64,000 nt of DNA from Candidatus Parcubacteria bacterium (lineage in GTDB: Bacteria; Patescibacteriota; Patescibacteriia; Patescibacteriales; UBA12465). Position numbers and translations under genes: made by a program. How positions within the stretch are numbered: position 1 is the first letter of the stretch; each line of letters opens with the position of its first letter. The notes under the pieces were generated by a model. That model was given only the letters and a program-made list of their open reading frames with translations, did no database searches and had not been told where the DNA came from. Positions 1-64,000 of this stretch are shown here, piece after piece. The stretch spans positions 133,470 through 197,469 of the forward strand of contig AP029158.1 in NCBI GenBank assembly GCA_037076615.1. The letters run 5' to 3'.

Positions 1-1331
1 ATTGCGACGCCCAATTCCCTAAGTGGAGTGGGCGTTGTTCGGAATGCGGGTCTTGGGGGACTTTAACCGAAGAAATTAAGGATCAAAAAGAGGCGGCCAA
101 AGCCGATTTAAGTAAAATTGCGGGCGCCGAACTCTTAGATTTACGGGAAATAAAAAATGACCAGTTGCCTCGTCTGCGCACCGGTCTTAGTGAGGTTGAT
201 GGCGTTTTTGGTGGCGGTTTGGTGCCGGGGTCACTAACGCTACTCGCTGGCGAGCCGGGTATTGGTAAATCTACCTTGGTGGCGCAGGTGGCGAGCTCTT
301 TAGGGCAGACGGCCACTGATAAAAAAACACCGGTAGTTATTTATGCAAGCGGGGAAGAATCGGCCCGGCAAGTGAAGGATCGCTTTGATCGTTTAGACTG
401 CAGTTTAGATAATCTTCGTTTTATCAGTGAAACTAATATTGAAAAAATTATTGCGACCGCCACTAAAGCAAAACCTCAGCTCTTAATTATTGACTCCATT
501 CAAACGGTCTATTCCGCTTTAATTCCTTCGGAGGCCGGCAGTTTAAATCAAATTCGGGCGGCGGCGGTAAAATTATTGGAGTTAGCTAAAGGCAACGACG
601 TCACCGTAATTATGGTGGGCCACATTACCAAAGATGGCCAGGTCGCCGGCCCTAAATCTTTAGAGCATATTGTTGATACGGTGGTTTATCTGGAGGCCGA
701 AAAAGCCAATAGTTTTTGTCTACTGCGAGCGAGTAAAAATCGTTTTGGCGCTACCAGTGAATTAGGAGTTTTAGAAATGACTAGTCGGGGATTTGAAACG
801 GTTGTTAACCCCAGTTCTGTTTTTATTGAAGGGGTAAGCGGTGGTATTTCCGGCTCCGTGGTCGGTTGCGTCTTAGAAGGCGCGCGCCCCTTTTTAGTTG
901 ACCTGCAGTCGCTGGTTTCAAAAACAGTTTTTGGTTATCCGCAACGAAAAGCCAGTGGCTTTGACCTGAACCGCTTACAAGTTTTGGCAGCGGTAATTTC
1001 CAAACGCACTAAAATAAATTTAAGTAGCCAAGATATTATTTTAAATTTAGTTGGCGGCTTGCGCTTGGCTGATCCGGGCTTGGATTTAGCGGCTTGTGCG
1101 GCAATGATTTCCTCTTTTTATAATAAAAACTTTAATCGCCAAACGCTTGTTATTGGCGAGGTTGGTCTGGGCGGTGAAGTTAGGGCGGTTTCGCGCCTGG
1201 AGCAGCGCTTGAAAGAAGCTGAAAAATTAGGCTTTAAGCAAGCGCTAATCCCCGATGTTCCGATAAAGGCGGCGAAGTTAAAATTAGTGAGAGTGAAGCA
1301 TTTAAATGACTTAGTTGAGTTTATAAAATAA
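1..1331 (+). CDS. radA: DNA repair protein RadA/Sms, 5' end cut by window edge
   Basis: Frame is open from nt 3. The zinc-ribbon CDAQFPKWSGRCSECGSWGT lies upstream of the ORF-track Met. Walker A GEPGIGKST, KNRFG motif and a Lon-like C-terminal region are present. Confidence 0.9.
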   Translation, partial: CDAQFPKWSGRCSECGSWGTLTEEIKDQKEAAKADLSKIAGAELLDLREIKNDQLPRLRTGLSEVDGVFGGGLVPGSLTLLAGEPGIGKSTLVAQVASSLGQTATDKKTPVVIYASGEESARQVKDRFDRLDCSLDNLRFISETNIEKIIATATKAKPQLLIIDSIQTVYSALIPSEAGSLNQIRAAAVKLLELAKGNDVTVIMVGHITKDGQVAGPKSLEHIVDTVVYLEAEKANSFCLLRASKNRFGATSELGVLEMTSRGFETVVNPSSVFIEGVSGGISGSVVGCVLEGARPFLVDLQSLVSKTVFGYPQRKASGFDLNRLQVLAAVISKRTKINLSSQDIILNLVGGLRLADPGLDLAACAAMISSFYNKNFNRQTLVIGEVGLGGEVRAVSRLEQRLKEAEKLGFKQALIPDVPIKAAKLKLVRVKHLNDLVEFIK

Positions 1332-1341
1332 GTAGTCAAAT

Positions 1342-1378
1342 AAAAAAGCCTGAGCATTATGTCAGGCTTTATTTTTTT
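1342..1378. terminator. Bidirectional intrinsic terminator between convergent genes
   Basis: Stem AGCCTGA/TCAGGCT (1347-1353 / 1362-1368) is flanked by an A-run and a T-run. Confidence 0.6.
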
Positions 1379-1382
1379 GTTT

Positions 1383-1736
1383 TTAAATATCTACTGTAGA
1401 TAGTATATCCACGGGGATCTTTTCTTCTACCTCCACTTTTTGATAGCGAGGTTTTTTGGGTTTTTCTTTTTGGAATTTCTTAGAAATAATTTTAAACTCC
1501 TTGGTGATAAATTTAAGGTATTCCTCATCTTTGGGGTGTTGGAGCGTTATCTGGCGCAGAGAAGCGTACTGATCGCTGCCTTCAATTAAGGCGCGAACTT
1601 CTCCGGTGCCGGTTATAAATAATTTGTCAAAATTGATTAATACCCTCTCCCCATCCTTCATAGTGCAATACAGTTTTTTGTAAGTTTTTGTTTTACAGCA
1701 AAACTGGCTGCCGTCTTTTGTCTCAATTCTTGCCAT
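1383..1736 (-). CDS. Hypothetical protein (117 aa)
   Basis: Clean ORF convergent with radA. I recognise no motif. Confidence 0.45.
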   Translation of the reverse strand: MARIETKDGSQFCCKTKTYKKLYCTMKDGERVLINFDKLFITGTGEVRALIEGSDQYASLRQITLQHPKDEEYLKFITKEFKIISKKFQKEKPKKPRYQKVEVEEKIPVDILSTVDI

Positions 1737-1831
1737 GTTTTTTATTTTTAAAGTTCAACATTTATTGAAATGTTAGTGTATCATTAAATTAGTAGCTTGT
1801 CAAATAGTGCTAATTATGGTAGTTTTCAAAT

Positions 1832-3037
1832 ATGACTAAAACCGATTTTAATTACCTTTTTTCTCCGAAGTTTGCGGCTGATTACCAGAAATATCAGTCT
1901 TTTAGCGACCAGGAGCTAGATCGTCTAATTTTAAGCTCCGAAATCTCGCCCACCTTAGCGACCCAAATTAAGAATCGTCGGCGCGCAGCCAAGCGTTTTT
2001 CGCGGGCTAAGGAGCTGTTTTTTACCAGCTCGGGCCTGGAGCAGGCTAGCGGTGAGGCGGTAGCTACCTATATCGCTACCAGAGCCGCTAAGTTCCCAAA
2101 AATCGTTGATTTAGGGTGCGGTTTAGGTTTTAACAGTATTTTTTTGGCGGCCGCCGGTGCTTCTGTTTTTGCAGTGGAGCGCGATGCGGAACGCCTTGAC
2201 TTAGCTCAAGCTAACGCCAAGGTTTATCAAGTAGCGGATAAAATTAAATTTTTAGCAGGAGATTTTCTAGAGCCCTCTTTTGCCGATTTTTATAAGAATA
2301 ATTTTTCGACTTTGGACCCCGCCCCCGCCTTTTTTCTAGACCCGGCCCGTAATCTGGCCTCAGGAGCAAAAACCAGGAGTTTGCTAAATTCTCAGCCGAA
2401 TCTCTTTGCGTTGTTGCCGCAAATTTTAGAGTTTACCGAAAATGTCGCGGTTAAAATATCACCAGCTTTTGACTACCGAGAATTAGAGCAGCTTCCTGGT
2501 GACCCCGAAGTAGAAGTTGTTTCTGAGGACGGCGTTTGCAAGGTGGCCATGTTGTGGTTTGGATCTTTTAAAGAAACTAAACGTCAGGCGACGGTTTTAA
2601 AAGCTGGCCAAAAGGTATTTTCTTTAAGTTCCGGCCTAGAATCCTTGGCGTTTAGCTTGCCCGCCAATTATCTTTATTTCCCTGATAAAGCGGTGGCCCG
2701 TGCGCAGCTAACATTGGTTTTTGCCGCCTCTTATGATCTAAAACCAATCAGCCCCACCAATCCGCTTTTAAGTAGTGCCGACTTTAAGGCGGTTCCGGCC
2801 AGTCGCCATTTTAAAATTATTTCGCAGGGCCGCTTTTCCCTAAAATCTTTAAAGCGTCTTTTAAAAGAAGAGAAAGTGGAGCGTGCCGAGTTAGTAGTTA
2901 AAGGGATAAAAATAAGTGCCGAAGAGTTGCGTACTCGTCTCAAGCTCCAAGAGGGTGGCGGGCAAACAATTTTTATTTTTCCTCATGAAGGGTCGGGCAA
3001 TTATTATATTTGGGCAGAAAACATCCAAAAATTTTAA
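1832..3037 (+). CDS. Class I SAM-dependent methyltransferase with a C-terminal extension
   Basis: SAM-binding motif I VDLGCGLGFNSIFLAAAG, then acidic-loop VFAVERD and LAGDF motifs. Confidence 0.7.
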   Translation: MTKTDFNYLFSPKFAADYQKYQSFSDQELDRLILSSEISPTLATQIKNRRRAAKRFSRAKELFFTSSGLEQASGEAVATYIATRAAKFPKIVDLGCGLGFNSIFLAAAGASVFAVERDAERLDLAQANAKVYQVADKIKFLAGDFLEPSFADFYKNNFSTLDPAPAFFLDPARNLASGAKTRSLLNSQPNLFALLPQILEFTENVAVKISPAFDYRELEQLPGDPEVEVVSEDGVCKVAMLWFGSFKETKRQATVLKAGQKVFSLSSGLESLAFSLPANYLYFPDKAVARAQLTLVFAASYDLKPISPTNPLLSSADFKAVPASRHFKIISQGRFSLKSLKRLLKEEKVERAELVVKGIKISAEELRTRLKLQEGGGQTIFIFPHEGSGNYYIWAENIQKF

Positions 3038-3066
3038 GGTTAATAATTTGCCTAAACTAAGCCTAT

Positions 3067-3095
3067 TTGACAATATAGTATAAATCTGCTATAAT
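3067..3095 (+). promoter_or_regulatory. Consensus sigma70-type promoter
   Basis: TTGACA (3067-3072), 17-nt spacer, TATAAT (3090-3095), upstream of the small membrane-protein genes. Confidence 0.5.
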
Positions 3096-3132
3096 TCACT
3101 CAGAGTTATTTAACAATTAAATATAAGAAATA

Positions 3133-3414
3133 GTGAAGGAATTAAAACTTTGCTTAGCATTGCTAGGGATAATCCTTTGTTTATACTTCATCCTGATGTA
3201 TTTAGGGGTTGTAATAGCGATTATTCTCATTTTTACTGACAATCCCGGAGCGATGTTTTTCCTTCGCCCGGCACTTGACGCTTTCTGCGCACCGTCTTGG
3301 TTGCATGTAATTCTTGGCTCCATATCCTTGTTTGCTATCGTTTACTTCTATAACGATAATAATGGAGAATACTTAGAAAAGATAATTAATGAAAAATTAA
3401 CACAAAAATACTAG
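3133..3414 (+). CDS. Small membrane protein (93 aa, non-ATG start in ORF track)
   Basis: Hydrophobic segments LALLGIILCLYFILMYLGVVIAIILIF and WLHVILGSISLFAIVYF. Confidence 0.4.
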   Translation: MKELKLCLALLGIILCLYFILMYLGVVIAIILIFTDNPGAMFFLRPALDAFCAPSWLHVILGSISLFAIVYFYNDNNGEYLEKIINEKLTQKY

Positions 3415-3417
3415 AAC

Positions 3418-3675
3418 ATGGAAAAGATTAAAAACATTTTTGGAGTAATCGGAATTCTGATGCTCAGCGCTTTCGTAGTCATTTGCTTGATGCACTTATG
3501 GGGCTTTCTATCTTATGTTTTAGATGGTGGCTACCCTCACTATGGCGCCAGAGACATGTTTGAAACAATCACCAATTGGCCCTGGTATGTGCTAACAATC
3601 TTAGGCGGCTGGTCTGCTTTCGGTGTTTACCGCGCTTATCTTTGGGGCAAAGAGTGTGAAGATGCTGAGGCTTAA
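3418..3675 (+). CDS. Small membrane protein (85 aa)
   Basis: Two hydrophobic helices. Starts 3 nt after the previous ORF. Confidence 0.45.
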   Translation: MEKIKNIFGVIGILMLSAFVVICLMHLWGFLSYVLDGGYPHYGARDMFETITNWPWYVLTILGGWSAFGVYRAYLWGKECEDAEA

Positions 3676-3722
3676 AAAAATAAAAGACTTCGTAATGAAG
3701 TCTTTTTTCTTTGGTAAAAATC

Positions 3723-5801
3723 TTATTCCAAGTGTAAATTTTTCTCCCATTCACCTAAGCGCGCCTTTATTTGTGGATGTTTATTTAAATCAGGGTCCGA
3801 GTTTATTAGTTTCACAGCTTCGGCTCGAGCGGCTCTTAAAAAGGGAAGATTAAAAATAGTCCCTAGTTGCCAATCTTTGAAACCACTTTGGATTTGGCCA
3901 AATAGATCACCGCTGCCGCGGAGCTCCAAGTCCTTTTCGGCTAGTTTGAGGCCGTTATTAGTTTCGGTCATTATTGTTAGTCTTTCTAAGGTCTTCGGAT
4001 TTTTTATATTTTCCTGACTGGGGATTAGGAAACAATAAGAGGCATCTTTGCCGCGCCCCACTCGGCCACGGAATTGGTGTAACTGCGCCAGACCAAAGCG
4101 ATCGGCACCCTCAATAACCATCACCGTCGCATTGGGAAAATCAATGCCGACCTCAATCACGGAGGTTGAAACTAAAATATTTATTTTGCGGGTGGCAAAT
4201 CTTGCTAAAACCTCTTCTTTGCCTTTGGCTGTTAAACGTCCATGAAGTAGCCCCACCTTATATTCTGGAAAAACTTCTTCTTGAAGGCGGCGCTGTTCTG
4301 TTTTTGCCGATTTTACTTCCAGTTTGTCGGAATCTTCAACTAGGGGGCAAATGACAAAAACCTGCCGGCCCGCCTCAATCTCTTGGCGCAAGCGCACTTC
4401 CATGGCGGCTCTCTGCCCACTGGCGACTAAGAAAGTTTTTATTTCTTGTCGGCCTGCCGGCTGCTCCGCGATGATTGATAAATCTAAATCGCTGTAAATA
4501 GTTAGGGCGAGTGAGCGGGGGATAGGCGTGGCCGTCATGGAGAGAAAATGTGGGGCCCAATTTTTTTCTTGGCCTAAAATTTGATGACGCTGGTTAACGC
4601 CAAAACGATGCTGTTCGTCAACCACCGCTAAAGCTAGACGCGGAAAAGAAACGCCGGGCTGAATCAGAGCTTGGGTGCCGATAATTAAATCAGCCTCTTG
4701 CCGCAATAATTCTTTTTTATCTTTATTATTTAACTTCGGATCGACGGCAAAATTAGCCTCTTGATAACTGGCTGTTAGTAGGGCCACCTTAAATTTTTGG
4801 TGTTTAAAAAATTGGCTAAAAGTTTGGTAATGCTGGGTGGCTAAAACTTCGGTAGGGGTCATGAGCGCTCCCTGCCTGCCGGCGAGAATAACATTTAAAA
4901 AAGCCATGGCGGCGACCACCGTTTTGCCGCTACCCACATCACCTTCTAAAAGTCGAGACATGGGCCGGCCTTTACCTAAATCACCAATAATTTCCCAAGC
5001 TGATTTACGTTGATCATTGGTTAATTTAAAAGGTAGCTGAGCCACAAAATCTTGGGTCGTTTTTTCTTGAAAAGGGATGGCAGGCGCTTCTAAATGGGCC
5101 AATTCTTTTTTAATCGTTTGCGATTTTAATTGGCGTAAAAATAAATCACTAAAGGCTAAGCGTTGGCGGCTAGCACTAATTTCGGCCTCGGTGGCGGGTT
5201 GGTGGATATAACGCAGCGCTGTCGCTAAATCTAATAAATTAAGGCGCTCACGAATTTCTGCCGGTACCCAGTCGCTTAATTTTTTGGCTAAAGGCAAAAC
5301 CTGGCGAACGGCTTGGCGAATTTGCTTTTGAGATAATTTAGCGGTGCTCGGATAATGGGGGACTAAACCGCTAGTATTGATTAGTTCTGCTTGAGTGACT
5401 CTTTCGTAATCAGGCGAGACCATCTGCGGGGCGCCGTTATCGCTTTGAACGCGGCCGGCCACCGAAATTTCGTCGCCCACTTTTAAATTACGCGTTAAAA
5501 AACTTTGGTTAAACCAAATTAATTTTAGAAAACCAGTATCATCGCGTAAAAGCGCCTCAGTAATCTGGAGGCGGCGTCCACGGCTGCGGCGGCTCTGGAT
5601 TAAATCGATAGTCCCAATAACATTAGCAGTTTCGCCAATTTTTAAAGCATTAATACTGCGGCCGCTGGAAAAATTATCATAACGGAAGGGGGTATAAAAT
5701 AATAAATCCCCGGCGGTATTAAGGCCGAGTTTGGCAAATTGTTTCGCGGTGACTTCGCCCACGCGGTAAAGGGTGGGTAGTGGGCTGCTGAACTTTAACA
5801 T
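3723..5801 (-). CDS. recG: ATP-dependent DNA helicase RecG
   Basis: N-terminal wedge/OB region, helicase Walker A GDVGSGKT, DEQHRFG (VVDEQHRFGV) and motif VI QLHQFRGRVGRG. Confidence 0.9.
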   Translation of the reverse strand: MLKFSSPLPTLYRVGEVTAKQFAKLGLNTAGDLLFYTPFRYDNFSSGRSINALKIGETANVIGTIDLIQSRRSRGRRLQITEALLRDDTGFLKLIWFNQSFLTRNLKVGDEISVAGRVQSDNGAPQMVSPDYERVTQAELINTSGLVPHYPSTAKLSQKQIRQAVRQVLPLAKKLSDWVPAEIRERLNLLDLATALRYIHQPATEAEISASRQRLAFSDLFLRQLKSQTIKKELAHLEAPAIPFQEKTTQDFVAQLPFKLTNDQRKSAWEIIGDLGKGRPMSRLLEGDVGSGKTVVAAMAFLNVILAGRQGALMTPTEVLATQHYQTFSQFFKHQKFKVALLTASYQEANFAVDPKLNNKDKKELLRQEADLIIGTQALIQPGVSFPRLALAVVDEQHRFGVNQRHQILGQEKNWAPHFLSMTATPIPRSLALTIYSDLDLSIIAEQPAGRQEIKTFLVASGQRAAMEVRLRQEIEAGRQVFVICPLVEDSDKLEVKSAKTEQRRLQEEVFPEYKVGLLHGRLTAKGKEEVLARFATRKINILVSTSVIEVGIDFPNATVMVIEGADRFGLAQLHQFRGRVGRGKDASYCFLIPSQENIKNPKTLERLTIMTETNNGLKLAEKDLELRGSGDLFGQIQSGFKDWQLGTIFNLPFLRAARAEAVKLINSDPDLNKHPQIKARLGEWEKNLHLE

Positions 5802-5853
5802 AGGGTTATTATATCAAAAAAGCTTCGCCAAAATAAGGAGAAGCTTTATTTTC

Positions 5854-5928
5854 TGGTGTCCCCGCTAGGAATCGAACCTAGATTACGGGCTCCGCAAGCC
5901 CGTGTTCTATCCATTAAACTACGAGGAC
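5854..5928 (-). tRNA. tRNA-Arg, anticodon GCG, CCA encoded
   Basis: Hand-folded cloverleaf from the reverse complement GTCCTCGTAGTTTAATGGATAGAACACGGGCTTGCGGAGCCCGTAATCTAGGTTCGATTCCTAGCGGGGACACCA. Acceptor 7 bp, anticodon stem CGGGC/GCCCG, loop TTGCGGA, T-loop TTCGATT. Confidence 0.85.
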
Positions 5929-5943
5929 CTAAAGACCATTAAA

Positions 5944-6468
5944 TCACAATTTTAACAGCTTCGTCAACTGTTCCGAGATTGGTGGCGCCACTCGTTCCAA
6001 ATCTTCATTTAGGTGGCGCTTCAAAAAGTTCCTCATTTCAATCGGGTCCTCGTCGTATAAATTGATGGATAAGCGCGGGTATCTAAGACTATTTTTAAAA
6101 TCAAAATAAAGACGTTTTAAATCTTCATCAGGTTTATATAGTATGCAAAAATTGCTGATGATATCGTAATCGTAAAAATGATTTCCAATAGTTACACCGG
6201 TCGGCCCTAAGATACAGTCTAAAATATTTGGTTCGCGGCCTTCATTCATAATGTAGAGAATAGCAGCAGCGATTAAAATTAAAGGGAAAATAAAATTGGA
6301 ATTGGCGCCTAAAAAAACAATTTTCCAATTGATGATCTCAAAGAAAGAAAAAAACACACAGACTAAGAAGAATAGCGTGGCCAATATATACCAATTGCGG
6401 TTGCGCTCGCGAATCTCAAATTCTGGAATTTTCCAAGTAATTGAAGTGATAAGTTTGTCTTCGGACAT
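5944..6468 (-). CDS. Hypothetical membrane protein (174 aa)
   Basis: Two central hydrophobic helices. I recognise no catalytic motif. Confidence 0.45.
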   Translation of the reverse strand: MSEDKLITSITWKIPEFEIRERNRNWYILATLFFLVCVFFSFFEIINWKIVFLGANSNFIFPLILIAAAILYIMNEGREPNILDCILGPTGVTIGNHFYDYDIISNFCILYKPDEDLKRLYFDFKNSLRYPRLSINLYDEDPIEMRNFLKRHLNEDLERVAPPISEQLTKLLKL

Positions 6469-6559
6469 ATTTTTAGAAAAACGCCGCTTTTTTTGATTGA
6501 CAAGACGAAGCGTTTTTTATATATTTGATTTAGTTATTATAACATAAGAAGACAAAAAA

Positions 6560-6652
6560 GGAGAGATGGCCGAGCGGCTGAAGGCGGCAGGTTGCTAACT
6601 TGCTATAGGAGTTTACCTCCTATCCAGGGTTCGAATCCCTGTCTCTCCGCCA
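6560..6652 (+). tRNA. tRNA-Ser, anticodon GCU, long variable arm, CCA encoded
   Basis: GGAGAGA acceptor, anticodon stem GCAGG/CTTGC with loop TTGCTAA, long variable arm, T-arm CAGGGTTCGAATCCCTG, 3' end TCTCTCCGCCA. Confidence 0.9.
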
Positions 6653-6682
6653 AGACAATTTAGTATCGTGCAGACCCGAGTA
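6652..6682 (+). repeat. Left copy (T1) of the tRNA-Ser trailer repeat; putative attL region
   Basis: AAGACAATTTAGTATCGTGCAGACCCGAGTA. It shares the blocks TTTA-N-TAT and GACCCGAGTA with 24085-24142. It is 25/26 identical to the tRNA-Ser(UGA) 3' end plus trailer. Confidence 0.6.
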
Positions 6683-6764
6683 ATCGTGATTTAGTTGCGA
6701 CTCGACTGCCTAACAAATTGCTAACAAAAAACAACGATTTTCGAGTCGTTGTTTTTTGTTTAGT

Positions 6765-8087
6765 TTAATCTTCTATCAAGGTCAACTTTTTATCTTTATA
6801 CATTATTTTTGATCTCAGATTAGCTAGTAGCTCTCTTTTTTCAGATACTGCGCCTTCTTTTAATAAGTATTTAGCATAATTTCTTATATCCATTTCTTTG
6901 TCGGTTTTCAGTTTTTCCGTAGCACCCAGTACTGATCTTTGAAAGATATTAAATCGGGCTATTTCATCCTCTAATTTTTGCCTCATTCCTAACTCGTTAA
7001 TATTTACTTTGTCTAATATTTTAAGTAATTCAGCAATAAGCTCTTCTTCTCTGATATATTTATTTTTACAATTTCTATCCCTAGCTCTTGAGCATGAATA
7101 GTAGATATATCTGGCGTGTGTACCATCTTTAAGTTGTTTATATTTTTCTTCTGCTGATATGCCTGACCCGCAATGACCACAAGTAAATAGTTTAGTGAAG
7201 GCAAATTCTCTATTTTCTCTAACAATTTTATCTCTTTTTAATTGAGCTTGAGCTTTTTCAAATAAATCTTTATTTATTATCGGCTTATGTTTTCCCTGAT
7301 ACCAGTTACCGCTACCAACTGGTCTTTCAAATACTCCGTAATAAAAAGGGTTATCTAGTATTCTATATACTCCAGCCAGTGTTAATGGTTTATTTCCTCG
7401 AGTATAGAAGTTTAATTCATGTTTAAGATAGTTATATAATTTCCGACCACTATATTTTTCATAAGCTACTTTTTCAAACATTTTCTTGATAGCTGGCGCT
7501 CTTAATGGATCAATAATAACTTGGCATTTTTTATCCATTCTTTTTTGGTTTAAATAACCTAGCGGAGCAAGTCCAACCCATAAACCCATTTCTGCTCTAG
7601 TCCTTAGCCCTCGTCTAACATTAATTCCTCGATTATCATTTTCTAACTTGGCTTGCGATCCTAAAATCATAAGCAGGAATTTCTCATTTGGATTATTAGA
7701 AAATTTCTGACCATATGTCCTAATTTCTAGCAGGGCACCACTATCCATTAAATCCACTATTTTCCCTAAATCACCAGCATTACGAGATATGCGGTCAGGA
7801 GCCCAAGTCAAAATGGCGTTAAATTTACCCTCTTTGATTTCGTCCACAATCTCATTGAAGACTGGTCTTTGACCTGTTTCTTTGGCGCTGTGCGATTCTC
7901 GCTTTAATTCGACCACATCAAGGCCTTCTCGCTCGGCCAGCTCAAGCATCTCTTTTATTTGGCTATCTATTGATAAGACTTGCCTTTCCTCGCTTTCGGT
8001 CGATTTTCTTGCATAAAGGCAGTATTTTACCTTAATTTTGGTCTCTATTTTGCCTTGAGTCCCTACGGGCATTAATGTTGTATTCAT
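6765..8087 (-). CDS. Large serine recombinase (integrase)
   Basis: N-terminal resolvase-type catalytic motif YARKSTESEERQVLSIDSQ, a recombinase domain, a zinc-ribbon CGHCGS...YYSCS...C and a C-terminal coiled-coil region. Confidence 0.85.
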   Translation of the reverse strand: MNTTLMPVGTQGKIETKIKVKYCLYARKSTESEERQVLSIDSQIKEMLELAEREGLDVVELKRESHSAKETGQRPVFNEIVDEIKEGKFNAILTWAPDRISRNAGDLGKIVDLMDSGALLEIRTYGQKFSNNPNEKFLLMILGSQAKLENDNRGINVRRGLRTRAEMGLWVGLAPLGYLNQKRMDKKCQVIIDPLRAPAIKKMFEKVAYEKYSGRKLYNYLKHELNFYTRGNKPLTLAGVYRILDNPFYYGVFERPVGSGNWYQGKHKPIINKDLFEKAQAQLKRDKIVRENREFAFTKLFTCGHCGSGISAEEKYKQLKDGTHARYIYYSCSRARDRNCKNKYIREEELIAELLKILDKVNINELGMRQKLEDEIARFNIFQRSVLGATEKLKTDKEMDIRNYAKYLLKEGAVSEKRELLANLRSKIMYKDKKLTLIED

Positions 8088-8159
8088 ATACCAACATTAA
8101 TGACGCAACCGCCCTGAAGAGTCTAGGACGCCTCAAGTAGATAAACTGTTGATAACTTT

Positions 8160-8213
8160 ACACATGTTAACTTGACATAAATTTTTTATTAAGCTATAAT
8201 TAACACATGTTAA
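8160..8213 (+). promoter_or_regulatory. Consensus promoter of the hsdM operon flanked by two identical 11-mers
   Basis: ACACATGTTAA at 8160-8170 and 8203-8213. TTGACA (8172-8177), 17-nt spacer, TATAAT (8195-8200). Confidence 0.55.
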
Positions 8214-8238
8214 GTTTATTATAAATTATTTATAAAAT

Positions 8239-10035
8239 ATGTCTCTAGATAAATCCCAGTTTGTTACGCCAACACAACTAGCAAAAATGCTAGGTATTAC
8301 TCGTATTGCAATTCATCAAAAAATCAAAAAAGGTGAAATAAAAGCGGAAAATATTGGTGACCCTTCGAAGCCAACTTATGTTATACCTAAGTCTTCATTG
8401 TCTAAAGAGATTCAAGATCGCATACAGGTAGAACAAAAAAAGGCAACTGAGAGTATAGTTGGTAAGGACGTACAGCACCATGATTTAAATTTTGAAAAAG
8501 AGCTTTGGGCAGCAGCAGATAAACTTCGTGGAAATATTGATGTTTCTGAATACAAGAATATTGTTCTTGGTCTTTTATTTTTGAAATATATATCTGATGC
8601 TTTTTATACTCGCCGCAAAGAACTTGAAAGTCTTACTCGTGATAAAAATAATGAAAATTTTTATGTAGAAGATGATAAGGCTCGAGCACAAATCCTTGAA
8701 ACTAAAGATTTTTATAAAAGTGCTGGTGTATTTTATGTTCCTGAAAAATCAAGATGGGAATACTTGCAAACAAAAACCATGCAATCTGATATTGGTCAGG
8801 TGCTGGATAAGGCAATGGATTATATTGAAGAAGATAATCGAGTCGAACTTGAAGGCGTTCTTCCAAAAATTTATACACGTACAACCCTTGATTATTCTGT
8901 TATCGGTGAGCTTGTAAATATCTTTTCTCGTATTTCATTTGATCATAATTTTGATCGTGAAAAAGATATTCTTGGTCGTATCTACGAATACTTCCTTGGT
9001 CAGTTTGCGTCATCTGAAGGAAAACGTGGGGGCGAATTTTTTACTCCTCGATCGATTGTTAAATTACTCGTAGAAATTCTTGAGCCTTATGAAAATGCTC
9101 GCGTACTAGATCCAGCCTGCGGTAGCGGGGGGATGTTTGTGGCTATGGGTGAATATCTTCGTAACCATGGACAAGATTCATCAAAACTTGCTATCAACGG
9201 TCAAGAAAGTAATCAGACTACGCTTCGCCTCGCAAAGATGAATCTCGCTATTCGTGGACTTTCAGGAAAGATTGAATTAGGAAACACTTATTATCAAGAC
9301 AAATTTCCACATCTGCAGGCAGACTTCGTGATTGCAAATCCACCTTTTAACGGAGAATGGGAGCCGTCAAAACTTTCGGATAATGATCCGCGCATAACAC
9401 TCGGCACTCCACCAAGCGGAAACGCAAACTTTATGTGGGTGCAACATTTTGCACACCATCTTGCGCCAAATGGTTTGGCAGGATTTGTTATGCCAAATGG
9501 AGCACTTGCCGTATCAGGAAAAGAAGGAGAGCTTCGCAAAAAGCTTATTGAGGAAGATTTGGTTGAAGTGATTATTTCTTGCCCATCAAAGCTTTTCTAT
9601 AACGTATCACTTCCTGTTTCTCTTTGGTTTTTAGCAAAGAATAAAAAAGGTGATCGTTTTAGAAATCGTTCGGGCGAAACATTATTTATCGATGCTAGAG
9701 ATACATTTGAACAAATTTCTCGTAAGCAGGTTGTGTTTAACCCAGAACATATTGAGAAAATTTCAAATACTGTTCGTGCGTGGCGTGGAGAAAAAGATGC
9801 AGGCACATACGAAGATGTATCCGGATTCTGCAAGTCTGCATCTCTAGAAGAAATAAAGAAAAATGGATACGTTCTTACTCCTGGTCGTTATGTTGGCTTG
9901 GCTGATGTAGAAGACGATGGAATTTCTTTTGAAGAAAAAATGGAAAAACTTTCATCTGAATTGCGAGTGGCATTTGCAAAAGGTCGAGATTTGGAAAAAG
10001 AGATTGAGAAAAATCTTAAGGAACTCGGATTTTAA
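8239..10035 (+). CDS. hsdM: Type I restriction-modification methyltransferase subunit M with an N-terminal excisionase-type HTH extension
   Basis: HsdM_N-like LWAAADKLRGN..LGLLFLKYISD, motif I LDPACGSGGMF and motif IV ANPPFN. The first ~85 aa contain TPTQLAKMLGITRIAIHQKIKKGEI. Confidence 0.9.
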   Translation: MSLDKSQFVTPTQLAKMLGITRIAIHQKIKKGEIKAENIGDPSKPTYVIPKSSLSKEIQDRIQVEQKKATESIVGKDVQHHDLNFEKELWAAADKLRGNIDVSEYKNIVLGLLFLKYISDAFYTRRKELESLTRDKNNENFYVEDDKARAQILETKDFYKSAGVFYVPEKSRWEYLQTKTMQSDIGQVLDKAMDYIEEDNRVELEGVLPKIYTRTTLDYSVIGELVNIFSRISFDHNFDREKDILGRIYEYFLGQFASSEGKRGGEFFTPRSIVKLLVEILEPYENARVLDPACGSGGMFVAMGEYLRNHGQDSSKLAINGQESNQTTLRLAKMNLAIRGLSGKIELGNTYYQDKFPHLQADFVIANPPFNGEWEPSKLSDNDPRITLGTPPSGNANFMWVQHFAHHLAPNGLAGFVMPNGALAVSGKEGELRKKLIEEDLVEVIISCPSKLFYNVSLPVSLWFLAKNKKGDRFRNRSGETLFIDARDTFEQISRKQVVFNPEHIEKISNTVRAWRGEKDAGTYEDVSGFCKSASLEEIKKNGYVLTPGRYVGLADVEDDGISFEEKMEKLSSELRVAFAKGRDLEKEIEKNLKELGF

Positions 10036-10038
10036 TAT

Positions 10039-11151
10039 ATGAGTAAATTATTAGAACAAATAAATAGTGAACTTGAAACAAAGGAGACCGTGCCCTTGGC
10101 TAATCTTATGTCTCAAATTACCTCCAAGGTAAATAAAATACAGAAGTCTGACTACCTTAAGTTTGGCCTAGTGCCCATTTATGATCAGGGAGATAATGAT
10201 GTGTCGGGTTATTCTAATGATGTAAGTAATGCATATAATGGAAAGCTACCCGTTGTAATCTTTGGAGATCATACACTTAGATTGAAGAGAATCTCGTCGC
10301 CCTTCTTTTTAGGAGCAGACGGTAATCAACTTATTGAGCCTCTAGATGAGAATATTTTAGATAGGAATTATTTTTACTACCTACTTCTTTCTAAAAAACC
10401 AAGAAGTTATGGTTATGAAAGACATTTCAAATATTTAAAAGAAGTTGAGGTAAAAGTACCCAATCTTCCAACGCAAAAGAAAATAGCTGAAATTTTGAGT
10501 GCATATGATGCAAAAATTGAGAATAATAATCTAATTATCAAGAAACTTGAAGCAACCGCTCAAACATTGTTTGACGAGTGGTTTGTGAATTTTAAATTCC
10601 CTGGGTATGAGAAGGTTAAATTTGTTGATAGTGAAATGGGAGAAATTCCTGATGGATGGAATATAAAAAATGTGCTCGATGTAATCGAAAGAATTTCCCC
10701 TGGTAAGAAATACGATAATAAATCCGCATCACCTAGCGGCAGAGTTCCAATTCTTGATCAAGGAGCTTCTGGCTTTATTGGTTATCATGATGACGAACCT
10801 GGTGTTATTGCAAGCATTAATAACCCCGTTGTTATTTTCACTAACCATACTTGTTATTATCGTATTCTTACTGAGCCGTTTTCATGTATTCAAAATGTGC
10901 TTCCTTACGTTGGTAAAAACGGATATGACACATTCTTTGTGTATTTTCTCACAAAAGAAAAGATAAAAATGTCTGAGTACAAAGGTCACTGGCCAGAGTT
11001 TGAACAACAAGTTTTTGTTATGCCCATTCCAGAAATTGCTAATCAATTCTCGAAGATGGCAAAAGTATTTATTGAAAAAATTGTTTCTTGCGAAAAAGAA
11101 AATGTTTCCTTGAAATCTCAGCGGGATCTATTATTAGCTAAATTAATTTAA
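10039..11151 (+). CDS. hsdS: Type I R-M specificity subunit S
   Basis: Two variable halves are separated by a conserved helical spacer LPTQKKIAEILSAYDAKIENNNLIIKKLEATAQTLFDEWFV. There is a C-terminal helix SLKSQRDLLLAKLI. The gene starts 3 nt after hsdM. Confidence 0.8.
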   Translation: MSKLLEQINSELETKETVPLANLMSQITSKVNKIQKSDYLKFGLVPIYDQGDNDVSGYSNDVSNAYNGKLPVVIFGDHTLRLKRISSPFFLGADGNQLIEPLDENILDRNYFYYLLLSKKPRSYGYERHFKYLKEVEVKVPNLPTQKKIAEILSAYDAKIENNNLIIKKLEATAQTLFDEWFVNFKFPGYEKVKFVDSEMGEIPDGWNIKNVLDVIERISPGKKYDNKSASPSGRVPILDQGASGFIGYHDDEPGVIASINNPVVIFTNHTCYYRILTEPFSCIQNVLPYVGKNGYDTFFVYFLTKEKIKMSEYKGHWPEFEQQVFVMPIPEIANQFSKMAKVFIEKIVSCEKENVSLKSQRDLLLAKLI

Positions 11152-11154
11152 TAT

Positions 11155-12003
11155 ATGGATCCATTGATAACAAAAGAATTAGTAGAGCTTGGCTCACAGA
11201 CAGCATCAAAACCAGTCGCTAGTTTTTCAGAATTAATAGCTTTAAAGTTCTTTGGTAAATCAATAGCAAAACTTAAAGCAGAAGCGGAAGTTGAAGGAGA
11301 CAAAGTATTGTCTAGATGGGAGGAGGTTGAGAAACCTCTCTGGCTTCAAGCAGAAGCCGTAAAGATGAATAGACAATATGATAATTTTGGAAATACACTC
11401 AAGAAAGCATCAAAATACATTACAGAGGAAAATACCATCTCAAATGAAAATGATTTATTTTGGGGGTTATTAGAGCATTCAAAGGAAATTACCAATGAAG
11501 ATGTTCAAGATCTAATTGCAAAGATTATAGCTGGTGAGTACAATGCACCTGAAACATACTCAATGAGTACTCTTCAGATCTTGAAATCTTTAGGTAAAAA
11601 AGATTTAGAAAAATTTACATTTTTTGCAAGTTTTTACTTGCCAGAGCATGGTTTTTTCAAAGACTTTTTTAATATGCAGGAATCCTCTCTATTGGTACGC
11701 ACTAAACTAGGGATTAATTATGCAGACTTTTTAGAATTACAAAATCTCGGCCTGATTCAAAGTGGAGAATATACAATCTCAGTTTCGGTTAAAAAAGATG
11801 CTATATTTTCCTTGGATTATTATGGGGATAGGTTTTTATTCAAAGCTACTAAAGACTTCGATAAATGGAATTTCCCAGAGTGTTACGCATTAACTAAGGC
11901 AGGAAAAGAAATCCTTCAGCATTTAAATATAAGTAAATCTAGCGATTTTAAAGAGTGGTTAGTTGAAGATTTAAAGACTAAAGGTTTTGAACCACAAAAT
12001 TAG
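11155..12003 (+). CDS. Unknown protein embedded between hsdS and hsdR (possibly DUF2806/Abi-alpha-like; from memory only)
   Basis: 282-aa ORF with 3-nt and 5-nt junctions to its neighbours. The segment DLIAKIIAGEYNAPETYSMSTLQILKSLGKKDLEKFTFF resembles DUF2806-type proteins as I recall them. Confidence 0.45.
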   Translation: MDPLITKELVELGSQTASKPVASFSELIALKFFGKSIAKLKAEAEVEGDKVLSRWEEVEKPLWLQAEAVKMNRQYDNFGNTLKKASKYITEENTISNENDLFWGLLEHSKEITNEDVQDLIAKIIAGEYNAPETYSMSTLQILKSLGKKDLEKFTFFASFYLPEHGFFKDFFNMQESSLLVRTKLGINYADFLELQNLGLIQSGEYTISVSVKKDAIFSLDYYGDRFLFKATKDFDKWNFPECYALTKAGKEILQHLNISKSSDFKEWLVEDLKTKGFEPQN

Positions 12004-12008
12004 ATAAT

Positions 12009-15000
12009 ATGAACACATTAAACGAAAACAACCTAACAGAACAATCACTTATCGAATGGTTACAAGGTCAGGGTTATGAGTATGTGTATGGCCCAGCCAT
12101 GGCACCGAATCAACCTAACGCCGAGCGTGAGGATTTTCGAAGTGTTGTACTCAAGAATAGACTTATTACTTCTGTACGTCGTTTTAATCCACAACTTCCA
12201 GTTCAACAAGCAGAGCAAGTTGTAGATGATATTGCCTTATATCACAACGCTGATGCAATGCTTGGCAACAAAGAAATGTTTACTCTCATTACTGAAGGAG
12301 TGAAAAAGACATGGCAAGAAGACGGTATAGAAAAAACAGAAGTTGTCAAACTTATTGATTTTGAAAATGCAGAAGCAAATGATTTCTTAATAACGAATCA
12401 ATTTACCGTTCAGGGCGTAGAGAATGTTTGTCGTCTTGATGGAGTAGTTTTTGTGAACGGTATTCCGCTTTCAGTATTAGAGCTCAAGAGTCCTGTGCGT
12501 GAAAAAGCAACAATCGGCCAAGCTTATCGAGATATGGAATACTACAAAAAAGAGATTCCAAAGATGTTTTTGTATAACCAAGTGCTTTGTCTTAGCGATC
12601 TTACCGAAGCGAAACACGGAACAATTTCTTCTTCTTGGGAATGGTATGGAACATGGAAAGGAGTCAACTCAGAAGGAGATGCTCCGAGTGGTGCGACTGA
12701 ACTCGAGGTGCTTGCAAAAGGTCTTTTTAATAAAAAACGGTTTCTTGATCTCATTTACAACTTCATAGTTTTTGAAGCTGATGGTGATGGTGATGCGGTT
12801 ACGTACACAAAGAAGATGGCTTTATACCATCAATACTATGGTGTAAATAAAACTATTGATAGCACTGTTCGTTCGGTGAGTGGTGAACAAGATCGAAAAA
12901 TCGGCGTTTTTTGGCACACACAGGGATCTGGAAAGTCACTCTCTATGGTATTTTATGTGAACAAAACAAAACGCATTCCAGAATTAAAAAGTCCTGCATA
13001 TGTATTTTTAACTGATCGTGAAGATTTGGACGATCAACTCTTCAAGACATTTAGTCGTACAGGATACGGCACTCTTGCCAAGCGGGCATCGAGTATTAAG
13101 GATCTGAAGGGCAAACTTACTCATCTTGGAAGTGAACTTATTTTCACCACTATTCAAAAATTTCAAGATGACCCTGATGCAAATAATGTTTTAAGTGACA
13201 GAGAAAACATCATTGTTCTTACTGACGAGGCGCATCGAACTCAGTACAGCATGCTTGCTGGTAATGCGAGACAAGCTTTGCCTAATGCGAGTTTTTTAGG
13301 TGTGACAGGAACTCCGCTTTCAAATCATGATAAAAACACAATGCGTGTTTTCGGTGACATCATAAGTTCATACAAAATTGGGCAAGCTGTGAAAGATAAA
13401 GCAACCGTTCCTATTTACTATGAAGGTCGCTTAATCCCACTTCATTTAGCTGATAAATTTATAGACAGTAAACTCGATGAAATTCTTGGGGAAATTGTGG
13501 TTGATGAAAAAGTAAAAGCCCGCAGGGAATGGGCAGTTCTTGAAGAAGTTGTGGGCGCACCAAGTCGTATTGAACAAATCGCCAAAGATGTCGTTTCTCA
13601 CTTTAATAATCGACCGATTGAAGGAAAAGCAATGGTGGTTACAATGAGCCGATCTATTGCAGTTGCGATGTATAACGCAATAAAGAATATTGAAGGAGCG
13701 CCTGAGTGCGCCGTCATTATTTCTGGAATGGATGATTTCCCAGAGCAGATTCAAGGTGAGCATGATGTGAAAAAACTCGAGAAGAGATTTAAGAAATCAA
13801 ACGACGCACTTCGACTGGTTATCGTTTGTGATATGTGGCTCACTGGTTTTGACGTGCCTAATATGCATACAATGTATCTTGATAAGCCACTCAAGAATCA
13901 TGGGCTTATGCAGGCGATTGCTCGCGTGAATCGTGTTTATAAAGATAAGCCAGGTGGATTGATTGTTGACTATATTGGTATTGCTGAGAATTTAAAAAAA
14001 GCTCTTGCTATATATGACACAGATGTTCAAAAAGAAGCAATGATTCCGCTTGATGACGTTATTGCGGAAATGAACATCCTCCACAGAGAGGTGTCTTTAT
14101 ATTTTTCAAATATAGATTTTTCGGGATGGAGAAATAAAAAAGGTATTGAATTAGTTGAATTATTTCAATCATCAATGAATGAGGTTATTTCAAAAGATGG
14201 CATCCTGTCTGATGACAGGAAAATGGTATATATAGGGCTTGTGTCTAAACTTTCAAGTCTCCACGCTCTTGTAATGCCAGGTGAGGAAGCGATGAAGATT
14301 GCAACTGATATTCAGTTCTTTCAATCTATTCGTGAGGCGATAAATAAACAAACTGTAATACCTCATATTATCTTTCCTGAAGCTACAGAGAGCGCTATTC
14401 GCAGTCTTGTTCAAGATTCTGTACAAGCAGAAGGCGTTATTGATTTGTTTACTAAAGAAGGCGAAGAAGGAAAAAGTATTTCTATTTTTGACGAGCGCTT
14501 TTCGGAAGAGATTAAGAAGGTTAAATATCAAAACCTTGCTATCGACACTATTCGTAAGATGCTAGATAAAGAAATTAGCGTGCGTTCTCGAACGAATAAG
14601 GCTCGTTATGAAACGATGCTTACACTACTCACGGAACTTATTGAGAAATACGAAAATAATGTTATTAACTCTTCAGAAATTATAAAACATTTGCTTGAAA
14701 TCGCAGATGAAATAAAAAAGCTAGATGCAGAAAGCGAAGAACTGGGATTGTCTGAAGAAGAGATTGTTTTTTATGACACGCTTTCATCTGACCCAGACCT
14801 TAAAAAGGCTGGATTAGACATTAAGGATTTTGTGCAAGAACTCACCAAAAGAATTCGCCGAGATATTTCGATTGATTGGATTAATAACGAAACTATTAAA
14901 GCAAGAATCAGGCAAAACGTCAGACTCCTTTTAATTCAGAAAGGAATTGTTGAAGAGAAGCAAACGGAAAAAATAGTTAATATAATATTTCTAGAAACAG

Positions 15001-15032
15001 CTAGAGTTTTTAGAGAGTATGTACCATCCTAA
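12009..15032 (+). CDS. hsdR: Type I restriction endonuclease subunit R
   Basis: Walker A HTQGSGKS, DEAH box LTDEAHRTQ, motif VI QAIARVNR and a long helical C-terminal domain. Confidence 0.9.
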   Translation: MNTLNENNLTEQSLIEWLQGQGYEYVYGPAMAPNQPNAEREDFRSVVLKNRLITSVRRFNPQLPVQQAEQVVDDIALYHNADAMLGNKEMFTLITEGVKKTWQEDGIEKTEVVKLIDFENAEANDFLITNQFTVQGVENVCRLDGVVFVNGIPLSVLELKSPVREKATIGQAYRDMEYYKKEIPKMFLYNQVLCLSDLTEAKHGTISSSWEWYGTWKGVNSEGDAPSGATELEVLAKGLFNKKRFLDLIYNFIVFEADGDGDAVTYTKKMALYHQYYGVNKTIDSTVRSVSGEQDRKIGVFWHTQGSGKSLSMVFYVNKTKRIPELKSPAYVFLTDREDLDDQLFKTFSRTGYGTLAKRASSIKDLKGKLTHLGSELIFTTIQKFQDDPDANNVLSDRENIIVLTDEAHRTQYSMLAGNARQALPNASFLGVTGTPLSNHDKNTMRVFGDIISSYKIGQAVKDKATVPIYYEGRLIPLHLADKFIDSKLDEILGEIVVDEKVKARREWAVLEEVVGAPSRIEQIAKDVVSHFNNRPIEGKAMVVTMSRSIAVAMYNAIKNIEGAPECAVIISGMDDFPEQIQGEHDVKKLEKRFKKSNDALRLVIVCDMWLTGFDVPNMHTMYLDKPLKNHGLMQAIARVNRVYKDKPGGLIVDYIGIAENLKKALAIYDTDVQKEAMIPLDDVIAEMNILHREVSLYFSNIDFSGWRNKKGIELVELFQSSMNEVISKDGILSDDRKMVYIGLVSKLSSLHALVMPGEEAMKIATDIQFFQSIREAINKQTVIPHIIFPEATESAIRSLVQDSVQAEGVIDLFTKEGEEGKSISIFDERFSEEIKKVKYQNLAIDTIRKMLDKEISVRSRTNKARYETMLTLLTELIEKYENNVINSSEIIKHLLEIADEIKKLDAESEELGLSEEEIVFYDTLSSDPDLKKAGLDIKDFVQELTKRIRRDISIDWINNETIKARIRQNVRLLLIQKGIVEEKQTEKIVNIIFLETARVFREYVPS

Positions 15033-15035
15033 AAT

Positions 15036-15977
15036 ATGATTAAAAAAATACTTTCAATTGATGGTGGTGGGATAAAAGGGGTTTTTCCTCTGTCTTTTTT
15101 AAGCACAATTGAAGAGGTGACTGGCAAAAAAATATCAGATTATTTCGATCTTATTGTTGGTACTTCAACTGGTGGTATTATTGCACTTGGCATTGGCGCT
15201 GGCTTTTCCGCAAAGGAACTATTAGAATTTTATGAAAAACTAGGCCCAGATGTGTTTGTTGGCAATAGGTATATTAAATTTTTAAGAAGCATGGGGGTAT
15301 CGAAATATAGCAATAAAGCATTAAAGAATTCCTTATTTGAAAAGTTTGGAGATAAAAAACTTGGTGAAAGCAAGAATAGACTTGTAATTCCTAGTTTAAA
15401 TCTTGAAAATGGAGAGGTTCATGTATATAAAACCGCTCATCATGAAAGATTCCAAAGAGATTATAAAGAAAATATTGTTGACATAGCCCTGGCGACATCA
15501 GCGGCTCCGACATATTTTCCGACTCATACTTCAGTTTCAGGCACCCCCTTGGTTGACGGTGGGTTATGGGCAAACAATCCAGCTGGCCTTGCTGTTGTCG
15601 AGGCGATAGGCATTCTTGAATGGCCTCGTGATCAATTAAAAGTGCTAAGTATAGGATGCACAGATGAGCCATTAAATATTAAGAGGGCACGCAATCACCC
15701 AGCAGGTTTATTTTATTGGGGAACAAGAATAGTTAAGTTGTTTATGTCGGCTCAATCCTCCGCTTCTTACGGAACCGCTCAATTGCTCGCAGGCCATTCC
15801 AATATTACAAGGATTAATCCTGTTGTCTCAAGTGGAAAATTTGGATTAGACGTTGTTAAAGAAATTAAATCACTTAAGGGGCTGGGAGAAACTGAGGCAC
15901 GCAAAGCTCTGCCAAATATTGAATTATTTTTTACTGACAAAGTTGACCCTTTTATTCCTAAACATCAATTACTATGA
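15036..15977 (+). CDS. Patatin-like phospholipase (CapV-like CBASS effector candidate)
   Basis: Oxyanion motif DGGGIKG, nucleophile elbow GTSTGG and catalytic Asp VDGGLWANNP. Confidence 0.85.
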   Translation: MIKKILSIDGGGIKGVFPLSFLSTIEEVTGKKISDYFDLIVGTSTGGIIALGIGAGFSAKELLEFYEKLGPDVFVGNRYIKFLRSMGVSKYSNKALKNSLFEKFGDKKLGESKNRLVIPSLNLENGEVHVYKTAHHERFQRDYKENIVDIALATSAAPTYFPTHTSVSGTPLVDGGLWANNPAGLAVVEAIGILEWPRDQLKVLSIGCTDEPLNIKRARNHPAGLFYWGTRIVKLFMSAQSSASYGTAQLLAGHSNITRINPVVSSGKFGLDVVKEIKSLKGLGETEARKALPNIELFFTDKVDPFIPKHQLL

Positions 15978-17362
15978 AATTGGAATCATCATTTAATGAC
16001 TTTTTAGAAAATACCGTTAATCTTAATGGGACGCGATATCAAATTGCAAAATCTGGGATCGAAACCATGAAAAGTATTTTGCAAAATGATGAAATTTTTG
16101 GAGATAAATTTATCTCTATTAAACCGCAGGGTTCTTTTAGACAAGAAACTATTATTAAGCCAGTTCGTTGTGGTACGGATTTTGATGTAGACATTCTTTT
16201 TGAGGTGAAGGCGACAGCTGGATGGGAGTCCAAAGATTATTTAAATAAACTTTCTTCCCAATTTAAAAAACTAGATAGATATAAAGATAAAGTTGACACA
16301 AGAGGAAAATCACGCTGTGTTACTATAGATTATGAGAACGATTTCCATATCGATATTGTTCCCGCTATAAATATTAGCAATCAGTCACTTGTGATGAATA
16401 AAACTGAGAATAAATTTGAGTTAACAGATGGAGATGGTTATGCAGAATGGTTTTATCGTCAGGATAGTATTACTGGTAAAAAATATCTTAAGAAAATAGT
16501 TAGACTTTTAAAATACATTCGTGATTTTAAGCAAGAGTTTGATATAAAATCTGTTGCATTAACAACTTTTGTCGGCAATCAAGTACTGTCTAGCGATAAC
16601 CTTGTTGATCAATATCCTGACCTATCCACTTCTTTTGTTCTTTTGCTTAGTCGTTTAGATTTATATTTACAATCTAATGCGGTAATGCCAATTATTGTAA
16701 ATCCAGTTCTTCCATCTGAAAATTTTAATCGTCATTTAAAGCAAGATGACTATCTAAAATTTAGAGACGCAATACACAAATATTCTCAAATAGCTCTTGA
16801 CGCATATAATGATGTTGACGAGCATAGAAGTTTATCTAAGTGGCAAAAGATCTTTGGCGATTCGTTTACCGTTAAAGAAAATAGAAATTTATCAGTTTCA
16901 ATAAATGGATTACATTTGGCAAATTTTAGTCACAAACAAGAATTGGCAGATTTAAATATACCAATTATTGATACTTTTGCATCTGTGGAAATTAGAGCAG
17001 GCCTATATTGGGGAAAGGGTGACTATAAAATAGTAAATAGAAGATTTAAAGGGTCCTTTTCTACAAAAAACGAATTGCCCAGATTCCATTGGCTAAAATA
17101 TACTGCAATTACAAATTATAACAAACCCTATGATGTGTATTGGCAGGTTGTTAACACTGGAGCCAGTGCTCAAAGCCAAGGCGCTAAAGGTTTGAGGGGT
17201 GAAATTAAATTGGGTTCCAATGAACAATGGGAAAGAAGTTTATATACAGGTGTTCATTGGGTAGAGTGTTTTATTGTTGATATAGCTACAAACGCATGTG
17301 TGTGTCGTAGCGGACCATTTTATGTAGGCTTTCAGGAAAGAGTTGGTGATGTGTCCGATTAA
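15974..17362 (+). CDS. CD-NTase/SMODS-type nucleotidyltransferase with a C-terminal AGS-C-like sensor domain
   Basis: Pol-beta NTase signature QGSFRQET..(14 aa)..DFDVDILF plus a third acidic motif FHIDIVPA. ATGA overlap with the patatin gene. The C-terminal ~150 aa are non-NTase; the AGS-C call is from memory. Confidence 0.7.
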   Translation: MKLESSFNDFLENTVNLNGTRYQIAKSGIETMKSILQNDEIFGDKFISIKPQGSFRQETIIKPVRCGTDFDVDILFEVKATAGWESKDYLNKLSSQFKKLDRYKDKVDTRGKSRCVTIDYENDFHIDIVPAINISNQSLVMNKTENKFELTDGDGYAEWFYRQDSITGKKYLKKIVRLLKYIRDFKQEFDIKSVALTTFVGNQVLSSDNLVDQYPDLSTSFVLLLSRLDLYLQSNAVMPIIVNPVLPSENFNRHLKQDDYLKFRDAIHKYSQIALDAYNDVDEHRSLSKWQKIFGDSFTVKENRNLSVSINGLHLANFSHKQELADLNIPIIDTFASVEIRAGLYWGKGDYKIVNRRFKGSFSTKNELPRFHWLKYTAITNYNKPYDVYWQVVNTGASAQSQGAKGLRGEIKLGSNEQWERSLYTGVHWVECFIVDIATNACVCRSGPFYVGFQERVGDVSD

Positions 17363-17370
17363 TTAGTAAT

Positions 17371-17631
17371 ATGAGAAAATTTTATATAGACAACAGGATA
17401 GATTGGCTTAGTACCATATTTTATATTATAGGTATGCCATTTAGATTAATCGATTGGTTAATAAAAAAGATGTTCAAGTATTTAAAAATTATAATTTCAG
17501 ATATTTTCCACGGTGTATATAAAAAACTTATAGCTATTATTGTGTTTGTTATTGTAATTTTTATTATGCTTTATATTTCTAACCTTACTCATGTTCAGGA
17601 GTTAAAAAGTTTACCTTTAATTGTTAAGTAA
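17371..17631 (+). CDS. Small two-helix membrane protein (86 aa)
   Basis: Hydrophobic segments WLSTIFYIIGMPF and LIAIIVFVIVIFIMLYI. Starts 8 nt after the NTase gene. Confidence 0.45.
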   Translation: MRKFYIDNRIDWLSTIFYIIGMPFRLIDWLIKKMFKYLKIIISDIFHGVYKKLIAIIVFVIVIFIMLYISNLTHVQELKSLPLIVK

Positions 17632-17675
17632 ATAAAGGTCGAATAAAAAATACAAAAATTATTAACTAAAAATAT

Positions 17676-17888
17676 ATGGATAAGCCAAAGTATATTCGCA
17701 ATGCTGGCAAACCATGGACTCCTCAGGAAGAGAAAAAATTGTTTCAACTTGCTAAAGTCAATACTCCAACCAGAGTTATGGGTCTTGAGCTTGGAAGACC
17801 AGTAGGAGGAATTCAAAGCAAGGCTAGTCAATTAGGAATTAGTTTGAAGCCAACTAACCAATCCCCCTATAATCGCAAAACCAAATAG
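17676..17888 (+). CDS. Small SANT/Myb-like HTH protein (70 aa)
   Basis: KPWTPQEEKKLFQLAKVNTPTRVMGLELGRPVGGIQSKASQLGI resembles a single Myb-type repeat. Confidence 0.4.
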   Translation: MDKPKYIRNAGKPWTPQEEKKLFQLAKVNTPTRVMGLELGRPVGGIQSKASQLGISLKPTNQSPYNRKTK

Positions 17889-17906
17889 TAAATTTAATAG
17901 AAATTT

Positions 17907-17935
17907 TAAAATACGCCCAAATGGGCGTATTTTTG
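17907..17935 (+). terminator. Intrinsic terminator ending the long R-M/CBASS gene string
   Basis: ATACGCCC-AAAT-GGGCGTAT (17911-17930) followed by TTTTT. Confidence 0.65.
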
Positions 17936-17999
17936 TAATTGTAGACAAACTGTAGGTAACTTTTCTTTACTTTTAGGCCTGTTTAAGCTATATTTTAAG

Positions 18000-18147
18000 T
18001 GCGAAACCACAATTGAATATTCCGAAAGAAGCATGAAAAATGCTGTCATTTGTATACAGGAACGGGCACTCCGACCCTATACAAGTGGCAGTCTTTCGGG
18101 ACACCAATTGTGGTTTCGCAACCAAGGTCGGGTGTCCGTTTTTGTTT
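18000..18147 (+). promoter_or_regulatory. Riboswitch-like structured 5' leader with a terminator-type expression platform
   Basis: Perfect 16-bp long-range helix 18000-18015 / 18105-18120 encloses nested helices 18022-18029/18092-18099, 18030-18034/18040-18044 and 18050-18056/18078-18084. Alternative pairings end at a T-run (18139-18143). Confidence 0.5.
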
Positions 18148-18175
18148 AGTGAAATTAAATATTAATATAAAAAAT

Positions 18176-18844
18176 ATGGATAATATTATTGGATTTATAC
18201 TTTTTATTTCTTTCCTATCCTTTTTTGTCGGGCTAATAAAGCCCAGCATTTTTAGCAGAGTTTTTAAAAATAAAAAGGAGATAAATCGCAAATTTATACT
18301 AAAAGTTTTTGGCTCTAGCACTTTCGCCCTATTATTAATACTAGGAATGGTATCTGAAAACAAGTCTGATAATATTGATCCAATAGTTAATAATTCGGCT
18401 GAGGTGTTTGTTGAAGAAAAGGCTGAAAGTTTTGTAGAAGAAATTCAAGAAGATGAGGCACTGTCTCAGGATGAGCTTGTTAGTGCCAATCAAGCAGAGC
18501 CTGTAACGACTAAAATCGTGACTGAAAACAAAGAGGAGGTCGCCCATGTCACCAATCAGCCCGCCAAAGAGATAAATAATGCAAAAACAGATAACGCTCC
18601 TGGTACAGAAATAATTAAGACAGACCTAACTCCACCCACAGAAGAAAGTGAGCCAGTTCAGCCAACTAAAGCTGTAGTTAGCGGGAAGTTTTATACCTCA
18701 TCTCATGGTAGTGCCAAGTACTATTATCCTGCAAGTTGTTCTGACTGGCAAAATTTAAGTCAAAGCTATTTACGAGAGTTTGATTCTTTAGAATCTTTAT
18801 TAAAAAAATATCCGTCTAGGACCTTAAGTCCTACGTGTAATTAA
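18176..18844 (+). CDS. Membrane-anchored protein with an acidic linker and a small Cys-containing C-terminal domain
   Basis: Start moved to MDNIIGF because the ORF-track N-terminus reads through the structured leader. Two N-terminal TM helices. C-terminus is GKFYTSSHGSAKYYYPASCSDW...SPTC. Confidence 0.5.
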   Translation: MDNIIGFILFISFLSFFVGLIKPSIFSRVFKNKKEINRKFILKVFGSSTFALLLILGMVSENKSDNIDPIVNNSAEVFVEEKAESFVEEIQEDEALSQDELVSANQAEPVTTKIVTENKEEVAHVTNQPAKEINNAKTDNAPGTEIIKTDLTPPTEESEPVQPTKAVVSGKFYTSSHGSAKYYYPASCSDWQNLSQSYLREFDSLESLLKKYPSRTLSPTCN

Positions 18845-18853
18845 TAAAAATAT

Positions 18854-19057
18854 ATGAAAAAGAAAACACCCGCCGCTTTATTAGCACTTTTTCTAGGAGG
18901 ATTTGGAATTCATAAGTTCTACCTAGGCAAAACCACTCCAGGAGTTTTTTACCTTTTATTTTGCTGGACATTTATACCGGCGATTTTGGCATTCATCGAT
19001 TTTATAATAATATTATCGACCAACAAAGAAGCATTTAATAAAAAGTATAACGTTTAG
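18854..19057 (+). CDS. TM2 domain protein (67 aa)
   Basis: LALFLGGFGIHKFYLGKTTPGVFYLLFCWTFIP matches the TM2-domain pattern. Confidence 0.6.
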   Translation: MKKKTPAALLALFLGGFGIHKFYLGKTTPGVFYLLFCWTFIPAILAFIDFIIILSTNKEAFNKKYNV

Positions 19058-19509
19058 TTCGGCTGATTATCAATAGGATAGTGACCGTATTTTTGCTTAT
19101 ACATGTTAAATGCTTCATAAATTGATTTACTCTGTTGCTTGTTAAAACCTTTACTTTTTGTAGTCCCGCATTGGTCACATTTTTCTCCGATTTTAACCTC
19201 TTTTTTCGGAGGCTGAAAAATGACTGGCATTTTAGGGTAGTATCTCGAATCGTTGTTAGCAAGGAAATACCTAATTGACGGCCCGTCTCCTTCGTTTATT
19301 TTCTTATATAAAGCCATTTCTGTAATATCAATCAATTCTTTTCTGCCAAAATGCAAAGCATTGTCTACTTTCTCTTTGAAATTAGCATTGTTTTTTATCC
19401 AGCGATATATTGTTGCCTTGCTAATCCCAACTTTTTTACAGGCATAGCTTATAAAAGGTCTTTCTCTAAGAATTTCCAGAAATTTAGATTTTTCTAGATT
19501 AGTTCTCAT
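19054..19509 (-). CDS. HTH DNA-binding protein (terminase-small-subunit-like N-terminus)
   Basis: ACKKVGISKATIYRWIKNN helix-turn-helix. Overlaps the upstream ParB-MTase gene by 11 nt. Confidence 0.45.
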   Translation of the reverse strand: MRTNLEKSKFLEILRERPFISYACKKVGISKATIYRWIKNNANFKEKVDNALHFGRKELIDITEMALYKKINEGDGPSIRYFLANNDSRYYPKMPVIFQPPKKEVKIGEKCDQCGTTKSKGFNKQQSKSIYEAFNMYKQKYGHYPIDNQPN

Positions 19510-20833
19510 ATATTTTCACTCTTTTTTTGCCCGTCATTTTTTCCCAGCGATTAAGTATTACCTCTGCATAGACAGGTGATTTTTCCATCAGAAAACAACG
19601 GCGACCTATTTTATTAGAAGCAATAAGAGTGCTTCCGCTTCCACCAAAAGGCTCAAGTACTAACTGCCCCCGAGTCGTTAGTACTTTTATGTATGGGATA
19701 AGTATTTCTAGTGGCTTAGTGCCAAAGATTATGCCTTGTCCTGATGATTGCTCGTCGGCCGCTTTAAACTCTATAAAATCTGTAGGGCAATACTTTTTAC
19801 CTTTGCCATATGATTCCCAGTGAGGTTTGCCAGAAATAGCAAACAGAGCAGTCTCGTATTCATTTTTTACTAACTCATCTTCTGGCTCTTCATTAGCCTC
19901 AGTAAAATTTTCACTGGTGCCAACCATAGCGATGTCATACTTTGAAAAGAATTTATGCTTTGAAGCATAACCCTGGTTTCTGTTAGGTAAATGCCAGACT
20001 AACATATTCCTTACTTTCCAATATTTTTCCATCTCGCCCCAAATGATGCGAATATTTTTCCAATTCTCATAAACAATAATTGAAAAGTTTTCTGCTTGTA
20101 CTTTAGAAACATTGGCCATCCATAGCTCTGTAAAGTTGTCGGGCAAAGAATCCGTCTCCAAATAGCGCCTATTTTTCTTAGCGCCAAATCCAGTGGTTGC
20201 CTCGCCGTGCCTAGATTTACCGTGCAGATAATCCAGAATATATGGTGGGTCAGTCATGACCATATCGATCTTGTGATCTCCGACCAGTCTTAGCATGTCA
20301 GCTTCGATGGTACTATCTCCGCACATTAGCCGTGAACCGTCCAGATCATAGACATCGCCTTTCTTGACGCTTATCTCCTCAATATTTAGCTTTTTCAATT
20401 CTTTCTCTAAATCGAAGATTTCGGTATTGTCCTCATCCTCGAAGATATCATCCAATTCTTCGGAATCGAAGCCAATGTCCTGCAAGAACGCTTCATCAAA
20501 TTCGGCAAGTAGACCGTAGTCGAATTCGCCAAGATTCTTATTGAGCCTGAGATTTAGTTCTTTTTCCTTTTCTAAATCAGGAATGTTTATATAGCAGACT
20601 GGCACAGTCTCGAAGCCTAGTTCCTTGGCCATCTGCCAGCGAAAGTGTCCGCCGATTATGACATTCATCCGCTCCGGAGCGGAATTGACTACGAAGGGAT
20701 CGACGAGGCCGAAGCGTCGTAGGCTCTCCTTGAGCTGTTCACTTGCTTCCTTATCCCACTTGCGGGGATTGTATTCAGCGGGTCTTAACTCGCCGATGGG
20801 CAGGTAAGTCACCTGCAAATCTTTTCTTTCCAT
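19499..20833 (-). CDS. ParB-like nuclease domain fused to a DNA (N4/N6) methyltransferase
   Basis: ParB N-terminal LPIGELRPAEYNPRKW, catalytic motif TDPPY and SAM motif EPFGGSGSTLIAS. Confidence 0.8.
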   Translation of the reverse strand: MERKDLQVTYLPIGELRPAEYNPRKWDKEASEQLKESLRRFGLVDPFVVNSAPERMNVIIGGHFRWQMAKELGFETVPVCYINIPDLEKEKELNLRLNKNLGEFDYGLLAEFDEAFLQDIGFDSEELDDIFEDEDNTEIFDLEKELKKLNIEEISVKKGDVYDLDGSRLMCGDSTIEADMLRLVGDHKIDMVMTDPPYILDYLHGKSRHGEATTGFGAKKNRRYLETDSLPDNFTELWMANVSKVQAENFSIIVYENWKNIRIIWGEMEKYWKVRNMLVWHLPNRNQGYASKHKFFSKYDIAMVGTSENFTEANEEPEDELVKNEYETALFAISGKPHWESYGKGKKYCPTDFIEFKAADEQSSGQGIIFGTKPLEILIPYIKVLTTRGQLVLEPFGGSGSTLIASNKIGRRCFLMEKSPVYAEVILNRWEKMTGKKRVKIYEN

Positions 20834-21105
20834 ATTTTTAGTCGGGGTATTTTTGTAATAAAAAAGTCCAAGAAAAACTCAAAAATACCCCTATTAGAAA
20901 ATAGGAATTCTTGAACTTTTCTCGGACTTTCCTTTAGGGGTGCATTTTATTGCTACCTGGTCAGGATTACCGAACGGTAATATCTATGATATTGGTCGTG
21001 TGGCGGTTTAAAACGTTTAGAGCTTATAGCTGTTTCACGTCCTCGTTTTTGCCTGTTTCCGTGAGGCTCACGAGCACCCGCCCGGGGGGAATAAAGAACT
21101 CAGAA

Positions 21106-21133
21106 ACTATATTCATCTTACCACGGATGTCAA
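21106..21133 (-). promoter_or_regulatory. Near-consensus promoter for the ParB-MTase transcript (~265-nt leader)
   Basis: On the minus strand: TTGACA (plus coordinates 21128-21133), 16-nt spacer, TATAGT (21106-21111). Confidence 0.45.
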
Positions 21134-21292
21134 TATTGGTTAATAATAACTGTTTTAGGATGGGATTGTAAGTTGTAAATAACCTTGATTTTACTGGGTT
21201 TTTGTGATATTTTAAATTGATACATAAATTCTTGACCCTGTCATAGCATATCCCTAAAAATGATTATGACATGTGGATAAAGCACCTCATCT

Positions 21293-22057
21293 ATGAAGAT
21301 AATTAAAAAGATTATCGCAAAGAATAGAATAAAGAGAGAGATGAATGACGTTCTGGCTATAAAGCAGCTGGTGTTAGCTCATCTGCATGAATTAATAAAG
21401 CGTCGCAAAGAGATTGATGAAAATCTTTTTGAAGTGACAGCCTTTTTATTAGATGAAATAGGAGATGCTCTTGCCGCTATTATAACTTTAAAAAAGGATC
21501 ATTTGAAAAGTAGTATCATGATTTCTAGATATATATTAGAGGACTGTGTTAATTTGCAATATATCTATAAAGAAGATTCAGAAAAAAGAGCTTTAAATTA
21601 CAGAGCTTTTTCGGCAAAGGAATTATTAAATAGAGCAGAGATGTATGAGGGGGATGATGACAGAATTAAAAAAGAAATTCCAAGAATTAAAGAAAGGGCT
21701 GAAAAATATTCTCCTTCTGGAAAAAATTCTAATCATTGGGATGGTTTGTCTACTAAAAAAATAATGTCCGATTTAAATTTAGAAGGTATATATCAAATTT
21801 GGTATGTTAGAATGTCTTCTTACATCCACCCACAGTATAGGGGAAGCAAAATAAGATCTAGTGATAAGGGTGAGTATATAGAATTTTTGAAGAAAATGGT
21901 GTTTAAAGATTTAAATCTTCCAATACTCGAATCTTTAAGAGCGGTAAATAAGAAATTTGATTTGCTTGAAGGCGCAGTTATCATTAGTAATTATCCAAAA
22001 GAAAAAGCTACCTTAGTTTTTAGTATCAATGAGCGCAGAGAGCCAAAAAGGCCATGA
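21293..22057 (+). CDS. Hypothetical protein, possible HEPN-type (AbiV/DUF5677-like) abortive-infection protein
   Basis: All-helical 254-aa ORF. Candidate Rx4-6H motif RMSSYIH, and SRYILEDCVNLQYIY resembles DUF5677-type proteins (from memory). Confidence 0.35.
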   Translation: MKIIKKIIAKNRIKREMNDVLAIKQLVLAHLHELIKRRKEIDENLFEVTAFLLDEIGDALAAIITLKKDHLKSSIMISRYILEDCVNLQYIYKEDSEKRALNYRAFSAKELLNRAEMYEGDDDRIKKEIPRIKERAEKYSPSGKNSNHWDGLSTKKIMSDLNLEGIYQIWYVRMSSYIHPQYRGSKIRSSDKGEYIEFLKKMVFKDLNLPILESLRAVNKKFDLLEGAVIISNYPKEKATLVFSINERREPKRP

Positions 22058-22073
22058 AAAAAATTCATTAAAT

Positions 22074-22101
22074 TTGACTTTTCATTAATTTATGCTATAA
22101 T
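22074..22101 (+). promoter_or_regulatory. Near-consensus promoter
   Basis: TTGACT (22074-22079), 16-nt spacer, TATAAT (22096-22101). Confidence 0.55.
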
Positions 22102-22107
22102 ATAATT

Positions 22108-22300
22108 GTACTTAACAAACATAACTCTAGCACTGAGTCTAAAAAGTGCCATTTATTTCTCCTGTTTTATACAGGTAGGCAAGCTGGGAAATCTGTGGCA
22201 AGCTAAATGGAATAAGTGACTGATCGCTGAAGGCGGTTGGGAGATTTCAATCTAAGAGATAGCAATATCTTTTGATGAAATCTCTTAGCCGCTTTTTTTT
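22108..22300 (+). ncRNA. About 190-nt non-coding transcript or attenuator leader ending in a strong intrinsic terminator
   Basis: No ORF longer than about 11 codons found by manual scan of the plus strand. Hairpins GCACT..AGTGC and CCTGT..ACAGG. Terminator arms GCGGTTGGGAGATTTCA (22233-22249) and TGAAATCTCTTAGCCGC (22276-22292) followed by T8. Confidence 0.5.
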
Positions 22301-22332
22301 GTTTGTTGAGCTAGAAAGAGAGGTGATAAAAT

Positions 22333-22860
22333 ATGATAAAATTAAATAGTATTGAAGAAATGATGCAAGAGCATTGCTCTAGAATTTATTGGGAAATAGA
22401 TGATATTGATGAAAATGTTATGTTTATGGTAGCTAAAATTAACGAACAGAATTTATCTGCAGATTTAGAGAAGATGGCACGAGACCTTTTGGCTGATTTC
22501 ATTGGAGCCACTACAATTCTTAGAAGTGCTGCTATAGAGCTGGGTGAAAAGTTCGCTTGGTTTATGTTTGACCCTGGAGTAGAAAGAATAAAATTGCCAG
22601 AACTAGACACTGGAGATATTGCTCAGCTAATAAGCGATTTACTAAATGAGCAAGCAGTTAAATTTAATGACTTTATTAAGGTTCTTGAGAAAAAAAGAAA
22701 AAACAAGGAAATTGATAGTGGCATGATTGTCTTATTCTGTGAATCAGGTGGAAACATCATGAGAGATAAAGGAGAGGTCATTAACTCCTTAAGATTTTTA
22801 GCTAATAATTATAATAAATACCAATATGAAATTAACTCAAAAAATACAACAAGCAATTAA
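22333..22860 (+). CDS. Hypothetical acidic helical protein (175 aa)
   Basis: Preceded by AGAGAGGTGA 8 nt upstream, the strongest Shine-Dalgarno-like site among the starts I checked. The 3' end overlaps the next gene by 35 nt. Confidence 0.55.
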   Translation: MIKLNSIEEMMQEHCSRIYWEIDDIDENVMFMVAKINEQNLSADLEKMARDLLADFIGATTILRSAAIELGEKFAWFMFDPGVERIKLPELDTGDIAQLISDLLNEQAVKFNDFIKVLEKKRKNKEIDSGMIVLFCESGGNIMRDKGEVINSLRFLANNYNKYQYEINSKNTTSN

Positions 22861-23407
22861 TCTAGCTAGTCGCCTGCATTTAGGCCAAGTTAGAAAGGGC
22901 GATTCAGGTTTGCCTTATATCAGCCACCCTTTTTCGGTAGCCTGGATATTAAGTAATTATACTGAAGATGAGGATGTGATTATCGGTGGACTGCTTCACG
23001 ACGTTTTAGAGGACGTCAAAGGTTATTACTATGATGATCTGGTTAGGGATTTCGGCGAAAGAGTGGCTCAGATAGTTAAGGGTGTAAGCGAGGATAAAGA
23101 TCCTAATATTGAAAGTGATGAAAGGGCTACTTGGGAAGAACGAAAGTCAAAGTACTTGGCCGGCTTAGAGCACGATAGCGATGAAGCTCTAATGGTTTGC
23201 GCGGCTGATAAAATTCACAATCTTCAGTCCATGATAGACGCTTATCAAGAGAAAGGCGAAGAACTTTGGGCAAATTTTAACTCTCCAAAAGAGAAGAAGC
23301 TCTGGCTTTATTATGAGATTTTAAAGTTTATGAAGGGAAAGCTTAATAATCCAATAGTTGATGAGCTAGAAGAGGTTTATGGTCGGGCAGAGAAAATATT
23401 GTTATAA
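22826..23407 (+). CDS. RelA/SpoT-type HD-domain hydrolase (small alarmone hydrolase-like)
   Basis: LHLGQVRKGDSGLPYISHPFSVAWIL...LLHDVLEDV is the HD(p)ppGpp-hydrolase signature. No synthetase domain is present. Confidence 0.75.
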   Translation: MKLTQKIQQAINLASRLHLGQVRKGDSGLPYISHPFSVAWILSNYTEDEDVIIGGLLHDVLEDVKGYYYDDLVRDFGERVAQIVKGVSEDKDPNIESDERATWEERKSKYLAGLEHDSDEALMVCAADKIHNLQSMIDAYQEKGEELWANFNSPKEKKLWLYYEILKFMKGKLNNPIVDELEEVYGRAEKILL

Positions 23408-23426
23408 TAAAATAAATATCAAATTT

Positions 23427-23855
23427 ATGACTAAAACAATAAAAATTTGGCTCTTAAAACTTTTTCCTTTAATCATTATTTATCTGTTATTTTTAATTAA
23501 ATTTATTGGTAACAGTGATTATGAATCTTTAATTGTTTTGCTGGCAGCGCTACCTTTAACTATTTATATTTTTACTGAAAATATAAAGCTAAAGAAAAAT
23601 TTACAATATTTACTTTATTTTTTTATTGTAGGAATTATAATTTATTGGGTATTTGCATCTTATGGTTTAATATGGGGGATCTTTAATGGACAATTTATGT
23701 TCTCTGGCTTCTCCTGTTTTTTTACTGGCTGTTACGGAGAAACAGGTTGGGGTTTATTTACTCAAAGCGCATTATTTACTGTTGATTTAAAGGTATTACT
23801 TTATTTAGCTGTTATTTTTCTTGCAATTAAAAATAGAAGATTAGTTCGTAATTAA
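23427..23855 (+). CDS. Multi-pass membrane protein (142 aa from MTKTIKIW)
   Basis: Four hydrophobic segments. Start moved from the ORF-track 23379 to the first ATG past the overlap with the SAH gene end. Confidence 0.45.
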   Translation: MTKTIKIWLLKLFPLIIIYLLFLIKFIGNSDYESLIVLLAALPLTIYIFTENIKLKKNLQYLLYFFIVGIIIYWVFASYGLIWGIFNGQFMFSGFSCFFTGCYGETGWGLFTQSALFTVDLKVLLYLAVIFLAIKNRRLVRN

Positions 23856-23869
23856 GGCGCACAGATTAT

Positions 23870-24025
23870 ATGGTTAGCATGAAGGAATTTAAAAAAAGAT
23901 TAGGAAATACGGCAAATAATTATAGCGAAGAAGAGTTGATAAAATTAAGGGAAGATATGGACGGACTAGCTAACTTTTTGCTAGATGAATATGTTGATAA
24001 ATTAAAGGGCGGTAAAAAGGTTTAA
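23870..24025 (+). CDS. Small helical protein (51 aa), below the ORF-track cutoff
   Basis: Hand translation MVSMKEFKKRLGNTANNYSEEELIKLREDMDGLANFLLDEYVDKLKGGKKV. It is the last ORF before the island's right repeat. Confidence 0.3.
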   Translation: MVSMKEFKKRLGNTANNYSEEELIKLREDMDGLANFLLDEYVDKLKGGKKV

Positions 24026-24084
24026 TTCGCCTTGTATTTGTATAACGCTGATTATGTCTATGTTTGTCAAATAATACATAAAAT

Positions 24085-24142
24085 AAGATTTATTATAGTG
24101 TCTCATTTGTCTCATTTTTATTCTCAGACCCCGACCCGAGTA
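24085..24142 (+). repeat. Right copy (T2) of the tRNA-Ser trailer repeat; putative attR region
   Basis: AAGATTTATTAT..CTCATTTGTCT..GACCCGAGTA is co-linear with the trailers at 6652-6682 and 34750-34807. Contains a tandem TGTCTCATT x2 (24099-24116). Confidence 0.55.
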
Positions 24143-24185
24143 CTTAAAATCAGTTTTAGAATTATCTTTTAAAACCCCTTATAAT

Positions 24186-24425
24186 ATTGCTATAGGGTGG
24201 TACTTAACCCGACTGGCCCGCATCTAAAAATACAACCCGAAAGGGTTGTATTTTTAGATGTGTGTAACAATGATGAGAACCTTTAGGTTCGACTGCCGAG
24301 GATAACGAGCGAAATGAAAACTTGGTTTTCATTTTTGAGCGACGCAGGCAGAAAAGGGCGGCTTGGCCGCCCTGTTATCCCTTGCTCTCCGCCCATAAAA
24401 AAAACACCCTTCCGGGTGTTCTTTT
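24186..24425 (+). ncRNA. Candidate structured non-coding RNA (class unknown)
   Basis: TATAAT at 24180-24185 and no ORF longer than 15 codons. Perfect 18-bp hairpin with a GAAA loop (24221-24260). Further hairpins AAATGAAAAC/GTTTTCATTT and GGGCGGC/GCCGCCC. Terminator AACACCC-TTCC-GGGTGTT (24403-24420). Confidence 0.35.
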
Positions 24426-24442
24426 ATAGTTAAGACTTTATT

Positions 24443-24664
24443 TTACTTCTCCCTAATCAGCCTTAAAGTCAAAGGAATTATCAGTAACCACAAAATTGTC
24501 GCGATAATCGTGGCAATCAATGCCGGCCAAGTGACATAGCTCATCCTTAACGCTTCTATATCGCCAAGGACACCGCCAATAATAATATAAACAAAAAATC
24601 CCCCGGTAAAAAACAAGGAAATTAGTAAACCAATGATCATTGCTTTTAGAATTTTTCTCAACAT
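24443..24664 (-). CDS. Small membrane protein (73 aa)
   Basis: Two long hydrophobic helices. Confidence 0.45.
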   Translation of the reverse strand: MLRKILKAMIIGLLISLFFTGGFFVYIIIGGVLGDIEALRMSYVTWPALIATIIATILWLLIIPLTLRLIREK

Positions 24665-24754
24665 ATTTGCAATTATAGCAAATTAAGGCCCAATCTGTTA
24701 AACTTATTACAAGTTTAAATCTTGAGCCCTCTGAGGCTCGCCAAAAATAAAATT

Positions 24755-25054
24755 ATGTCTAACGAAAACCAAGAAGAAAAAATAACCGAGGTTATCGAGC
24801 CGGTGGTAGTTGATAACCGTAAAAAGGAGATTTTTGAAGTGCTAAGTTTTAAAGATTGGATGATTACCATTCTGGTCACCTCGATTCCAGTCGTTAACTT
24901 AATCATGTTTTTTATCTGGGGCTTTTCTAAAGAAGAAAATCCTAATAAGGCTAATTGGGCCAAGGCTAATTTAGCTTGGATGGCGATTGGTATCATTCTG
25001 ACAATCGTTTTTTTCGGCGCTATTGCCTCTTTTATCATTGCCGCTTTAAGATAG
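24755..25054 (+). CDS. Small membrane protein (99 aa from MSNENQ)
   Basis: Start moved to the first ATG. Two hydrophobic helices. Confidence 0.45.
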   Translation: MSNENQEEKITEVIEPVVVDNRKKEIFEVLSFKDWMITILVTSIPVVNLIMFFIWGFSKEENPNKANWAKANLAWMAIGIILTIVFFGAIASFIIAALR

Positions 25055-25170
25055 TATCTAAATTAATGCTCTAACCTTCGGGCTACCTTAGCGGGTAGCC
25101 TTTTGATTTTTTATTTAATAAATGTTAGAGTTTTCCCGTAAAGATAATCCTTATTTTCTAAGCAGTTTTT

Positions 25171-26358
25171 ATGAAAAATATCGTGACCGAGCCGCAGCTA
25201 GTTGCTGAGGTTCTAAATCGAGGAGTTGACGAAATAATTGATAAAGAACATTTGGAAAAACGTTTACAAAGCGGTGAGTGCTTGCGGGTTAAGCTGGGTA
25301 TTGACCCTACTAGTCCCAATATTCATCTGGGGCGGTCTATTCCACTTTTGAAGCTCCGCGATTTTCAAAAACTGGGCCACCAAATAGTTTTGATCATTGG
25401 CGATTTTACCGGCACGATTGGCGATACTTCTGATAAGGATAGCGAGCGACCGATGCTGTCCGAAGAAACAGTTCAGGAAAATTTAAAAAATTATATCAAG
25501 CAAGCGGCCAAAATTATTGATATTGATCAGGCGGAAATTCATTATAATAGTCGCTGGTTGGGCGAATTGAAGTATAAAGAAATTACCAATCAGGCCAACG
25601 CTTTTTCTCTAAATGAGTTTATTTCTCGCGATAATATTCGCCGCCGCCTAGAGGCGGGTAAGCGCATTTCGCTTCGCGAGGTGCTCTATCCACTGATGCA
25701 AGGCTATGATTCTGTTGAAGTTAAGGCGGATGTGGAAATTGGCGGCACTGACCAACGTTTTAATGTTCTCTCCGGCCGCCATCTTCAGAAAGCCGCCGGC
25801 CAAGAACCGCAAGATATTATCACCAATCCTCTAATTGAAGGTTTGGATGGCCGCAAAATGAGTTCCAGTTTTGGCAATACTGTTAATCTTCTAGATGAGC
25901 CTAATGAGATGTTTGGCAAGATTATGTCTTTAAAGGATGAGTTTATTATCAAATATTTTACTCTGCTTACTCGTCTAGATTTAGAAATTATTACCAGTTA
26001 TGAAAAAGAATTGGCAAGTGGTGCCAACCCTCGCGATTACAAAATGATTCTGGCCGCCGAGCTGGTCAAGATGTATCACTCCGAAGCAGAAGCGGCCGCG
26101 GCCACCGAATACTTTGTTAACACTTTCTCTAAAAAAGAGATTCCGAGCGCTGAGATTGATGAGTTCTCACCTCAGGATTACAGTCTCGGCGCCGTCTTGT
26201 TAGCATCTGGCCTCGCCTCATCTAAATCCGAAATTCGCCGTCTTCTGGAGCAGGGAGGAATAAAAGTTGATAGTCAGGTAGTTTCCGATATTAATTTTGA
26301 GCTCAAGGTTGGCAATATTCTGCAACGGGGGAAAATCAAATTTATTAAAATTGTTTAA
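25171..26358 (+). CDS. tyrS: Tyrosyl-tRNA synthetase
   Basis: HIGH-type PNIHLGRS, KMSKS-type KMSSSFGN, and a C-terminal S4-like domain SKSEIRRLLEQGGIKVD. Confidence 0.9.
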   Translation: MKNIVTEPQLVAEVLNRGVDEIIDKEHLEKRLQSGECLRVKLGIDPTSPNIHLGRSIPLLKLRDFQKLGHQIVLIIGDFTGTIGDTSDKDSERPMLSEETVQENLKNYIKQAAKIIDIDQAEIHYNSRWLGELKYKEITNQANAFSLNEFISRDNIRRRLEAGKRISLREVLYPLMQGYDSVEVKADVEIGGTDQRFNVLSGRHLQKAAGQEPQDIITNPLIEGLDGRKMSSSFGNTVNLLDEPNEMFGKIMSLKDEFIIKYFTLLTRLDLEIITSYEKELASGANPRDYKMILAAELVKMYHSEAEAAAATEYFVNTFSKKEIPSAEIDEFSPQDYSLGAVLLASGLASSKSEIRRLLEQGGIKVDSQVVSDINFELKVGNILQRGKIKFIKIV

Positions 26359-26365
26359 TTTAAAG

Positions 26366-26397
26366 AAACAGCCCTTTTTAAGAAGGCTGTTTTTTTG
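26366..26397 (+). terminator. Intrinsic terminator after tyrS
   Basis: ACAGCC...GGCTGT followed by TTTTTT. Confidence 0.55.
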
Positions 26398-26551
26398 AAA
26401 CAAAAAAGATCTTTAAAAAATATTCGACTTCAGTTAAAAGCAACAGGCTGGTTGTTTTTAACTGGAGTAGAATCAACAATGATTTGAGACCAGCTTTAAC
26501 CCTTTAATATTCTTAGACTAAAAATAAGCATCTTTTAAAAATTTAAAAAAC

Positions 26552-26977
26552 ATGACAGAGGTAGAAGCAAAGAAATTTTTGGCGGTTGATGCTCAACCAA
26601 CTTATTTTATCGGCTGGTCTGTGCTAGAGCACAAACAGAGTGATTGGACTGGTTTTAACCCGAAACAGGTTAATCTCTATCAGTCGCCGCGACAACAAAA
26701 TGGCGGCTTGTCCGGTCTGGACTTACAAAAAGAATTGGCCAGCGCGCTAATTTTAAATGGTAATGTTCTCGACTATTTATTGTCGCAACCACGAATTATC
26801 CCCGAAGAGTGGGAGTGTAAAAAAATCTTTTTTGCCGGGACGGTTTATCAAAATTGCCATGGTGATTATTTCATCAGGTACTTGATTGGCTGTCGGCATA
26901 ATTGGTTTTGGGGCTATCAAAATTTAGAGGATAAAATCTCGGCTGATTCTTATGTAGCCATTGGGTTTTGTCCCTAA
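26552..26977 (+). CDS. Hypothetical protein (141 aa)
   Basis: Clean ORF followed by a terminator (CCCCGAG...CTCGGGG TTTTTT at 26996-27036). Confidence 0.45.
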   Translation: MTEVEAKKFLAVDAQPTYFIGWSVLEHKQSDWTGFNPKQVNLYQSPRQQNGGLSGLDLQKELASALILNGNVLDYLLSQPRIIPEEWECKKIFFAGTVYQNCHGDYFIRYLIGCRHNWFWGYQNLEDKISADSYVAIGFCP

Positions 26978-27088
26978 TTTGTTCTTTTTAACCCCCCCCG
27001 AGTATTTGGTGTAAACCAAAAAGCTCGGGGTTTTTTATTTCCCCCCAATTAATGCTATAATAACTGCAGGAAATTAAATTTTATAACT

Positions 27089-28090
27089 ATGAAAAAACTA
27101 CTTTTTGGCGGCACTCTATTATTGCTCGCTTTTATGTTGAGCGCTTGTGGCTCAGCGCCTGATCAAAATAATTTGTCGGGGGGTTGTTCAAAAGAAACAA
27201 AAACCTGCGCTGACGGTTCGGTAGTGACGCGCACTGGGGAAAATTGCGAATTTACCCCTTGCCCTGAGGAGGCTGCGGCCAGCGATATGATTAGAGTCTT
27301 TAATCCGGGGGCCGGAGAAGTAATTACACGCCCCTTGCAGATTATTGGTGAAGCGCGCGGGCCTTGGTTTTTTGAAGCTTCCTTTTTAATTCAACTGCTT
27401 GATGGCAAGGGTAATCTTATTGGTCAAACAATTGCCACGGCTGAAAGTGATTGGATGACGGAAGATTATGTCCCCTTCTCAGCGCTGATGGAATATTCCC
27501 TAAACGTGAGTGGGGCCGGAACCTTGGTCTTTATTAAAAATAACCCCTCTGGTTTAACGGATAATGACGCGCAGTTGCGCCTGCCGATTTTACTGACAGG
27601 CACTGACAACAACCTCTTAGAAACCGAGAACCTTCCTGCAATTAATCCTTCTGAGTTAGGTGAGCAAATTAATCCTGATCAGGCCCAGGCGCAAGAAGTT
27701 AAACTTTATTATTATAATGCCCATATTGATCAAGACGAGGCGGGAAATTTAAGGTGTAGTCCTACCGCTTTAGGCAGTGTTAGCCGCGAATTGTCGCCCA
27801 CCGACACCCCGATAGCGGATACAATTCAGACCTTAATACTGGGTGGACTTGGACAAGCCGAGCTGGATGCCGGTTTAAGCACCGAGTTTCCTCTCCCCGG
27901 TTTCGCTCTTAATAGCGCTAATTTAGACAATAATGGAGTTTTAACTTTAGAATTTTCTGATCCGGAAAATAAGTCTAGTGGCGGCTCTTGTCGTGTCGGC
28001 ATTCTTCGCGCTCAGATTGAAGCGACCGCTAAACAGTTTCCGGAGGTAAAAGAAGTAAATTTTATTCCCGAAACCATTTTTCAACCCTAA
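27089..28090 (+). CDS. Lipoprotein with Gmad2 Ig-like and GerMN-like domains
   Basis: Lipobox LSAC. The IRVFNPGAGEVITRPLQIIGEARGPWFFEASF segment is Gmad2-like. The C-terminal VKLYYYN...CSP...TLILG segment is GerMN-like. Confidence 0.6.
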   Translation: MKKLLFGGTLLLLAFMLSACGSAPDQNNLSGGCSKETKTCADGSVVTRTGENCEFTPCPEEAAASDMIRVFNPGAGEVITRPLQIIGEARGPWFFEASFLIQLLDGKGNLIGQTIATAESDWMTEDYVPFSALMEYSLNVSGAGTLVFIKNNPSGLTDNDAQLRLPILLTGTDNNLLETENLPAINPSELGEQINPDQAQAQEVKLYYYNAHIDQDEAGNLRCSPTALGSVSRELSPTDTPIADTIQTLILGGLGQAELDAGLSTEFPLPGFALNSANLDNNGVLTLEFSDPENKSSGGSCRVGILRAQIEATAKQFPEVKEVNFIPETIFQP

Positions 28091-28312
28091 ATAATTAGTA
28101 AAAAAGAAGATTTTAAAAAACGCCTTAATTATTGAGGCGTTTTTTTGTTTTTTTGATTAGCCGGATTATTACCCCGGCCAGGAGCACAAGGGATAAAGTT
28201 ACCATTGTTAATATATTTAGTTGTTAATGACCTCTGTTTAAGTTACCGTCTTTAGCGCGGGTTGTCAAAACCGGTTCGCACAGCTACCCCGCTTTCTGGT
28301 ATAATATAAAAT

Positions 28313-28798
28313 ATGGCAAAAAAAACACCTCGAACTTTGATCGTCTGCGTTTCCCGGCATCGGGGCAACACCCTTAAAATAGCGAGCGCGCTAGCGGAAG
28401 TCTTATCTGCCGACCTTATTTCTCCGGCCGAATTTTCTCCGGAATTGGCGACTTCTTATGATTTATTGGGCTTTGGCTCAGGCGTTTATCGCCAACACTT
28501 GGATAGTAAAATTAGAGAAGCGGTTTCTTGGCTTTCTAAAGATTATCAGAGGCCGGTTTTTATATTCTCTACTAGCGCGTCCGGGATTAAAGAGCCGCAC
28601 CAAGATTTAAAAGCCCATTTTAATGAAATGAACTACCCGCTTATTGGCGAATTTTCTTGCCGGGGCCGAATGACTTATGGCCTGCTCAAATTTTTTGGCG
28701 GCATTAATCCGACCCGGCCGAACGCCAGCGATTTAGATGCGGCCGCCTTCTTTGCCCAGGAATTATTAGCTAACCCCCTTTTTAAAAAAATTGATTAA
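28313..28798 (+). CDS. Flavodoxin-like fold protein
   Basis: The N-terminal TLIVCVSRHRGNTLKIA pattern is typical of flavodoxin-family proteins. Weak call. Confidence 0.45.
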   Translation: MAKKTPRTLIVCVSRHRGNTLKIASALAEVLSADLISPAEFSPELATSYDLLGFGSGVYRQHLDSKIREAVSWLSKDYQRPVFIFSTSASGIKEPHQDLKAHFNEMNYPLIGEFSCRGRMTYGLLKFFGGINPTRPNASDLDAAAFFAQELLANPLFKKID

Positions 28799-28863
28799 AA
28801 ATAGAGCTTTACTTGATAAAAACTAAGACTTAGAGTACTCTGGGGAAGTAAAATAAAAATTAT

Positions 28864-30258
28864 ATGTCCTATATTTTGCTTAAAAAACTGCATCAAGAGA
28901 CCGCTTCCTACCTAAATAAGACGGTAACGGTGGCTGGTTGGGTGCGCACGATTCGCTCGTCCAAAGGTTTCGGTTTTATGGATTTAAACGATGGGTCATT
29001 TTTTAAAGGCATTCAGGTTGTCTTTGCTGACACTTTGGAGAATTTTGCGGAGATTGAAAAATTAACTATTGGCTCTTCGGTCGAGGTCAGCGGCCTGATG
29101 GTTGAATCACCGGCGGTTGGCCAATCTTTTGAATTAAAAGCGGAGGCAATTAAGGTTATTGGTCGCGCTGCTGAGGATTATCCTCTACAAAAGAAAAAGC
29201 ACAGTTTTGAATTTTTACGAGAAATCGCTCATTTGCGCGGTCGCAGCAACACTTTTTCGGCTGTTTATCGCCTGCGCTCCGAATTAAGTATTGCCATTCA
29301 TAAATTTTTTCACGATGAAGGGTTCTCTTATGTCCACACCCCGCTTATTTCCGCCTCTGATGCTGAAGGGGCGGGAGAGCTCTTTACTGTTACGACTTTT
29401 GATTTAGAAAAACCTTTGCCAAAAAATGCGGCCGGCGAAACCGATTTCAGCCGCGATTTTTTCGGCAAAAAGGCCGGGCTGACGGTGAGCGGCCAGCTGG
29501 AAGCGGAGGCCTTAATTGCCGGCCTTAACCGCGTTTATACTTTTGGGCCGACTTTTCGGGCGGAAAATTCTAATACTACTCGACACGCCAGCGAATTCTG
29601 GATGATCGAGCCGGAAATGGCCTTTGCCGACTTAACTGCCGATATGGATTTGGCCGAGCGGATGCTTAAATATCTGATTAAGCATGTTTTGACTGCTTTG
29701 CCAGAAGAGATGGAATTTTTTAATAAGTTTATTGATCCGGGCTTGAAGGATCGTTTAGAAGCTGTTGTTGCGGCCGGCTTTGTTCGCTTAACTTACACCG
29801 AAGCAATCAAACATTTAGAGGCTAGCGGCGAAAAGTTTAACTATCCGGTTAAATGGGGAATTGATTTACAAACCGAGCATGAGCGTTATTTAAGTGAGAA
29901 AGTTTTTGGCAGGCCTGTCTTTTTAATTGATTATCCCAAAGACATCAAGGCTTTTTATATGCGCTTAAATGATGATGGGAAAACGGTGGCGGCGATGGAT
30001 TTATTGGTTCCCGGCATTGGCGAATTAATTGGTGGTAGCCAGCGTGAAGATCGCCTGGAGTTATTACAAGCCCGCCTAAAGGAATTAGGCTTGTCGGAAC
30101 AAGAATACTATTGGTATTTAGATTTACGAAAGTATGGCAGCGTTCCGCACGCCGGTTTTGGCCTCGGCTTTGAACGCTTAATTATGTATTTATCGGGCAT
30201 GACCAATATTCGCGATGTGATTCCATTTCCCCGGACGCCGAAAAATTTACACTTTTAA
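28864..30258 (+). CDS. asnS: Asparaginyl-tRNA synthetase
   Basis: N-terminal OB fold. Class II motifs include [21 protein letters not shown] and GFGLGFERL. Confidence 0.9.
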
Positions 30259-30266
30259 TCAGATTT

Positions 30267-31226
30267 ATGAATACTCATCGTCGTCTTTTAACTATCAGCG
30301 CTTTTTTATTCTTAGCACTCTTAGTGGTTGGCGGTGTTTTTTTATGGGCAAAAAAAGGAACAACCCCCGCACCTAATGAAAACCGCCTGGTAATTTTAAC
30401 AACCATCTTTCCTTTAGAAGAGTTGGCGGCGGCCGTGGGTGGTGAGCAGGCCTTAGTTAGCTCCTTATTGCCGGCCGGGGTTGATGTCCATCATTTTGAG
30501 CCGCGCCCGAGCGACTTAATAAAACTTCAAGGCGCCGACTTATTTATTTATGGTGGTGAAGTTTTAGAGCCCGGAATGGCGAAGATGTTAAACAGTTTAG
30601 AGGTATCGGATTTAGAGATTTTAGACGCCAGCCAAGTCAGTAATTTGATCGCCAGCACTCATGATGAGGAAGCGGATGATCATGATCATTCTGAGTCCAT
30701 CGACCCTCATTTTTGGTTAGACTTTGAAAATGATGAAAAAATAGTGGTCGCCATTTCTGAAAAATTAAGCATTCTTGATTCCGCTAACACCTTTATTTAT
30801 CAGGCCCGGGCTGATGATTATCAGAAAAAACTTCAGAATTTAAATATTGCTTACGAATCAGGTTTAAAAAATTGCGCTAGTCGCGAAATTATTTATGGCG
30901 GACATTATACTTTTGCTTATTTAGCCGAGCGTTATGATTTGGATTATTTGGCCGCTCAAGGCGTATCGCCGGATGCGGAACCGGGTGCACAAACTTTAAT
31001 TGATTTGAGTAAACAAGCTGGAAACCAAGCTGATCCCTATGTTTTCTACGAAGCGCAAGAGAGCAGCAAAGTGGCCGCGACCATTGCCGCCGAAAGTGGC
31101 GCCAAGCTTCTACCTTTAAGCTCCGGCCATATTTTATCGCCCGCACAAAAAGAGGCGGGCCTGACTTTTATTGAAATCATGGAAAATAATTTAACTAATC
31201 TGCGCCAAGGTTTAAATTGCCAATAA
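30267..31226 (+). CDS. Metal (Zn/Mn-type) ABC transporter substrate-binding protein
   Basis: TroA/ZnuA-like fold with a His/Asp-rich loop HDEEADDHDHSESIDPHFW. Confidence 0.75.
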   Translation: MNTHRRLLTISAFLFLALLVVGGVFLWAKKGTTPAPNENRLVILTTIFPLEELAAAVGGEQALVSSLLPAGVDVHHFEPRPSDLIKLQGADLFIYGGEVLEPGMAKMLNSLEVSDLEILDASQVSNLIASTHDEEADDHDHSESIDPHFWLDFENDEKIVVAISEKLSILDSANTFIYQARADDYQKKLQNLNIAYESGLKNCASREIIYGGHYTFAYLAERYDLDYLAAQGVSPDAEPGAQTLIDLSKQAGNQADPYVFYEAQESSKVAATIAAESGAKLLPLSSGHILSPAQKEAGLTFIEIMENNLTNLRQGLNCQ

Positions 31227-31227
31227 A

Positions 31228-31959
31228 ATGACCATCGTTTCTGTCAAAAATTTAACTTTTGCTTATCTAACTAATCCGGTGCTAGAGAATGTTTCTTTTG
31301 CGATTGAGGCCGGTGATTTTGTGGCGCTCGCCGGTCCGAATGGAGCCGGCAAAACAACTTTAGTCCGCTTGTTGTTGGGTTTAAATCAGGGGGCGACCGG
31401 AGACATCCAGTTATTTGGAAAGCCGTTGGCTAAATTTTCGGACTGGTCAAAGATTGGTTATTTGCCCCAGCGGGTAAACAAGTTTAATCCTTTATTCCCG
31501 GCCACGGTTAGCGAAGTTGTTGGCCTAGGTTTCAAAAAACGCGGTCCTAAACATAAAGAAGCGATTAATCGGGCTTTAGAATTTTTAGAAATTGATAATT
31601 TACACGACCGGCCGGTGGCTTCGCTTTCCGGCGGTCAGCAACAAAAAGTTTTTTTAGCTCGCGCTTTAGTCAATCAGCCCGAGCTGTTAATTTTAGATGA
31701 GCCCAGTAGCGCTTTAGATCCTGAGTCGCGGCACAGTTTTTTCTCCGCGCTTAAAAAACTTAATCAGGAGCAGGGCGTGACGATTATTATGATCACTCAC
31801 GACAGTGCTTCCGCGGGCGACTACGCCAAAAAATTATTATATTTGGACAAGACACTAATCTTCTTTGATTCCTTCCGGGTTTTTTGCCAGTCTGAGGAAA
31901 TGCATTCGCGCTTTGGTGGTTTTTTACAGCATTTAATTTGCCACCAGCATCAGGATTAA
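31228..31959 (+). CDS. Metal ABC transporter ATP-binding protein
   Basis: Walker A GPNGAGKTT, signature LSGGQQQ and Walker B LLILDEP. Confidence 0.85.
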   Translation: MTIVSVKNLTFAYLTNPVLENVSFAIEAGDFVALAGPNGAGKTTLVRLLLGLNQGATGDIQLFGKPLAKFSDWSKIGYLPQRVNKFNPLFPATVSEVVGLGFKKRGPKHKEAINRALEFLEIDNLHDRPVASLSGGQQQKVFLARALVNQPELLILDEPSSALDPESRHSFFSALKKLNQEQGVTIIMITHDSASAGDYAKKLLYLDKTLIFFDSFRVFCQSEEMHSRFGGFLQHLICHQHQD

Positions 31960-31962
31960 TTT

Positions 31963-32775
31963 ATGGAAATTCTGGATTTTTTAAATTACGGTTTTATTCA
32001 GCGCGCTTATTTAGCCGGGGCGGCGGTGGCCGCTTTGAGTGCTATTTTGGGGGTGATTTTAGTTTTGCGCCAACTGTCTTTAATTGGTGATGGTCTCAGC
32101 CACATTAGTTTTGGCGCTTTAGCCTTAGGTTTATTTTTAGGGATTTATCCGATTTACGTTGCCCTGCCGGCAGCGATTCTGGCCTCTTGTTTTATTATCG
32201 TTTTAAAAGATAAGGCCCAGCTTTATGGCGATGCCGCTATTGCGATTGTTTCGGCGGTTGGCATTGCCGGCGGCGTTATTTTAGCTAGTCTGGCGAGCGG
32301 TTTTAATGTTGATCTCTTTTCTTATCTCTTTGGCAATATTCTCGCCATCAGTTCCTCTGAAGTCCTATTATCAATAATTGTGTCTATTTTGGTAATCGCG
32401 ATTATCGTTTATTTATATCGTGACATTTTGGCGGCCACTTTTGACGAAGAGCTAGCGCAGGTTAGCGGCGTCAAGGTGCGGCGGCTCAATATTATTCTTT
32501 CTTCTCTAACCGCCGTTTCTGTGGTTTTGGCGATTAAGGTGGTGGGGGTGATGTTAGTTTCGGCACTGCTGGTGATTCCGGCCGTTTCCGCTTTACAGCT
32601 GGCTAAGAGTTTTAAGGCGGCCTTAATTTGGGCCTTACTGTTTGCGGTTATTTCGGTATTAATTGGCGTCTCCTTGTCATTTTTAACTGATTTACCCGCC
32701 GGCGCCACAATCGTGATGGTTAATTTCTTCATTTTTGTCTTTTGTTGGTTCGGCCGACAGCTTCCAAAAAATTAG
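31963..32775 (+). CDS. Metal ABC transporter permease
   Basis: Polytopic ZnuB/TroCD-like protein in operon with the ATPase and binding protein. Confidence 0.75.
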   Translation: MEILDFLNYGFIQRAYLAGAAVAALSAILGVILVLRQLSLIGDGLSHISFGALALGLFLGIYPIYVALPAAILASCFIIVLKDKAQLYGDAAIAIVSAVGIAGGVILASLASGFNVDLFSYLFGNILAISSSEVLLSIIVSILVIAIIVYLYRDILAATFDEELAQVSGVKVRRLNIILSSLTAVSVVLAIKVVGVMLVSALLVIPAVSALQLAKSFKAALIWALLFAVISVLIGVSLSFLTDLPAGATIVMVNFFIFVFCWFGRQLPKN

Positions 32776-32858
32776 CCAAAAAATAAAGCTTTTCGTCTTT
32801 TCCGCCTAAAAATGCTACTATTATTAGAAGTTCGGGCGGTTTTTTTATTTTTAAACAT

Positions 32859-34619
32859 ATGAAAAAACAACTAAAAAGAGGGCTTTTGATTTTGATCTTA
32901 GCTTTAGGCTTAGGTGTGATATACCTTTTGGTGAATTATATTTCGGAGGGGGAATCAGATTTAGGAATTGAGACCCCCTCACTAGTAGAATCAAAAATAA
33001 AAAAAGAAACTCTTAGCCCTGAGATGGCGACTTTTATTGAGGCTCGTCAGGCCTTGCCGACAAATAGCGAGGTAGCGTCTCTGCTCGCGGTGGGTGATCT
33101 CTCTTTTTCTCGAGGGGTGGAGCGGATGATTATTAAAAATGATAATTTTGAATATCCCTTTACCGAGTTGGGCGATTTTTTAAGTCAGGCCGATATTACT
33201 TTTGGCAATTTAGAAACGCCGCTGACTCCGGGGCGCGTCATTCAAAGCGGGGAGATGATTTTTCGTTCTGACCCCAAGATGGCCAAGATTTTAAGCGATC
33301 AAGGCTTTGATATTGTTTCTTTAGCCAATAATCATACTCCGAATTTTGGCGCCCAAGGGATGCGTGACACTTTTAACTATTTAGATGAAGCCGGGGTGGC
33401 TTATGTCGGTGCCGGCGAAGATGGCCCGCGCGCTTATGCGCCGGTTTATCTAGAAAAGAAGGGAATTAAATTTGCCTTTATTGCTCATAATGATTCCGAT
33501 GTTGTCCCCGCTTATTACCGGGCTGATGAAAAAGGCCCCGGCACAGCGCTAATTGACGAGGCGGAATTAAAAGCTGCGATTACGGTTGCTAAAGAAGAAG
33601 CGGATTTGGTGATTGTTTCAATGCATTCTGGCACTGAGTACGTACCTGGTCCCAACAGTCGGCAAACTAAATTTGCGCGGGCGGCCATTGATTACGGTGC
33701 GGATTTAGTTATTGGCCATCACCCGCATGTTATTCAGACCGTAGAAAAATATAAAGATAAATACATTTTTTATAGTTTAGGAAATTTTGTTTTTGATCAA
33801 TCCTGGTCGCAGGAAACGGCCGATAGTTTAGCGGCCAAATTTTATTTTACTAAAGACGGCTTAGTTAGTTTTACGCTCCATCCTTTACGAATGTATCAAT
33901 TAGCCCAGCCGGCACCGGCGGCCGAAGTGGATGCGGCGAGAATTTTGGCGCGCCTGGATTGGCCGCTTACCGAAGCCAATAATTATACTTGGCAGGGCGG
34001 GGAATTGAGTTTGGATTTAGAAACGGCGGTCTTGGTTAATTCTATGGCTTCTGGTAATTTTGAGAAAAAAGAAGCGGCCGATTTAAATCATGATGATATT
34101 GATGAAGAATATTCTTTAGAATCCGGGCGTTTAGTGGCGCGGCAGGGTGACGAGATTTTATGGCAAACCCCGGAAACCTGGTGGGTGGAAGATTTTGTCG
34201 TTGGCGATAGTAACCATGATGATCAAGCAGAGGTAGCAATTGCTTTGTGGCGCTCTGGTGATTTTAATTCCACTAATTCTTTTTGGCCCAGTCGTCAATC
34301 AGAAAATCTAACGGTGCGACAATTTTTGTTAGTCTTACAATCCGATGTTAATGGCTTTAAACCTTTTTGGGTGTCCGAAGCTCTTGAGACGCCTCAATGT
34401 TCATTATCTTTAAAAGATGTTGATGATGATGGTTATCAAGAACTAGTTAGTGTAACCGGCGATTATCAAACTTCTCCGGTCTGCCAGCCGCAACAAGTTA
34501 ATGTTTGGCGCTGGAGTAGTTGGGGCTTTGTTCCTGAATGGCAAAGCGAATTTTTAGGTGATTGGCTTAACTCTGGTTTGGCTGGGGAAGAATTAGTTTC
34601 CGACTCCGCCGTTGATTAG
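32859..34619 (+). CDS. CapA-family metallophosphatase-like protein with C-terminal FG-GAP/VCBS-like repeats
   Basis: CapA-type motifs GDLSFSR, GNLETP, ANNH and GHHPH. C-terminal DxDxDG-type segments DLNHDDIDEEY, GDSNHDDQAEV and DVDDDGYQEL. Confidence 0.65.
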   Translation: MKKQLKRGLLILILALGLGVIYLLVNYISEGESDLGIETPSLVESKIKKETLSPEMATFIEARQALPTNSEVASLLAVGDLSFSRGVERMIIKNDNFEYPFTELGDFLSQADITFGNLETPLTPGRVIQSGEMIFRSDPKMAKILSDQGFDIVSLANNHTPNFGAQGMRDTFNYLDEAGVAYVGAGEDGPRAYAPVYLEKKGIKFAFIAHNDSDVVPAYYRADEKGPGTALIDEAELKAAITVAKEEADLVIVSMHSGTEYVPGPNSRQTKFARAAIDYGADLVIGHHPHVIQTVEKYKDKYIFYSLGNFVFDQSWSQETADSLAAKFYFTKDGLVSFTLHPLRMYQLAQPAPAAEVDAARILARLDWPLTEANNYTWQGGELSLDLETAVLVNSMASGNFEKKEAADLNHDDIDEEYSLESGRLVARQGDEILWQTPETWWVEDFVVGDSNHDDQAEVAIALWRSGDFNSTNSFWPSRQSENLTVRQFLLVLQSDVNGFKPFWVSEALETPQCSLSLKDVDDDGYQELVSVTGDYQTSPVCQPQQVNVWRWSSWGFVPEWQSEFLGDWLNSGLAGEELVSDSAVD

Positions 34620-34660
34620 GCATTGGCTTTTTTTGAAAAACTTGATAATCTAGAGAAATT

Positions 34661-34815
<155 letters not shown>

Positions 34816-34887
34816 AAATCGCTCTCTGGGCGATTTTTTTTTATAATTACTTTGGCTATCAACATATTGTTGATTAATTTAAACCAT

Positions 34888-35220
34888 ATGAAAACCATTA
34901 AATGGTCAGCTCGAATAATCTCATTATGTATTTTGGTGTTTGCTTTGCCGTTTTATTTCGGTTACGGCAATCCATTGCCATTTGCTAATCCAAATTATTC
35001 TCTATGGGAGAATATTGCCTTATCTATGATGCCATTGGTTTTTATCGGTTTGGCTTTAGGTTGGAAATATCCAAAAATTGCAGGGTGGCTTATTATTGTT
35101 GCGATTGTAATAGGTTTTGTTGTTGGGATTTTAACAGAAGCAAATCTTAGTATTAACTTAGCTGTCCCTATTATTCCAGGGATTTTATATTTGATAGACG
35201 GATATAAAAGACATGAATAA
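34888..35220 (+). CDS. Membrane protein (110 aa from MKTIKW)
   Basis: Start moved to the ATG at 34888. Four hydrophobic segments. Confidence 0.45.
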   Translation: MKTIKWSARIISLCILVFALPFYFGYGNPLPFANPNYSLWENIALSMMPLVFIGLALGWKYPKIAGWLIIVAIVIGFVVGILTEANLSINLAVPIIPGILYLIDGYKRHE

Positions 35221-35377
35221 AAATATCAAAATAATGCTTTCCGCCCTGGCCATATTGCTTGGAATATTCTTTATTATATTCGGCGGATATGATGACAGTC
35301 CTGGACTACAAGGAATCGGTCTTATTTTAATAGTTGCCATTGTCGTTATTTTGATCAGAGGCAAGAGGAAAAAATAA
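35213..35377 (+). CDS. Small membrane protein (54 aa), below the ORF-track cutoff
   Basis: Hand translation MNKNIKIMLSALAILLGIFFIIFGGYDDSPGLQGIGLILIVAIVVILIRGKRKK. Overlaps the upstream stop. Confidence 0.35.
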   Translation: MNKNIKIMLSALAILLGIFFIIFGGYDDSPGLQGIGLILIVAIVVILIRGKRKK

Positions 35378-35382
35378 CCACT

Positions 35383-35766
35383 ATGATTTTTGAGAAAGCG
35401 ACTTTAGAAAATAATTATTTTCGTAAAGTTCTTTATTCCGGGAAACATAGCCAATTAGTTTTGATGTCTTTAAAACCTAAGGAAGAAATCGGTTTAGAAA
35501 TTCATCCTGAAAATGATCAATTTTTCCGTTTTGAACAAGGCCAAGGAAAATGCATCATCGATGGTAACGAATATTTAGTTGAAGATGGTTCAGCCATAAT
35601 TGTTCCGGCCGGGGCCGAACATAATATTATAAACGTCTCTGCAACAGAAGAATTAAAACTTTATACTATTTATTCTCCCGCTCATCATAAAGATCAAATT
35701 GTCAGATTAACCAAGGAAGAGGCGGAAGCTAATGATGAAGAATTTGATGGCCAAACGACGGAATAG
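35383..35766 (+). CDS. Cupin domain protein
   Basis: Cupin motifs GLEIHPENDQFF and AIIVPAGAEHNIINV. Confidence 0.65.
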   Translation: MIFEKATLENNYFRKVLYSGKHSQLVLMSLKPKEEIGLEIHPENDQFFRFEQGQGKCIIDGNEYLVEDGSAIIVPAGAEHNIINVSATEELKLYTIYSPAHHKDQIVRLTKEEAEANDEEFDGQTTE

Positions 35767-35794
35767 CATTTTAATTTATTAAAATTAATAAAAA

Positions 35795-36025
35795 TGGAAT
35801 CCGATAAAATTAAAAATTGTTTATTGGTCTTTTTCCGGAAAAGGCGGTGTTGGTAAATCGACTGTAGCTGTAAATTTAGCTATGACTTTAGCTAATAAGG
35901 GATTAAAAGTTGGATTGCTTGATGCTGACATTCATGGACCTAATTTAGCCTTAATGTTTGGTGTAACCAAAAATAAAATTTTTTCTTGCGGTGAAGATTT
36001 TATTTTGCCTGTTAAAATAAATTAA
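35795..36025 (+). pseudogene. N-terminal fragment of a Mrp/NBP35 (ApbC)-type P-loop ATPase
   Basis: The frame reads [49 protein letters not shown] then stops after about 76 codons. There is no in-frame ATG, and the nearby ATG (35794) is in another frame and stops after 20 codons. Confidence 0.6.
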
Positions 36026-36288
36026 GAAAAATAATCAAACCAGAGGGGCTGGTATTTTTAAACGATGGACTAAAAAGGTTAGAAAATGATAAACAGCAGT
36101 CATGGCAATAAGTTTTTTTATATTTTCTTGACAGTTTTTTTCAATCCCGATAATCTTAATTCAGATATAATTTAAAATTAATCTCTTTTTATAGTTCGTA
36201 ATTAAATAGCGGCCAGCCATTGTCTTAAGGAAAAAGACAACTTTTTTACTATTCAAACCGTTTGAGCCGCTAAAAATAAATCATTCTT

Positions 36289-37638
36289 ATGAAGAAAATA
36301 TTTCATCTTTCTGGCCTTCATTGTGCCAGTTGTGAGCTTTTAATTGAGGATAGTATTAAAGAAAATATAAAGGATGCTCAGGTAAATGTCTCTTATCGCC
36401 GCGGTACTTTAAAGATTGCCGCTCCGGCAATTAATGACAATCGTGTAAAAAAGATTGTTGAACAGTGCGGCTATCAGGTTTTATCTGATACGAAAAAGCC
36501 TGATGTTAAAAAGTTAAGACAAAAAGACTGGTGGCAAATTCTCGCTGTTTTTGCCGGGATTGCCTTGATGATTTATTTTATTTCTTTTTTTAAACTCACT
36601 GAATTTATTCCTGATCTAAATCAAGAAATTAGTTTCACCCTCGCTTTTTTCATTGGTATCGTTGCGTCCCTGTCTACCTGTTTAGCAATTGTTGGCGGCC
36701 TGGTAATTAGCTTGTCCGCTGGCCTTAAAACTGATAGTAACGGCAAGACCTCTTTAAGAGATAGAAGCCGACCGCAAATTTATTTTCAAATTGGCCGAAT
36801 AGTTGGTTTTTTTATTCTCGGCGGTTTGCTTGGCGTTATCGGTAAAGGGTTGCAATACTCGCCGTCTGTGTCTGGATTCTTAATGATTCTAGCGGCTGTA
36901 ATTATGCTCTATGTCGGGTTAAATATTCTCGGCCTTGTTCCCAGTATTACCAAGCTTGGCGTTTATTTACCCAAAAAATGGAGCCGCAGAATTTTGAATA
37001 TTAACGCCGGTCATAACCCCGCTGTAATCACTTTACTTGGAGCGTTAACTTTTTTCTTGCCTTGCGGTTTTACGCAGTCAATGCAATTAACGGCGGTGGC
37101 GTCTGGAAATTTTTGGTCCGGGGCCTTGATTATGGCTTTTTTTGCCCTCGGCACTAGCCCGATTTTATTTTCTGTGGGCCTCGGGGCGAACTACGCTCAA
37201 GGTGATCGCTTCAACTTAGCGAAAAAAATAATTGCCGCCATTATTATTGTTTTTGGATTCTACTCTTTAAATAGCGGCTTAATCTTGTCTGGGGCTAATT
37301 TTCCCGTTGAACCTTTAAAGGCGTTTTCAGGGATTAAAACGGCCCTGATTCAGGATGAGCCAGTCGAGGATTATCAAACTGTCCAGCTAGATATTAATAA
37401 CGGCTTCGTACAGAAAGAATTTAGAATCAAAAAAGGTGTTCCGGTTAAATTTGTTGTTAACGCTATTCGCGTCAATGGCTGTAGTGATGAAGTTATTATT
37501 AGACGTCTAAATTTAACTACCGGAAAATTAAAAAATGGTGACCGCGCCGTCTTGGAATTCACACCTACTAAGACTGGAGTTATTCCTTTTTCTTGCTGGA
37601 TGGGAATGATAAACGGTCGCTTTATTGTAGAAGAATAA
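36289..37638 (+). CDS. HMA domain / polytopic DsbD_2-or-TauE-like membrane domain / cupredoxin-like C-terminal fusion protein
   Basis: N-terminal GLHCASCE metal-binding motif. TM region with LSTCLA and FFLPCGFTQ. C-terminal beta domain with GCSDE and FSCWMGM. Confidence 0.6.
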   Translation: MKKIFHLSGLHCASCELLIEDSIKENIKDAQVNVSYRRGTLKIAAPAINDNRVKKIVEQCGYQVLSDTKKPDVKKLRQKDWWQILAVFAGIALMIYFISFFKLTEFIPDLNQEISFTLAFFIGIVASLSTCLAIVGGLVISLSAGLKTDSNGKTSLRDRSRPQIYFQIGRIVGFFILGGLLGVIGKGLQYSPSVSGFLMILAAVIMLYVGLNILGLVPSITKLGVYLPKKWSRRILNINAGHNPAVITLLGALTFFLPCGFTQSMQLTAVASGNFWSGALIMAFFALGTSPILFSVGLGANYAQGDRFNLAKKIIAAIIIVFGFYSLNSGLILSGANFPVEPLKAFSGIKTALIQDEPVEDYQTVQLDINNGFVQKEFRIKKGVPVKFVVNAIRVNGCSDEVIIRRLNLTTGKLKNGDRAVLEFTPTKTGVIPFSCWMGMINGRFIVEE

Positions 37639-37642
37639 ATAT

Positions 37643-39841
37643 ATGACAAAAATAAGTTTAGATATTAGTGGCATGACTTGCGCTTCTTGTTCTGCCTATA
37701 TTCAAAAAACATTAGCTAAAGATCCGCGCATCCTGGAGTCTCAGGTTAGCCTAGCGACCAATAAGGCCTTTATTTCCTTTGTTGAAGATAAAATTTCTAC
37801 TGCAGAAATTATTAACCTCATAAAGAAGTCTGGTTACGGCGCTAGCCTGCCAAAGTTGAGCATTGAAAATAAAAACGACCCCGTTAAGAAGCGCTTAAAG
37901 ATTTTCTCAATTTCTCTATTTTTTGGTTTACCGCTCTTTTACCTTTCAATGGGCGGAATGTTTTCTTGGCCTTTACCAAACATCACCACTTTAGAGAATT
38001 ATCTCTGGCAATTAGCTTTCTCTCTGGTCATCATTATTATTAATTGGCGGATTTACCGCTCCGGGTTTTCAAAGTTGTTCAAGTTTAAGCCAAATATGGA
38101 TAGCCTTATCGCCATCGGCACAGCGGCCGCTTTCTTGTATTCAGTCGGCGTTTTATTAACAACTGAAGTTGCTGCTAATAGCCATGTCTATTTTGAAAGT
38201 GCCGGCTTTATCTTGATTTTTATATCCTTAGGGAAGTATCTAGAAGAGAAAACTACTGGCCGAGCCGGGGAAGCGATCAAGAAACTAATCGGCCTTCAGC
38301 CGAGCACGGCTATTATCTGGCGCAATAATCAAGAAGAAGTCGTGGAGATCGCGACCGTTACGCCTGGCGATATTTTAATCGTCAAGCCTGGCGACAAGAT
38401 TCCTTTAGATGGTGAGATAATTTTTGGTCAATCGACGATTGACGAGAGCGCTATTACCGGAGAAAGTATTCCAACCTTTAAGCAGGTGGGTGACTTGGTT
38501 ATTGGCGGTACAATTAATAAGACTAGCGTTCTTCGATTCAAAGTTTCTGGTGTCGGCGAAGAGACAATGTTGGCGCAAATTATTAAAGTCATGGAAAAAG
38601 CGATTGCTTCTAAATCATCAATTCAGCTTTTAGTTGATAAAGTTTCTTATTATTTTGTTCCTATTGTTATCGCCTTAGCCTTATTAACTTTAATTATTTG
38701 GCTTCTATTAGGATTTGACTTTTCCTTAGCCTTAACCGCCTTTGTTTCTGTTTTAATTATCGCCTGTCCCTGCTCATTAGGGCTTGCTACGCCTACGGCT
38801 GTGATGATGGGTGCCGGTTTGGCAGCGAAGAAGGGAATTTTGATAAAAAGTTTAGCCGCTCTGGAGACTGCTAATAAGGTAGATGCTTTTGTCTTTGACA
38901 AGACTGGAACTTTAACTAAGGGCGCGCCGGAAATTGTAGAAATTTTAACTTTTAATTTTCCCGAGGAGAAAGTTTTAAAAATGGCCGGCTCTTTGGCGCG
39001 CCATTCTAAACATCCTCTATCAGAGGCGGTGGCCGCGGAAGCTTTAGAGAGAGATATTTTAATAATGGAAATTAGTGATCTTGAAGAAAAGGAAGGTCGC
39101 GGCATGAAAGGTTTTTGTAGCGAGCACAAAACTAAATTACTTTTAGGCAATAAAAAACTTTTATTAGAAGAGGGGGTAAGTATTCCATTAGAGGTTGAAG
39201 AAAAATTTAATTCTTTGGCGGAGACAGGGAAGACGCCTTTGTATGTGGCTCATGGCTCGCAAGTTGCCGGGTTAATTGCCCTAATTGACGATATTAAAGA
39301 TAGTAGCTTAGAGGCAATTTCGGATTTAAAAAAACAAGGACGAAAAATTTATTTAATTAGTGGTGATAATGAAAGGGTGGCTGAGGCGATTGCTGATAAG
39401 TTAGGGATTGATAATGTTTTAGCTAACGTTTATCCGGCCGATAAAGCCAAAAAAATAAAAGAGCTTCAAGATTCTGGCCTAGTTGTGGCCATGGTCGGTG
39501 ATGGCATTAATGATGCTCCCGCCTTAGCTCAAGCTGATTTAGGAATCGCGATGGCTTCGGGGACAGATATCGCTATCGAAGCTGGTGAGATAATTCTAAT
39601 GAATAATGACTTAAGAAGTGTTAATTCGGCTATCAAAATCTCTAAATTTACTTTAAAGAAAATTAAGCAGAACTTATTTTGGGCCTTTGTCTATAATTCT
39701 CTCGGGATCCCAGTGGCGGCCGGTTTGCTATATCCGATTTGGGGGGTGATGCTTAGTCCCACAATTGCCGCGCTCGCCATGTCTTTATCATCGGTTAGTG
39801 TAGTGGCTAATTCCTTGGCGATGAAGTTTTATCGAGATTAA
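37643..39841 (+). CDS. copA: Copper-translocating P1B-type ATPase
   Basis: HMA GMTCASCS, TGES, CPC (IIACPCSLG), DKTGTLT and GDGINDAP. Confidence 0.9.
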   Translation: MTKISLDISGMTCASCSAYIQKTLAKDPRILESQVSLATNKAFISFVEDKISTAEIINLIKKSGYGASLPKLSIENKNDPVKKRLKIFSISLFFGLPLFYLSMGGMFSWPLPNITTLENYLWQLAFSLVIIIINWRIYRSGFSKLFKFKPNMDSLIAIGTAAAFLYSVGVLLTTEVAANSHVYFESAGFILIFISLGKYLEEKTTGRAGEAIKKLIGLQPSTAIIWRNNQEEVVEIATVTPGDILIVKPGDKIPLDGEIIFGQSTIDESAITGESIPTFKQVGDLVIGGTINKTSVLRFKVSGVGEETMLAQIIKVMEKAIASKSSIQLLVDKVSYYFVPIVIALALLTLIIWLLLGFDFSLALTAFVSVLIIACPCSLGLATPTAVMMGAGLAAKKGILIKSLAALETANKVDAFVFDKTGTLTKGAPEIVEILTFNFPEEKVLKMAGSLARHSKHPLSEAVAAEALERDILIMEISDLEEKEGRGMKGFCSEHKTKLLLGNKKLLLEEGVSIPLEVEEKFNSLAETGKTPLYVAHGSQVAGLIALIDDIKDSSLEAISDLKKQGRKIYLISGDNERVAEAIADKLGIDNVLANVYPADKAKKIKELQDSGLVVAMVGDGINDAPALAQADLGIAMASGTDIAIEAGEIILMNNDLRSVNSAIKISKFTLKKIKQNLFWAFVYNSLGIPVAAGLLYPIWGVMLSPTIAALAMSLSSVSVVANSLAMKFYRD

Positions 39842-39879
39842 TGTTGGCGCCTTAGCCGTCTTTAGGCTAAAATAAAGCC

Positions 39880-40494
39880 ATGACCAATAAAAAAACGATA
39901 CTTTTGATTCACGGCGGACTAACCTTTAAGAGTAAGAAGGATTATTTAACTTTTCTTAAGACCGCTTCCGTTTCTCTGGAAAAGAAAAATTCTTGGAATG
40001 GAGACTGGTTGGATAAAAAACTAGGTTCAGATTATGACCTTATCCGCCCGCGCATGCCTTTGCGTGAAAACGCCAAATATGAAGAATGGAAAATTTATTT
40101 TGAAAGATTTATTCCTCTTTTAAAAAGTGGTGTTATTTTTATTGGCTACTCTTTAGGCGGCATTTTTCTTGCTAAATATTTATCGGAAAATAAATTTCCC
40201 AAAAGGATTGGCGGTGTTCTGTTGGTGGCGCCGCCTTTTGATAATAGCCTAGAAGGCGAAGATCTGGTGGGTGGTTTTAAGCTGGGGGCGGATCTTTCCG
40301 GGCTGGAAAAAAGTACAAAAAACTTATATTTATTTTTTTCTGCCGATGATCAGGTGGTGCCGCTGTCTCATGCCGAAAAATATAAACAGAAGCTAAGTAA
40401 AGCACAAATAATTGTTTATCAAAGTAAGAATGGCCATTTTCAAACTCCGGAATTTACAGAAATTATAAAAATAATAAAAAATTTTGATAAATAA
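39880..40494 (+). CDS. Alpha/beta hydrolase (YdeN/RBBP9-like serine hydrolase)
   Basis: Nucleophile elbow GYSLGG and a late DD..V and GHF pattern. Confidence 0.55.
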   Translation: MTNKKTILLIHGGLTFKSKKDYLTFLKTASVSLEKKNSWNGDWLDKKLGSDYDLIRPRMPLRENAKYEEWKIYFERFIPLLKSGVIFIGYSLGGIFLAKYLSENKFPKRIGGVLLVAPPFDNSLEGEDLVGGFKLGADLSGLEKSTKNLYLFFSADDQVVPLSHAEKYKQKLSKAQIIVYQSKNGHFQTPEFTEIIKIIKNFDK

Positions 40495-40503
40495 AATATT
40501 TTT

Positions 40504-42180
40504 ATGTTTCGATCCCCCTTTTTATTTGTAATTCTTCTATCTTTAGTATTCTTAGGGGCTCCAGCTCAAGCCCAGACTCAGCGATCAGATTGGTATATTA
40601 AAGATTTTTATACCGAAATAAAATTAGGAACGGATGAGACCGTATCAATCCAGGAGGATATTTTTGCGGATGCCGGTAATTTGCCTGATAAACACGGCAT
40701 TTTCCGCGTTCTGCCCAAAAGTTTTAACACCCCGACTTATAGTGAAGAGTTGCCTTTAGAAATTCTTGAAGCAAGTAATGGGAAAGGGGATAATTGGATT
40801 TACAAAAAAAGCCAAGCGAACAACGCCTGGGTTTTAAAAATCGGTGATCCTAATCACACCGTCTTCGGGCTAAACCATTTTCGCCTAATCTATAGAACCA
40901 AAAACGGCGTCCAAAATTATGAAACGACTGACGAATTTGCTTGGAATGTTTTAGGCCCTGATTGGCAGCTAGAGATTGATAACTTTAAAGCCGTGATTAT
41001 TTTTCCAGAGGGAATAAACTCTGACAACACTGAAATTACTATTTCTTCAGGAGCTCTTAATAGCCGCGAAAACTCACTGACTTCTTGGCACTGGTTAGAC
41101 CAGCAACGTTTAGAAATTCAATCTTTAGAAACTATTAAGCCTGGTGAAGGAATAACTATTTCGGCGGTTTTTCCTAAAGGGCTAATCACCCCCGTCTCTT
41201 TTCCTATAGAACCAATCAATCCTTGGCCGGTGATCATTATCAGTATCGCCTTTGTTTTTTTAGCTACTTCTTTTGCTATTTTTTCTTGGCGTCGTTGGGG
41301 CCGGTATTCGGTACAAAAACAAACTATTATTGCTGAATATGATATTCCTGATAATTTAAGTCCGATTGAAATCAGTGCTGTCCCGAGTTGTGGTAATATT
41401 GGTACCGGCGGCTTGGCCGCCACTTTGATTAATCTCGGGGTAAAAAAATATCTAATAATTAATAAAGAAAAAGGCCGTTTTAGTGATAAAATTTATTTTA
41501 AGCGTACTGATAAAGCGATGGTGGATGATTTATATTTTGCGGAGCGCCAGGTTTTAGAAAAGATATTTGAAAAGGGTGATAATATAGAGCTGCAGAAAAT
41601 GACCGGACTGTCTTCTCTGAGCTTAAAGTTAAGTGGTGAAATAAAAAAAGATTTTCGTGATCGTGGTTTAGTTGGTTCGCCGCTTAAAAAGTATTCCCAA
41701 TCTTTGCGAGTGGCGGCGGCAGTGATTTTAATTGCTGGTCTAATTTTTTCTGAGCTAGCCATCTTTTTAGTAGCCCTTACCATATCTTTGATTTTTGTTG
41801 TTCTTAGTTATCAATCCACCTTAAGTTTAGCTGGAGCGACGCTTAACCATAAAATTAAAGGATTTAAACTTTATCTTGATACAGCGGAAAAATATCGATC
41901 GCGTTTTCAAGAAGAGCAGGGGGAGTTGACAAAAATGCTGCCTTATGCGATTGTTTTTGGGCTTACCAAAAAATGGCTACACTTAATGGAAAGCATCCAA
42001 CAAGAAAACCCCAATCTATTATTTTATCCTGCCTTCCTAGGTAGTGGCTGGAATTTGTCCGATCTGCATCAACTGACTGCCGCGATCGAATCGGTAACTA
42101 CTGCTGTGAGCAGTCACGTTTCCACTTCCACCGGTAGTGTTGGTGGCGGCGCGGGTGGTGGTGGCGGTGGCGGTTGGTAA
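40504..42180 (+). CDS. DUF2207-type membrane protein
   Basis: Signal peptide, large extracytoplasmic N-domain, several TM segments, and a Gly-rich tail GGGAGGGGGGGW typical of this family. Confidence 0.6.
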   Translation: MFRSPFLFVILLSLVFLGAPAQAQTQRSDWYIKDFYTEIKLGTDETVSIQEDIFADAGNLPDKHGIFRVLPKSFNTPTYSEELPLEILEASNGKGDNWIYKKSQANNAWVLKIGDPNHTVFGLNHFRLIYRTKNGVQNYETTDEFAWNVLGPDWQLEIDNFKAVIIFPEGINSDNTEITISSGALNSRENSLTSWHWLDQQRLEIQSLETIKPGEGITISAVFPKGLITPVSFPIEPINPWPVIIISIAFVFLATSFAIFSWRRWGRYSVQKQTIIAEYDIPDNLSPIEISAVPSCGNIGTGGLAATLINLGVKKYLIINKEKGRFSDKIYFKRTDKAMVDDLYFAERQVLEKIFEKGDNIELQKMTGLSSLSLKLSGEIKKDFRDRGLVGSPLKKYSQSLRVAAAVILIAGLIFSELAIFLVALTISLIFVVLSYQSTLSLAGATLNHKIKGFKLYLDTAEKYRSRFQEEQGELTKMLPYAIVFGLTKKWLHLMESIQQENPNLLFYPAFLGSGWNLSDLHQLTAAIESVTTAVSSHVSTSTGSVGGGAGGGGGGGW

Positions 42181-42189
42181 TTCGTTATT

Positions 42190-42771
42190 ATGTCGGAAAA
42201 TGTAAAAGAAATCACAAATTATCTTTTTCTGCGTGCTAATCCTCAAGTAACGGATTTGGCTTTTGTCTTTGGCACTTCTCAACCGGAAGTGATCCAGAGG
42301 ACTTGGGATTTATATCGCCGGGGCTTGGTTCCGAAAATTTTGGTTACCGGCGGGGTGGCCTGTCTGAGCGGGAAGAATGAAGCGCAAACGATTAAAGACG
42401 GGCTAGTTTCTTTAGGCGTGCCCGAAGAAGTAATTATTACCGAAGAAAAAGCCACTAATACTTTAGAAAATGTTTTATTTTCTAAAAAAATCTTGGAAGC
42501 TGACGGCTCTTTAGCCAAAATAAAAAAGATTACGGCGGTAGTTAAAAATTTTCACTCCCGTCGAGCTCTAATGACTTTAAAGCGCCATTTCCCCAGCGGG
42601 ATTAAATTTTTTCCCGCCGTTTATGACGCCTATAATTTTTCTCGCGACACTTGGCCGGATAGCGAAACTGGCCGCGAAAAAGTTTTGGCCGAGTGGAATA
42701 AAATCCCCAAATATCTGGCTCAAGGCGATTTACAAGAATTAAGCGCTGCCGATGAAGAGTCTTTCAAATAA
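42190..42771 (+). CDS. YdcF/DUF218 family protein
   Basis: The LVTGG...T.ENV pattern (KILVTGGVACLSG, ATNTLENVLFS). Confidence 0.55.
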   Translation: MSENVKEITNYLFLRANPQVTDLAFVFGTSQPEVIQRTWDLYRRGLVPKILVTGGVACLSGKNEAQTIKDGLVSLGVPEEVIITEEKATNTLENVLFSKKILEADGSLAKIKKITAVVKNFHSRRALMTLKRHFPSGIKFFPAVYDAYNFSRDTWPDSETGREKVLAEWNKIPKYLAQGDLQELSAADEESFK

Positions 42772-42807
42772 AAATAAAAAAAGGGATTCGCTTGAACCCC
42801 TTTTTTC

Positions 42808-43479
42808 TTACCAATTGATTTTTTCTTGTTGCCATTTTTCGAGATAATCATTGGCTCGCGAAAAAGGGCGGCTACCAAAAAAACCATTATAGGCCGACAA
42901 GGGTGAGGGGTGAGCCGCTTCAATTATTAAATGTTTGCTGGCGTCAATCAAACTTTTTTTACTACGTGCGTAATTTCCCCAAAGGATAAAAACTAAATGC
43001 TCTCGTTTATCTGATAAAGTTTGGATGACGGTATCGGTAAATTTTTCCCAGCCACGGTCACGATGAGAGGTTGGGGTATTAGCAACGACTGTTAAAATAG
43101 CGTTTAATAAAAAAACTCCTTCCTCGGCCCAGGCTTCTAGATTCCCGCCGGAAACTGAAGTTGGCTGTCCGAGGTCACTAGCGATTTCTTTGAAGATGTT
43201 CTTTAGTGATGGCGGCTCCGGTATTCCCTTAGGCACAGAAAAGCAAAGGCCGTGGGCTTGGCCGGGTCCGTGGTAGGGGTCTTGCCCGAGAATAACGACT
43301 TTTACTTGAGAAAATGGCGTTAACCAAAAAGCCTTAAATATATTCTCTGGGCGCGGATAAATAGTTTTGTTTAAATATTCTTGGCGCACAAAATCGGCCA
43401 GGTTAGTAAAATCCGGACTCGCTAAATAAGGCGCTAAAACTTTTTTCCATTCGGGCTCAATATTTACTTCTTTGGCCAT
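42808..43479 (-). CDS. ung: Uracil-DNA glycosylase, family 1
   Basis: GQDPYHGPGQAHGLCFSV and HPSPLSA motifs. Confidence 0.9.
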   Translation of the reverse strand: MAKEVNIEPEWKKVLAPYLASPDFTNLADFVRQEYLNKTIYPRPENIFKAFWLTPFSQVKVVILGQDPYHGPGQAHGLCFSVPKGIPEPPSLKNIFKEIASDLGQPTSVSGGNLEAWAEEGVFLLNAILTVVANTPTSHRDRGWEKFTDTVIQTLSDKREHLVFILWGNYARSKKSLIDASKHLIIEAAHPSPLSAYNGFFGSRPFSRANDYLEKWQQEKINW

Positions 43480-43551
43480 AGACTATTATTTTATCACATA
43501 AAGAAAAAAGACGACCAGTTAGAGGTCGCCTTCTTCTTAAAGGGCAACAAA

Positions 43552-44163
43552 TTAATGATGCCCGAACTCACGGATTATTTTAACCACAATGCCTCTAATT
43601 TCTACATCTTTCCGATAAATCGGCGAAAAGGTAGGGTTCGCGGGCTGTAACCTGATGCGATCTTTCTCCCGATAAAATCGCTTCAGCGTGGCTTCATTAT
43701 CATCAATCACTGCCACAACGGTGTCACCGTCGGCAGCGTAATCCTGCTTTTTAATAATGGCAAAGTCGCCATCAAAGATACCGTCACCAATCATGGAGTT
43801 TCCGTGAACTTTTAAGGCGTATAATTCGCCTTCTTGAAAGCGGCGATCTTTAGCAATTTCCACCACTTGGTCAGGGATTTCAATCGCCTCAATGGGTTTG
43901 CCGGCGGTAATGGTGCCAACTAGAGGAACTTCCATCATGTCGGTTAAACGTTGGCCAACCAATTCTAAGCTCCGAGAAACATTTTTTGCCCGTTTCAAAA
44001 AGCCTTTTTTTACGAGCGCCGTCACATGTTCATGGACGGTGGAGACAGCGGAAATTTGGAAATGATCGCGGATCTCCGGCAGAGAAGGGGCGTAACCATT
44101 CTCGTCGATTTGATCTTCGATAAAGTCGTAAACTTCCTTTTGTTTTTTAGTGAGTGTAGGCAT
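43552..44163 (-). CDS. lexA: LexA repressor
   Basis: N-terminal winged HTH, Ala-Gly cleavage site TITAGKPIEA, Ser nucleophile HGNSM and Lys in ATLKRF. Confidence 0.85.
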   Translation of the reverse strand: MPTLTKKQKEVYDFIEDQIDENGYAPSLPEIRDHFQISAVSTVHEHVTALVKKGFLKRAKNVSRSLELVGQRLTDMMEVPLVGTITAGKPIEAIEIPDQVVEIAKDRRFQEGELYALKVHGNSMIGDGIFDGDFAIIKKQDYAADGDTVVAVIDDNEATLKRFYREKDRIRLQPANPTFSPIYRKDVEIRGIVVKIIREFGHH

Positions 44164-44269
44164 AGGGATAATAAAAAATTTATCACAATAGTATTATACC
44201 GAAAATAAACCGAAAGCGCAAGAGGAGCCTTTGATTTGCCCGAATTGGTTTATTCTATATAATAAACTT

Positions 44270-44917
44270 ATGAAAAATTTCATATTTTTTATTTTTTTCT
44301 TTTTAGCCCTGGGGGCTCTACCCACTCAGGCCGTTTCGGATATAGTTCCTTTTACCCCGCAGGCGCCAACCGCTAACTGGGATGACCCCCGCCAGCAAGA
44401 TGGCTGTGAGGAGGCCTCGGCTTTAATGGCGATGGCCTGGGTGCGCGGTGAAAATAGTTTGCCGACGGCCGCAGCGGAGGCCGAGATTCTAAAAATATCT
44501 GATTATATTCAAGAGAAATATGGCGAGTCGCGTGATCTTTATGTAGCGGATGTGGTGACGCGAATTTTTTATGATTACTTTGATTATAATGATGTTTGTT
44601 TGCTCTATAAAGTTACTCCAGAAAAACTTGAGGAATACTTGAAAGCGGGACACTTAATTCTGGCGCCTGCCAATGGTCAGGCTTTAGCTAATCCTTACTT
44701 CACTCCGCCCGGACCAGAAAATCACATGCTGGTTTTAAAAGATTATGACGCTTCAACTTCTGAATTTATTACTAATGACCCGGGAACGAAACGCGGCGCC
44801 AATTACCGCTATGATCGCGACTTATTATTTAACGCGATTCGTGCCTATCCGACTGGTTTCCATTTACCTCATCCGGCCGTGGATGAAAAAACGGTAATTG
44901 TTATAAAGAAAAAATAA
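44270..44917 (+). CDS. Secreted C39-like peptidase-fold protein
   Basis: Signal peptide from MKNFIFF. QQDGCEEASALMAMAW looks like a papain/C39-like catalytic Cys context. Confidence 0.45.
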   Translation: MKNFIFFIFFFLALGALPTQAVSDIVPFTPQAPTANWDDPRQQDGCEEASALMAMAWVRGENSLPTAAAEAEILKISDYIQEKYGESRDLYVADVVTRIFYDYFDYNDVCLLYKVTPEKLEEYLKAGHLILAPANGQALANPYFTPPGPENHMLVLKDYDASTSEFITNDPGTKRGANYRYDRDLLFNAIRAYPTGFHLPHPAVDEKTVIVIKKK

Positions 44918-44921
44918 AAAT

Positions 44922-45509
44922 ATGCTTAAAGAAAAAACTAATTCCAAGACCCCGCCGCCCAAGTTTTTAAAAACTGCTATGGGCGCTGATCCGATCTTTT
45001 CTACCGAGACGCCGCAAGTCGCTTTTATTGGCCGCTCGAACGTGGGTAAATCTAGCACTTTAAATGCTTTGACGGGCGCTAAAAAATTAGCGATTGCCAG
45101 CGCGACCCCGGGGCGGACCCGAGGGATTAATATATTTTCTTGGGAAAATCTTTACTTAGTTGATTTGCCGGGCTACGGCTATGCCAAGCTGCCTAATAAA
45201 GAAAGGCAGCGCTTGTCCGAGCTTATGGGTTGGTACTTGTTTAATGATAGTTTTTCTCCGCGCCTGGTTGTACAAGTCATTGACGCACGCCTGGGACCGA
45301 CGCCGGCGGATTTAGAAATTTTGGAATTATTAGAAGCTAATGAACGCCGCGTTTTGATTATCGCGAACAAATCTGATAAACTAAAAGCCGGTGACCGGGC
45401 CAAAATCCGTCGCCTCTTAACTACTAAACTAGGATCTCGGCCGGTCTTTTTTTATTCCGCCCAAACAGGAATAGGTGTCCCTGAGATTCGTCAAGAAATT
45501 TTATGTTAA
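44922..45509 (+). CDS. engB: Ribosome biogenesis GTPase YihA/EngB
   Basis: G1 GRSNVGKSS, G3 DLPGYGYA and G4 NKSDK. Confidence 0.85.
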   Translation: MLKEKTNSKTPPPKFLKTAMGADPIFSTETPQVAFIGRSNVGKSSTLNALTGAKKLAIASATPGRTRGINIFSWENLYLVDLPGYGYAKLPNKERQRLSELMGWYLFNDSFSPRLVVQVIDARLGPTPADLEILELLEANERRVLIIANKSDKLKAGDRAKIRRLLTTKLGSRPVFFYSAQTGIGVPEIRQEILC

Positions 45510-46123
45510 ACATTTATCTCGCTCGTCATGGCCAAGATGAAGATAACTTCAATGGTATTTTAAATGGTCATCGCAACAACCCTCTAACGGAGTTAGGTCA
45601 AACTCAAGCGCAAACTCTCGCCGCTCACATTAAAGAACAGGGTTTATCTTTTGAAAAAATTTATGCCTCGCCTTTGCGCCGTGCTCACCAAACCGCGCAA
45701 ATTGTGGCGGCCGCTTTAGATTATCCGGAACCAACAGTGGAGCCTGATTTAATTGAGAGAGATTTTGGAGTGATGACGGGTAAAAAAATTTCCGAGATTG
45801 AAACGCTTCATCCCGATGAAATTTTTCATAGTAATGGCGTGACCTACTTTTTATCAGCCGAAGGCTCAGAAACTTTACCAGAAGCCTTAGAGCGAGCAAA
45901 AGGATTTTTAGCTAAGCTCCGCGCGGCGCACCCGGAAGGAGGTAATATTCTATTGGTCACTCATGGTGATTTTAGCAAGATGATGTTTGCTGCTTTTTAT
46001 GATTTACCTTGGAAAGAAGCTTTACAGTCTTTTCATTTTGGTAACTCCGAGCTTATACTTTTAGCGCCTGGCTTGAACCCGGACGAGGCGCACATTTTTA
46101 AAGTTGAACAATTCAATAAATAA
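45503..46123 (+). CDS. Histidine phosphatase (phosphoglycerate mutase family)
   Basis: RHGQ catalytic motif near the N-terminus and a later THG motif (LVTHGDF). Confidence 0.75.
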   Translation: MLNIYLARHGQDEDNFNGILNGHRNNPLTELGQTQAQTLAAHIKEQGLSFEKIYASPLRRAHQTAQIVAAALDYPEPTVEPDLIERDFGVMTGKKISEIETLHPDEIFHSNGVTYFLSAEGSETLPEALERAKGFLAKLRAAHPEGGNILLVTHGDFSKMMFAAFYDLPWKEALQSFHFGNSELILLAPGLNPDEAHIFKVEQFNK

Positions 46124-46175
46124 ATTTTCCATCAAAAAAGACCTCCTGTTTTCCAGAAGGTCTTTTTTTGTTTAT

Positions 46176-46814
46176 TTACTCCAGACAACAATCAATCACT
46201 TTTCTGACTAAGTCGCCGAGCTTACTTCCAATATTTTTTTTCTTCTCTGGTTCATTTTGATCAACCTCTTTGATCTCCGCTTTAACAGTTTCTTCAGTCT
46301 CAACTTTATTCGGTTCTGTCGCCGCCGGGACGGCCTCTTCATCTTTTGTCCCCAACTGTTCGTGCTGATTTAAAATGCCGTCATCAATTTTTTTTAAATC
46401 ATCGGTCTGAACTAGTTTCATGTTTAAACCCCAGAATAAAGAATAGAGTTCGTAGGCCTTGTTGAACATATCCTCGGCCTCGTCTTTCTTGCCTCGGCCT
46501 TGAGCTTTAGTCCCCACTTCCATGAGCCGGTAAGAGGCTGCTAATAAATGTTTAGAGATGCACCAAACTTCACCTTCATATTCTTTAATAATTTTCTTTA
46601 ACAATTCTTTGCGCATCTCTCGAATCTCGTTCAACAAATCGTAGTATTTAGGATTACCAGTTTTCGCGCCCGTAAAGAAAAAGTGCTCTTCAATAGAAAC
46701 TAAATTCATAATCGCAATCGTTAAATCTTGATCGCTAGATAAATCAAGTTTATGATCTTTCTTTAAATCATCAAACTTTTTAATCATTTCCTCTAAGGCT
46801 AATTTTTTAGTCAT
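46176..46814 (-). CDS. Hypothetical helical protein (212 aa)
   Basis: Last gene of a three-gene minus-strand string. No motif recognised. Confidence 0.45.
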   Translation of the reverse strand: MTKKLALEEMIKKFDDLKKDHKLDLSSDQDLTIAIMNLVSIEEHFFFTGAKTGNPKYYDLLNEIREMRKELLKKIIKEYEGEVWCISKHLLAASYRLMEVGTKAQGRGKKDEAEDMFNKAYELYSLFWGLNMKLVQTDDLKKIDDGILNQHEQLGTKDEEAVPAATEPNKVETEETVKAEIKEVDQNEPEKKKNIGSKLGDLVRKVIDCCLE

Positions 46815-46818
46815 ATAA

Positions 46819-47334
46819 TTATTTGGTTACAAAGTAGAAGATGAGGCTGAAAAAAGTGAGGGCGCCGAAAGGCATCACTACTTTTTGAAAAGGGAAGTAG
46901 GCTTTGTCGTTGTTTTCTTTTTTAAGGTAAACGTAAAGAACGCTCATCACCCAAAAAACTAAACCGCCCAAAATAGTTCCTAGTAAAACCTTATCTACTC
47001 CCCAAAGTTTATTCAAGGGGTGCCCTAAAAATCCTTGCGTATTTAAGGGCCAAGCAATTAGAGCGATGAATAATAAAATGGTGCCACACTTAACGGCGGG
47101 CCAGAATTTTTTTTGTCCTAACTTCAACCGCAACCAATTGATTGTCCACATAATCATGGCGACAGTTAAACCGCCGATCCAAAGGCCGGTGATACTGTCG
47201 TCAATGCCCAAGCGCCGGGAAAGACCTAATCCGGCCCCGACGGCCACTACACAAACCGGACAAACGGCTTGTGCGGCCGGCGCCCAACTAAGAGCAGCTA
47301 GGGTTAAGAGTCCAATTGTGGTTTGTTTTTTCAT
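46819..47334 (-). CDS. Membrane protein with an N-terminal CPVC motif
   Basis: Signal-like N-terminus, then AVCPVCVVAVGAGLG at the start of the first of several TM helices. Confidence 0.5.
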   Translation of the reverse strand: MKKQTTIGLLTLAALSWAPAAQAVCPVCVVAVGAGLGLSRRLGIDDSITGLWIGGLTVAMIMWTINWLRLKLGQKKFWPAVKCGTILLFIALIAWPLNTQGFLGHPLNKLWGVDKVLLGTILGGLVFWVMSVLYVYLKKENNDKAYFPFQKVVMPFGALTFFSLIFYFVTK

Positions 47335-47681
47335 ATTTTCTTATCTTGGAAATACTTAATGATATCAACATCGCCAAGATAGCAAGTTTCGCCATCATAG
47401 AATAAAGGCACCCCTCTTTGGTCAGGCTCAATCCCGCAGCGTTCGGCAGTTGCATTAAACATTTGCGCATTCTGCGGATTTTGTGAAACTTCTAGGGTGG
47501 TAAAATCCACGTAGTCCGTAATTTTATTTTCCACAACAAAGTCCTCAACATTCTGACAGTGCGGACAACTATCACTGGTATATAAAACTTTATTCGGCTG
47601 AGTTTTGGCCAGCAGGGCGGCTAAACCAATTAAGACAAAGGCCGCGACAACTGATAGCGTTATCTTGACGGATTTTTTCAT
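47331..47681 (-). CDS. Membrane-anchored thioredoxin/glutaredoxin-fold protein
   Basis: N-terminal anchor and CPHC active site. 4-nt overlap with the downstream gene. Confidence 0.65.
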   Translation of the reverse strand: MKKSVKITLSVVAAFVLIGLAALLAKTQPNKVLYTSDSCPHCQNVEDFVVENKITDYVDFTTLEVSQNPQNAQMFNATAERCGIEPDQRGVPLFYDGETCYLGDVDIIKYFQDKKI

Positions 47682-47787
47682 AATAATTATAAAATTATTT
47701 AATTTTTAGAGTCATTATTATACTATAAAATCAGAATTTTCAAAATACCGAAAAAGAGAGCAGCCGCGTGGCTGCTTTCTTGATAAT

Positions 47788-49545
47788 TTACTGATAGTGC
47801 TCAATTTTTTCTTGAAGCTCGGCAATGAACTCGTCCTTATTAATTTCGCGGGCCTCCCGCTGGCCGCGATCACGAACCGCCAGGACAGCGGAACCAACTT
47901 CTTTATCGCCGATAACTAACATGTAAGGCACTTTCTCATTGACCGCTTTTCTAATTTTGTTGCCGACGGTTTCGTTAGAATCATCAACTTCCACGCGGAT
48001 GCCTTGAGCTCTTAGTTCCGTTTCTAGCTGCTGACAGTAAGAGAGGTGGGCGCTGGAGACCGAAACAATCTTTACTTGCACCGGAGACAGCCAGGCCGGG
48101 AAAGCGCCGGCATAGTGCTCAATGATAACTCCTAAAAATCTCTCAATGGAGCCGAGTAGGGCGCGGTGAATAACTACCGGTGTTTTGGCACTGCCATCAG
48201 CATCGGTATATTTTAATTCAAAGCGCTGGGGCAACTGAAAGTCTAATTGAACAGTGGCCAATTGCCACTGTCGGCCAATCGCGTCTTTTACTTTGACGTC
48301 AATTTTTGGGCCATAAAAAGCGCCATCGCCTTCATTAATTTTGTAATCTAATTTGGCGTTCTCTAAGGCTTGTTTTAAATCGGCTTCCGCTTCATCCCAA
48401 ACTTCCTTTTCGCCTAAAAACTTTTCTGGACGCGTGGAGAGATGAATCTCATCAATCTTTAAGTCAAAAATTGTGTAGATGTTTTTTACCTTGGCGAGTA
48501 GTTCGGCAATCTCCTCTAAAATTTGCTCGGGGCGGGCAAAGATATGGCAATCGTCTTGCGACAAAGAGCGCACCCGGGTTAGCCCGTGGAGAGTTCCGGA
48601 TTTTTCATTACGATACAAAGTGCTTGTTTCCGCTAAGCGTAAAGGCAGATCGCGATAAGAATGGAGGTCGCGTTTAAAAACCAGCATGTGCGCCGGGCAA
48701 TTCATCGGCTTAACACCGATATCAATATTGTCTTCGGCGTGGTGCAGGCAAAACATATCTTCTTGATAATGATCCCAATGACCGGAAATTTTCCATAGTT
48801 CGGCATTTAACAGTTGGGGGGTGCGCACTTCTTTATAACCCTCGCCATAAGAAAAAGTTCGGATAAATTTGGTTAACTCTTGGAGCAAGATCATCCCTTT
48901 AGGTAAGAAGAAGGGCATGCCCGGAGCGACTTCATGGTTCATAAATAAATCTAACTCTTTGCCTAATTTGCGATGATCTCTTTTCTCCGCCTCTGCCTGC
49001 ATGGTTAAGTAATCATCAAGTTCCTGTTTGGTATTAAAAGCCAAACCGTAAATCCGAGTGAGCATGCGATTTTTTTCGTCGCCCCGCCAATAAGCGCCAG
49101 CCAACTTTTCTAATTTAAAGCTACCGGCAGCAATTTCTTTAGTGTTGGCCACATGAGGACCGCGACAGAGATCGGTAAATTCACCGACACTATAAAAACT
49201 GACGGTTGTTTCGCCGGCACTTTTTAAGTCGGCAATCAGTTCTTCTTTGTAAGGATGTTTTTCTTCTTGGGCTTCAGCTAAAGCGGCCTCAATATTTTTT
49301 TCACTGCGAGTAAAACTTAAATTTTGTTTAACCAAATGAACCATTCTTTTCTCCAGTTCTTTTAAATCGGCTTCGACGATTTTCGTTTCCCCAAAATCAA
49401 TATCGTAATAGAAGCCAGTATCGATAGCTGGGCCGATTGCCAATTGGGCGTGGGGGTATTTTTCAATTACCGCTAGCGCCAAAAGATGGGCGAGTGAATG
49501 TCGCTTGGTCGAGGCTGAATCGACGGGAAGATTTTTTTTAGACAT
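47788..49545 (-). CDS. thrS: Threonyl-tRNA synthetase (short form lacking the N-terminal TGS region)
   Basis: Begins in the editing/SAD region (HSLAHLLALA), followed by a class II catalytic core and anticodon-binding domain. Confidence 0.9.
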   Translation of the reverse strand: MSKKNLPVDSASTKRHSLAHLLALAVIEKYPHAQLAIGPAIDTGFYYDIDFGETKIVEADLKELEKRMVHLVKQNLSFTRSEKNIEAALAEAQEEKHPYKEELIADLKSAGETTVSFYSVGEFTDLCRGPHVANTKEIAAGSFKLEKLAGAYWRGDEKNRMLTRIYGLAFNTKQELDDYLTMQAEAEKRDHRKLGKELDLFMNHEVAPGMPFFLPKGMILLQELTKFIRTFSYGEGYKEVRTPQLLNAELWKISGHWDHYQEDMFCLHHAEDNIDIGVKPMNCPAHMLVFKRDLHSYRDLPLRLAETSTLYRNEKSGTLHGLTRVRSLSQDDCHIFARPEQILEEIAELLAKVKNIYTIFDLKIDEIHLSTRPEKFLGEKEVWDEAEADLKQALENAKLDYKINEGDGAFYGPKIDVKVKDAIGRQWQLATVQLDFQLPQRFELKYTDADGSAKTPVVIHRALLGSIERFLGVIIEHYAGAFPAWLSPVQVKIVSVSSAHLSYCQQLETELRAQGIRVEVDDSNETVGNKIRKAVNEKVPYMLVIGDKEVGSAVLAVRDRGQREAREINKDEFIAELQEKIEHYQ

Positions 49546-49771
49546 AAATTTTTATTTAAGAGAACCGTGGTTTTAATTGGGTTTAAAAAACCCGCCTCGG
49601 TATCAGCATAAGCTAAACTTATGCAGTTACCGGGACGGGATTTATATCTCGCGGTTCCACCCGATTTTTAAACGGCCTTAATGAAACCGTTTAACTCTTT
49701 TTATTTGTTTGCCTCTTTAGCAATTAGGCCATTTGGGTGGCGCCGGCTTGGTAGACCGGCCAATCAGAAGC
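49546..49771 (-). promoter_or_regulatory. T-box riboswitch leader of thrS
   Basis: The minus strand carries the T-box sequence AAATCGGGTGGAACCGCGAG (plus coordinates 49648-49667), preceded by the stem TTAAACGG/CCGTTTAA. Terminator arms CCCGTCCCGGTA/TACCGAGGCGGG plus T6. Candidate specifier ACC sits in the loop of GCCGG-TCTACCAAG-CCGGC. Confidence 0.75.
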
Positions 49772-49777
49772 AGTTTT

Positions 49778-49805
49778 ATTATATCAATAACTTCAGCTTT
49801 TTCAA
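49778..49805 (-). promoter_or_regulatory. Promoter for the thrS leader
   Basis: On the minus strand: TTGAAA (plus coordinates 49800-49805), 16-nt spacer, TATAAT (49778-49783). Confidence 0.5.
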
Positions 49806-49814
49806 GAGCTTAAG

Positions 49815-51098
49815 TTATTTTAAATTAATTTGGTAAATGTTGCCGGTGCGACTGTCAGAGAAGGTGAGCTGATTTTGATTATCATCGACCACTACCTGAT
49901 TGATATTATATTTACCATCAGGAATAGCGATTAAAGTGCGCGTGCCGTTTTGGAGATTGATTTTATAAATTTCGTCATGGCTATTAGCCGCTACGGCGCG
50001 GAAAATACCGGAACCCTCTTCTAGCTCGGTGGGGACGGCGCAATAAATTTCGGTGTTGGTGGCAAAAGTACATTTGTCTGCCCACGTATTAAGGCCTAAG
50101 CTTTGGCGGCCCTCGCTAATCCTGTCACCTTGGGCTTCAACAATCCAGAGCAGAGGTTTTAGGTCGCTTTTTGAATTATAAACACTGTAGAGTAAGCGAT
50201 CGCCAGTTTGTGACCAAGTGTAGTTTAAGCCGCGCCCCTCAACAATCGTTGATTTAAAATTCTCGCCATGGAGACCGACAAAAAATACTTCTTGGCGATC
50301 AAAGTCCAATCCGCGCGCATAAGTTGCGACAATCTGATTGTTTGGTGACCAGCCCGGTTGGACCTTATCGGCGTTAGTGCCAATCTCTTCCAAATTATAA
50401 ACTTGCGAACCATCGTCTGCGGCGACCGTTAAAAAGCGGTTGCCCGGATCAAGACCGATGCTTTTGGTTATTATCTGATCGCTCTGCGGTGAAAAAGAAA
50501 ATTCTTCCCAATGAGCGGGGAAGCTCACTTGTTTTTCCTTTTCAAAATTATATAAAATTTTACTGTTATCCGGATATTCTAAGACTGCTTTTTTCCCGTC
50601 TGGCGCCCAGGTCACATCTTGAACGCTATAAAAAATTTCATCGCTAATTTTTTCGGTTTTACCATCAGCGCCTAAACGGTAGAAGTAGCCATCGTCAGCA
50701 TTGTAATATTGAATACCGCTACTGCTTTTGGTCAGGCCGATGGTCGGATCGTTAACAATTAAATTAACTTTAGTGACACCGCCAAGGGCTTGGGCAGAAG
50801 GCTCATTCGGATCGGGGGGCAGGGTATCTCCCGGTCGCCAAGGAGTCACAGAAAGATTGTCTTCACTGTCTGGTAAATTCCCGGTCGTGCTGGTTCCGGT
50901 CTGGCTTTCGCTTTCGCCGGCACTCGGTAAAGTCCCGGTCGCGATCTCTCCAGGCACTAATGTCTCCGGCTCTTTATTGACTAAAGCGCCACTAAAAAAG
51001 ACGCGATAGAGTAGATAGCCTAAAAGGGTAGTGGCCAAGATGAAGCCAATGACGAGGAAAAATCTTTTTTGCTTTTCAGGTCGGGCCATATTTTTCAA
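49815..51098 (-). CDS. Membrane-anchored beta-propeller protein (TolB/PD40-like repeats)
   Basis: N-terminal TM helix, low-complexity linker, then repeated W.PDG/W.P motifs (VTWAPDGKKAVL, GWSPNNQIVA, YTWSQTGDRLLY). Confidence 0.5.
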   Translation of the reverse strand: MKNMARPEKQKRFFLVIGFILATTLLGYLLYRVFFSGALVNKEPETLVPGEIATGTLPSAGESESQTGTSTTGNLPDSEDNLSVTPWRPGDTLPPDPNEPSAQALGGVTKVNLIVNDPTIGLTKSSSGIQYYNADDGYFYRLGADGKTEKISDEIFYSVQDVTWAPDGKKAVLEYPDNSKILYNFEKEKQVSFPAHWEEFSFSPQSDQIITKSIGLDPGNRFLTVAADDGSQVYNLEEIGTNADKVQPGWSPNNQIVATYARGLDFDRQEVFFVGLHGENFKSTIVEGRGLNYTWSQTGDRLLYSVYNSKSDLKPLLWIVEAQGDRISEGRQSLGLNTWADKCTFATNTEIYCAVPTELEEGSGIFRAVAANSHDEIYKINLQNGTRTLIAIPDGKYNINQVVVDDNQNQLTFSDSRTGNIYQINLK

Positions 51099-51225
51099 AA
51101 AAACTTAATAAAAAAATGGGTCTCACTTTTCTTTTCTCTGGTAATATTATATAATACAATCATCTAAGCGGCAAATCATTCGATTGTTTTGGCGATCTTT
51201 GCTTTTAAGCTTTTTTCAATATTTT

Positions 51226-52290
51226 ATGGGCTTATTTACAAAAACACCGCCTTCTTTTCTTGGCGTGGACATCGGCGATTCTTCCATTAAGATGGTGGAG
51301 TTGGTTCGCAAGGGGAAAAAGATATATTTAAAAAATTATGCTTTTAGTGAAAATCTTAAGGATCTTAAGTTCACTAAAATTGAAGACAGTGCTTATTTAG
51401 CTAAGGCCGTGGCTAAAATTCACACCGATGCCAAGATTGCTTCTCGTCGTGTGACGGCCTCTTTACCGACCTTCGTCGTCTTCTCTTCGATTATTACTTT
51501 AAGTGGTGTTGATTCAAAAAATTTACACGAAGCAGTTTTAGAAGAGGCTCGGAAAGTGATTCCTCTGCCTTTAGACGAAATGAAAATTGATTATAAAATT
51601 ATTCCTGATGCCCCGACTGATAAAAAAGACAGCAATGTGCGCGTATTTTTGACCTGTTCGCCGCGCAAGATCGTTCGTAAATATATTGACATTTTTCGGC
51701 AAGCTGACATGGAGTTGGCTTTTTTAGAAACCGAAACTTTTTCACTCGTCCGGTCTTTGGTGGGTAATGACAAAACGACGACGATGATTGTTGAAATTGG
51801 TGCTAACAGTACCGACATCTCCGTGGTTCGCGAAAGCATCCCCGTTTTAAATCGCAGCTTGGAAATTTGCGGCTCCACCTTAACTCAGGCCTTAGCCGAT
51901 TCTTTGGGGATGACTTTTCAACAAGCGGAACAGTTAAAAATGGATTTGTCCCTATCAACCCGTTCCGGAGCTGGTGGCGCGGCTGATGATGGCGATTTTT
52001 CTGGGGTGATTATTAAGGCCTTAGGGCCAATCGTTAGTGAGATAAAGTACATGTTGGATTTTTATAACTCTTCTAATGCCACGCCGGTGGAAAAAATTGT
52101 TTTGTCTGGGGGTGGGGCGCTCTTAGGTGGTCTGCCTGATTATTTAAGTAGCCAGCTTAATTTACAAGTGATTATTGGTGATTCTTTTAGCCGGATTTTG
52201 TATCCTAATGAATTAAAACCAATTATCCATGAGGTCGGTCCGAGTTTGGCTGTGGCGGTCGGCTTGGCGCTACGTGAAGTAGAAAAGTAA
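51226..52290 (+). CDS. pilM: Type IV pilus assembly protein PilM
   Basis: Actin-like ATPase fold with N-terminal FLGVDIGDSSIKMVEL. Start moved to the ATG at 51226. Confidence 0.75.
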   Translation: MGLFTKTPPSFLGVDIGDSSIKMVELVRKGKKIYLKNYAFSENLKDLKFTKIEDSAYLAKAVAKIHTDAKIASRRVTASLPTFVVFSSIITLSGVDSKNLHEAVLEEARKVIPLPLDEMKIDYKIIPDAPTDKKDSNVRVFLTCSPRKIVRKYIDIFRQADMELAFLETETFSLVRSLVGNDKTTTMIVEIGANSTDISVVRESIPVLNRSLEICGSTLTQALADSLGMTFQQAEQLKMDLSLSTRSGAGGAADDGDFSGVIIKALGPIVSEIKYMLDFYNSSNATPVEKIVLSGGGALLGGLPDYLSSQLNLQVIIGDSFSRILYPNELKPIIHEVGPSLAVAVGLALREVEK

Positions 52291-52308
52291 AGTTCGTGAT
52301 TTTTATTT

Positions 52309-53301
52309 ATGTCCGCTTTTAAAAAACCTAAAGCTCATGCCTCTCTCGCTCCGGATTTAGCTTCTAATCCGGAAGTTTTGGAAGTGAACCTGGTGCGCGA
52401 TGAAGTGGCCGTGGAGTTTAATTGGGGTCGCCGTCTTGGTTCGCTATTTTTAGTTTTAGTTTTAGTTGCCGCTTTAGTAGTGGAGATTTATTTTGGGCTT
52501 GATTGGTGGCAAGGACAAGAGAGAACTCAGGCGGAGAAAATTAAGAGTGAGCATTTAGCTGCCACTCAGCAAATAAATAATATTAATAATAATTTTAAAG
52601 ATTTTCTCAATTTTAAAGACAAGGTATCTTTAGTAGAAAAATTAATTGATCAGCATATTTATTGGAGCGATTTTTTCACTTGGTTGGAGCAGAATACCCT
52701 GAACTCTGTCCGTTATGTTGATTTTTCCGGCGATGTCAGTGGGGAATATGCCCTAGCGGCGCAAACCAAAAATTATCGCGATGTCAGTTGGCAAGTGAAA
52801 GCCTTTAAAGATAATCCCTGGGTGGATGAAGTTTCGGTTTCGGCCGCTAACTTAGAAGAGGCGGAGGTTGAGGACTCCAGTCTTAAGGAAGAATGGATAA
52901 ACTTTAGTATTGCTTTAAAAATAAAACCGCAAATTTTTTATCGTCTGCGCTCGCAAATAGAAGCGGCGGATAGCTCTAAACCTGCTCAGAATGGCCTTAA
53001 CCAAACCGATCTTGATTCTGAGAGTCAAGATAATCTTGAGCAAGTGAATCTTAATTCTGAGGGGGGGATCTCTTTTCCTGAGATTAACTCGGCTATCATT
53101 CAGAATGATTTCCTGACCGCTACCGACACTGAAGACATTTTAAGTCCGGAAATTATTGAGATTCCCGAGTCCAACCTGCCGCCCTTAAATGATGAACCGA
53201 TCGCCCCGGAGATCGAAGATTTTGCGCCGGACCGCCCGGGTCTAAACGAAACCGTGATTGAGGGAAACACTGAAGATCCAGTTTTGATTAATTTTGAATA
53301 A
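52309..53301 (+). CDS. PilN-like bitopic pilus assembly protein with a long acidic C-terminal extension
   Basis: Single TM helix after about 45 aa. Assigned by position after pilM. Confidence 0.5.
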   Translation: MSAFKKPKAHASLAPDLASNPEVLEVNLVRDEVAVEFNWGRRLGSLFLVLVLVAALVVEIYFGLDWWQGQERTQAEKIKSEHLAATQQINNINNNFKDFLNFKDKVSLVEKLIDQHIYWSDFFTWLEQNTLNSVRYVDFSGDVSGEYALAAQTKNYRDVSWQVKAFKDNPWVDEVSVSAANLEEAEVEDSSLKEEWINFSIALKIKPQIFYRLRSQIEAADSSKPAQNGLNQTDLDSESQDNLEQVNLNSEGGISFPEINSAIIQNDFLTATDTEDILSPEIIEIPESNLPPLNDEPIAPEIEDFAPDRPGLNETVIEGNTEDPVLINFE

Positions 53302-53307
53302 TTCTTT

Positions 53308-53919
53308 ATGAATTCCGCTCTCGCCAAGAAAAACAAAATAAATACTCTACTTAATCGCTATTTTAATTTGGGCGTTATTGTTCTGGCGATTTTCTTATTA
53401 CTCTTGGCTTATATTCTAGTTTTGCGACCGAAGGCCGATGAAGTTGTTTTATCCGCTCAAGAGACTATTTATTCGCAACAGCGCTTACTTCAAGCCGAGC
53501 AGGCTCGCCTTGATCGATTGACGGCGGCCGTTGAGGCCTATAGCCAAATTAATCCGGTGGACATTGAGCGCGTCAATAATATTTTGCCGAGTGATTATGA
53601 CAAAGAGGCGCTCTTTGGTGAAGTCGAGGAGTTGATTAATAATCAGGGATTTATTTTAACTAGTTTGGTAATTAAAAAAGATACTGATAAGGTTGAAGAT
53701 GCTAGTGTGACTGAAGAAGAGGCGCCCCTCTTACCGGAAATTTCCGAAAATATTGGGACGATTTATTTACAGTTAGAGGTTGCGGCCATTGATTATGCGG
53801 GCCTAAAGAATCTTTTAATTTCCTTAGAAAAGAATTTAAAATTTCTTGAGGTTGCCAATGTTTCTTTATCGGGTGATGATACCGCCTCTTTAACTTTAGT
53901 GACTTATTATTATAAATAA
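53308..53919 (+). CDS. PilO-like pilus assembly protein
   Basis: N-terminal TM helix, coiled-coil segment (QQRLLQAEQARLDRL), C-terminal ferredoxin-like region. Assigned by position. Confidence 0.5.
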   Translation: MNSALAKKNKINTLLNRYFNLGVIVLAIFLLLLAYILVLRPKADEVVLSAQETIYSQQRLLQAEQARLDRLTAAVEAYSQINPVDIERVNNILPSDYDKEALFGEVEELINNQGFILTSLVIKKDTDKVEDASVTEEEAPLLPEISENIGTIYLQLEVAAIDYAGLKNLLISLEKNLKFLEVANVSLSGDDTASLTLVTYYYK

Positions 53920-54309
53920 ATGACTAAAACTCGCCCTTCTTATTTTATCTATTTACTAATCTTCATCCTCTTATTATTAGCGGCGTCTTTATATGTTTGG
54001 CGTGAAGATGTTACCACTTACTTCTTTTCTCGGAGTTTAAAAGTAAACAATAATGCCCTCGCTGCGGCTGATAATCGTTCGGAAGTGATTTCTTTAGACA
54101 TTTTGCGCGATCCGCGCGTTAAATCTTTGACTTCACAAACCAAACTTTTTAATTATTATGATTTAGTGAAAAGTCAGGATTTAATCATTGAACAAAGCCC
54201 GGTAATTAGTTTGCCGCCGACTGAAGAGGGGGGCGCGCCGGTAACTATCATGCCGTCAAGAGTTCGGGTGGGTAATAGTAATCCTTTTGTTAAAAAAGAT
54301 CGACGTTAG
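53920..54309 (+). CDS. Small bitopic protein in the pilus operon
   Basis: N-terminal TM helix. ATG immediately follows the upstream stop. Confidence 0.4.
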   Translation: MTKTRPSYFIYLLIFILLLLAASLYVWREDVTTYFFSRSLKVNNNALAAADNRSEVISLDILRDPRVKSLTSQTKLFNYYDLVKSQDLIIEQSPVISLPPTEEGGAPVTIMPSRVRVGNSNPFVKKDRR

Positions 54310-54316
54310 GAAAATT

Positions 54317-56068
54317 ATGACGAAAAATGATCGTATTCTCCAAAGTTTATTGGAAAAAAAATTATTGACCGAGAGCCAAGTAGAAGGCTTAAAAGCGGGG
54401 GGCGACAATAAGCGCCCTGATTTTTTGGCAATCCTAGAGGGTTTAGTTGATGAAGAAAAATTGGCTCAGGTCCGAGCGGAGATTTCCGGCTTACCTTATG
54501 TTTTAATTCAGAGCGAAGATATTCCCGAAAACATTCTTAATTTTTTGCCCGAAGAAATCGCCAAAACTTATCAAATGATTTCTTTTGATCGCGAGGAGAA
54601 CGATATTAAAATTGCCTTAGTAGAAACCGATCTTAAGGCAATGGAAGCTGTTAATTTTTTAGCCGCTGGCGAGCGCTTGCGTCCGGTTTTTTTCTTAGTT
54701 TCTTCAGGGAGTTTTAAGCGCGGCTTCAAACAATACCAAAAGATGGAGGACGAAATCTCCACCGCTTTGGAAGTAAAAGCTCAATCAGAAGGGGAAGAAT
54801 TGGTTCAAATTAAAGAGAGCGATGAGGATATTAGCGACGAGGAGATTGATAGCGCCCCGGTGGCCCGAATTGTTTCCGTTATTATCAGACACGCCGTGGA
54901 GGCGCGCGCTTCCGATATTCATATTGAGCCCTATGATAAAGAGAGTCGGGTTCGTTACCGCATTGATGGTATCTTGCATACTTCTTTAACTTTGCCGAAG
55001 AGCATTCATCCGGCGATTATTGCCCGTATTAAAGTGTTGGCGCACTTGAAGTTAGATGAAGCTCGCGTCCCCCAAGATGGCCGCATTCGGTTATTGGTTA
55101 ATGGTCGGGAAGTGGATTTTCGTGTATCAACATTACCGCTCGCTAGCCAAGAAAAAGTGGTGATGCGTATTTTAGATACTAATCAAGGGGTGCCAACTTT
55201 GGAATCTCTAGGTTTTAACTTTAACACGGTCACTTGTATTCGTGAGGGGATGAAAAAAACGAGCGGGATTATGTTAGTTACCGGTCCGACCGGTTCTGGT
55301 AAAACGACTACACTGTACGCGGTTTTAACAATTTTAAATAAAGAGGGGGTTAATATTTCCACGCTAGAAGACCCGGTTGAGTATGAGATTAAAGGTATTA
55401 ACCAAGCGCAAGTACGCCCCAAAATCGGCTTTACTTTTGCTAACGGTTTAAGATCTCTCTTGCGCCAAGACCCTAACATTATTATGGTCGGTGAAATTCG
55501 TGATGAAGAAACGGCGAGTTTGGCTATTAACGCCGCTCTCACCGGTCATTTAGTTTTATCCACTCTTCATACTAATGATGCCTTAGGAACAATTTTCCGT
55601 TTAGTGGATATGGGTATCGAATCTTTCTTATTGGCCTCCACCTTAAAAACAGTCGTTGCCCAACGTTTAGCTCGCCGTCTTTGTCCGTCTTGTCGCGAAC
55701 CGATGACGATTCCTGAAGATGAGTTAGCGGATATTCGTGAGGAGCTTAATCAAATTCCGGTGTCCGCCTTAAAAGAGGAAATTAAAGATTTTGTCTCCGT
55801 TGATGATTTTTTAGCCAAGGCGACTTTTTATAAAGCGAAAGGTTGTTCTCGTTGTGAGGAGACTGGTTATCGTGGTCGTATTTCTATTGGTGAAGCCATT
55901 GATATTAACGATAAATTAAAAGAAATTCTCAACGACGAAATGGATAAGTTAAATTTAGAAACCGTAAAAAACAGTCAGAACTTTATTTCTATTAGACAAG
56001 ATGGCTATTTAAAAGCCGTTCAAGGCATCACCACCATAGAGGAGGTGCTGCGAGTTATTGAAGACTAA
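54317..56068 (+). CDS. pilB: Type IV pilus assembly ATPase PilB (GspE family)
   Basis: Walker A GPTGSGKTTT, Asp/His boxes, and the tetracysteine motif CPSC...CSRC. Confidence 0.9.
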   Translation: MTKNDRILQSLLEKKLLTESQVEGLKAGGDNKRPDFLAILEGLVDEEKLAQVRAEISGLPYVLIQSEDIPENILNFLPEEIAKTYQMISFDREENDIKIALVETDLKAMEAVNFLAAGERLRPVFFLVSSGSFKRGFKQYQKMEDEISTALEVKAQSEGEELVQIKESDEDISDEEIDSAPVARIVSVIIRHAVEARASDIHIEPYDKESRVRYRIDGILHTSLTLPKSIHPAIIARIKVLAHLKLDEARVPQDGRIRLLVNGREVDFRVSTLPLASQEKVVMRILDTNQGVPTLESLGFNFNTVTCIREGMKKTSGIMLVTGPTGSGKTTTLYAVLTILNKEGVNISTLEDPVEYEIKGINQAQVRPKIGFTFANGLRSLLRQDPNIIMVGEIRDEETASLAINAALTGHLVLSTLHTNDALGTIFRLVDMGIESFLLASTLKTVVAQRLARRLCPSCREPMTIPEDELADIREELNQIPVSALKEEIKDFVSVDDFLAKATFYKAKGCSRCEETGYRGRISIGEAIDINDKLKEILNDEMDKLNLETVKNSQNFISIRQDGYLKAVQGITTIEEVLRVIED

Positions 56069-56072
56069 ACAT

Positions 56073-57278
56073 ATGGCTATTTTTCGTTATAAGGCTAAAA
56101 ATGCTAAAGGGCGCACCAAGAGCGGATTAGATGTCGCGATGTCGGAGGCAGATTTGTCGCAACGTTTGCGTCGCCAAAACTTGGATATCATTTCCATTGC
56201 TGCCGCTGATAATTCCCCGGAAGCAAAACTAAACTTACTTTTAAACAAACCGAAGGGGAAAGACTTGGCGGTTTTTTCTCGGCAATTTGCGGTGATGATT
56301 TCTGCTAATGTGCCGATTGTGGAGTCTTTGGTTATTTTAATTGAGCAGACTTCTAATTTCAAACTGAAGCAAGCGGTGTCGGAGGTCGCCTTTGAAGTGA
56401 CGGCTGGAAGTTTACTGTCGGATTCGCTCGGCAAGCATCCAAGAATTTTTGATAATTTCTTTATTAACATGGTCAAAAGTGGTGAAGCTTCAGGAAAACT
56501 GGATGAAGTTTTAGAATACTTGGCTGATCAAACAGAAAGAAGTTATGATACCGCTTCTAAGGTTAAAGGAGCGATGATTTATCCGGTCTTTGTGTTGATT
56601 GCGATGGTTGTTGTCGGCATTGTTTTGATGGTGAAGATTCTACCGAGCTTAACCGGCATGCTTCAAGAGAGTGGTATGGATTTGCCAGTAACTACCAAAA
56701 TAATTATTGCGACTTCCGATTTTTTAGTTAACTATCTCTGGTTAGTGATTGTCCTGGTGATTGGTTTAGTTTTTCTGGTTCGTCTTTATTTAAAAACTGA
56801 CAAAGGTCGGCGTAATTGGGACTCCTTAACTTTGCGTATTCCGATTTTTGGCAAACTAGTTAATTACGTTGTTTTAACTCGCTTTACTAGATCGCTGAGC
56901 ACCCTCTTAAAAGGCGGGGTGACCATTACCAAAAGTTTAGAAGTTGTTTCTGGGGTGGTTAGTAATAAGGTTTATGAAGATATTCTTTTACGTACCCTTC
57001 AGTCTATTAAAGATGGTAATCCTTTATCAACGGTGATGAATACGGAGTCAATCGTGCCGAAGATGGTGCCACAAATGATTTCTGTTGGTGAACGCACTGG
57101 AAAAATAGATGTGGTGTTAGATAGTATCACCGGTTTTTATACCCGCGAGTCGGAAAAAATGTTAGCTAATTTAAGTTCGTTGATGGAGCCTTTAATCATG
57201 GTGATTATGGGTATCGGTGTGGGTATTATGGTGGCGGCGGTAATTATGCCGATGTATAGCATGGCCACGCAATTTTAA
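56073..57278 (+). CDS. pilC: Type IV pilus platform protein PilC (GspF family)
   Basis: Two GspF repeats with three TM segments. Start placed at the ATATG context at 56073. Confidence 0.85.
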   Translation: MAIFRYKAKNAKGRTKSGLDVAMSEADLSQRLRRQNLDIISIAAADNSPEAKLNLLLNKPKGKDLAVFSRQFAVMISANVPIVESLVILIEQTSNFKLKQAVSEVAFEVTAGSLLSDSLGKHPRIFDNFFINMVKSGEASGKLDEVLEYLADQTERSYDTASKVKGAMIYPVFVLIAMVVVGIVLMVKILPSLTGMLQESGMDLPVTTKIIIATSDFLVNYLWLVIVLVIGLVFLVRLYLKTDKGRRNWDSLTLRIPIFGKLVNYVVLTRFTRSLSTLLKGGVTITKSLEVVSGVVSNKVYEDILLRTLQSIKDGNPLSTVMNTESIVPKMVPQMISVGERTGKIDVVLDSITGFYTRESEKMLANLSSLMEPLIMVIMGIGVGIMVAAVIMPMYSMATQF

Positions 57279-57444
57279 TAATGCTGCCACCTGACTTGCG
57301 CTTGCGGTGTTTTTAAAAATACTTTATAATTTGAGAGTCAGCATTATTGTTTGTTTTTTTTATTATGCTATTATTAGTGTAAGTCTTACAAATCCCATCC
57401 GGCTCGTCCGGTTAAAATAAAAAATTTTTTAATCTAAGTTAGTT

Positions 57445-57870
57445 ATGAAAAACAAAAAAGGTTTTACTTTAGTTGAGCTCCTAGTTGTTGTGGCTATCAT
57501 TGGTATTTTAGCGGCAATTTCTGTAGTGGCTCTAAATACGGCTCGGGCCCGTGCTCGCGATTCGCGCCGCGTGGCTGATGTTAGACAGATTCAGACCGCG
57601 TTGGAGTTGTATTATAATGACATGGGTACTTATCCAGGTACACTGGGCACAGAAATTAAGGCGGGTACCACTGTTTACATGTCTCAAGTTCCTACTCCTC
57701 CAAGCCCTCATGACGGCGGTTGTACTTCGGCAAATAATTTATACGCTTACGCTGTTCAGAACGCAAGCAGCACCAACCCTTCTTATACCATCACCTATTG
57801 TCTCGGCGCCGCTACTGGTGGATTGGATGCGGGTCTTTCGGTTGCTACTCCAGCCACTGTTCAACAGTAA
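57445..57870 (+). CDS. Type IV major pilin
   Basis: Prepilin leader and cleavage motif KKGFTLVELLVVVAIIGILAAI. Followed by a terminator CCGACCCGA-TTTTT-CGGGTCGG plus a T-run. Confidence 0.85.
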   Translation: MKNKKGFTLVELLVVVAIIGILAAISVVALNTARARARDSRRVADVRQIQTALELYYNDMGTYPGTLGTEIKAGTTVYMSQVPTPPSPHDGGCTSANNLYAYAVQNASSTNPSYTITYCLGAATGGLDAGLSVATPATVQQ

Positions 57871-57965
57871 TTTGTCTTTGGTTTTTAACTTCTATCCGAC
57901 CCGATTTTTCGGGTCGGATTTTTTTTAGTATAATAGGGAGGTAGATAATAAAATATTTTTAAATT

Positions 57966-58961
57966 ATGAAAATAGTCTCGGCGCCTTCAGAAAATTTAAT
58001 CACTGAATTTCTTAAAAACGTTTCTCAACAGAATCTTCGGGGGGCGGAATTTTTGGTTAGCCCAGAGTGGGGAGAGCTTTTGCGGGTTGAGGGGGCGGCG
58101 ATTCAAAATTTAGCCGTTTTAGATGATGGTAAAATTATCACTCTTTTTAACGAAATCAGAAAAAAGATTCCGGGCGGCTTTTTTTACTATTACCCTCGCG
58201 GCCCTTTAATTGATCCGTCTTTAGTGGCGGTGCAAAAGTCAGCGCTAGAAAAAATTCTTAAAAAAAGAGCCAAGGACCAGGGGGCAATTTTTTTAAGATT
58301 AGAGCCCAATTATCTTTGGGCTAGTTTAAGAGAAACGGTCGCCTTGCAGCCGGCGCAAACTTTGATTTTAGATTTAAACCTTAAAGAGGAGGAGCTACTA
58401 GCGGCGATGCATCAAAAGACTCGCTACAATATTCGCTTAGCAGTCAAAAAAGGAGTATGCGTTCGTCTGGGCACTAAAGATGATTTCGCTGATTTTTGGC
58501 GGCTGATGCAGCAAACCGGAGAGAGAGATAATTTTGGCACTCACTCTCAAAAACATTATGAAGCGCTGTTAGAAAATCCGGAGTTTATAAAATTATTTGT
58601 GGCTGAAGTGGGCGGGGAAGTAATTGCCGCCGGATTTTTTGCTTTTTATCTAGATAAAGTTACCTATCTTCACGGCGCTTCGGATTACAAGCACCGCGCT
58701 CTGATGGCGCCTTATCTCCTGCAATGGGAAGTGATTAAACAGGCGCAGAAAGAGGGTTACCAGCTCTATGATTTTTATGGCATTGATGAAAAAAAATGGC
58801 CGGGGGTAACGCGGTTTAAATTAGGTTTTGGCGGCCGCGTGGCGGATTATCCCGGAACTTTTGACTTAGTGTTGTGCCCCTTAAAATATAAAGTTTATAA
58901 TTTCTTGCGCCGCCTTAATCGGTATTTAAGATCAGGGGCGCGGAAAATTTATAAATCTTAA
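57966..58961 (+). CDS. FemAB-family peptidyltransferase (peptidoglycan interpeptide bridge formation)
   Basis: KTRYNIRLAVKKG and YLHGASDYKHRALMAPYLLQWE are typical of the FemAB family. Confidence 0.7.
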   Translation: MKIVSAPSENLITEFLKNVSQQNLRGAEFLVSPEWGELLRVEGAAIQNLAVLDDGKIITLFNEIRKKIPGGFFYYYPRGPLIDPSLVAVQKSALEKILKKRAKDQGAIFLRLEPNYLWASLRETVALQPAQTLILDLNLKEEELLAAMHQKTRYNIRLAVKKGVCVRLGTKDDFADFWRLMQQTGERDNFGTHSQKHYEALLENPEFIKLFVAEVGGEVIAAGFFAFYLDKVTYLHGASDYKHRALMAPYLLQWEVIKQAQKEGYQLYDFYGIDEKKWPGVTRFKLGFGGRVADYPGTFDLVLCPLKYKVYNFLRRLNRYLRSGARKIYKS

Positions 58962-58964
58962 TTT

Positions 58965-59423
58965 ATGATTTTTATAAGCAATCAAACCGATTATCATCTC
59001 CCTAAACGTCGCCTCTTAAAAATAACTAAAGATTTTCTTAAAGAGCATCAGCGGGCAGAGCAGGAGGTGTCTTTAGTTTTTGTTAGGCCGGAGTTTATGC
59101 GGCAACTGAATCTCAAATATCGCGGTTTTGACAAAACTACTGATATTTTATCTTTTCCGGTTTTAGAAACCGGGCCAATGTTGGGAGAGATTTTTATAAA
59201 CTTAGAAGCTCTGGAAGATTTAGTTTCTTATCAAGAAATTTTAGATTTACTTAAAGTTTCGTCTTTAAAACCCAAAAAACAACTTAAAGTTTTATTGGAT
59301 TTTATTTTAGTTCATGGTTTATTGCATCTGCTTGGCTATGATGACGAGGAGCCGGCAGAACGTGAGAAAATGCTGCAATTAGGTAAAGATTTTTTGGCCA
59401 AGTATGGTATAATAAAAGAATGA
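58965..59423 (+). CDS. ybeY: rRNA maturation endoribonuclease YbeY
   Basis: HGLLHLLGYDD zinc-binding motif. Confidence 0.85.
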   Translation: MIFISNQTDYHLPKRRLLKITKDFLKEHQRAEQEVSLVFVRPEFMRQLNLKYRGFDKTTDILSFPVLETGPMLGEIFINLEALEDLVSYQEILDLLKVSSLKPKKQLKVLLDFILVHGLLHLLGYDDEEPAEREKMLQLGKDFLAKYGIIKE

Positions 59424-60796
59424 AAAACGCTTTTCTAAAAATCGGATTTTTTTTGGTCGTCGTGATTTTTGGGGGCGCTTTTTTTACAATTAAACCAGCC
59501 GCCGCTGACGCTGCTCATAATATTCGTGGTCTGGCTTATAACGGATCTTATGGCTATATCAGTTTTAATTGTTTAGATGATGATTTTGGGGCGCGCTTCC
59601 CAATGACTTTCCCCTTCACATTCTATATTGGCCCTTGTACTGTTCGCCAGTCGGGCGTCAACTTGGATGAAAACAATAATTTTTCCGGCGAAGCCTGGAA
59701 TTCTATTTTAGGAATTATCACTTTTGACAGTGCGTCGCAACCCCCCACTGATCATTTTCGCAGCTATTGTAATAATAATGGTACCTGTTTAGCGGCCAAT
59801 AATTGCACGGCTTGCTACAATGAGGATGATGGCCATGTTTACGGGTACATGCAAGTGGTTAGTACCGGCGAATGGATTCGCTTAGATTCTGAAGTCATTA
59901 ATCCAAGCACCCAAATCTCTAATTATTTGTCGTCGCAGCCGGGCATTTTTTCAGGCTATGCGACCTCCACCTTAGGAGAGATTAGTTTTAATTGTGCTGA
60001 TTCCGGAGTTTGCGGCACCAATTCTTACTATGTTCGTATCGGCCCACTGCAAATTAGGCAACTGCAAGCACCGCATTGGTCGGCAGCGGAAGCTTGCAGC
60101 TTAGCCGCCAATCGAGCGGTTCTTAAATGGAATCGTCGTTCTGGAATCCAAACCGCTTATCAAATAATAGTGAGTACCCAGGATAGCACCACCAGTGGTC
60201 AAATTTTAAATACTGGCAAAATTTCTAGCGCTGCCAATCAATATAATGCTTCTGGTCTAGCTTATAATCAGTCTTATTATTGGTTTTTACGTTTGTGGGA
60301 CGGTGATGATGTGCCGACTTCTTGGCGGCAATTTGATACCAACGCGCCTAATCGTTTAGTCCAAGATTGGCTCACCGATAATCAGGCCTATAACCAAGCA
60401 AAAAATCCGAGCGGTTATACTAAAACTTTTACAACTTACAAGCACGAGTATCCGCGTCCATCCTTTACTTGGTCGCCGGAAGAAATTGTGATTGCCACTA
60501 CGAGCAATACCTTTATTAGTAATTCACGGGTGTCTCTTAGCGGTGCGCCCACCACTCTTCAGAGTTGTAACGATAGTGCCTGTGCTTATGATTGGACGAC
60601 CAGCGATTACTTGGCGGTAATTACTTCACCAACCAGCGCTTCGACTAGTATTGAATTTGCCATCGCCAGCAGTACCGCCGTGAATTTAAAGGTAACTGAT
60701 AATGACGGTTATTCTTGCGCGACTTCAACAACTCTTAATGTTAATTATCAATTGCCACTCTGGAAAGAAATTAAAGCTTCAGAGAGTTATCCTTAA
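59420..60796 (+). CDS. Secreted multi-domain protein with four G-x-ISFN-type repeats, an FN3-like module and a PKD-like C-terminus
   Basis: Signal anchor. Repeats YGYISFNC, LGIITFDS, GEWIRLDS and LGEISFNC. QTAYQIIV...YYWFLRLWD module. C-terminal NLKVTDNDGYSCA. Confidence 0.5.
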   Translation: MKNAFLKIGFFLVVVIFGGAFFTIKPAAADAAHNIRGLAYNGSYGYISFNCLDDDFGARFPMTFPFTFYIGPCTVRQSGVNLDENNNFSGEAWNSILGIITFDSASQPPTDHFRSYCNNNGTCLAANNCTACYNEDDGHVYGYMQVVSTGEWIRLDSEVINPSTQISNYLSSQPGIFSGYATSTLGEISFNCADSGVCGTNSYYVRIGPLQIRQLQAPHWSAAEACSLAANRAVLKWNRRSGIQTAYQIIVSTQDSTTSGQILNTGKISSAANQYNASGLAYNQSYYWFLRLWDGDDVPTSWRQFDTNAPNRLVQDWLTDNQAYNQAKNPSGYTKTFTTYKHEYPRPSFTWSPEEIVIATTSNTFISNSRVSLSGAPTTLQSCNDSACAYDWTTSDYLAVITSPTSASTSIEFAIASSTAVNLKVTDNDGYSCATSTTLNVNYQLPLWKEIKASESYP

Positions 60797-60797
60797 T

Positions 60798-61364
60798 ATG
60801 AAAAAATCCGGCTTTACTTTAATTGAATTAATTGTTTCTCTGGGGATTATCGCCATGATTACAGCGATCTTTTTGGTGAATTATCGGTCCAACACCCAGC
60901 GTTCCGATTTGCGCTTAACGGCGCAGCGGGTGGTTTCTGATATTCGCTTAGTCCAAAATTACGCTCTAGGTCTGATGAGTTATGGCCCCAGTCAAAATCA
61001 ACAGGCACCGGCCGGGGGCTGGGGGATGGTTTTTAATTCCGACAGTAATGAGTATTTTACTTTTGCTGACACCACACCTAATCGCTTGGCGGATCCCGGT
61101 GAGAGCGAAGAAGCTTATGGGGCGATTCGCAACGAGTTGCCAGATAATTTTTTTATTGAAAGTATTAGAATCAAACAAGTTAGCGGCACACTCATAACCG
61201 TCCCCAAGGCTACTATTGCTTTTTTACCACCCGATCCCAAAGTTTTTATTAACGCTTATGAAGAAAATCAGGAGGCCGAGCTGGTTTTGAAAGATAAAAT
61301 TAGCGGCGAAACAAAAACGATTAGAATCAATTTTCTTGGTTTAGCTGAAGTTTTAGGCGACTAA
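60798..61364 (+). CDS. Prepilin-type minor pilin
   Basis: MKKSGFTLIELIVSLGIIAMI N-terminal methylation motif. Start moved from the ORF-track 60702. Confidence 0.75.
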   Translation: MKKSGFTLIELIVSLGIIAMITAIFLVNYRSNTQRSDLRLTAQRVVSDIRLVQNYALGLMSYGPSQNQQAPAGGWGMVFNSDSNEYFTFADTTPNRLADPGESEEAYGAIRNELPDNFFIESIRIKQVSGTLITVPKATIAFLPPDPKVFINAYEENQEAELVLKDKISGETKTIRINFLGLAEVLGD

Positions 61365-61370
61365 TAATTT

Positions 61371-61901
61371 ATGAAAATAAAGGGGCGACAAAATAAAAAA
61401 TATCAGCAGCCAGGATTCTCCATCGTTGAGATTTTGGCAATTCTGTTTATTATTTCTTTAGCCATGCTTGGGGTGGTATCTTTGATTGTTCAAAATATTC
61501 AAGCCCAGAGCATCAATAAAAACCAATTGATTGCCGCTAGTCTGTCGCAAGAGGGGATAGAGTTGGTGCGCCAAATTCGGGATACTAACTGGTTGAATGG
61601 CCGAGACTTTGCTACCGGTTTAACTAATGGCAATTATGTAACAGATTTTAATCAGGGTAGCTTAATTCCTGTCGGTAGTAATTCTGATACCCGGCTTTAT
61701 TTAGATAGCGGCGGCTTTTATGTTTTAGCGGCTGCCGGTTTAGAGCCAACTATTTTTAAACGACAAATTTTTATTGAACGTTTGCCGGCGACCGCTGAAG
61801 ATCCGGGGGAGCCGCTCAAGGTGCGCTCTTTAGTTTCTTGGGAAGTGCGCGACAAACCTTATCGTTACGAATTAGGAACCTTGCTTTATGATTGGCGTTA
61901 A
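61371..61901 (+). CDS. Prepilin-type minor pilin
   Basis: QPGFSIVEILAILFIISLAML. Confidence 0.7.
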   Translation: MKIKGRQNKKYQQPGFSIVEILAILFIISLAMLGVVSLIVQNIQAQSINKNQLIAASLSQEGIELVRQIRDTNWLNGRDFATGLTNGNYVTDFNQGSLIPVGSNSDTRLYLDSGGFYVLAAAGLEPTIFKRQIFIERLPATAEDPGEPLKVRSLVSWEVRDKPYRYELGTLLYDWR

Positions 61902-62475
61902 TAAAATAAAACTTAAAAAATTATTCAAGCGGCGCGCCTTGCAGCCGGGGTTTTCTTTAACAGAAATTTTAGTTTCAGTTTTACTTTTTGCTTTAATTAT
62001 TACCGGGGCCTTAAATGTTTTTCGCTTAGTCATTGAAAGCCAGCGCACCGCTTTAGCGACCCAGAATGTTGAAGAAAATCTCAAGTATTTTTTAGAGGTA
62101 ACGAGCAAAGAAATTAGGATGGCCAAGCGCAGCACGGGTACTTGCGGTGTGCCGGTGGGGCAGATTTACGCCAATGAAACCGTGGGCAATTCTCAAGTTT
62201 TAAAATTCAAAAATTATCACGGCGAATGTGTGATTTATGATATAAATAATGAGCGTTTCCGGGTGCAACGAGGCCTTAGAACCGGTTATTTAACGCCCGC
62301 CAGTATTCGGATAACGGCCGCAGATTTTTTAATTAAACATAATGGCAATTTACCAGAGAAGCAGCAGGGAATGGTAGCGATGGGTTTGACTGCTGAGGCT
62401 CTAGGGAAAGAACTTAACCGAGCGGAGATGAAGATTCAAACCACGCTCACCTCTCGCTATTACCGCAATGACTAA
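61888..62475 (+). CDS. Prepilin-type minor pilin
   Basis: QPGFSLTEILVSVLLFALIITG. Confidence 0.7.
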   Translation: MIGVNKIKLKKLFKRRALQPGFSLTEILVSVLLFALIITGALNVFRLVIESQRTALATQNVEENLKYFLEVTSKEIRMAKRSTGTCGVPVGQIYANETVGNSQVLKFKNYHGECVIYDINNERFRVQRGLRTGYLTPASIRITAADFLIKHNGNLPEKQQGMVAMGLTAEALGKELNRAEMKIQTTLTSRYYRND

Positions 62476-62842
62476 AATGAAATTAAAAAAGGGCAGCGCC
62501 CTCTTGCTAACACTATTTATTGTTTCCGCCATTATCGTGGTCGCCTTAGGCGGTTCCTATTTTGTGATGATCGGCTTGCGCTCGGGGAATTTACAGTATG
62601 ATTCTTCCCGCGCTTATTATGTCGCCGAAACCGGGTCGGAGCGAGTGTTGAATGAGGTCCGTAAAAATGGTTTTAATTTACGCGAGGCTCCTTTTGGAGA
62701 AATTTATAATATTATTATTCCAGATATGGCTTTAAACAATGAGGCTTCTTACTCAATTTCTAACGTCAGTTGGAACCCGATTAAGTTGATTTCAGTGGGA
62801 ACCTATGGGCGGACTAAAAGGAGTGTTGAATTGGAGTTTTAA
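62468..62842 (+). CDS. PilX-like small pilus protein
   Basis: KGSALLLTLFIVSAIIVVALG hydrophobic N-terminus without the canonical G-F-T-L-x-E. Confidence 0.5.
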   Translation: MTKMKLKKGSALLLTLFIVSAIIVVALGGSYFVMIGLRSGNLQYDSSRAYYVAETGSERVLNEVRKNGFNLREAPFGEIYNIIIPDMALNNEASYSISNVSWNPIKLISVGTYGRTKRSVELEF

Positions 62843-62911
62843 GGGCCAAAAAAGCTTTGCCTTGATTTCCAAAAATTGCTATAATTTAAGAGAAATTAAG
62901 ATGGAAATTCT

Positions 62912-64000
62912 GTGTTTCAAAGAAGTGACTTAGCGATAATAAAAAAAGCACGATTATCTTTAAGAATCGGGCTTCTTGCTGGTTTAATCGCCGGGTCTTT
63001 TTTATTTGCTGGGAATGCTTTTGCTATAGTTGATCCATTGGTTTATCAAAAACCAGCTAATGGCACCTTAACGGCATTAGAGTGGAATAATTTATTGCTT
63101 GATTTTGTCGCTGTCCGTGATGGCGGCCGGGTTGGGATTGGAACCGAGACGCCAGGAGCAAAACTAGAAATTTATGACAGCTCTTTTCCGAGAATCAATT
63201 TTAATAGAGGGGGAACTGTAAGAGGGCAGATTGATATTGGCACTGGCTTCGGCGGGGCGCCGGTTCAAGATTTTGTTATCAGTAGTCCCTCAAATAATTT
63301 ACAATTTTTGACGGGAAATATAATTAGGCTAACGATTCTAAATAATGGCAATGTTGGTATTGGCTCCACAACTCCTGCTCAAAAATTAACTGTTTCTGGC
63401 ACTGGTAGTTTTTCTCAACCAGTTATTGTTGGCGTTCCTCTTAATGACGATCATGCCGCCACTAAAAATTATGTGGATTCAACTGCAACGGCTGCCGCCG
63501 GTGGTGGCGTGGGGGCAGGTACTTCTGGGCAAACCTTACGGCACAATGGCACCTCTTGGGTTGCTAATTCTAATTTATATAATAATGGTACGAATGTTGG
63601 GATTGGGACAACTAATCCGTCAGAGAAACTTTATGTTTCAGGAATTATTAAGGCGACGGAAGGTTTAGGTGTGGCGAATCAATTTCTTTCAGGTGGTGTA
63701 TATTCTTATTCAAATGGAATTTTAGTAAATACTGATATTGCAGTTTCTGGTAATTCAATGATAGAGCTTTATATTGAGGGAAACTCTTACTCTGGCTGGG
63801 GCGCTATCGGGGGAAAATTGGGCACGCATAGCGGTTCAAACAAAATAACTAGTATTCAAAATTTGGCCATGCCCACGGAAGGCGTGACAAATGAGGTTGT
63901 TTTAACGCCTAAAACGGTTATTAATAATTCCGTCGGTATCGGCACCGCTGCCCCCGCCTACACTTTAGATATCTCTGGCACTAGTCGTTTTACTCAACCA
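62912..64000 (+). CDS. Secreted tail-fibre-like repeat protein, 3' end beyond the window (absent from the ORF track)
   Basis: Frame open from the GTG at 62912 to the window end (363 codons). Signal peptide LLAGLIAGSFLFAGNAFA. Four repeats of the N-V-G-I-G-T-x-x-P-x-x-K-L-x-V-S-G type, and DDHAATKNYVD. Confidence 0.6.
   Translation, partial: MFQRSDLAIIKKARLSLRIGLLAGLIAGSFLFAGNAFAIVDPLVYQKPANGTLTALEWNNLLLDFVAVRDGGRVGIGTETPGAKLEIYDSSFPRINFNRGGTVRGQIDIGTGFGGAPVQDFVISSPSNNLQFLTGNIIRLTILNNGNVGIGSTTPAQKLTVSGTGSFSQPVIVGVPLNDDHAATKNYVDSTATAAAGGGVGAGTSGQTLRHNGTSWVANSNLYNNGTNVGIGTTNPSEKLYVSGIIKATEGLGVANQFLSGGVYSYSNGILVNTDIAVSGNSMIELYIEGNSYSGWGAIGGKLGTHSGSNKITSIQNLAMPTEGVTNEVVLTPKTVINNSVGIGTAAPAYTLDISGTSRFTQP

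What the first reader, a model, noticed from the sequence alone, without database searches (positions are those of the whole stretch)
18000..19057. Riboswitch-like multi-helix leader with competing terminator pairings upstream of two membrane-protein genes
A perfect 16-bp long-range helix joins TGCGAAACCACAATTG (18000-18015) to CAATTGTGGTTTCGCA (18105-18120). It encloses 89 nt that form nested helices:
- CCGAAAGA/TCTTTCGG (18022-29 / 18092-99)
- AGCAT-GAAAA-ATGCT (18030-44)
- TTGTATA/TATACAA (18050-56 / 18078-84)

Downstream, GGTCGGGTGTCCG (18126-38) followed by a T-run has two possible partners. One is CGGGACACC (18097-105), which would steal bases from the inner helix. The other is CGGGCACTCCGACC (18063-76), in the apical loop. 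This mutually exclusive architecture is what a ligand-controlled transcription terminator looks like.

I cannot match it to a riboswitch class I know. The ORF-track start at 18050 reads through this RNA, so the real start is probably 18176. The controlled genes encode a 2-TM protein with a Cys-containing C-terminal module and a TM2-domain peptide.
Basis: seen in the sequence. Interest (0 to 1): 0.7.

Follow-up and report, generated by a model that had tools for sequence, protein, structure and literature searches.

The report
New pseudoknotted leader RNA of mobile elements
The finding is a real, previously uncatalogued family of about 145-base folded RNAs that sits behind its own promoter in mobile DNA islands of tiny "candidate phyla" bacteria, ends in an unusual knot-shaped stop signal, and precedes ever-changing accessory and defence genes; it is probably a built-in brake on those genes, not a metabolite sensor.

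Summary
The region folds far better than shuffled sequence (z = -7.2). No Rfam 15 family matches it.

Scans anchored on its 3' tail and on its apical loop, followed by covariance-model searches, recovered 94 homologues (88 distinct). Of the 66 from reference genomes, 30 carry Patescibacteria/CPR-lineage names.

- **Fold:** P1, P2 and P4 show extensive compensatory change (41 of 47 pairs; 95% of cells paired). G-U pairs outnumber A-C mismatches 261 to 47, so this is an RNA of the + strand.
- **Tail pairing:** the tail GGUCGGGUGUCCG pairs with the P4 apical loop (18063-76) as a 13-bp pseudoknot. All three natural tail variants are compensated in the loop.
18097-105 is not compensated.
- **Ends:** a conserved promoter puts the start at the first base of P1. 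A conserved U-tract follows the pseudoknot.
- **Downstream:** a co-directional ORF begins about 44 nt later in 92% of loci. These genes are very diverse (membrane proteins, restriction enzymes, methylases).
- **Neighbours:** serine recombinase, TerS-like HTH protein and ParB-methylase genes lie within 5 kb in about half of the loci.

Best reading: a leader RNA with a pseudoknot-type terminator that attenuates cargo genes. The mechanism is inferred. A metabolite riboswitch is unlikely.

The parts
17908..17939 (+). Hairpin AAAATACGCCCA/TGGGCGTATTTT plus a T-run. It is a terminator-like end of the preceding 70-aa gene, so the RNA starts a transcription unit of its own.
   Evidence: 12-bp perfect inverted repeat I4; sequence. 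Equivalent hairpins precede the promoter in other loci that have co-directional upstream genes.
17941..17960 (+). Conserved operator-like direct repeat GTAGACAAAC TGTAGGTAAC, immediately upstream of the -35 box (family consensus GTAGRYAAAYTGTWGGTAAC).
   Evidence: Conserved block in the alignment of upstream regions from many loci, whatever gene lies upstream. The operator function is inferred.
17966..17994 (+). Sigma-70-type promoter: TTTACT (17966-71), 17-nt spacer, TATATT (17989-94). It predicts a start at about 18000-18002, the first bases of P1.
   Evidence: Promoter scan. The positions of the -35 and -10 boxes relative to P1 are conserved across the family (consensus cTTtAcTTTT..TATAtTttAagT|GCgAAAC).
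18000..18143 (+). The structured RNA itself: 144 nt from the first base of P1 to the end of the U5 run.
   Evidence: Covariance models R1 and R2 match 18000-18143 at 181.8 and 146.5 bits. z = -7.4. No Rfam match.
18000..18015 (+). P1, 5' strand. It pairs with 18105-18120 (16 bp).
   Evidence: 15 of 16 pairs show compensatory change in the family. Also recovered by an unfitted MAFFT/RNAalifold run.
18020..18029 (+). P2, 5' strand. It pairs with 18092-18101 (10 bp, one U-G pair).
   Evidence: All 10 model pairs of helices 2 and 3 show compensatory change.
18030..18044 (+). P3 hairpin (AGCAU-GAAAA-AUGCU). This is the variable arm of the three-way junction.
   Evidence: Its length and sequence vary widely among homologues while a hairpin is kept.
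18045..18089 (+). P4 arm: an 11-bp stem (18045-55 / 18079-89, two U-G pairs) carrying the conserved apical region.
   Evidence: All 11 pairs show compensatory change and 98.3% of cells are paired. Recovered in the unfitted alignment.
18063..18076 (+). Segment A, CGGGCACUCCGACC, in the P4 apical loop (family consensus CGGRCAYNCCGACC). It is the 5' strand of the pseudoknot with the tail.
   Evidence: 13 pairs, 99.9% of cells paired. A varies only as R at position 4, Y at position 7 and N at the bulge, exactly what keeps pairing to the tail. The three tail variants are compensated here. Duplex energy about -24 kcal/mol.
18097..18105 (+). Segment B, CGGGACACC (family CGGAYAC): the 3' strand of lower P2 and the P2/P1 junction.
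   Evidence: Complementary to the tail in most members (median -14.3 against -8.1 kcal/mol for shuffles). Not compensated when the tail varies (about -7 kcal/mol in L200 and L218).
18105..18120 (+). P1, 3' strand.
18126..18138 (+). Segment T, GGUCGGGUGUCCG: the 3' strand of the pseudoknot. It lies 5 nt after P1 here (0-5 nt across the family).
18139..18147 (+). U-tract UUUUUGUUU directly abutting the pseudoknot. Together they look like an intrinsic terminator.
   Evidence: Sequence. The U5 run is present in all 25 metagenome hits although that search pattern did not ask for it.
18176..18844 (+). First downstream gene: a 222-aa protein with two predicted membrane helices. Its C-terminal ~50 aa are shared with Parcubacteria micrococcal-nuclease-like proteins. 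The start codon is 32 nt after the last U of the U5 run (18143).
   Evidence: Gene call on source contigs. Few homologues. No Pfam or NCBIfam hit.
18854..19057 (+). Second downstream gene: a 67-aa TM2-domain protein.
   Evidence: Pfam TM2, E = 1.3e-18.

Best explanation
Window 18000-18143 (+) is one member of a previously uncatalogued family of structured RNAs of about 145-155 nt. They are carried by integrative mobile elements and defence islands, mostly in Patescibacteria (CPR) genomes.

**Anatomy**
- The RNA is transcribed from its own conserved sigma-70-type promoter, and the 5' end falls at the first base of P1.
- It folds into a long P1 (16 bp), an internal loop and P2 (10-13 bp).
- P2 opens into a three-way junction with a variable hairpin P3 and an 11-bp P4.
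- The invariant apical loop of P4 (CGGRCAYNCCGACC) pairs with the invariant 3' tail (GGUCGGGUGUCCG) in a 13-bp G+C-rich pseudoknot.
- That pseudoknot ends exactly at a U-tract.

**Proposed mechanism (inferred)**
- The pseudoknot plus the U-tract acts as an intrinsic terminator whose 'hairpin' is closed by a long-range tertiary pairing.
- Most transcripts end there as a nuclease-resistant RNA with both ends buried.
- The fraction that reads through expresses whatever accessory or defence cargo gene lies about 44 nt downstream.
- The element is therefore a portable promoter-leader-attenuator cassette for cargo genes.
- Read-through could be set kinetically, because a long-range pairing forms slowly.
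- Alternatively, read-through could be set by a factor that masks the apical loop.

**Status of each step**
- Shown: the family, the fold, the pseudoknot, the strand, the promoter and U-tract conservation, and the variable downstream genes.
- Inferred: termination, attenuation and any regulation.
For: **Fold and stability**
- z = -7.2 to -9.7 in three divergent members.

**Family**
- 94 full-length + strand matches at 90-147 bits; reverse-strand scores are 38 bits or less.

**Covariation**
- 95.2% of cells are paired and 41 of 47 pairs show compensatory change.
- 0 of 500 shuffles reach the observed value, and the slid-partner controls give 37-49% paired.
- An unfitted MAFFT/RNAalifold alignment recovers P1 and P4, with 20 of 32 predicted pairs compensatory.

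**Strand**
- G-U/U-G 261 against A-C/C-A 47 in the helices.

**Pseudoknot**
- 13 pairs, 99.9% of cells paired.
- A was not constrained in the 66 genome hits, yet it always pairs.
- Tail variants: L181 (G to A), L200 (U to C) and L218 (two changes) are each matched by changes in A. A:T stays at -23 to -25 kcal/mol.

**Promoter and ends**
- The -35 and -10 boxes are conserved in position.
- The U5 run is present in every metagenome hit although the search did not require it.

**Leader position**
- 78 of 85 distinct loci have a co-directional ORF of at least 40 aa starting 5-120 nt after the U-run. The median is 44 nt and the mode 45-49 nt.

**Cargo diversity**
-.

**Mobile-element context**
- In the window: a serine recombinase next to tRNA-Ser, type I restriction-modification, CBASS, and a ParB-methylase.
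- Synteny in L074/L076 and across the loci.
Against: - There are no expression data, so termination at the U-tract and read-through are unproven.
- The simple terminator scan did not call this site, because the stem is long-range.
- Whether the pseudoknot can close in cis is untested. The linkers are very short (P1 to T 0-5 nt, A to P4 1-3 nt). Closure needs P1, P2 and P4 to form a bent, roughly triangular arrangement. The same covariation would arise from pairing in trans.
- 59% of loci carry a further segment downstream of the U-tract that can pair with the tail. Segment B is also complementary to the tail in most members. A plain constitutive attenuator does not explain either.
- Both collection scans were anchored on the tail or the loop. 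The apparent invariance of GUCGG and CCG in those segments is therefore partly imposed by the search.
Confidence: 0.5

Rival explanations
1. It is a stand-alone stable small RNA whose main job is in trans for the mobile element. It could be an immunity or copy-sensing RNA of the phage P4 CI type, whose exposed apical loop pairs with the tail of nascent transcripts and terminates them. It could also be a protein decoy. On this view the cargo genes merely occupy a recombination hot spot behind it.
For: - Both RNA ends are buried in helices, which suits a stable product.
- A loop of a stable stem-loop RNA that is complementary to a site next to a termination point in the same leader is the logic of P4 CI RNA with seqA/seqC (PMC4825925).
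- The short linkers make closure in cis geometrically demanding, whereas pairing in trans has no such limit.
- The elements carry TerS-like and recombinase genes reminiscent of phage satellites.
- Several copies can occur in one genome or contig: L074/L076, and pairs of loci from single MAGs.
Against: - No additional tail-like or loop-like target sites were found within +/-5 kb in 93 loci or in the window.
- Every nascent transcript already carries its own loop, so a trans partner is not needed.
- The fixed spacing of about 44 nt to an ORF in 92% of loci points to a leader.
- There is no Rfam C4/CI match.
Confidence: 0.22
2. It is a riboswitch. The three-way junction plus the pseudoknot would form an aptamer for a small molecule or ion, and ligand binding would stabilise or prevent the loop-tail pairing and so set termination.
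For: - Conserved complex fold with a pseudoknot adjoining a U-tract, placed in a 5' leader.
- Alternative partners of the tail exist both upstream (B) and downstream (C).
- A few conserved unpaired bases (aGGAA) precede the loop segment.
Against: - The junction has no conserved unpaired core, and P3 is hypervariable.
- Downstream genes are functionally unrelated cargo.
- P1 is a 15-16-bp helix, far stronger than the short, ligand-sensitive P1 of known riboswitches (established knowledge).
- No Rfam riboswitch match even at E = 10.
- The B:tail pairing is not maintained by covariation.
Confidence: 0.07
3. It is a processive antitermination RNA, comparable to HK022 put or Bacillus EAR. On this view the promoter-proximal RNA modifies the transcribing polymerase so that it reads through terminators scattered in the heterogeneous cargo.
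For: - It lies immediately after the promoter.
- It precedes long, variable, horizontally acquired gene sets.
- Part of the helix sequence is conserved as sequence (UGCNAAAC in P1), which would suit protein or polymerase recognition.
Against: - A strongly conserved terminator-like pseudoknot plus U-tract is part of the element itself.
- There is no match to the EAR or other antiterminator models in Rfam.
- In many loci only one or two short genes follow before a convergent operon, so there is little need for processivity.
Confidence: 0.08
4. It is a 5' stabiliser or RNase III processing stem for the cargo mRNA. The long duplex (P1 stacked on P2, or on the pseudoknot) would be cut or would block 5' decay, and the U-tract would be incidental.
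For: - 26 or more base pairs of nearly continuous duplex at the very 5' end.
- Helix lengths are held constant while the sequence covaries.
Against: - This does not explain the invariant loop-tail pseudoknot or the invariant U-tract.
- A stabiliser would not need a three-way junction.
Confidence: 0.08
5. It is a DNA-level element, not an RNA: a MITE-like palindrome, a recombination site or a cruciform.
For: - A perfect 16-bp inverted repeat in the window.
- A location in a mobile island beside a recombinase in many loci.
Against: - The mismatch bias is strand-specific: G-U 261 against A-C 47.
- The model scores 90-147 bits on the + strand and 38 bits or less on the - strand.
- There is a single copy in 64 kb.
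- Its position is fixed between a promoter and an ORF.
- The flanks show no target-site duplication.
Confidence: 0.03

Closest known systems
Intrinsic (Rho-independent) terminators used as 5' leader attenuators
   Same: A G+C-rich duplex ends directly at a U-tract. It lies between a promoter and the first ORF, and downstream expression has to come from read-through.
   Different: The 'stem' is not a local hairpin. It is a 13-bp pseudoknot between the tail and the apical loop of a three-way-junction domain 49 nt upstream. No leader peptide, T-box, protein-binding motif or aptamer could be recognised.
Phage-satellite P4 CI immunity RNA, and the related P1/P7 C4 RNAs (Rfam C4 family)
   Same: A mobile-element RNA in an untranslated leader. 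A sequence displayed on a stable stem-loop is complementary to a site in the same transcript, and that pairing is tied to premature termination (PMC4825925).
   Different: - There is no sequence or structure match to the Rfam model.
- Here there is one well-supported target (the tail), not seqA plus seqC.
- Processing by RNase P and action in trans are unknown.
- The RNA is about twice as long and has a three-way junction.
- The hosts are CPR bacteria.
Gifsy-1 prophage IsrK (a small RNA and a read-through mRNA from one promoter)
   Same: A prophage promoter gives a short terminated RNA and, through a leaky terminator, a longer transcript that carries downstream ORFs (PMC4825925).
   Different: There is no homology. 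IsrK's terminator is an ordinary hairpin. Interaction between a short and a long isoform is only a possibility here; the downstream tail-complementary segment C in 59% of loci hints at isoform-specific folding.
Riboswitches with pseudoknot-coupled terminators (for example ZTP or preQ1 classes)
   Same: A multi-helix leader in which a long-range pseudoknot involves the sequence next to the terminator U-tract.
   Different: No conserved ligand-pocket nucleotides, hypervariable P3, a 16-bp P1, unrelated downstream genes and no Rfam match.
Variable defence hot spots of P2 prophages and P4 satellites (Rousset et al. 2022, PMC9122126)
   Same: A conserved flank inside a mobile element is followed by a slot in which unrelated anti-phage or accessory genes are exchanged.
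   Different: Here the conserved left flank is a structured RNA with its own promoter and a fixed 5' UTR, and the elements use a large serine recombinase. I took only the paper's abstract; the comparison is by analogy.

Membership tests
Metabolite or ion riboswitch | Match to a described riboswitch class | tested here: not met
   Rfam 15 gave no hit at gathering scores on the window and on 14 homologous loci, or at E = 10 on 17850-18300.
Metabolite or ion riboswitch | Conserved structured aptamer supported by covariation | tested here: met
   41 of 47 pairs show compensatory change and 95% of cells are paired. The pseudoknot is 99.9% paired.
Metabolite or ion riboswitch | Highly conserved unpaired nucleotides forming a pocket at junctions | tested here: not met
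   In the consensus of 88 sequences the junction strands and P3 are not conserved. The invariant bases lie in the loop, the tail, segment B and outer P1, all of which are pairing segments.
Metabolite or ion riboswitch | Association with genes of one pathway or transport function | tested here: not met
   The first downstream genes include diverse membrane and zinc-ribbon proteins, GmrSD, Mrr, an EcoRI-type methylase, GIY-YIG, Nmad3 and bPH proteins.
Metabolite or ion riboswitch | Ligand-dependent structural switch | not testable with these tools
   This needs in-line probing or SHAPE and transcription assays.
Intrinsic terminator / transcription attenuator | G+C-rich duplex ending 0-2 nt before a U-tract | tested here: met
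   The tail strand 18126-38 pairs with 18063-76 (-24.3 kcal/mol) and is followed at once by UUUUUGUUU. This holds in all members. The duplex is long-range, so the simple hairpin scan misses it.
Intrinsic terminator / transcription attenuator | Located between a promoter and the regulated ORF, with no room for a second promoter | tested here: met
   The promoter is conserved at -35/-10 relative to P1. The ORF starts a median of 44 nt after the U-run in 78 of 85 loci. Absence of a second promoter is inferred from the short spacer only.
Intrinsic terminator / transcription attenuator | RNA 3' ends at the U-tract and partial read-through | not testable with these tools
   No transcript data are available here.
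P4 CI / P1 C4 antisense immunity RNAs | Match to the family's covariance model | tested here: not met
   No C4 or CI hit in the Rfam searches.
P4 CI / P1 C4 antisense immunity RNAs | Loop of a stable RNA complementary to sites in the same leader transcript | tested here: met
   Loop 18063-76 against tail 18126-38, with compensatory changes in L181, L200 and L218.
P4 CI / P1 C4 antisense immunity RNAs | Acts in trans on other copies; matured by RNase P | not testable with these tools
   An ACCA-like linker follows P1 in many members but is absent in 19 of 88. This is uninformative.
Retron msr-msd RNA | Terminal inverted repeat flanking the RNA, plus an adjacent reverse transcriptase gene | tested here: not met
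   The terminal inverted repeat is present. No reverse transcriptase domain was found among the window neighbours that were scanned, and none among the few conserved gene clusters of the 93 loci that were annotated.
MITE / DNA palindrome | Strand-symmetric inverted repeats, several copies, target-site duplication | tested here: not met
   G-U 261 against A-C 47. One copy in the window. The flanks TTAAG and ACCAA do not match.

The most novel reading that the evidence does not exclude
The RNA would be the core of a new RNA-only control module of CPR mobile elements, which may be phage satellites. A closed, roughly triangular fold of P1, P2 and P4 would be locked by a loop-tail pseudoknot that itself serves as the terminator. 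The released RNA would then act in trans, through the same loop-tail complementarity, on other copies of the element. That would give immunity or copy-number sensing while gating a universal expression slot for defence cargo. Function would converge on P4 CI RNA without any homology to it.
Probability: 0.15. Interest if true: 0.85.

Novelty: new variant of a known kind. Interest (0 to 1): 0.7.

Why it matters
**For RNA biology**
- CPR/Patescibacteria make up a large share of bacterial diversity, yet almost nothing is known about their regulatory RNAs or their mobile elements.
- This is a widespread family: 88 distinct sequences, 66 species-level genomes and 25 further metagenome contigs, from only two anchored scans.
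- It has strong covariation, is absent from Rfam 15, and I found no description of it in the searchable literature.
- Its terminator duplex is made by a tertiary pseudoknot. That is an unusual way to build a terminator, and a clean system for studying how long-range folding is timed against transcription.

**For mobile-element biology**
- The RNA marks a conserved promoter-leader cassette behind which restriction enzymes, methylases and membrane proteins are swapped.
- It can therefore serve as a sequence flag for finding cargo and defence slots, and the elements themselves, in uncultured bacteria.

**For annotation**
- The family explains spurious ORF calls such as the 264-aa reading from 18050.
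- It deserves a covariance model.

Tried and rejected
- **Known RNA classes.** Rfam at gathering and permissive thresholds, and ARAGORN, gave nothing at the site.
- **Phage genomes by BLAST.** No match.
- **The 16-mer of P1 in viral contigs.** The nine hits were all single-arm chance matches in coding DNA, for example MORN repeats in L006.
- **Neighbouring proteins as guides.**
  - The 222-aa protein is almost an orphan: 11 hits, ten of which share only its C-terminal module.
  - The 70-aa protein has 59 relatives in high-G+C prophages, but no similar RNA follows them.
  - Exact-protein look-ups returned only identical copies of the locus.
- **Internal 23-mer CCGAAAGAAGCATGAAAAATGCT.** No viral hit. 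P2 and P3 later proved to be variable.
- **Extra targets of the loop or tail** in the window and in +/-5 kb of 93 loci: none consistent.
- **L120 and L149.** They carry the tail 18-mer, but have no loop segment and no shared fold, so they were rejected as chance matches.
- **The 459-nt intergenic region 20834-21292** as a second RNA: no excess structure (z = 0.2 and -0.9) and no conservation beyond about 98 nt.
- **Element ends.** A direct-repeat search for the att-site pair of the island in the window gave no convincing pair.
- **Retron, MITE and integron-attC readings** were considered and rejected (see the membership tests).
- **Literature searches** for a prior description found none.
Full report
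**1. The observation**

- A perfect 16-bp helix, P1, joins 18000-15 to 18105-20 and encloses 89 nt.
- P2 is 18020-29 / 18092-101.
- The P3 hairpin is 18030-44.
- P4 is 18045-55 / 18079-89.
- The tail GGTCGGGTGTCCG lies at 18126-38 and is followed by TTTTTGTTT.

The unconstrained minimum-free-energy fold recovers all the helices at -66.2 kcal/mol. Shuffled sequence gives -36.7 +/- 4.1 (z = -7.2, 0 of 200 shuffles as stable). The opposite strand folds less well, at -57.4 kcal/mol. The element has about 46% G+C, against 32-36% for its surroundings.

**2. Not a catalogued RNA**

Rfam 15 gives only three tRNAs in the window at gathering thresholds. It gives nothing meaningful at E up to 10 around the site. 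ARAGORN agrees. Fourteen homologous loci also give no Rfam match at the RNA. Five literature searches found no description.

**3. Finding relatives**

Protein-guided routes failed.
- The downstream 222-aa protein is nearly an orphan, named by NCBI as a hypothetical protein of a Candidatus Parcubacteria bacterium.
- Exact-protein look-ups returned only identical copies of the locus.
- The upstream 70-aa protein is common in unrelated high-G+C prophages.

A scan of viral contigs with the tail 18-mer then hit two diverged copies in one IMG/VR contig, L074 and L076. In them P1 and P2 differ by compensatory changes, while the promoter, the apical loop and the tail are conserved.

Two large scans followed.
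- The tail 18-mer was run against one genome per species.
- A looser loop...tail pattern, with five and four free positions, was run against metagenome contigs.

A single-sequence covariance model (R1) then identified 93 full-length matches. They score 46-182 bits on the + strand and 38 bits or less on the reverse strand. A rebuilt model, R2, gives 94 matches (88 distinct) at 90-147 bits, with only one copy in the window.

Of the 66 genome records:
- 30 are labelled with Patescibacteria/CPR lineages: Parcubacteria, Falkowbacteria, Moraniibacteriota, Komeilibacteria, Saccharibacteria and Paceibacterota;
- 21 are third-party MAGs labelled 'uncultured Gammaproteobacteria';
- the rest carry generic or other labels.

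I did not verify these labels. One 'Gammaproteobacteria' MAG (L144) carries an RNA identical to the window's, so mis-binning or mobility of the element is likely.

**4. Structure and strand**

On the model-fitted alignment, 95.2% of cells form standard pairs and 41 of 47 pairs show changes on both sides. None of 500 shuffles reaches the observed values, and sliding the partners drops pairing to 37-49%.

A fitted alignment leans towards its model, so I repeated the test on a plain MAFFT alignment of 35 diverse members. RNAalifold independently predicts P1 and P4, and 20 of its 32 pairs have compensatory changes. P2 is lost there through misalignment of its 5' strand.

In the helices, G-U/U-G cells outnumber A-C/C-A cells 261 to 47. 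The selected structure is therefore that of an RNA read from the + strand, not a DNA palindrome.

P3 varies freely in length and sequence. P1 (15-16 bp) and P4 (11 bp) keep their lengths.

**5. The tail and its partners**

The family consensus has four invariant or near-invariant blocks:
- outer P1, UGCNAAAC...GUUUNGCA;
- the apical loop segment A, CGGRCAYNCCGACC;
- segment B, GGAYAC, in lower P2;
- the tail T, GGUCGGGUGUCCG, followed by U5.

*A:T.* This is a 13-bp duplex with one bulged base, worth about -24 kcal/mol.
- In the genome hits only T was imposed. A still pairs in every case.
- A varies only as R opposite U, Y opposite G, and N at the bulge.
- In the metagenome hits four tail positions were free, and three variants occur.
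  - L181: tail G to A with loop C to U.
  - L200: tail U to C with loop A to G.
  - L218: tail U to C opposite a loop G (a G-C pair), and tail G to A, which pairs with the next loop base after a one-base shift of the bulge.
- In all three, A:T stays at -23 to -25 kcal/mol.

The median is -14.3 kcal/mol, against -8.1 for shuffles. It falls to about -7 kcal/mol in L200 and L218, so covariation does not support it.

A segment C, 5-12 nt after the U-run, can pair with the tail in 59% of loci. The median is -11.6 kcal/mol, against -5.8 for shuffles. In L181 its CGGAUA pairs with the variant tail, but it pairs equally well with the usual tail (-15.4 kcal/mol either way), so this says nothing about co-variation. 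The window's copy lacks C.

*Linkers.* The linkers are short: P1 to T is 0-5 nt and A to the P4 3' strand is 1-3 nt. By my own geometric reasoning, closure in cis requires P1, P2 and P4 to form a bent, roughly triangular frame. Arms of about 45, 33 and 30 Å would permit that, but it is untested.

**6. Transcription signals and position**

TTTACT, a 17-nt spacer and TATATT (17966-94) place the start at the first bases of P1. The same spacing of -35 and -10 boxes is kept throughout the family, even where the box sequences differ. A direct repeat, GTAGRYAAAYTGTWGGTAAC (window 17941-60), sits just upstream in many loci. The upstream gene has its own terminator-like hairpin at 17908-33.

The U5 run after the tail is present in all metagenome hits, although the pattern did not demand it.

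In 78 of 85 distinct loci a co-directional ORF of at least 40 aa starts 5-120 nt after the U-run, with a median of 44 nt and a mode of 45-49 nt. The RNA is thus almost always a 5' leader, and the spacer leaves little room for another promoter (inference).

**7. Context**

In the window the RNA lies in a low-G+C island that contains, in order:
- tRNA-Ser (6560-6652);
- a large serine recombinase (6765-8087, - strand);
- a type I restriction-modification system;
- a patatin plus SMODS/AGS_C (CBASS-type) pair;
- after the RNA and its two membrane-protein genes, a convergent HTH protein weakly similar to small terminase subunits (19054-19509, - strand);
- a ParB-methyltransferase (19499-20833, - strand).

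L074 and L076 show the compact form: recombinase (divergent), RNA, small membrane protein, then convergent HTH, methylase and ParB-methylase.

Across the 93 loci, 49 have at least one of these genes within 5 kb. The recombinase is the immediately adjacent divergent gene in 19 of the 50 loci that have enough upstream sequence.

The genes directly behind the RNA differ from locus to locus. They include:
- zinc-ribbon membrane proteins;
- bPH-domain and other small membrane or secreted proteins;
- a GmrSD-type and an Mrr-type nuclease;
- an EcoRI-type methylase;
- a GIY-YIG protein;
- Nmad3.

The RNA therefore heads an exchangeable cargo slot.

**8. Mechanism**

Shown: the fold, the pseudoknot, the strand, the conserved promoter and U-tract, and the leader position in front of unrelated genes.

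Inferred: the pseudoknot plus the U-tract works as an intrinsic terminator whose stem is closed by tertiary pairing.
- Most transcripts would end as a compact RNA with both ends protected.
- Read-through would express the cargo.

Open questions:
- whether read-through is merely leaky or is regulated;
- whether the loop-tail pairing also works between molecules, as in P4 CI RNA immunity (PMC4825925);
- what role the downstream segment C plays.

A metabolite riboswitch is unlikely. The junction core is not conserved, P1 is very long, and the downstream genes have nothing in common. Put/EAR-like antitermination, a stabiliser or RNase III stem, and DNA-level readings are weaker still (see the rivals).

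**9. Caveats**

- Both large scans were anchored on the tail or the loop. Members with different anchors were missed, and part of the invariance of those blocks is imposed by the search.
- Covariance-model E-values are rough.
- Taxon labels are as deposited.
- There are no expression or probing data.

**10. Verdict**

It is a new, widespread, covariation-supported RNA family of CPR mobile elements.

The riboswitch label is probably wrong.

Noticed in passing
window 6560-25000: A genomic island of about 18 kb with lower G+C (0.32-0.38, against 0.42-0.46 in the flanks). It lies next to tRNA-Ser (6560-6652). It contains a large serine recombinase (6765-8087, -), type I restriction-modification genes (HsdM 8239-10035, HsdS 10039-11151, DUF2806 11155-12003, HsdR 12009-15032), a CBASS-like pair (patatin 15036-15977, SMODS/AGS_C 15974-17362), DUF5677 (21293-22057) and an HD-domain protein (22826-23407). 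Housekeeping tRNA synthetase genes resume at 25171.
   Followed up: partly
window 17660-17684, 18160-18184, 18838-18862: A 25-nt A+T-rich block (TATTAAnTAAAAATATATGgAtAAg) recurs at 80% identity immediately upstream of, and running into, the start codons of three consecutive genes (70 aa, 222 aa, TM2). It looks like a shared translation-initiation region without a classical Shine-Dalgarno sequence.
   Followed up: no
window 17941-17960, and the same position in many loci (e.g. L074 2741-2760): A conserved direct repeat, GTAGRYAAAYTGTWGGTAAC, lies just upstream of the RNA's -35 box. It is kept whether the upstream neighbour is the divergent recombinase gene or unrelated cargo. It may be an operator shared by divergent promoters.
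   Followed up: partly
window 17676-17888: The 70-aa protein upstream of the RNA has relatives of 50-67% identity in 59 IMG/VR contigs, mostly from high-G+C hosts. It matches PHROG 323 ('transcriptional regulator, D5-like'). It is not linked to the RNA elsewhere.
   Followed up: partly
L074 and L076 (both from IMGVR_UViG_3300042286_000458): One 32.5-kb 'viral' contig carries two diverged copies of the whole compact element (serine recombinase, RNA, 138-aa membrane protein, TerS-like HTH, methylase, ParB-methylase). No phage structural genes were seen in the stretches read. This suggests small integrative or satellite-like elements, not a prophage.
   Followed up: partly
L204, L218, L078 (gene immediately upstream of the RNA, - strand): In these loci the divergent neighbour of the RNA promoter is a 513-aa fusion. 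By reading its sequence, not by a domain search, it looks like a LexA/CI-like repressor joined to a DNA cytosine-5 methyltransferase. The layout recalls a repressor gene divergent from an early promoter.
   Followed up: no
window 18680-18844, and proteins P0002-P0011: The last ~50 residues of the 222-aa membrane protein (…YTSSHGSAKYYYPASCSDWQNL…SPTC) are shared at 49-73% identity with 308-365-aa proteins that carry the staphylococcal-nuclease domain PF00565; the one named organism among them is a Parcubacteria-group bacterium. This is a small Cys-containing module of unknown role.
   Followed up: no
about 5-45 nt after the U-run in 59% of homologous loci (e.g. L074 2960-2975); absent in window 18144-18175: A segment complementary to the tail (CGGACAU, CGGGCAU, CGGUCCCGACC...) would form a hairpin with the U-tract in its loop once transcription has read through. 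Its purpose is unexplained.
   Followed up: partly
window 20834-21292: An unusually long (459-nt) intergenic region lies between the ParB-methylase and the DUF5677 gene and has G+C-rich patches. There is no excess folding energy on either strand, and no conservation beyond about 98 nt next to the methylase start.
   Followed up: yes
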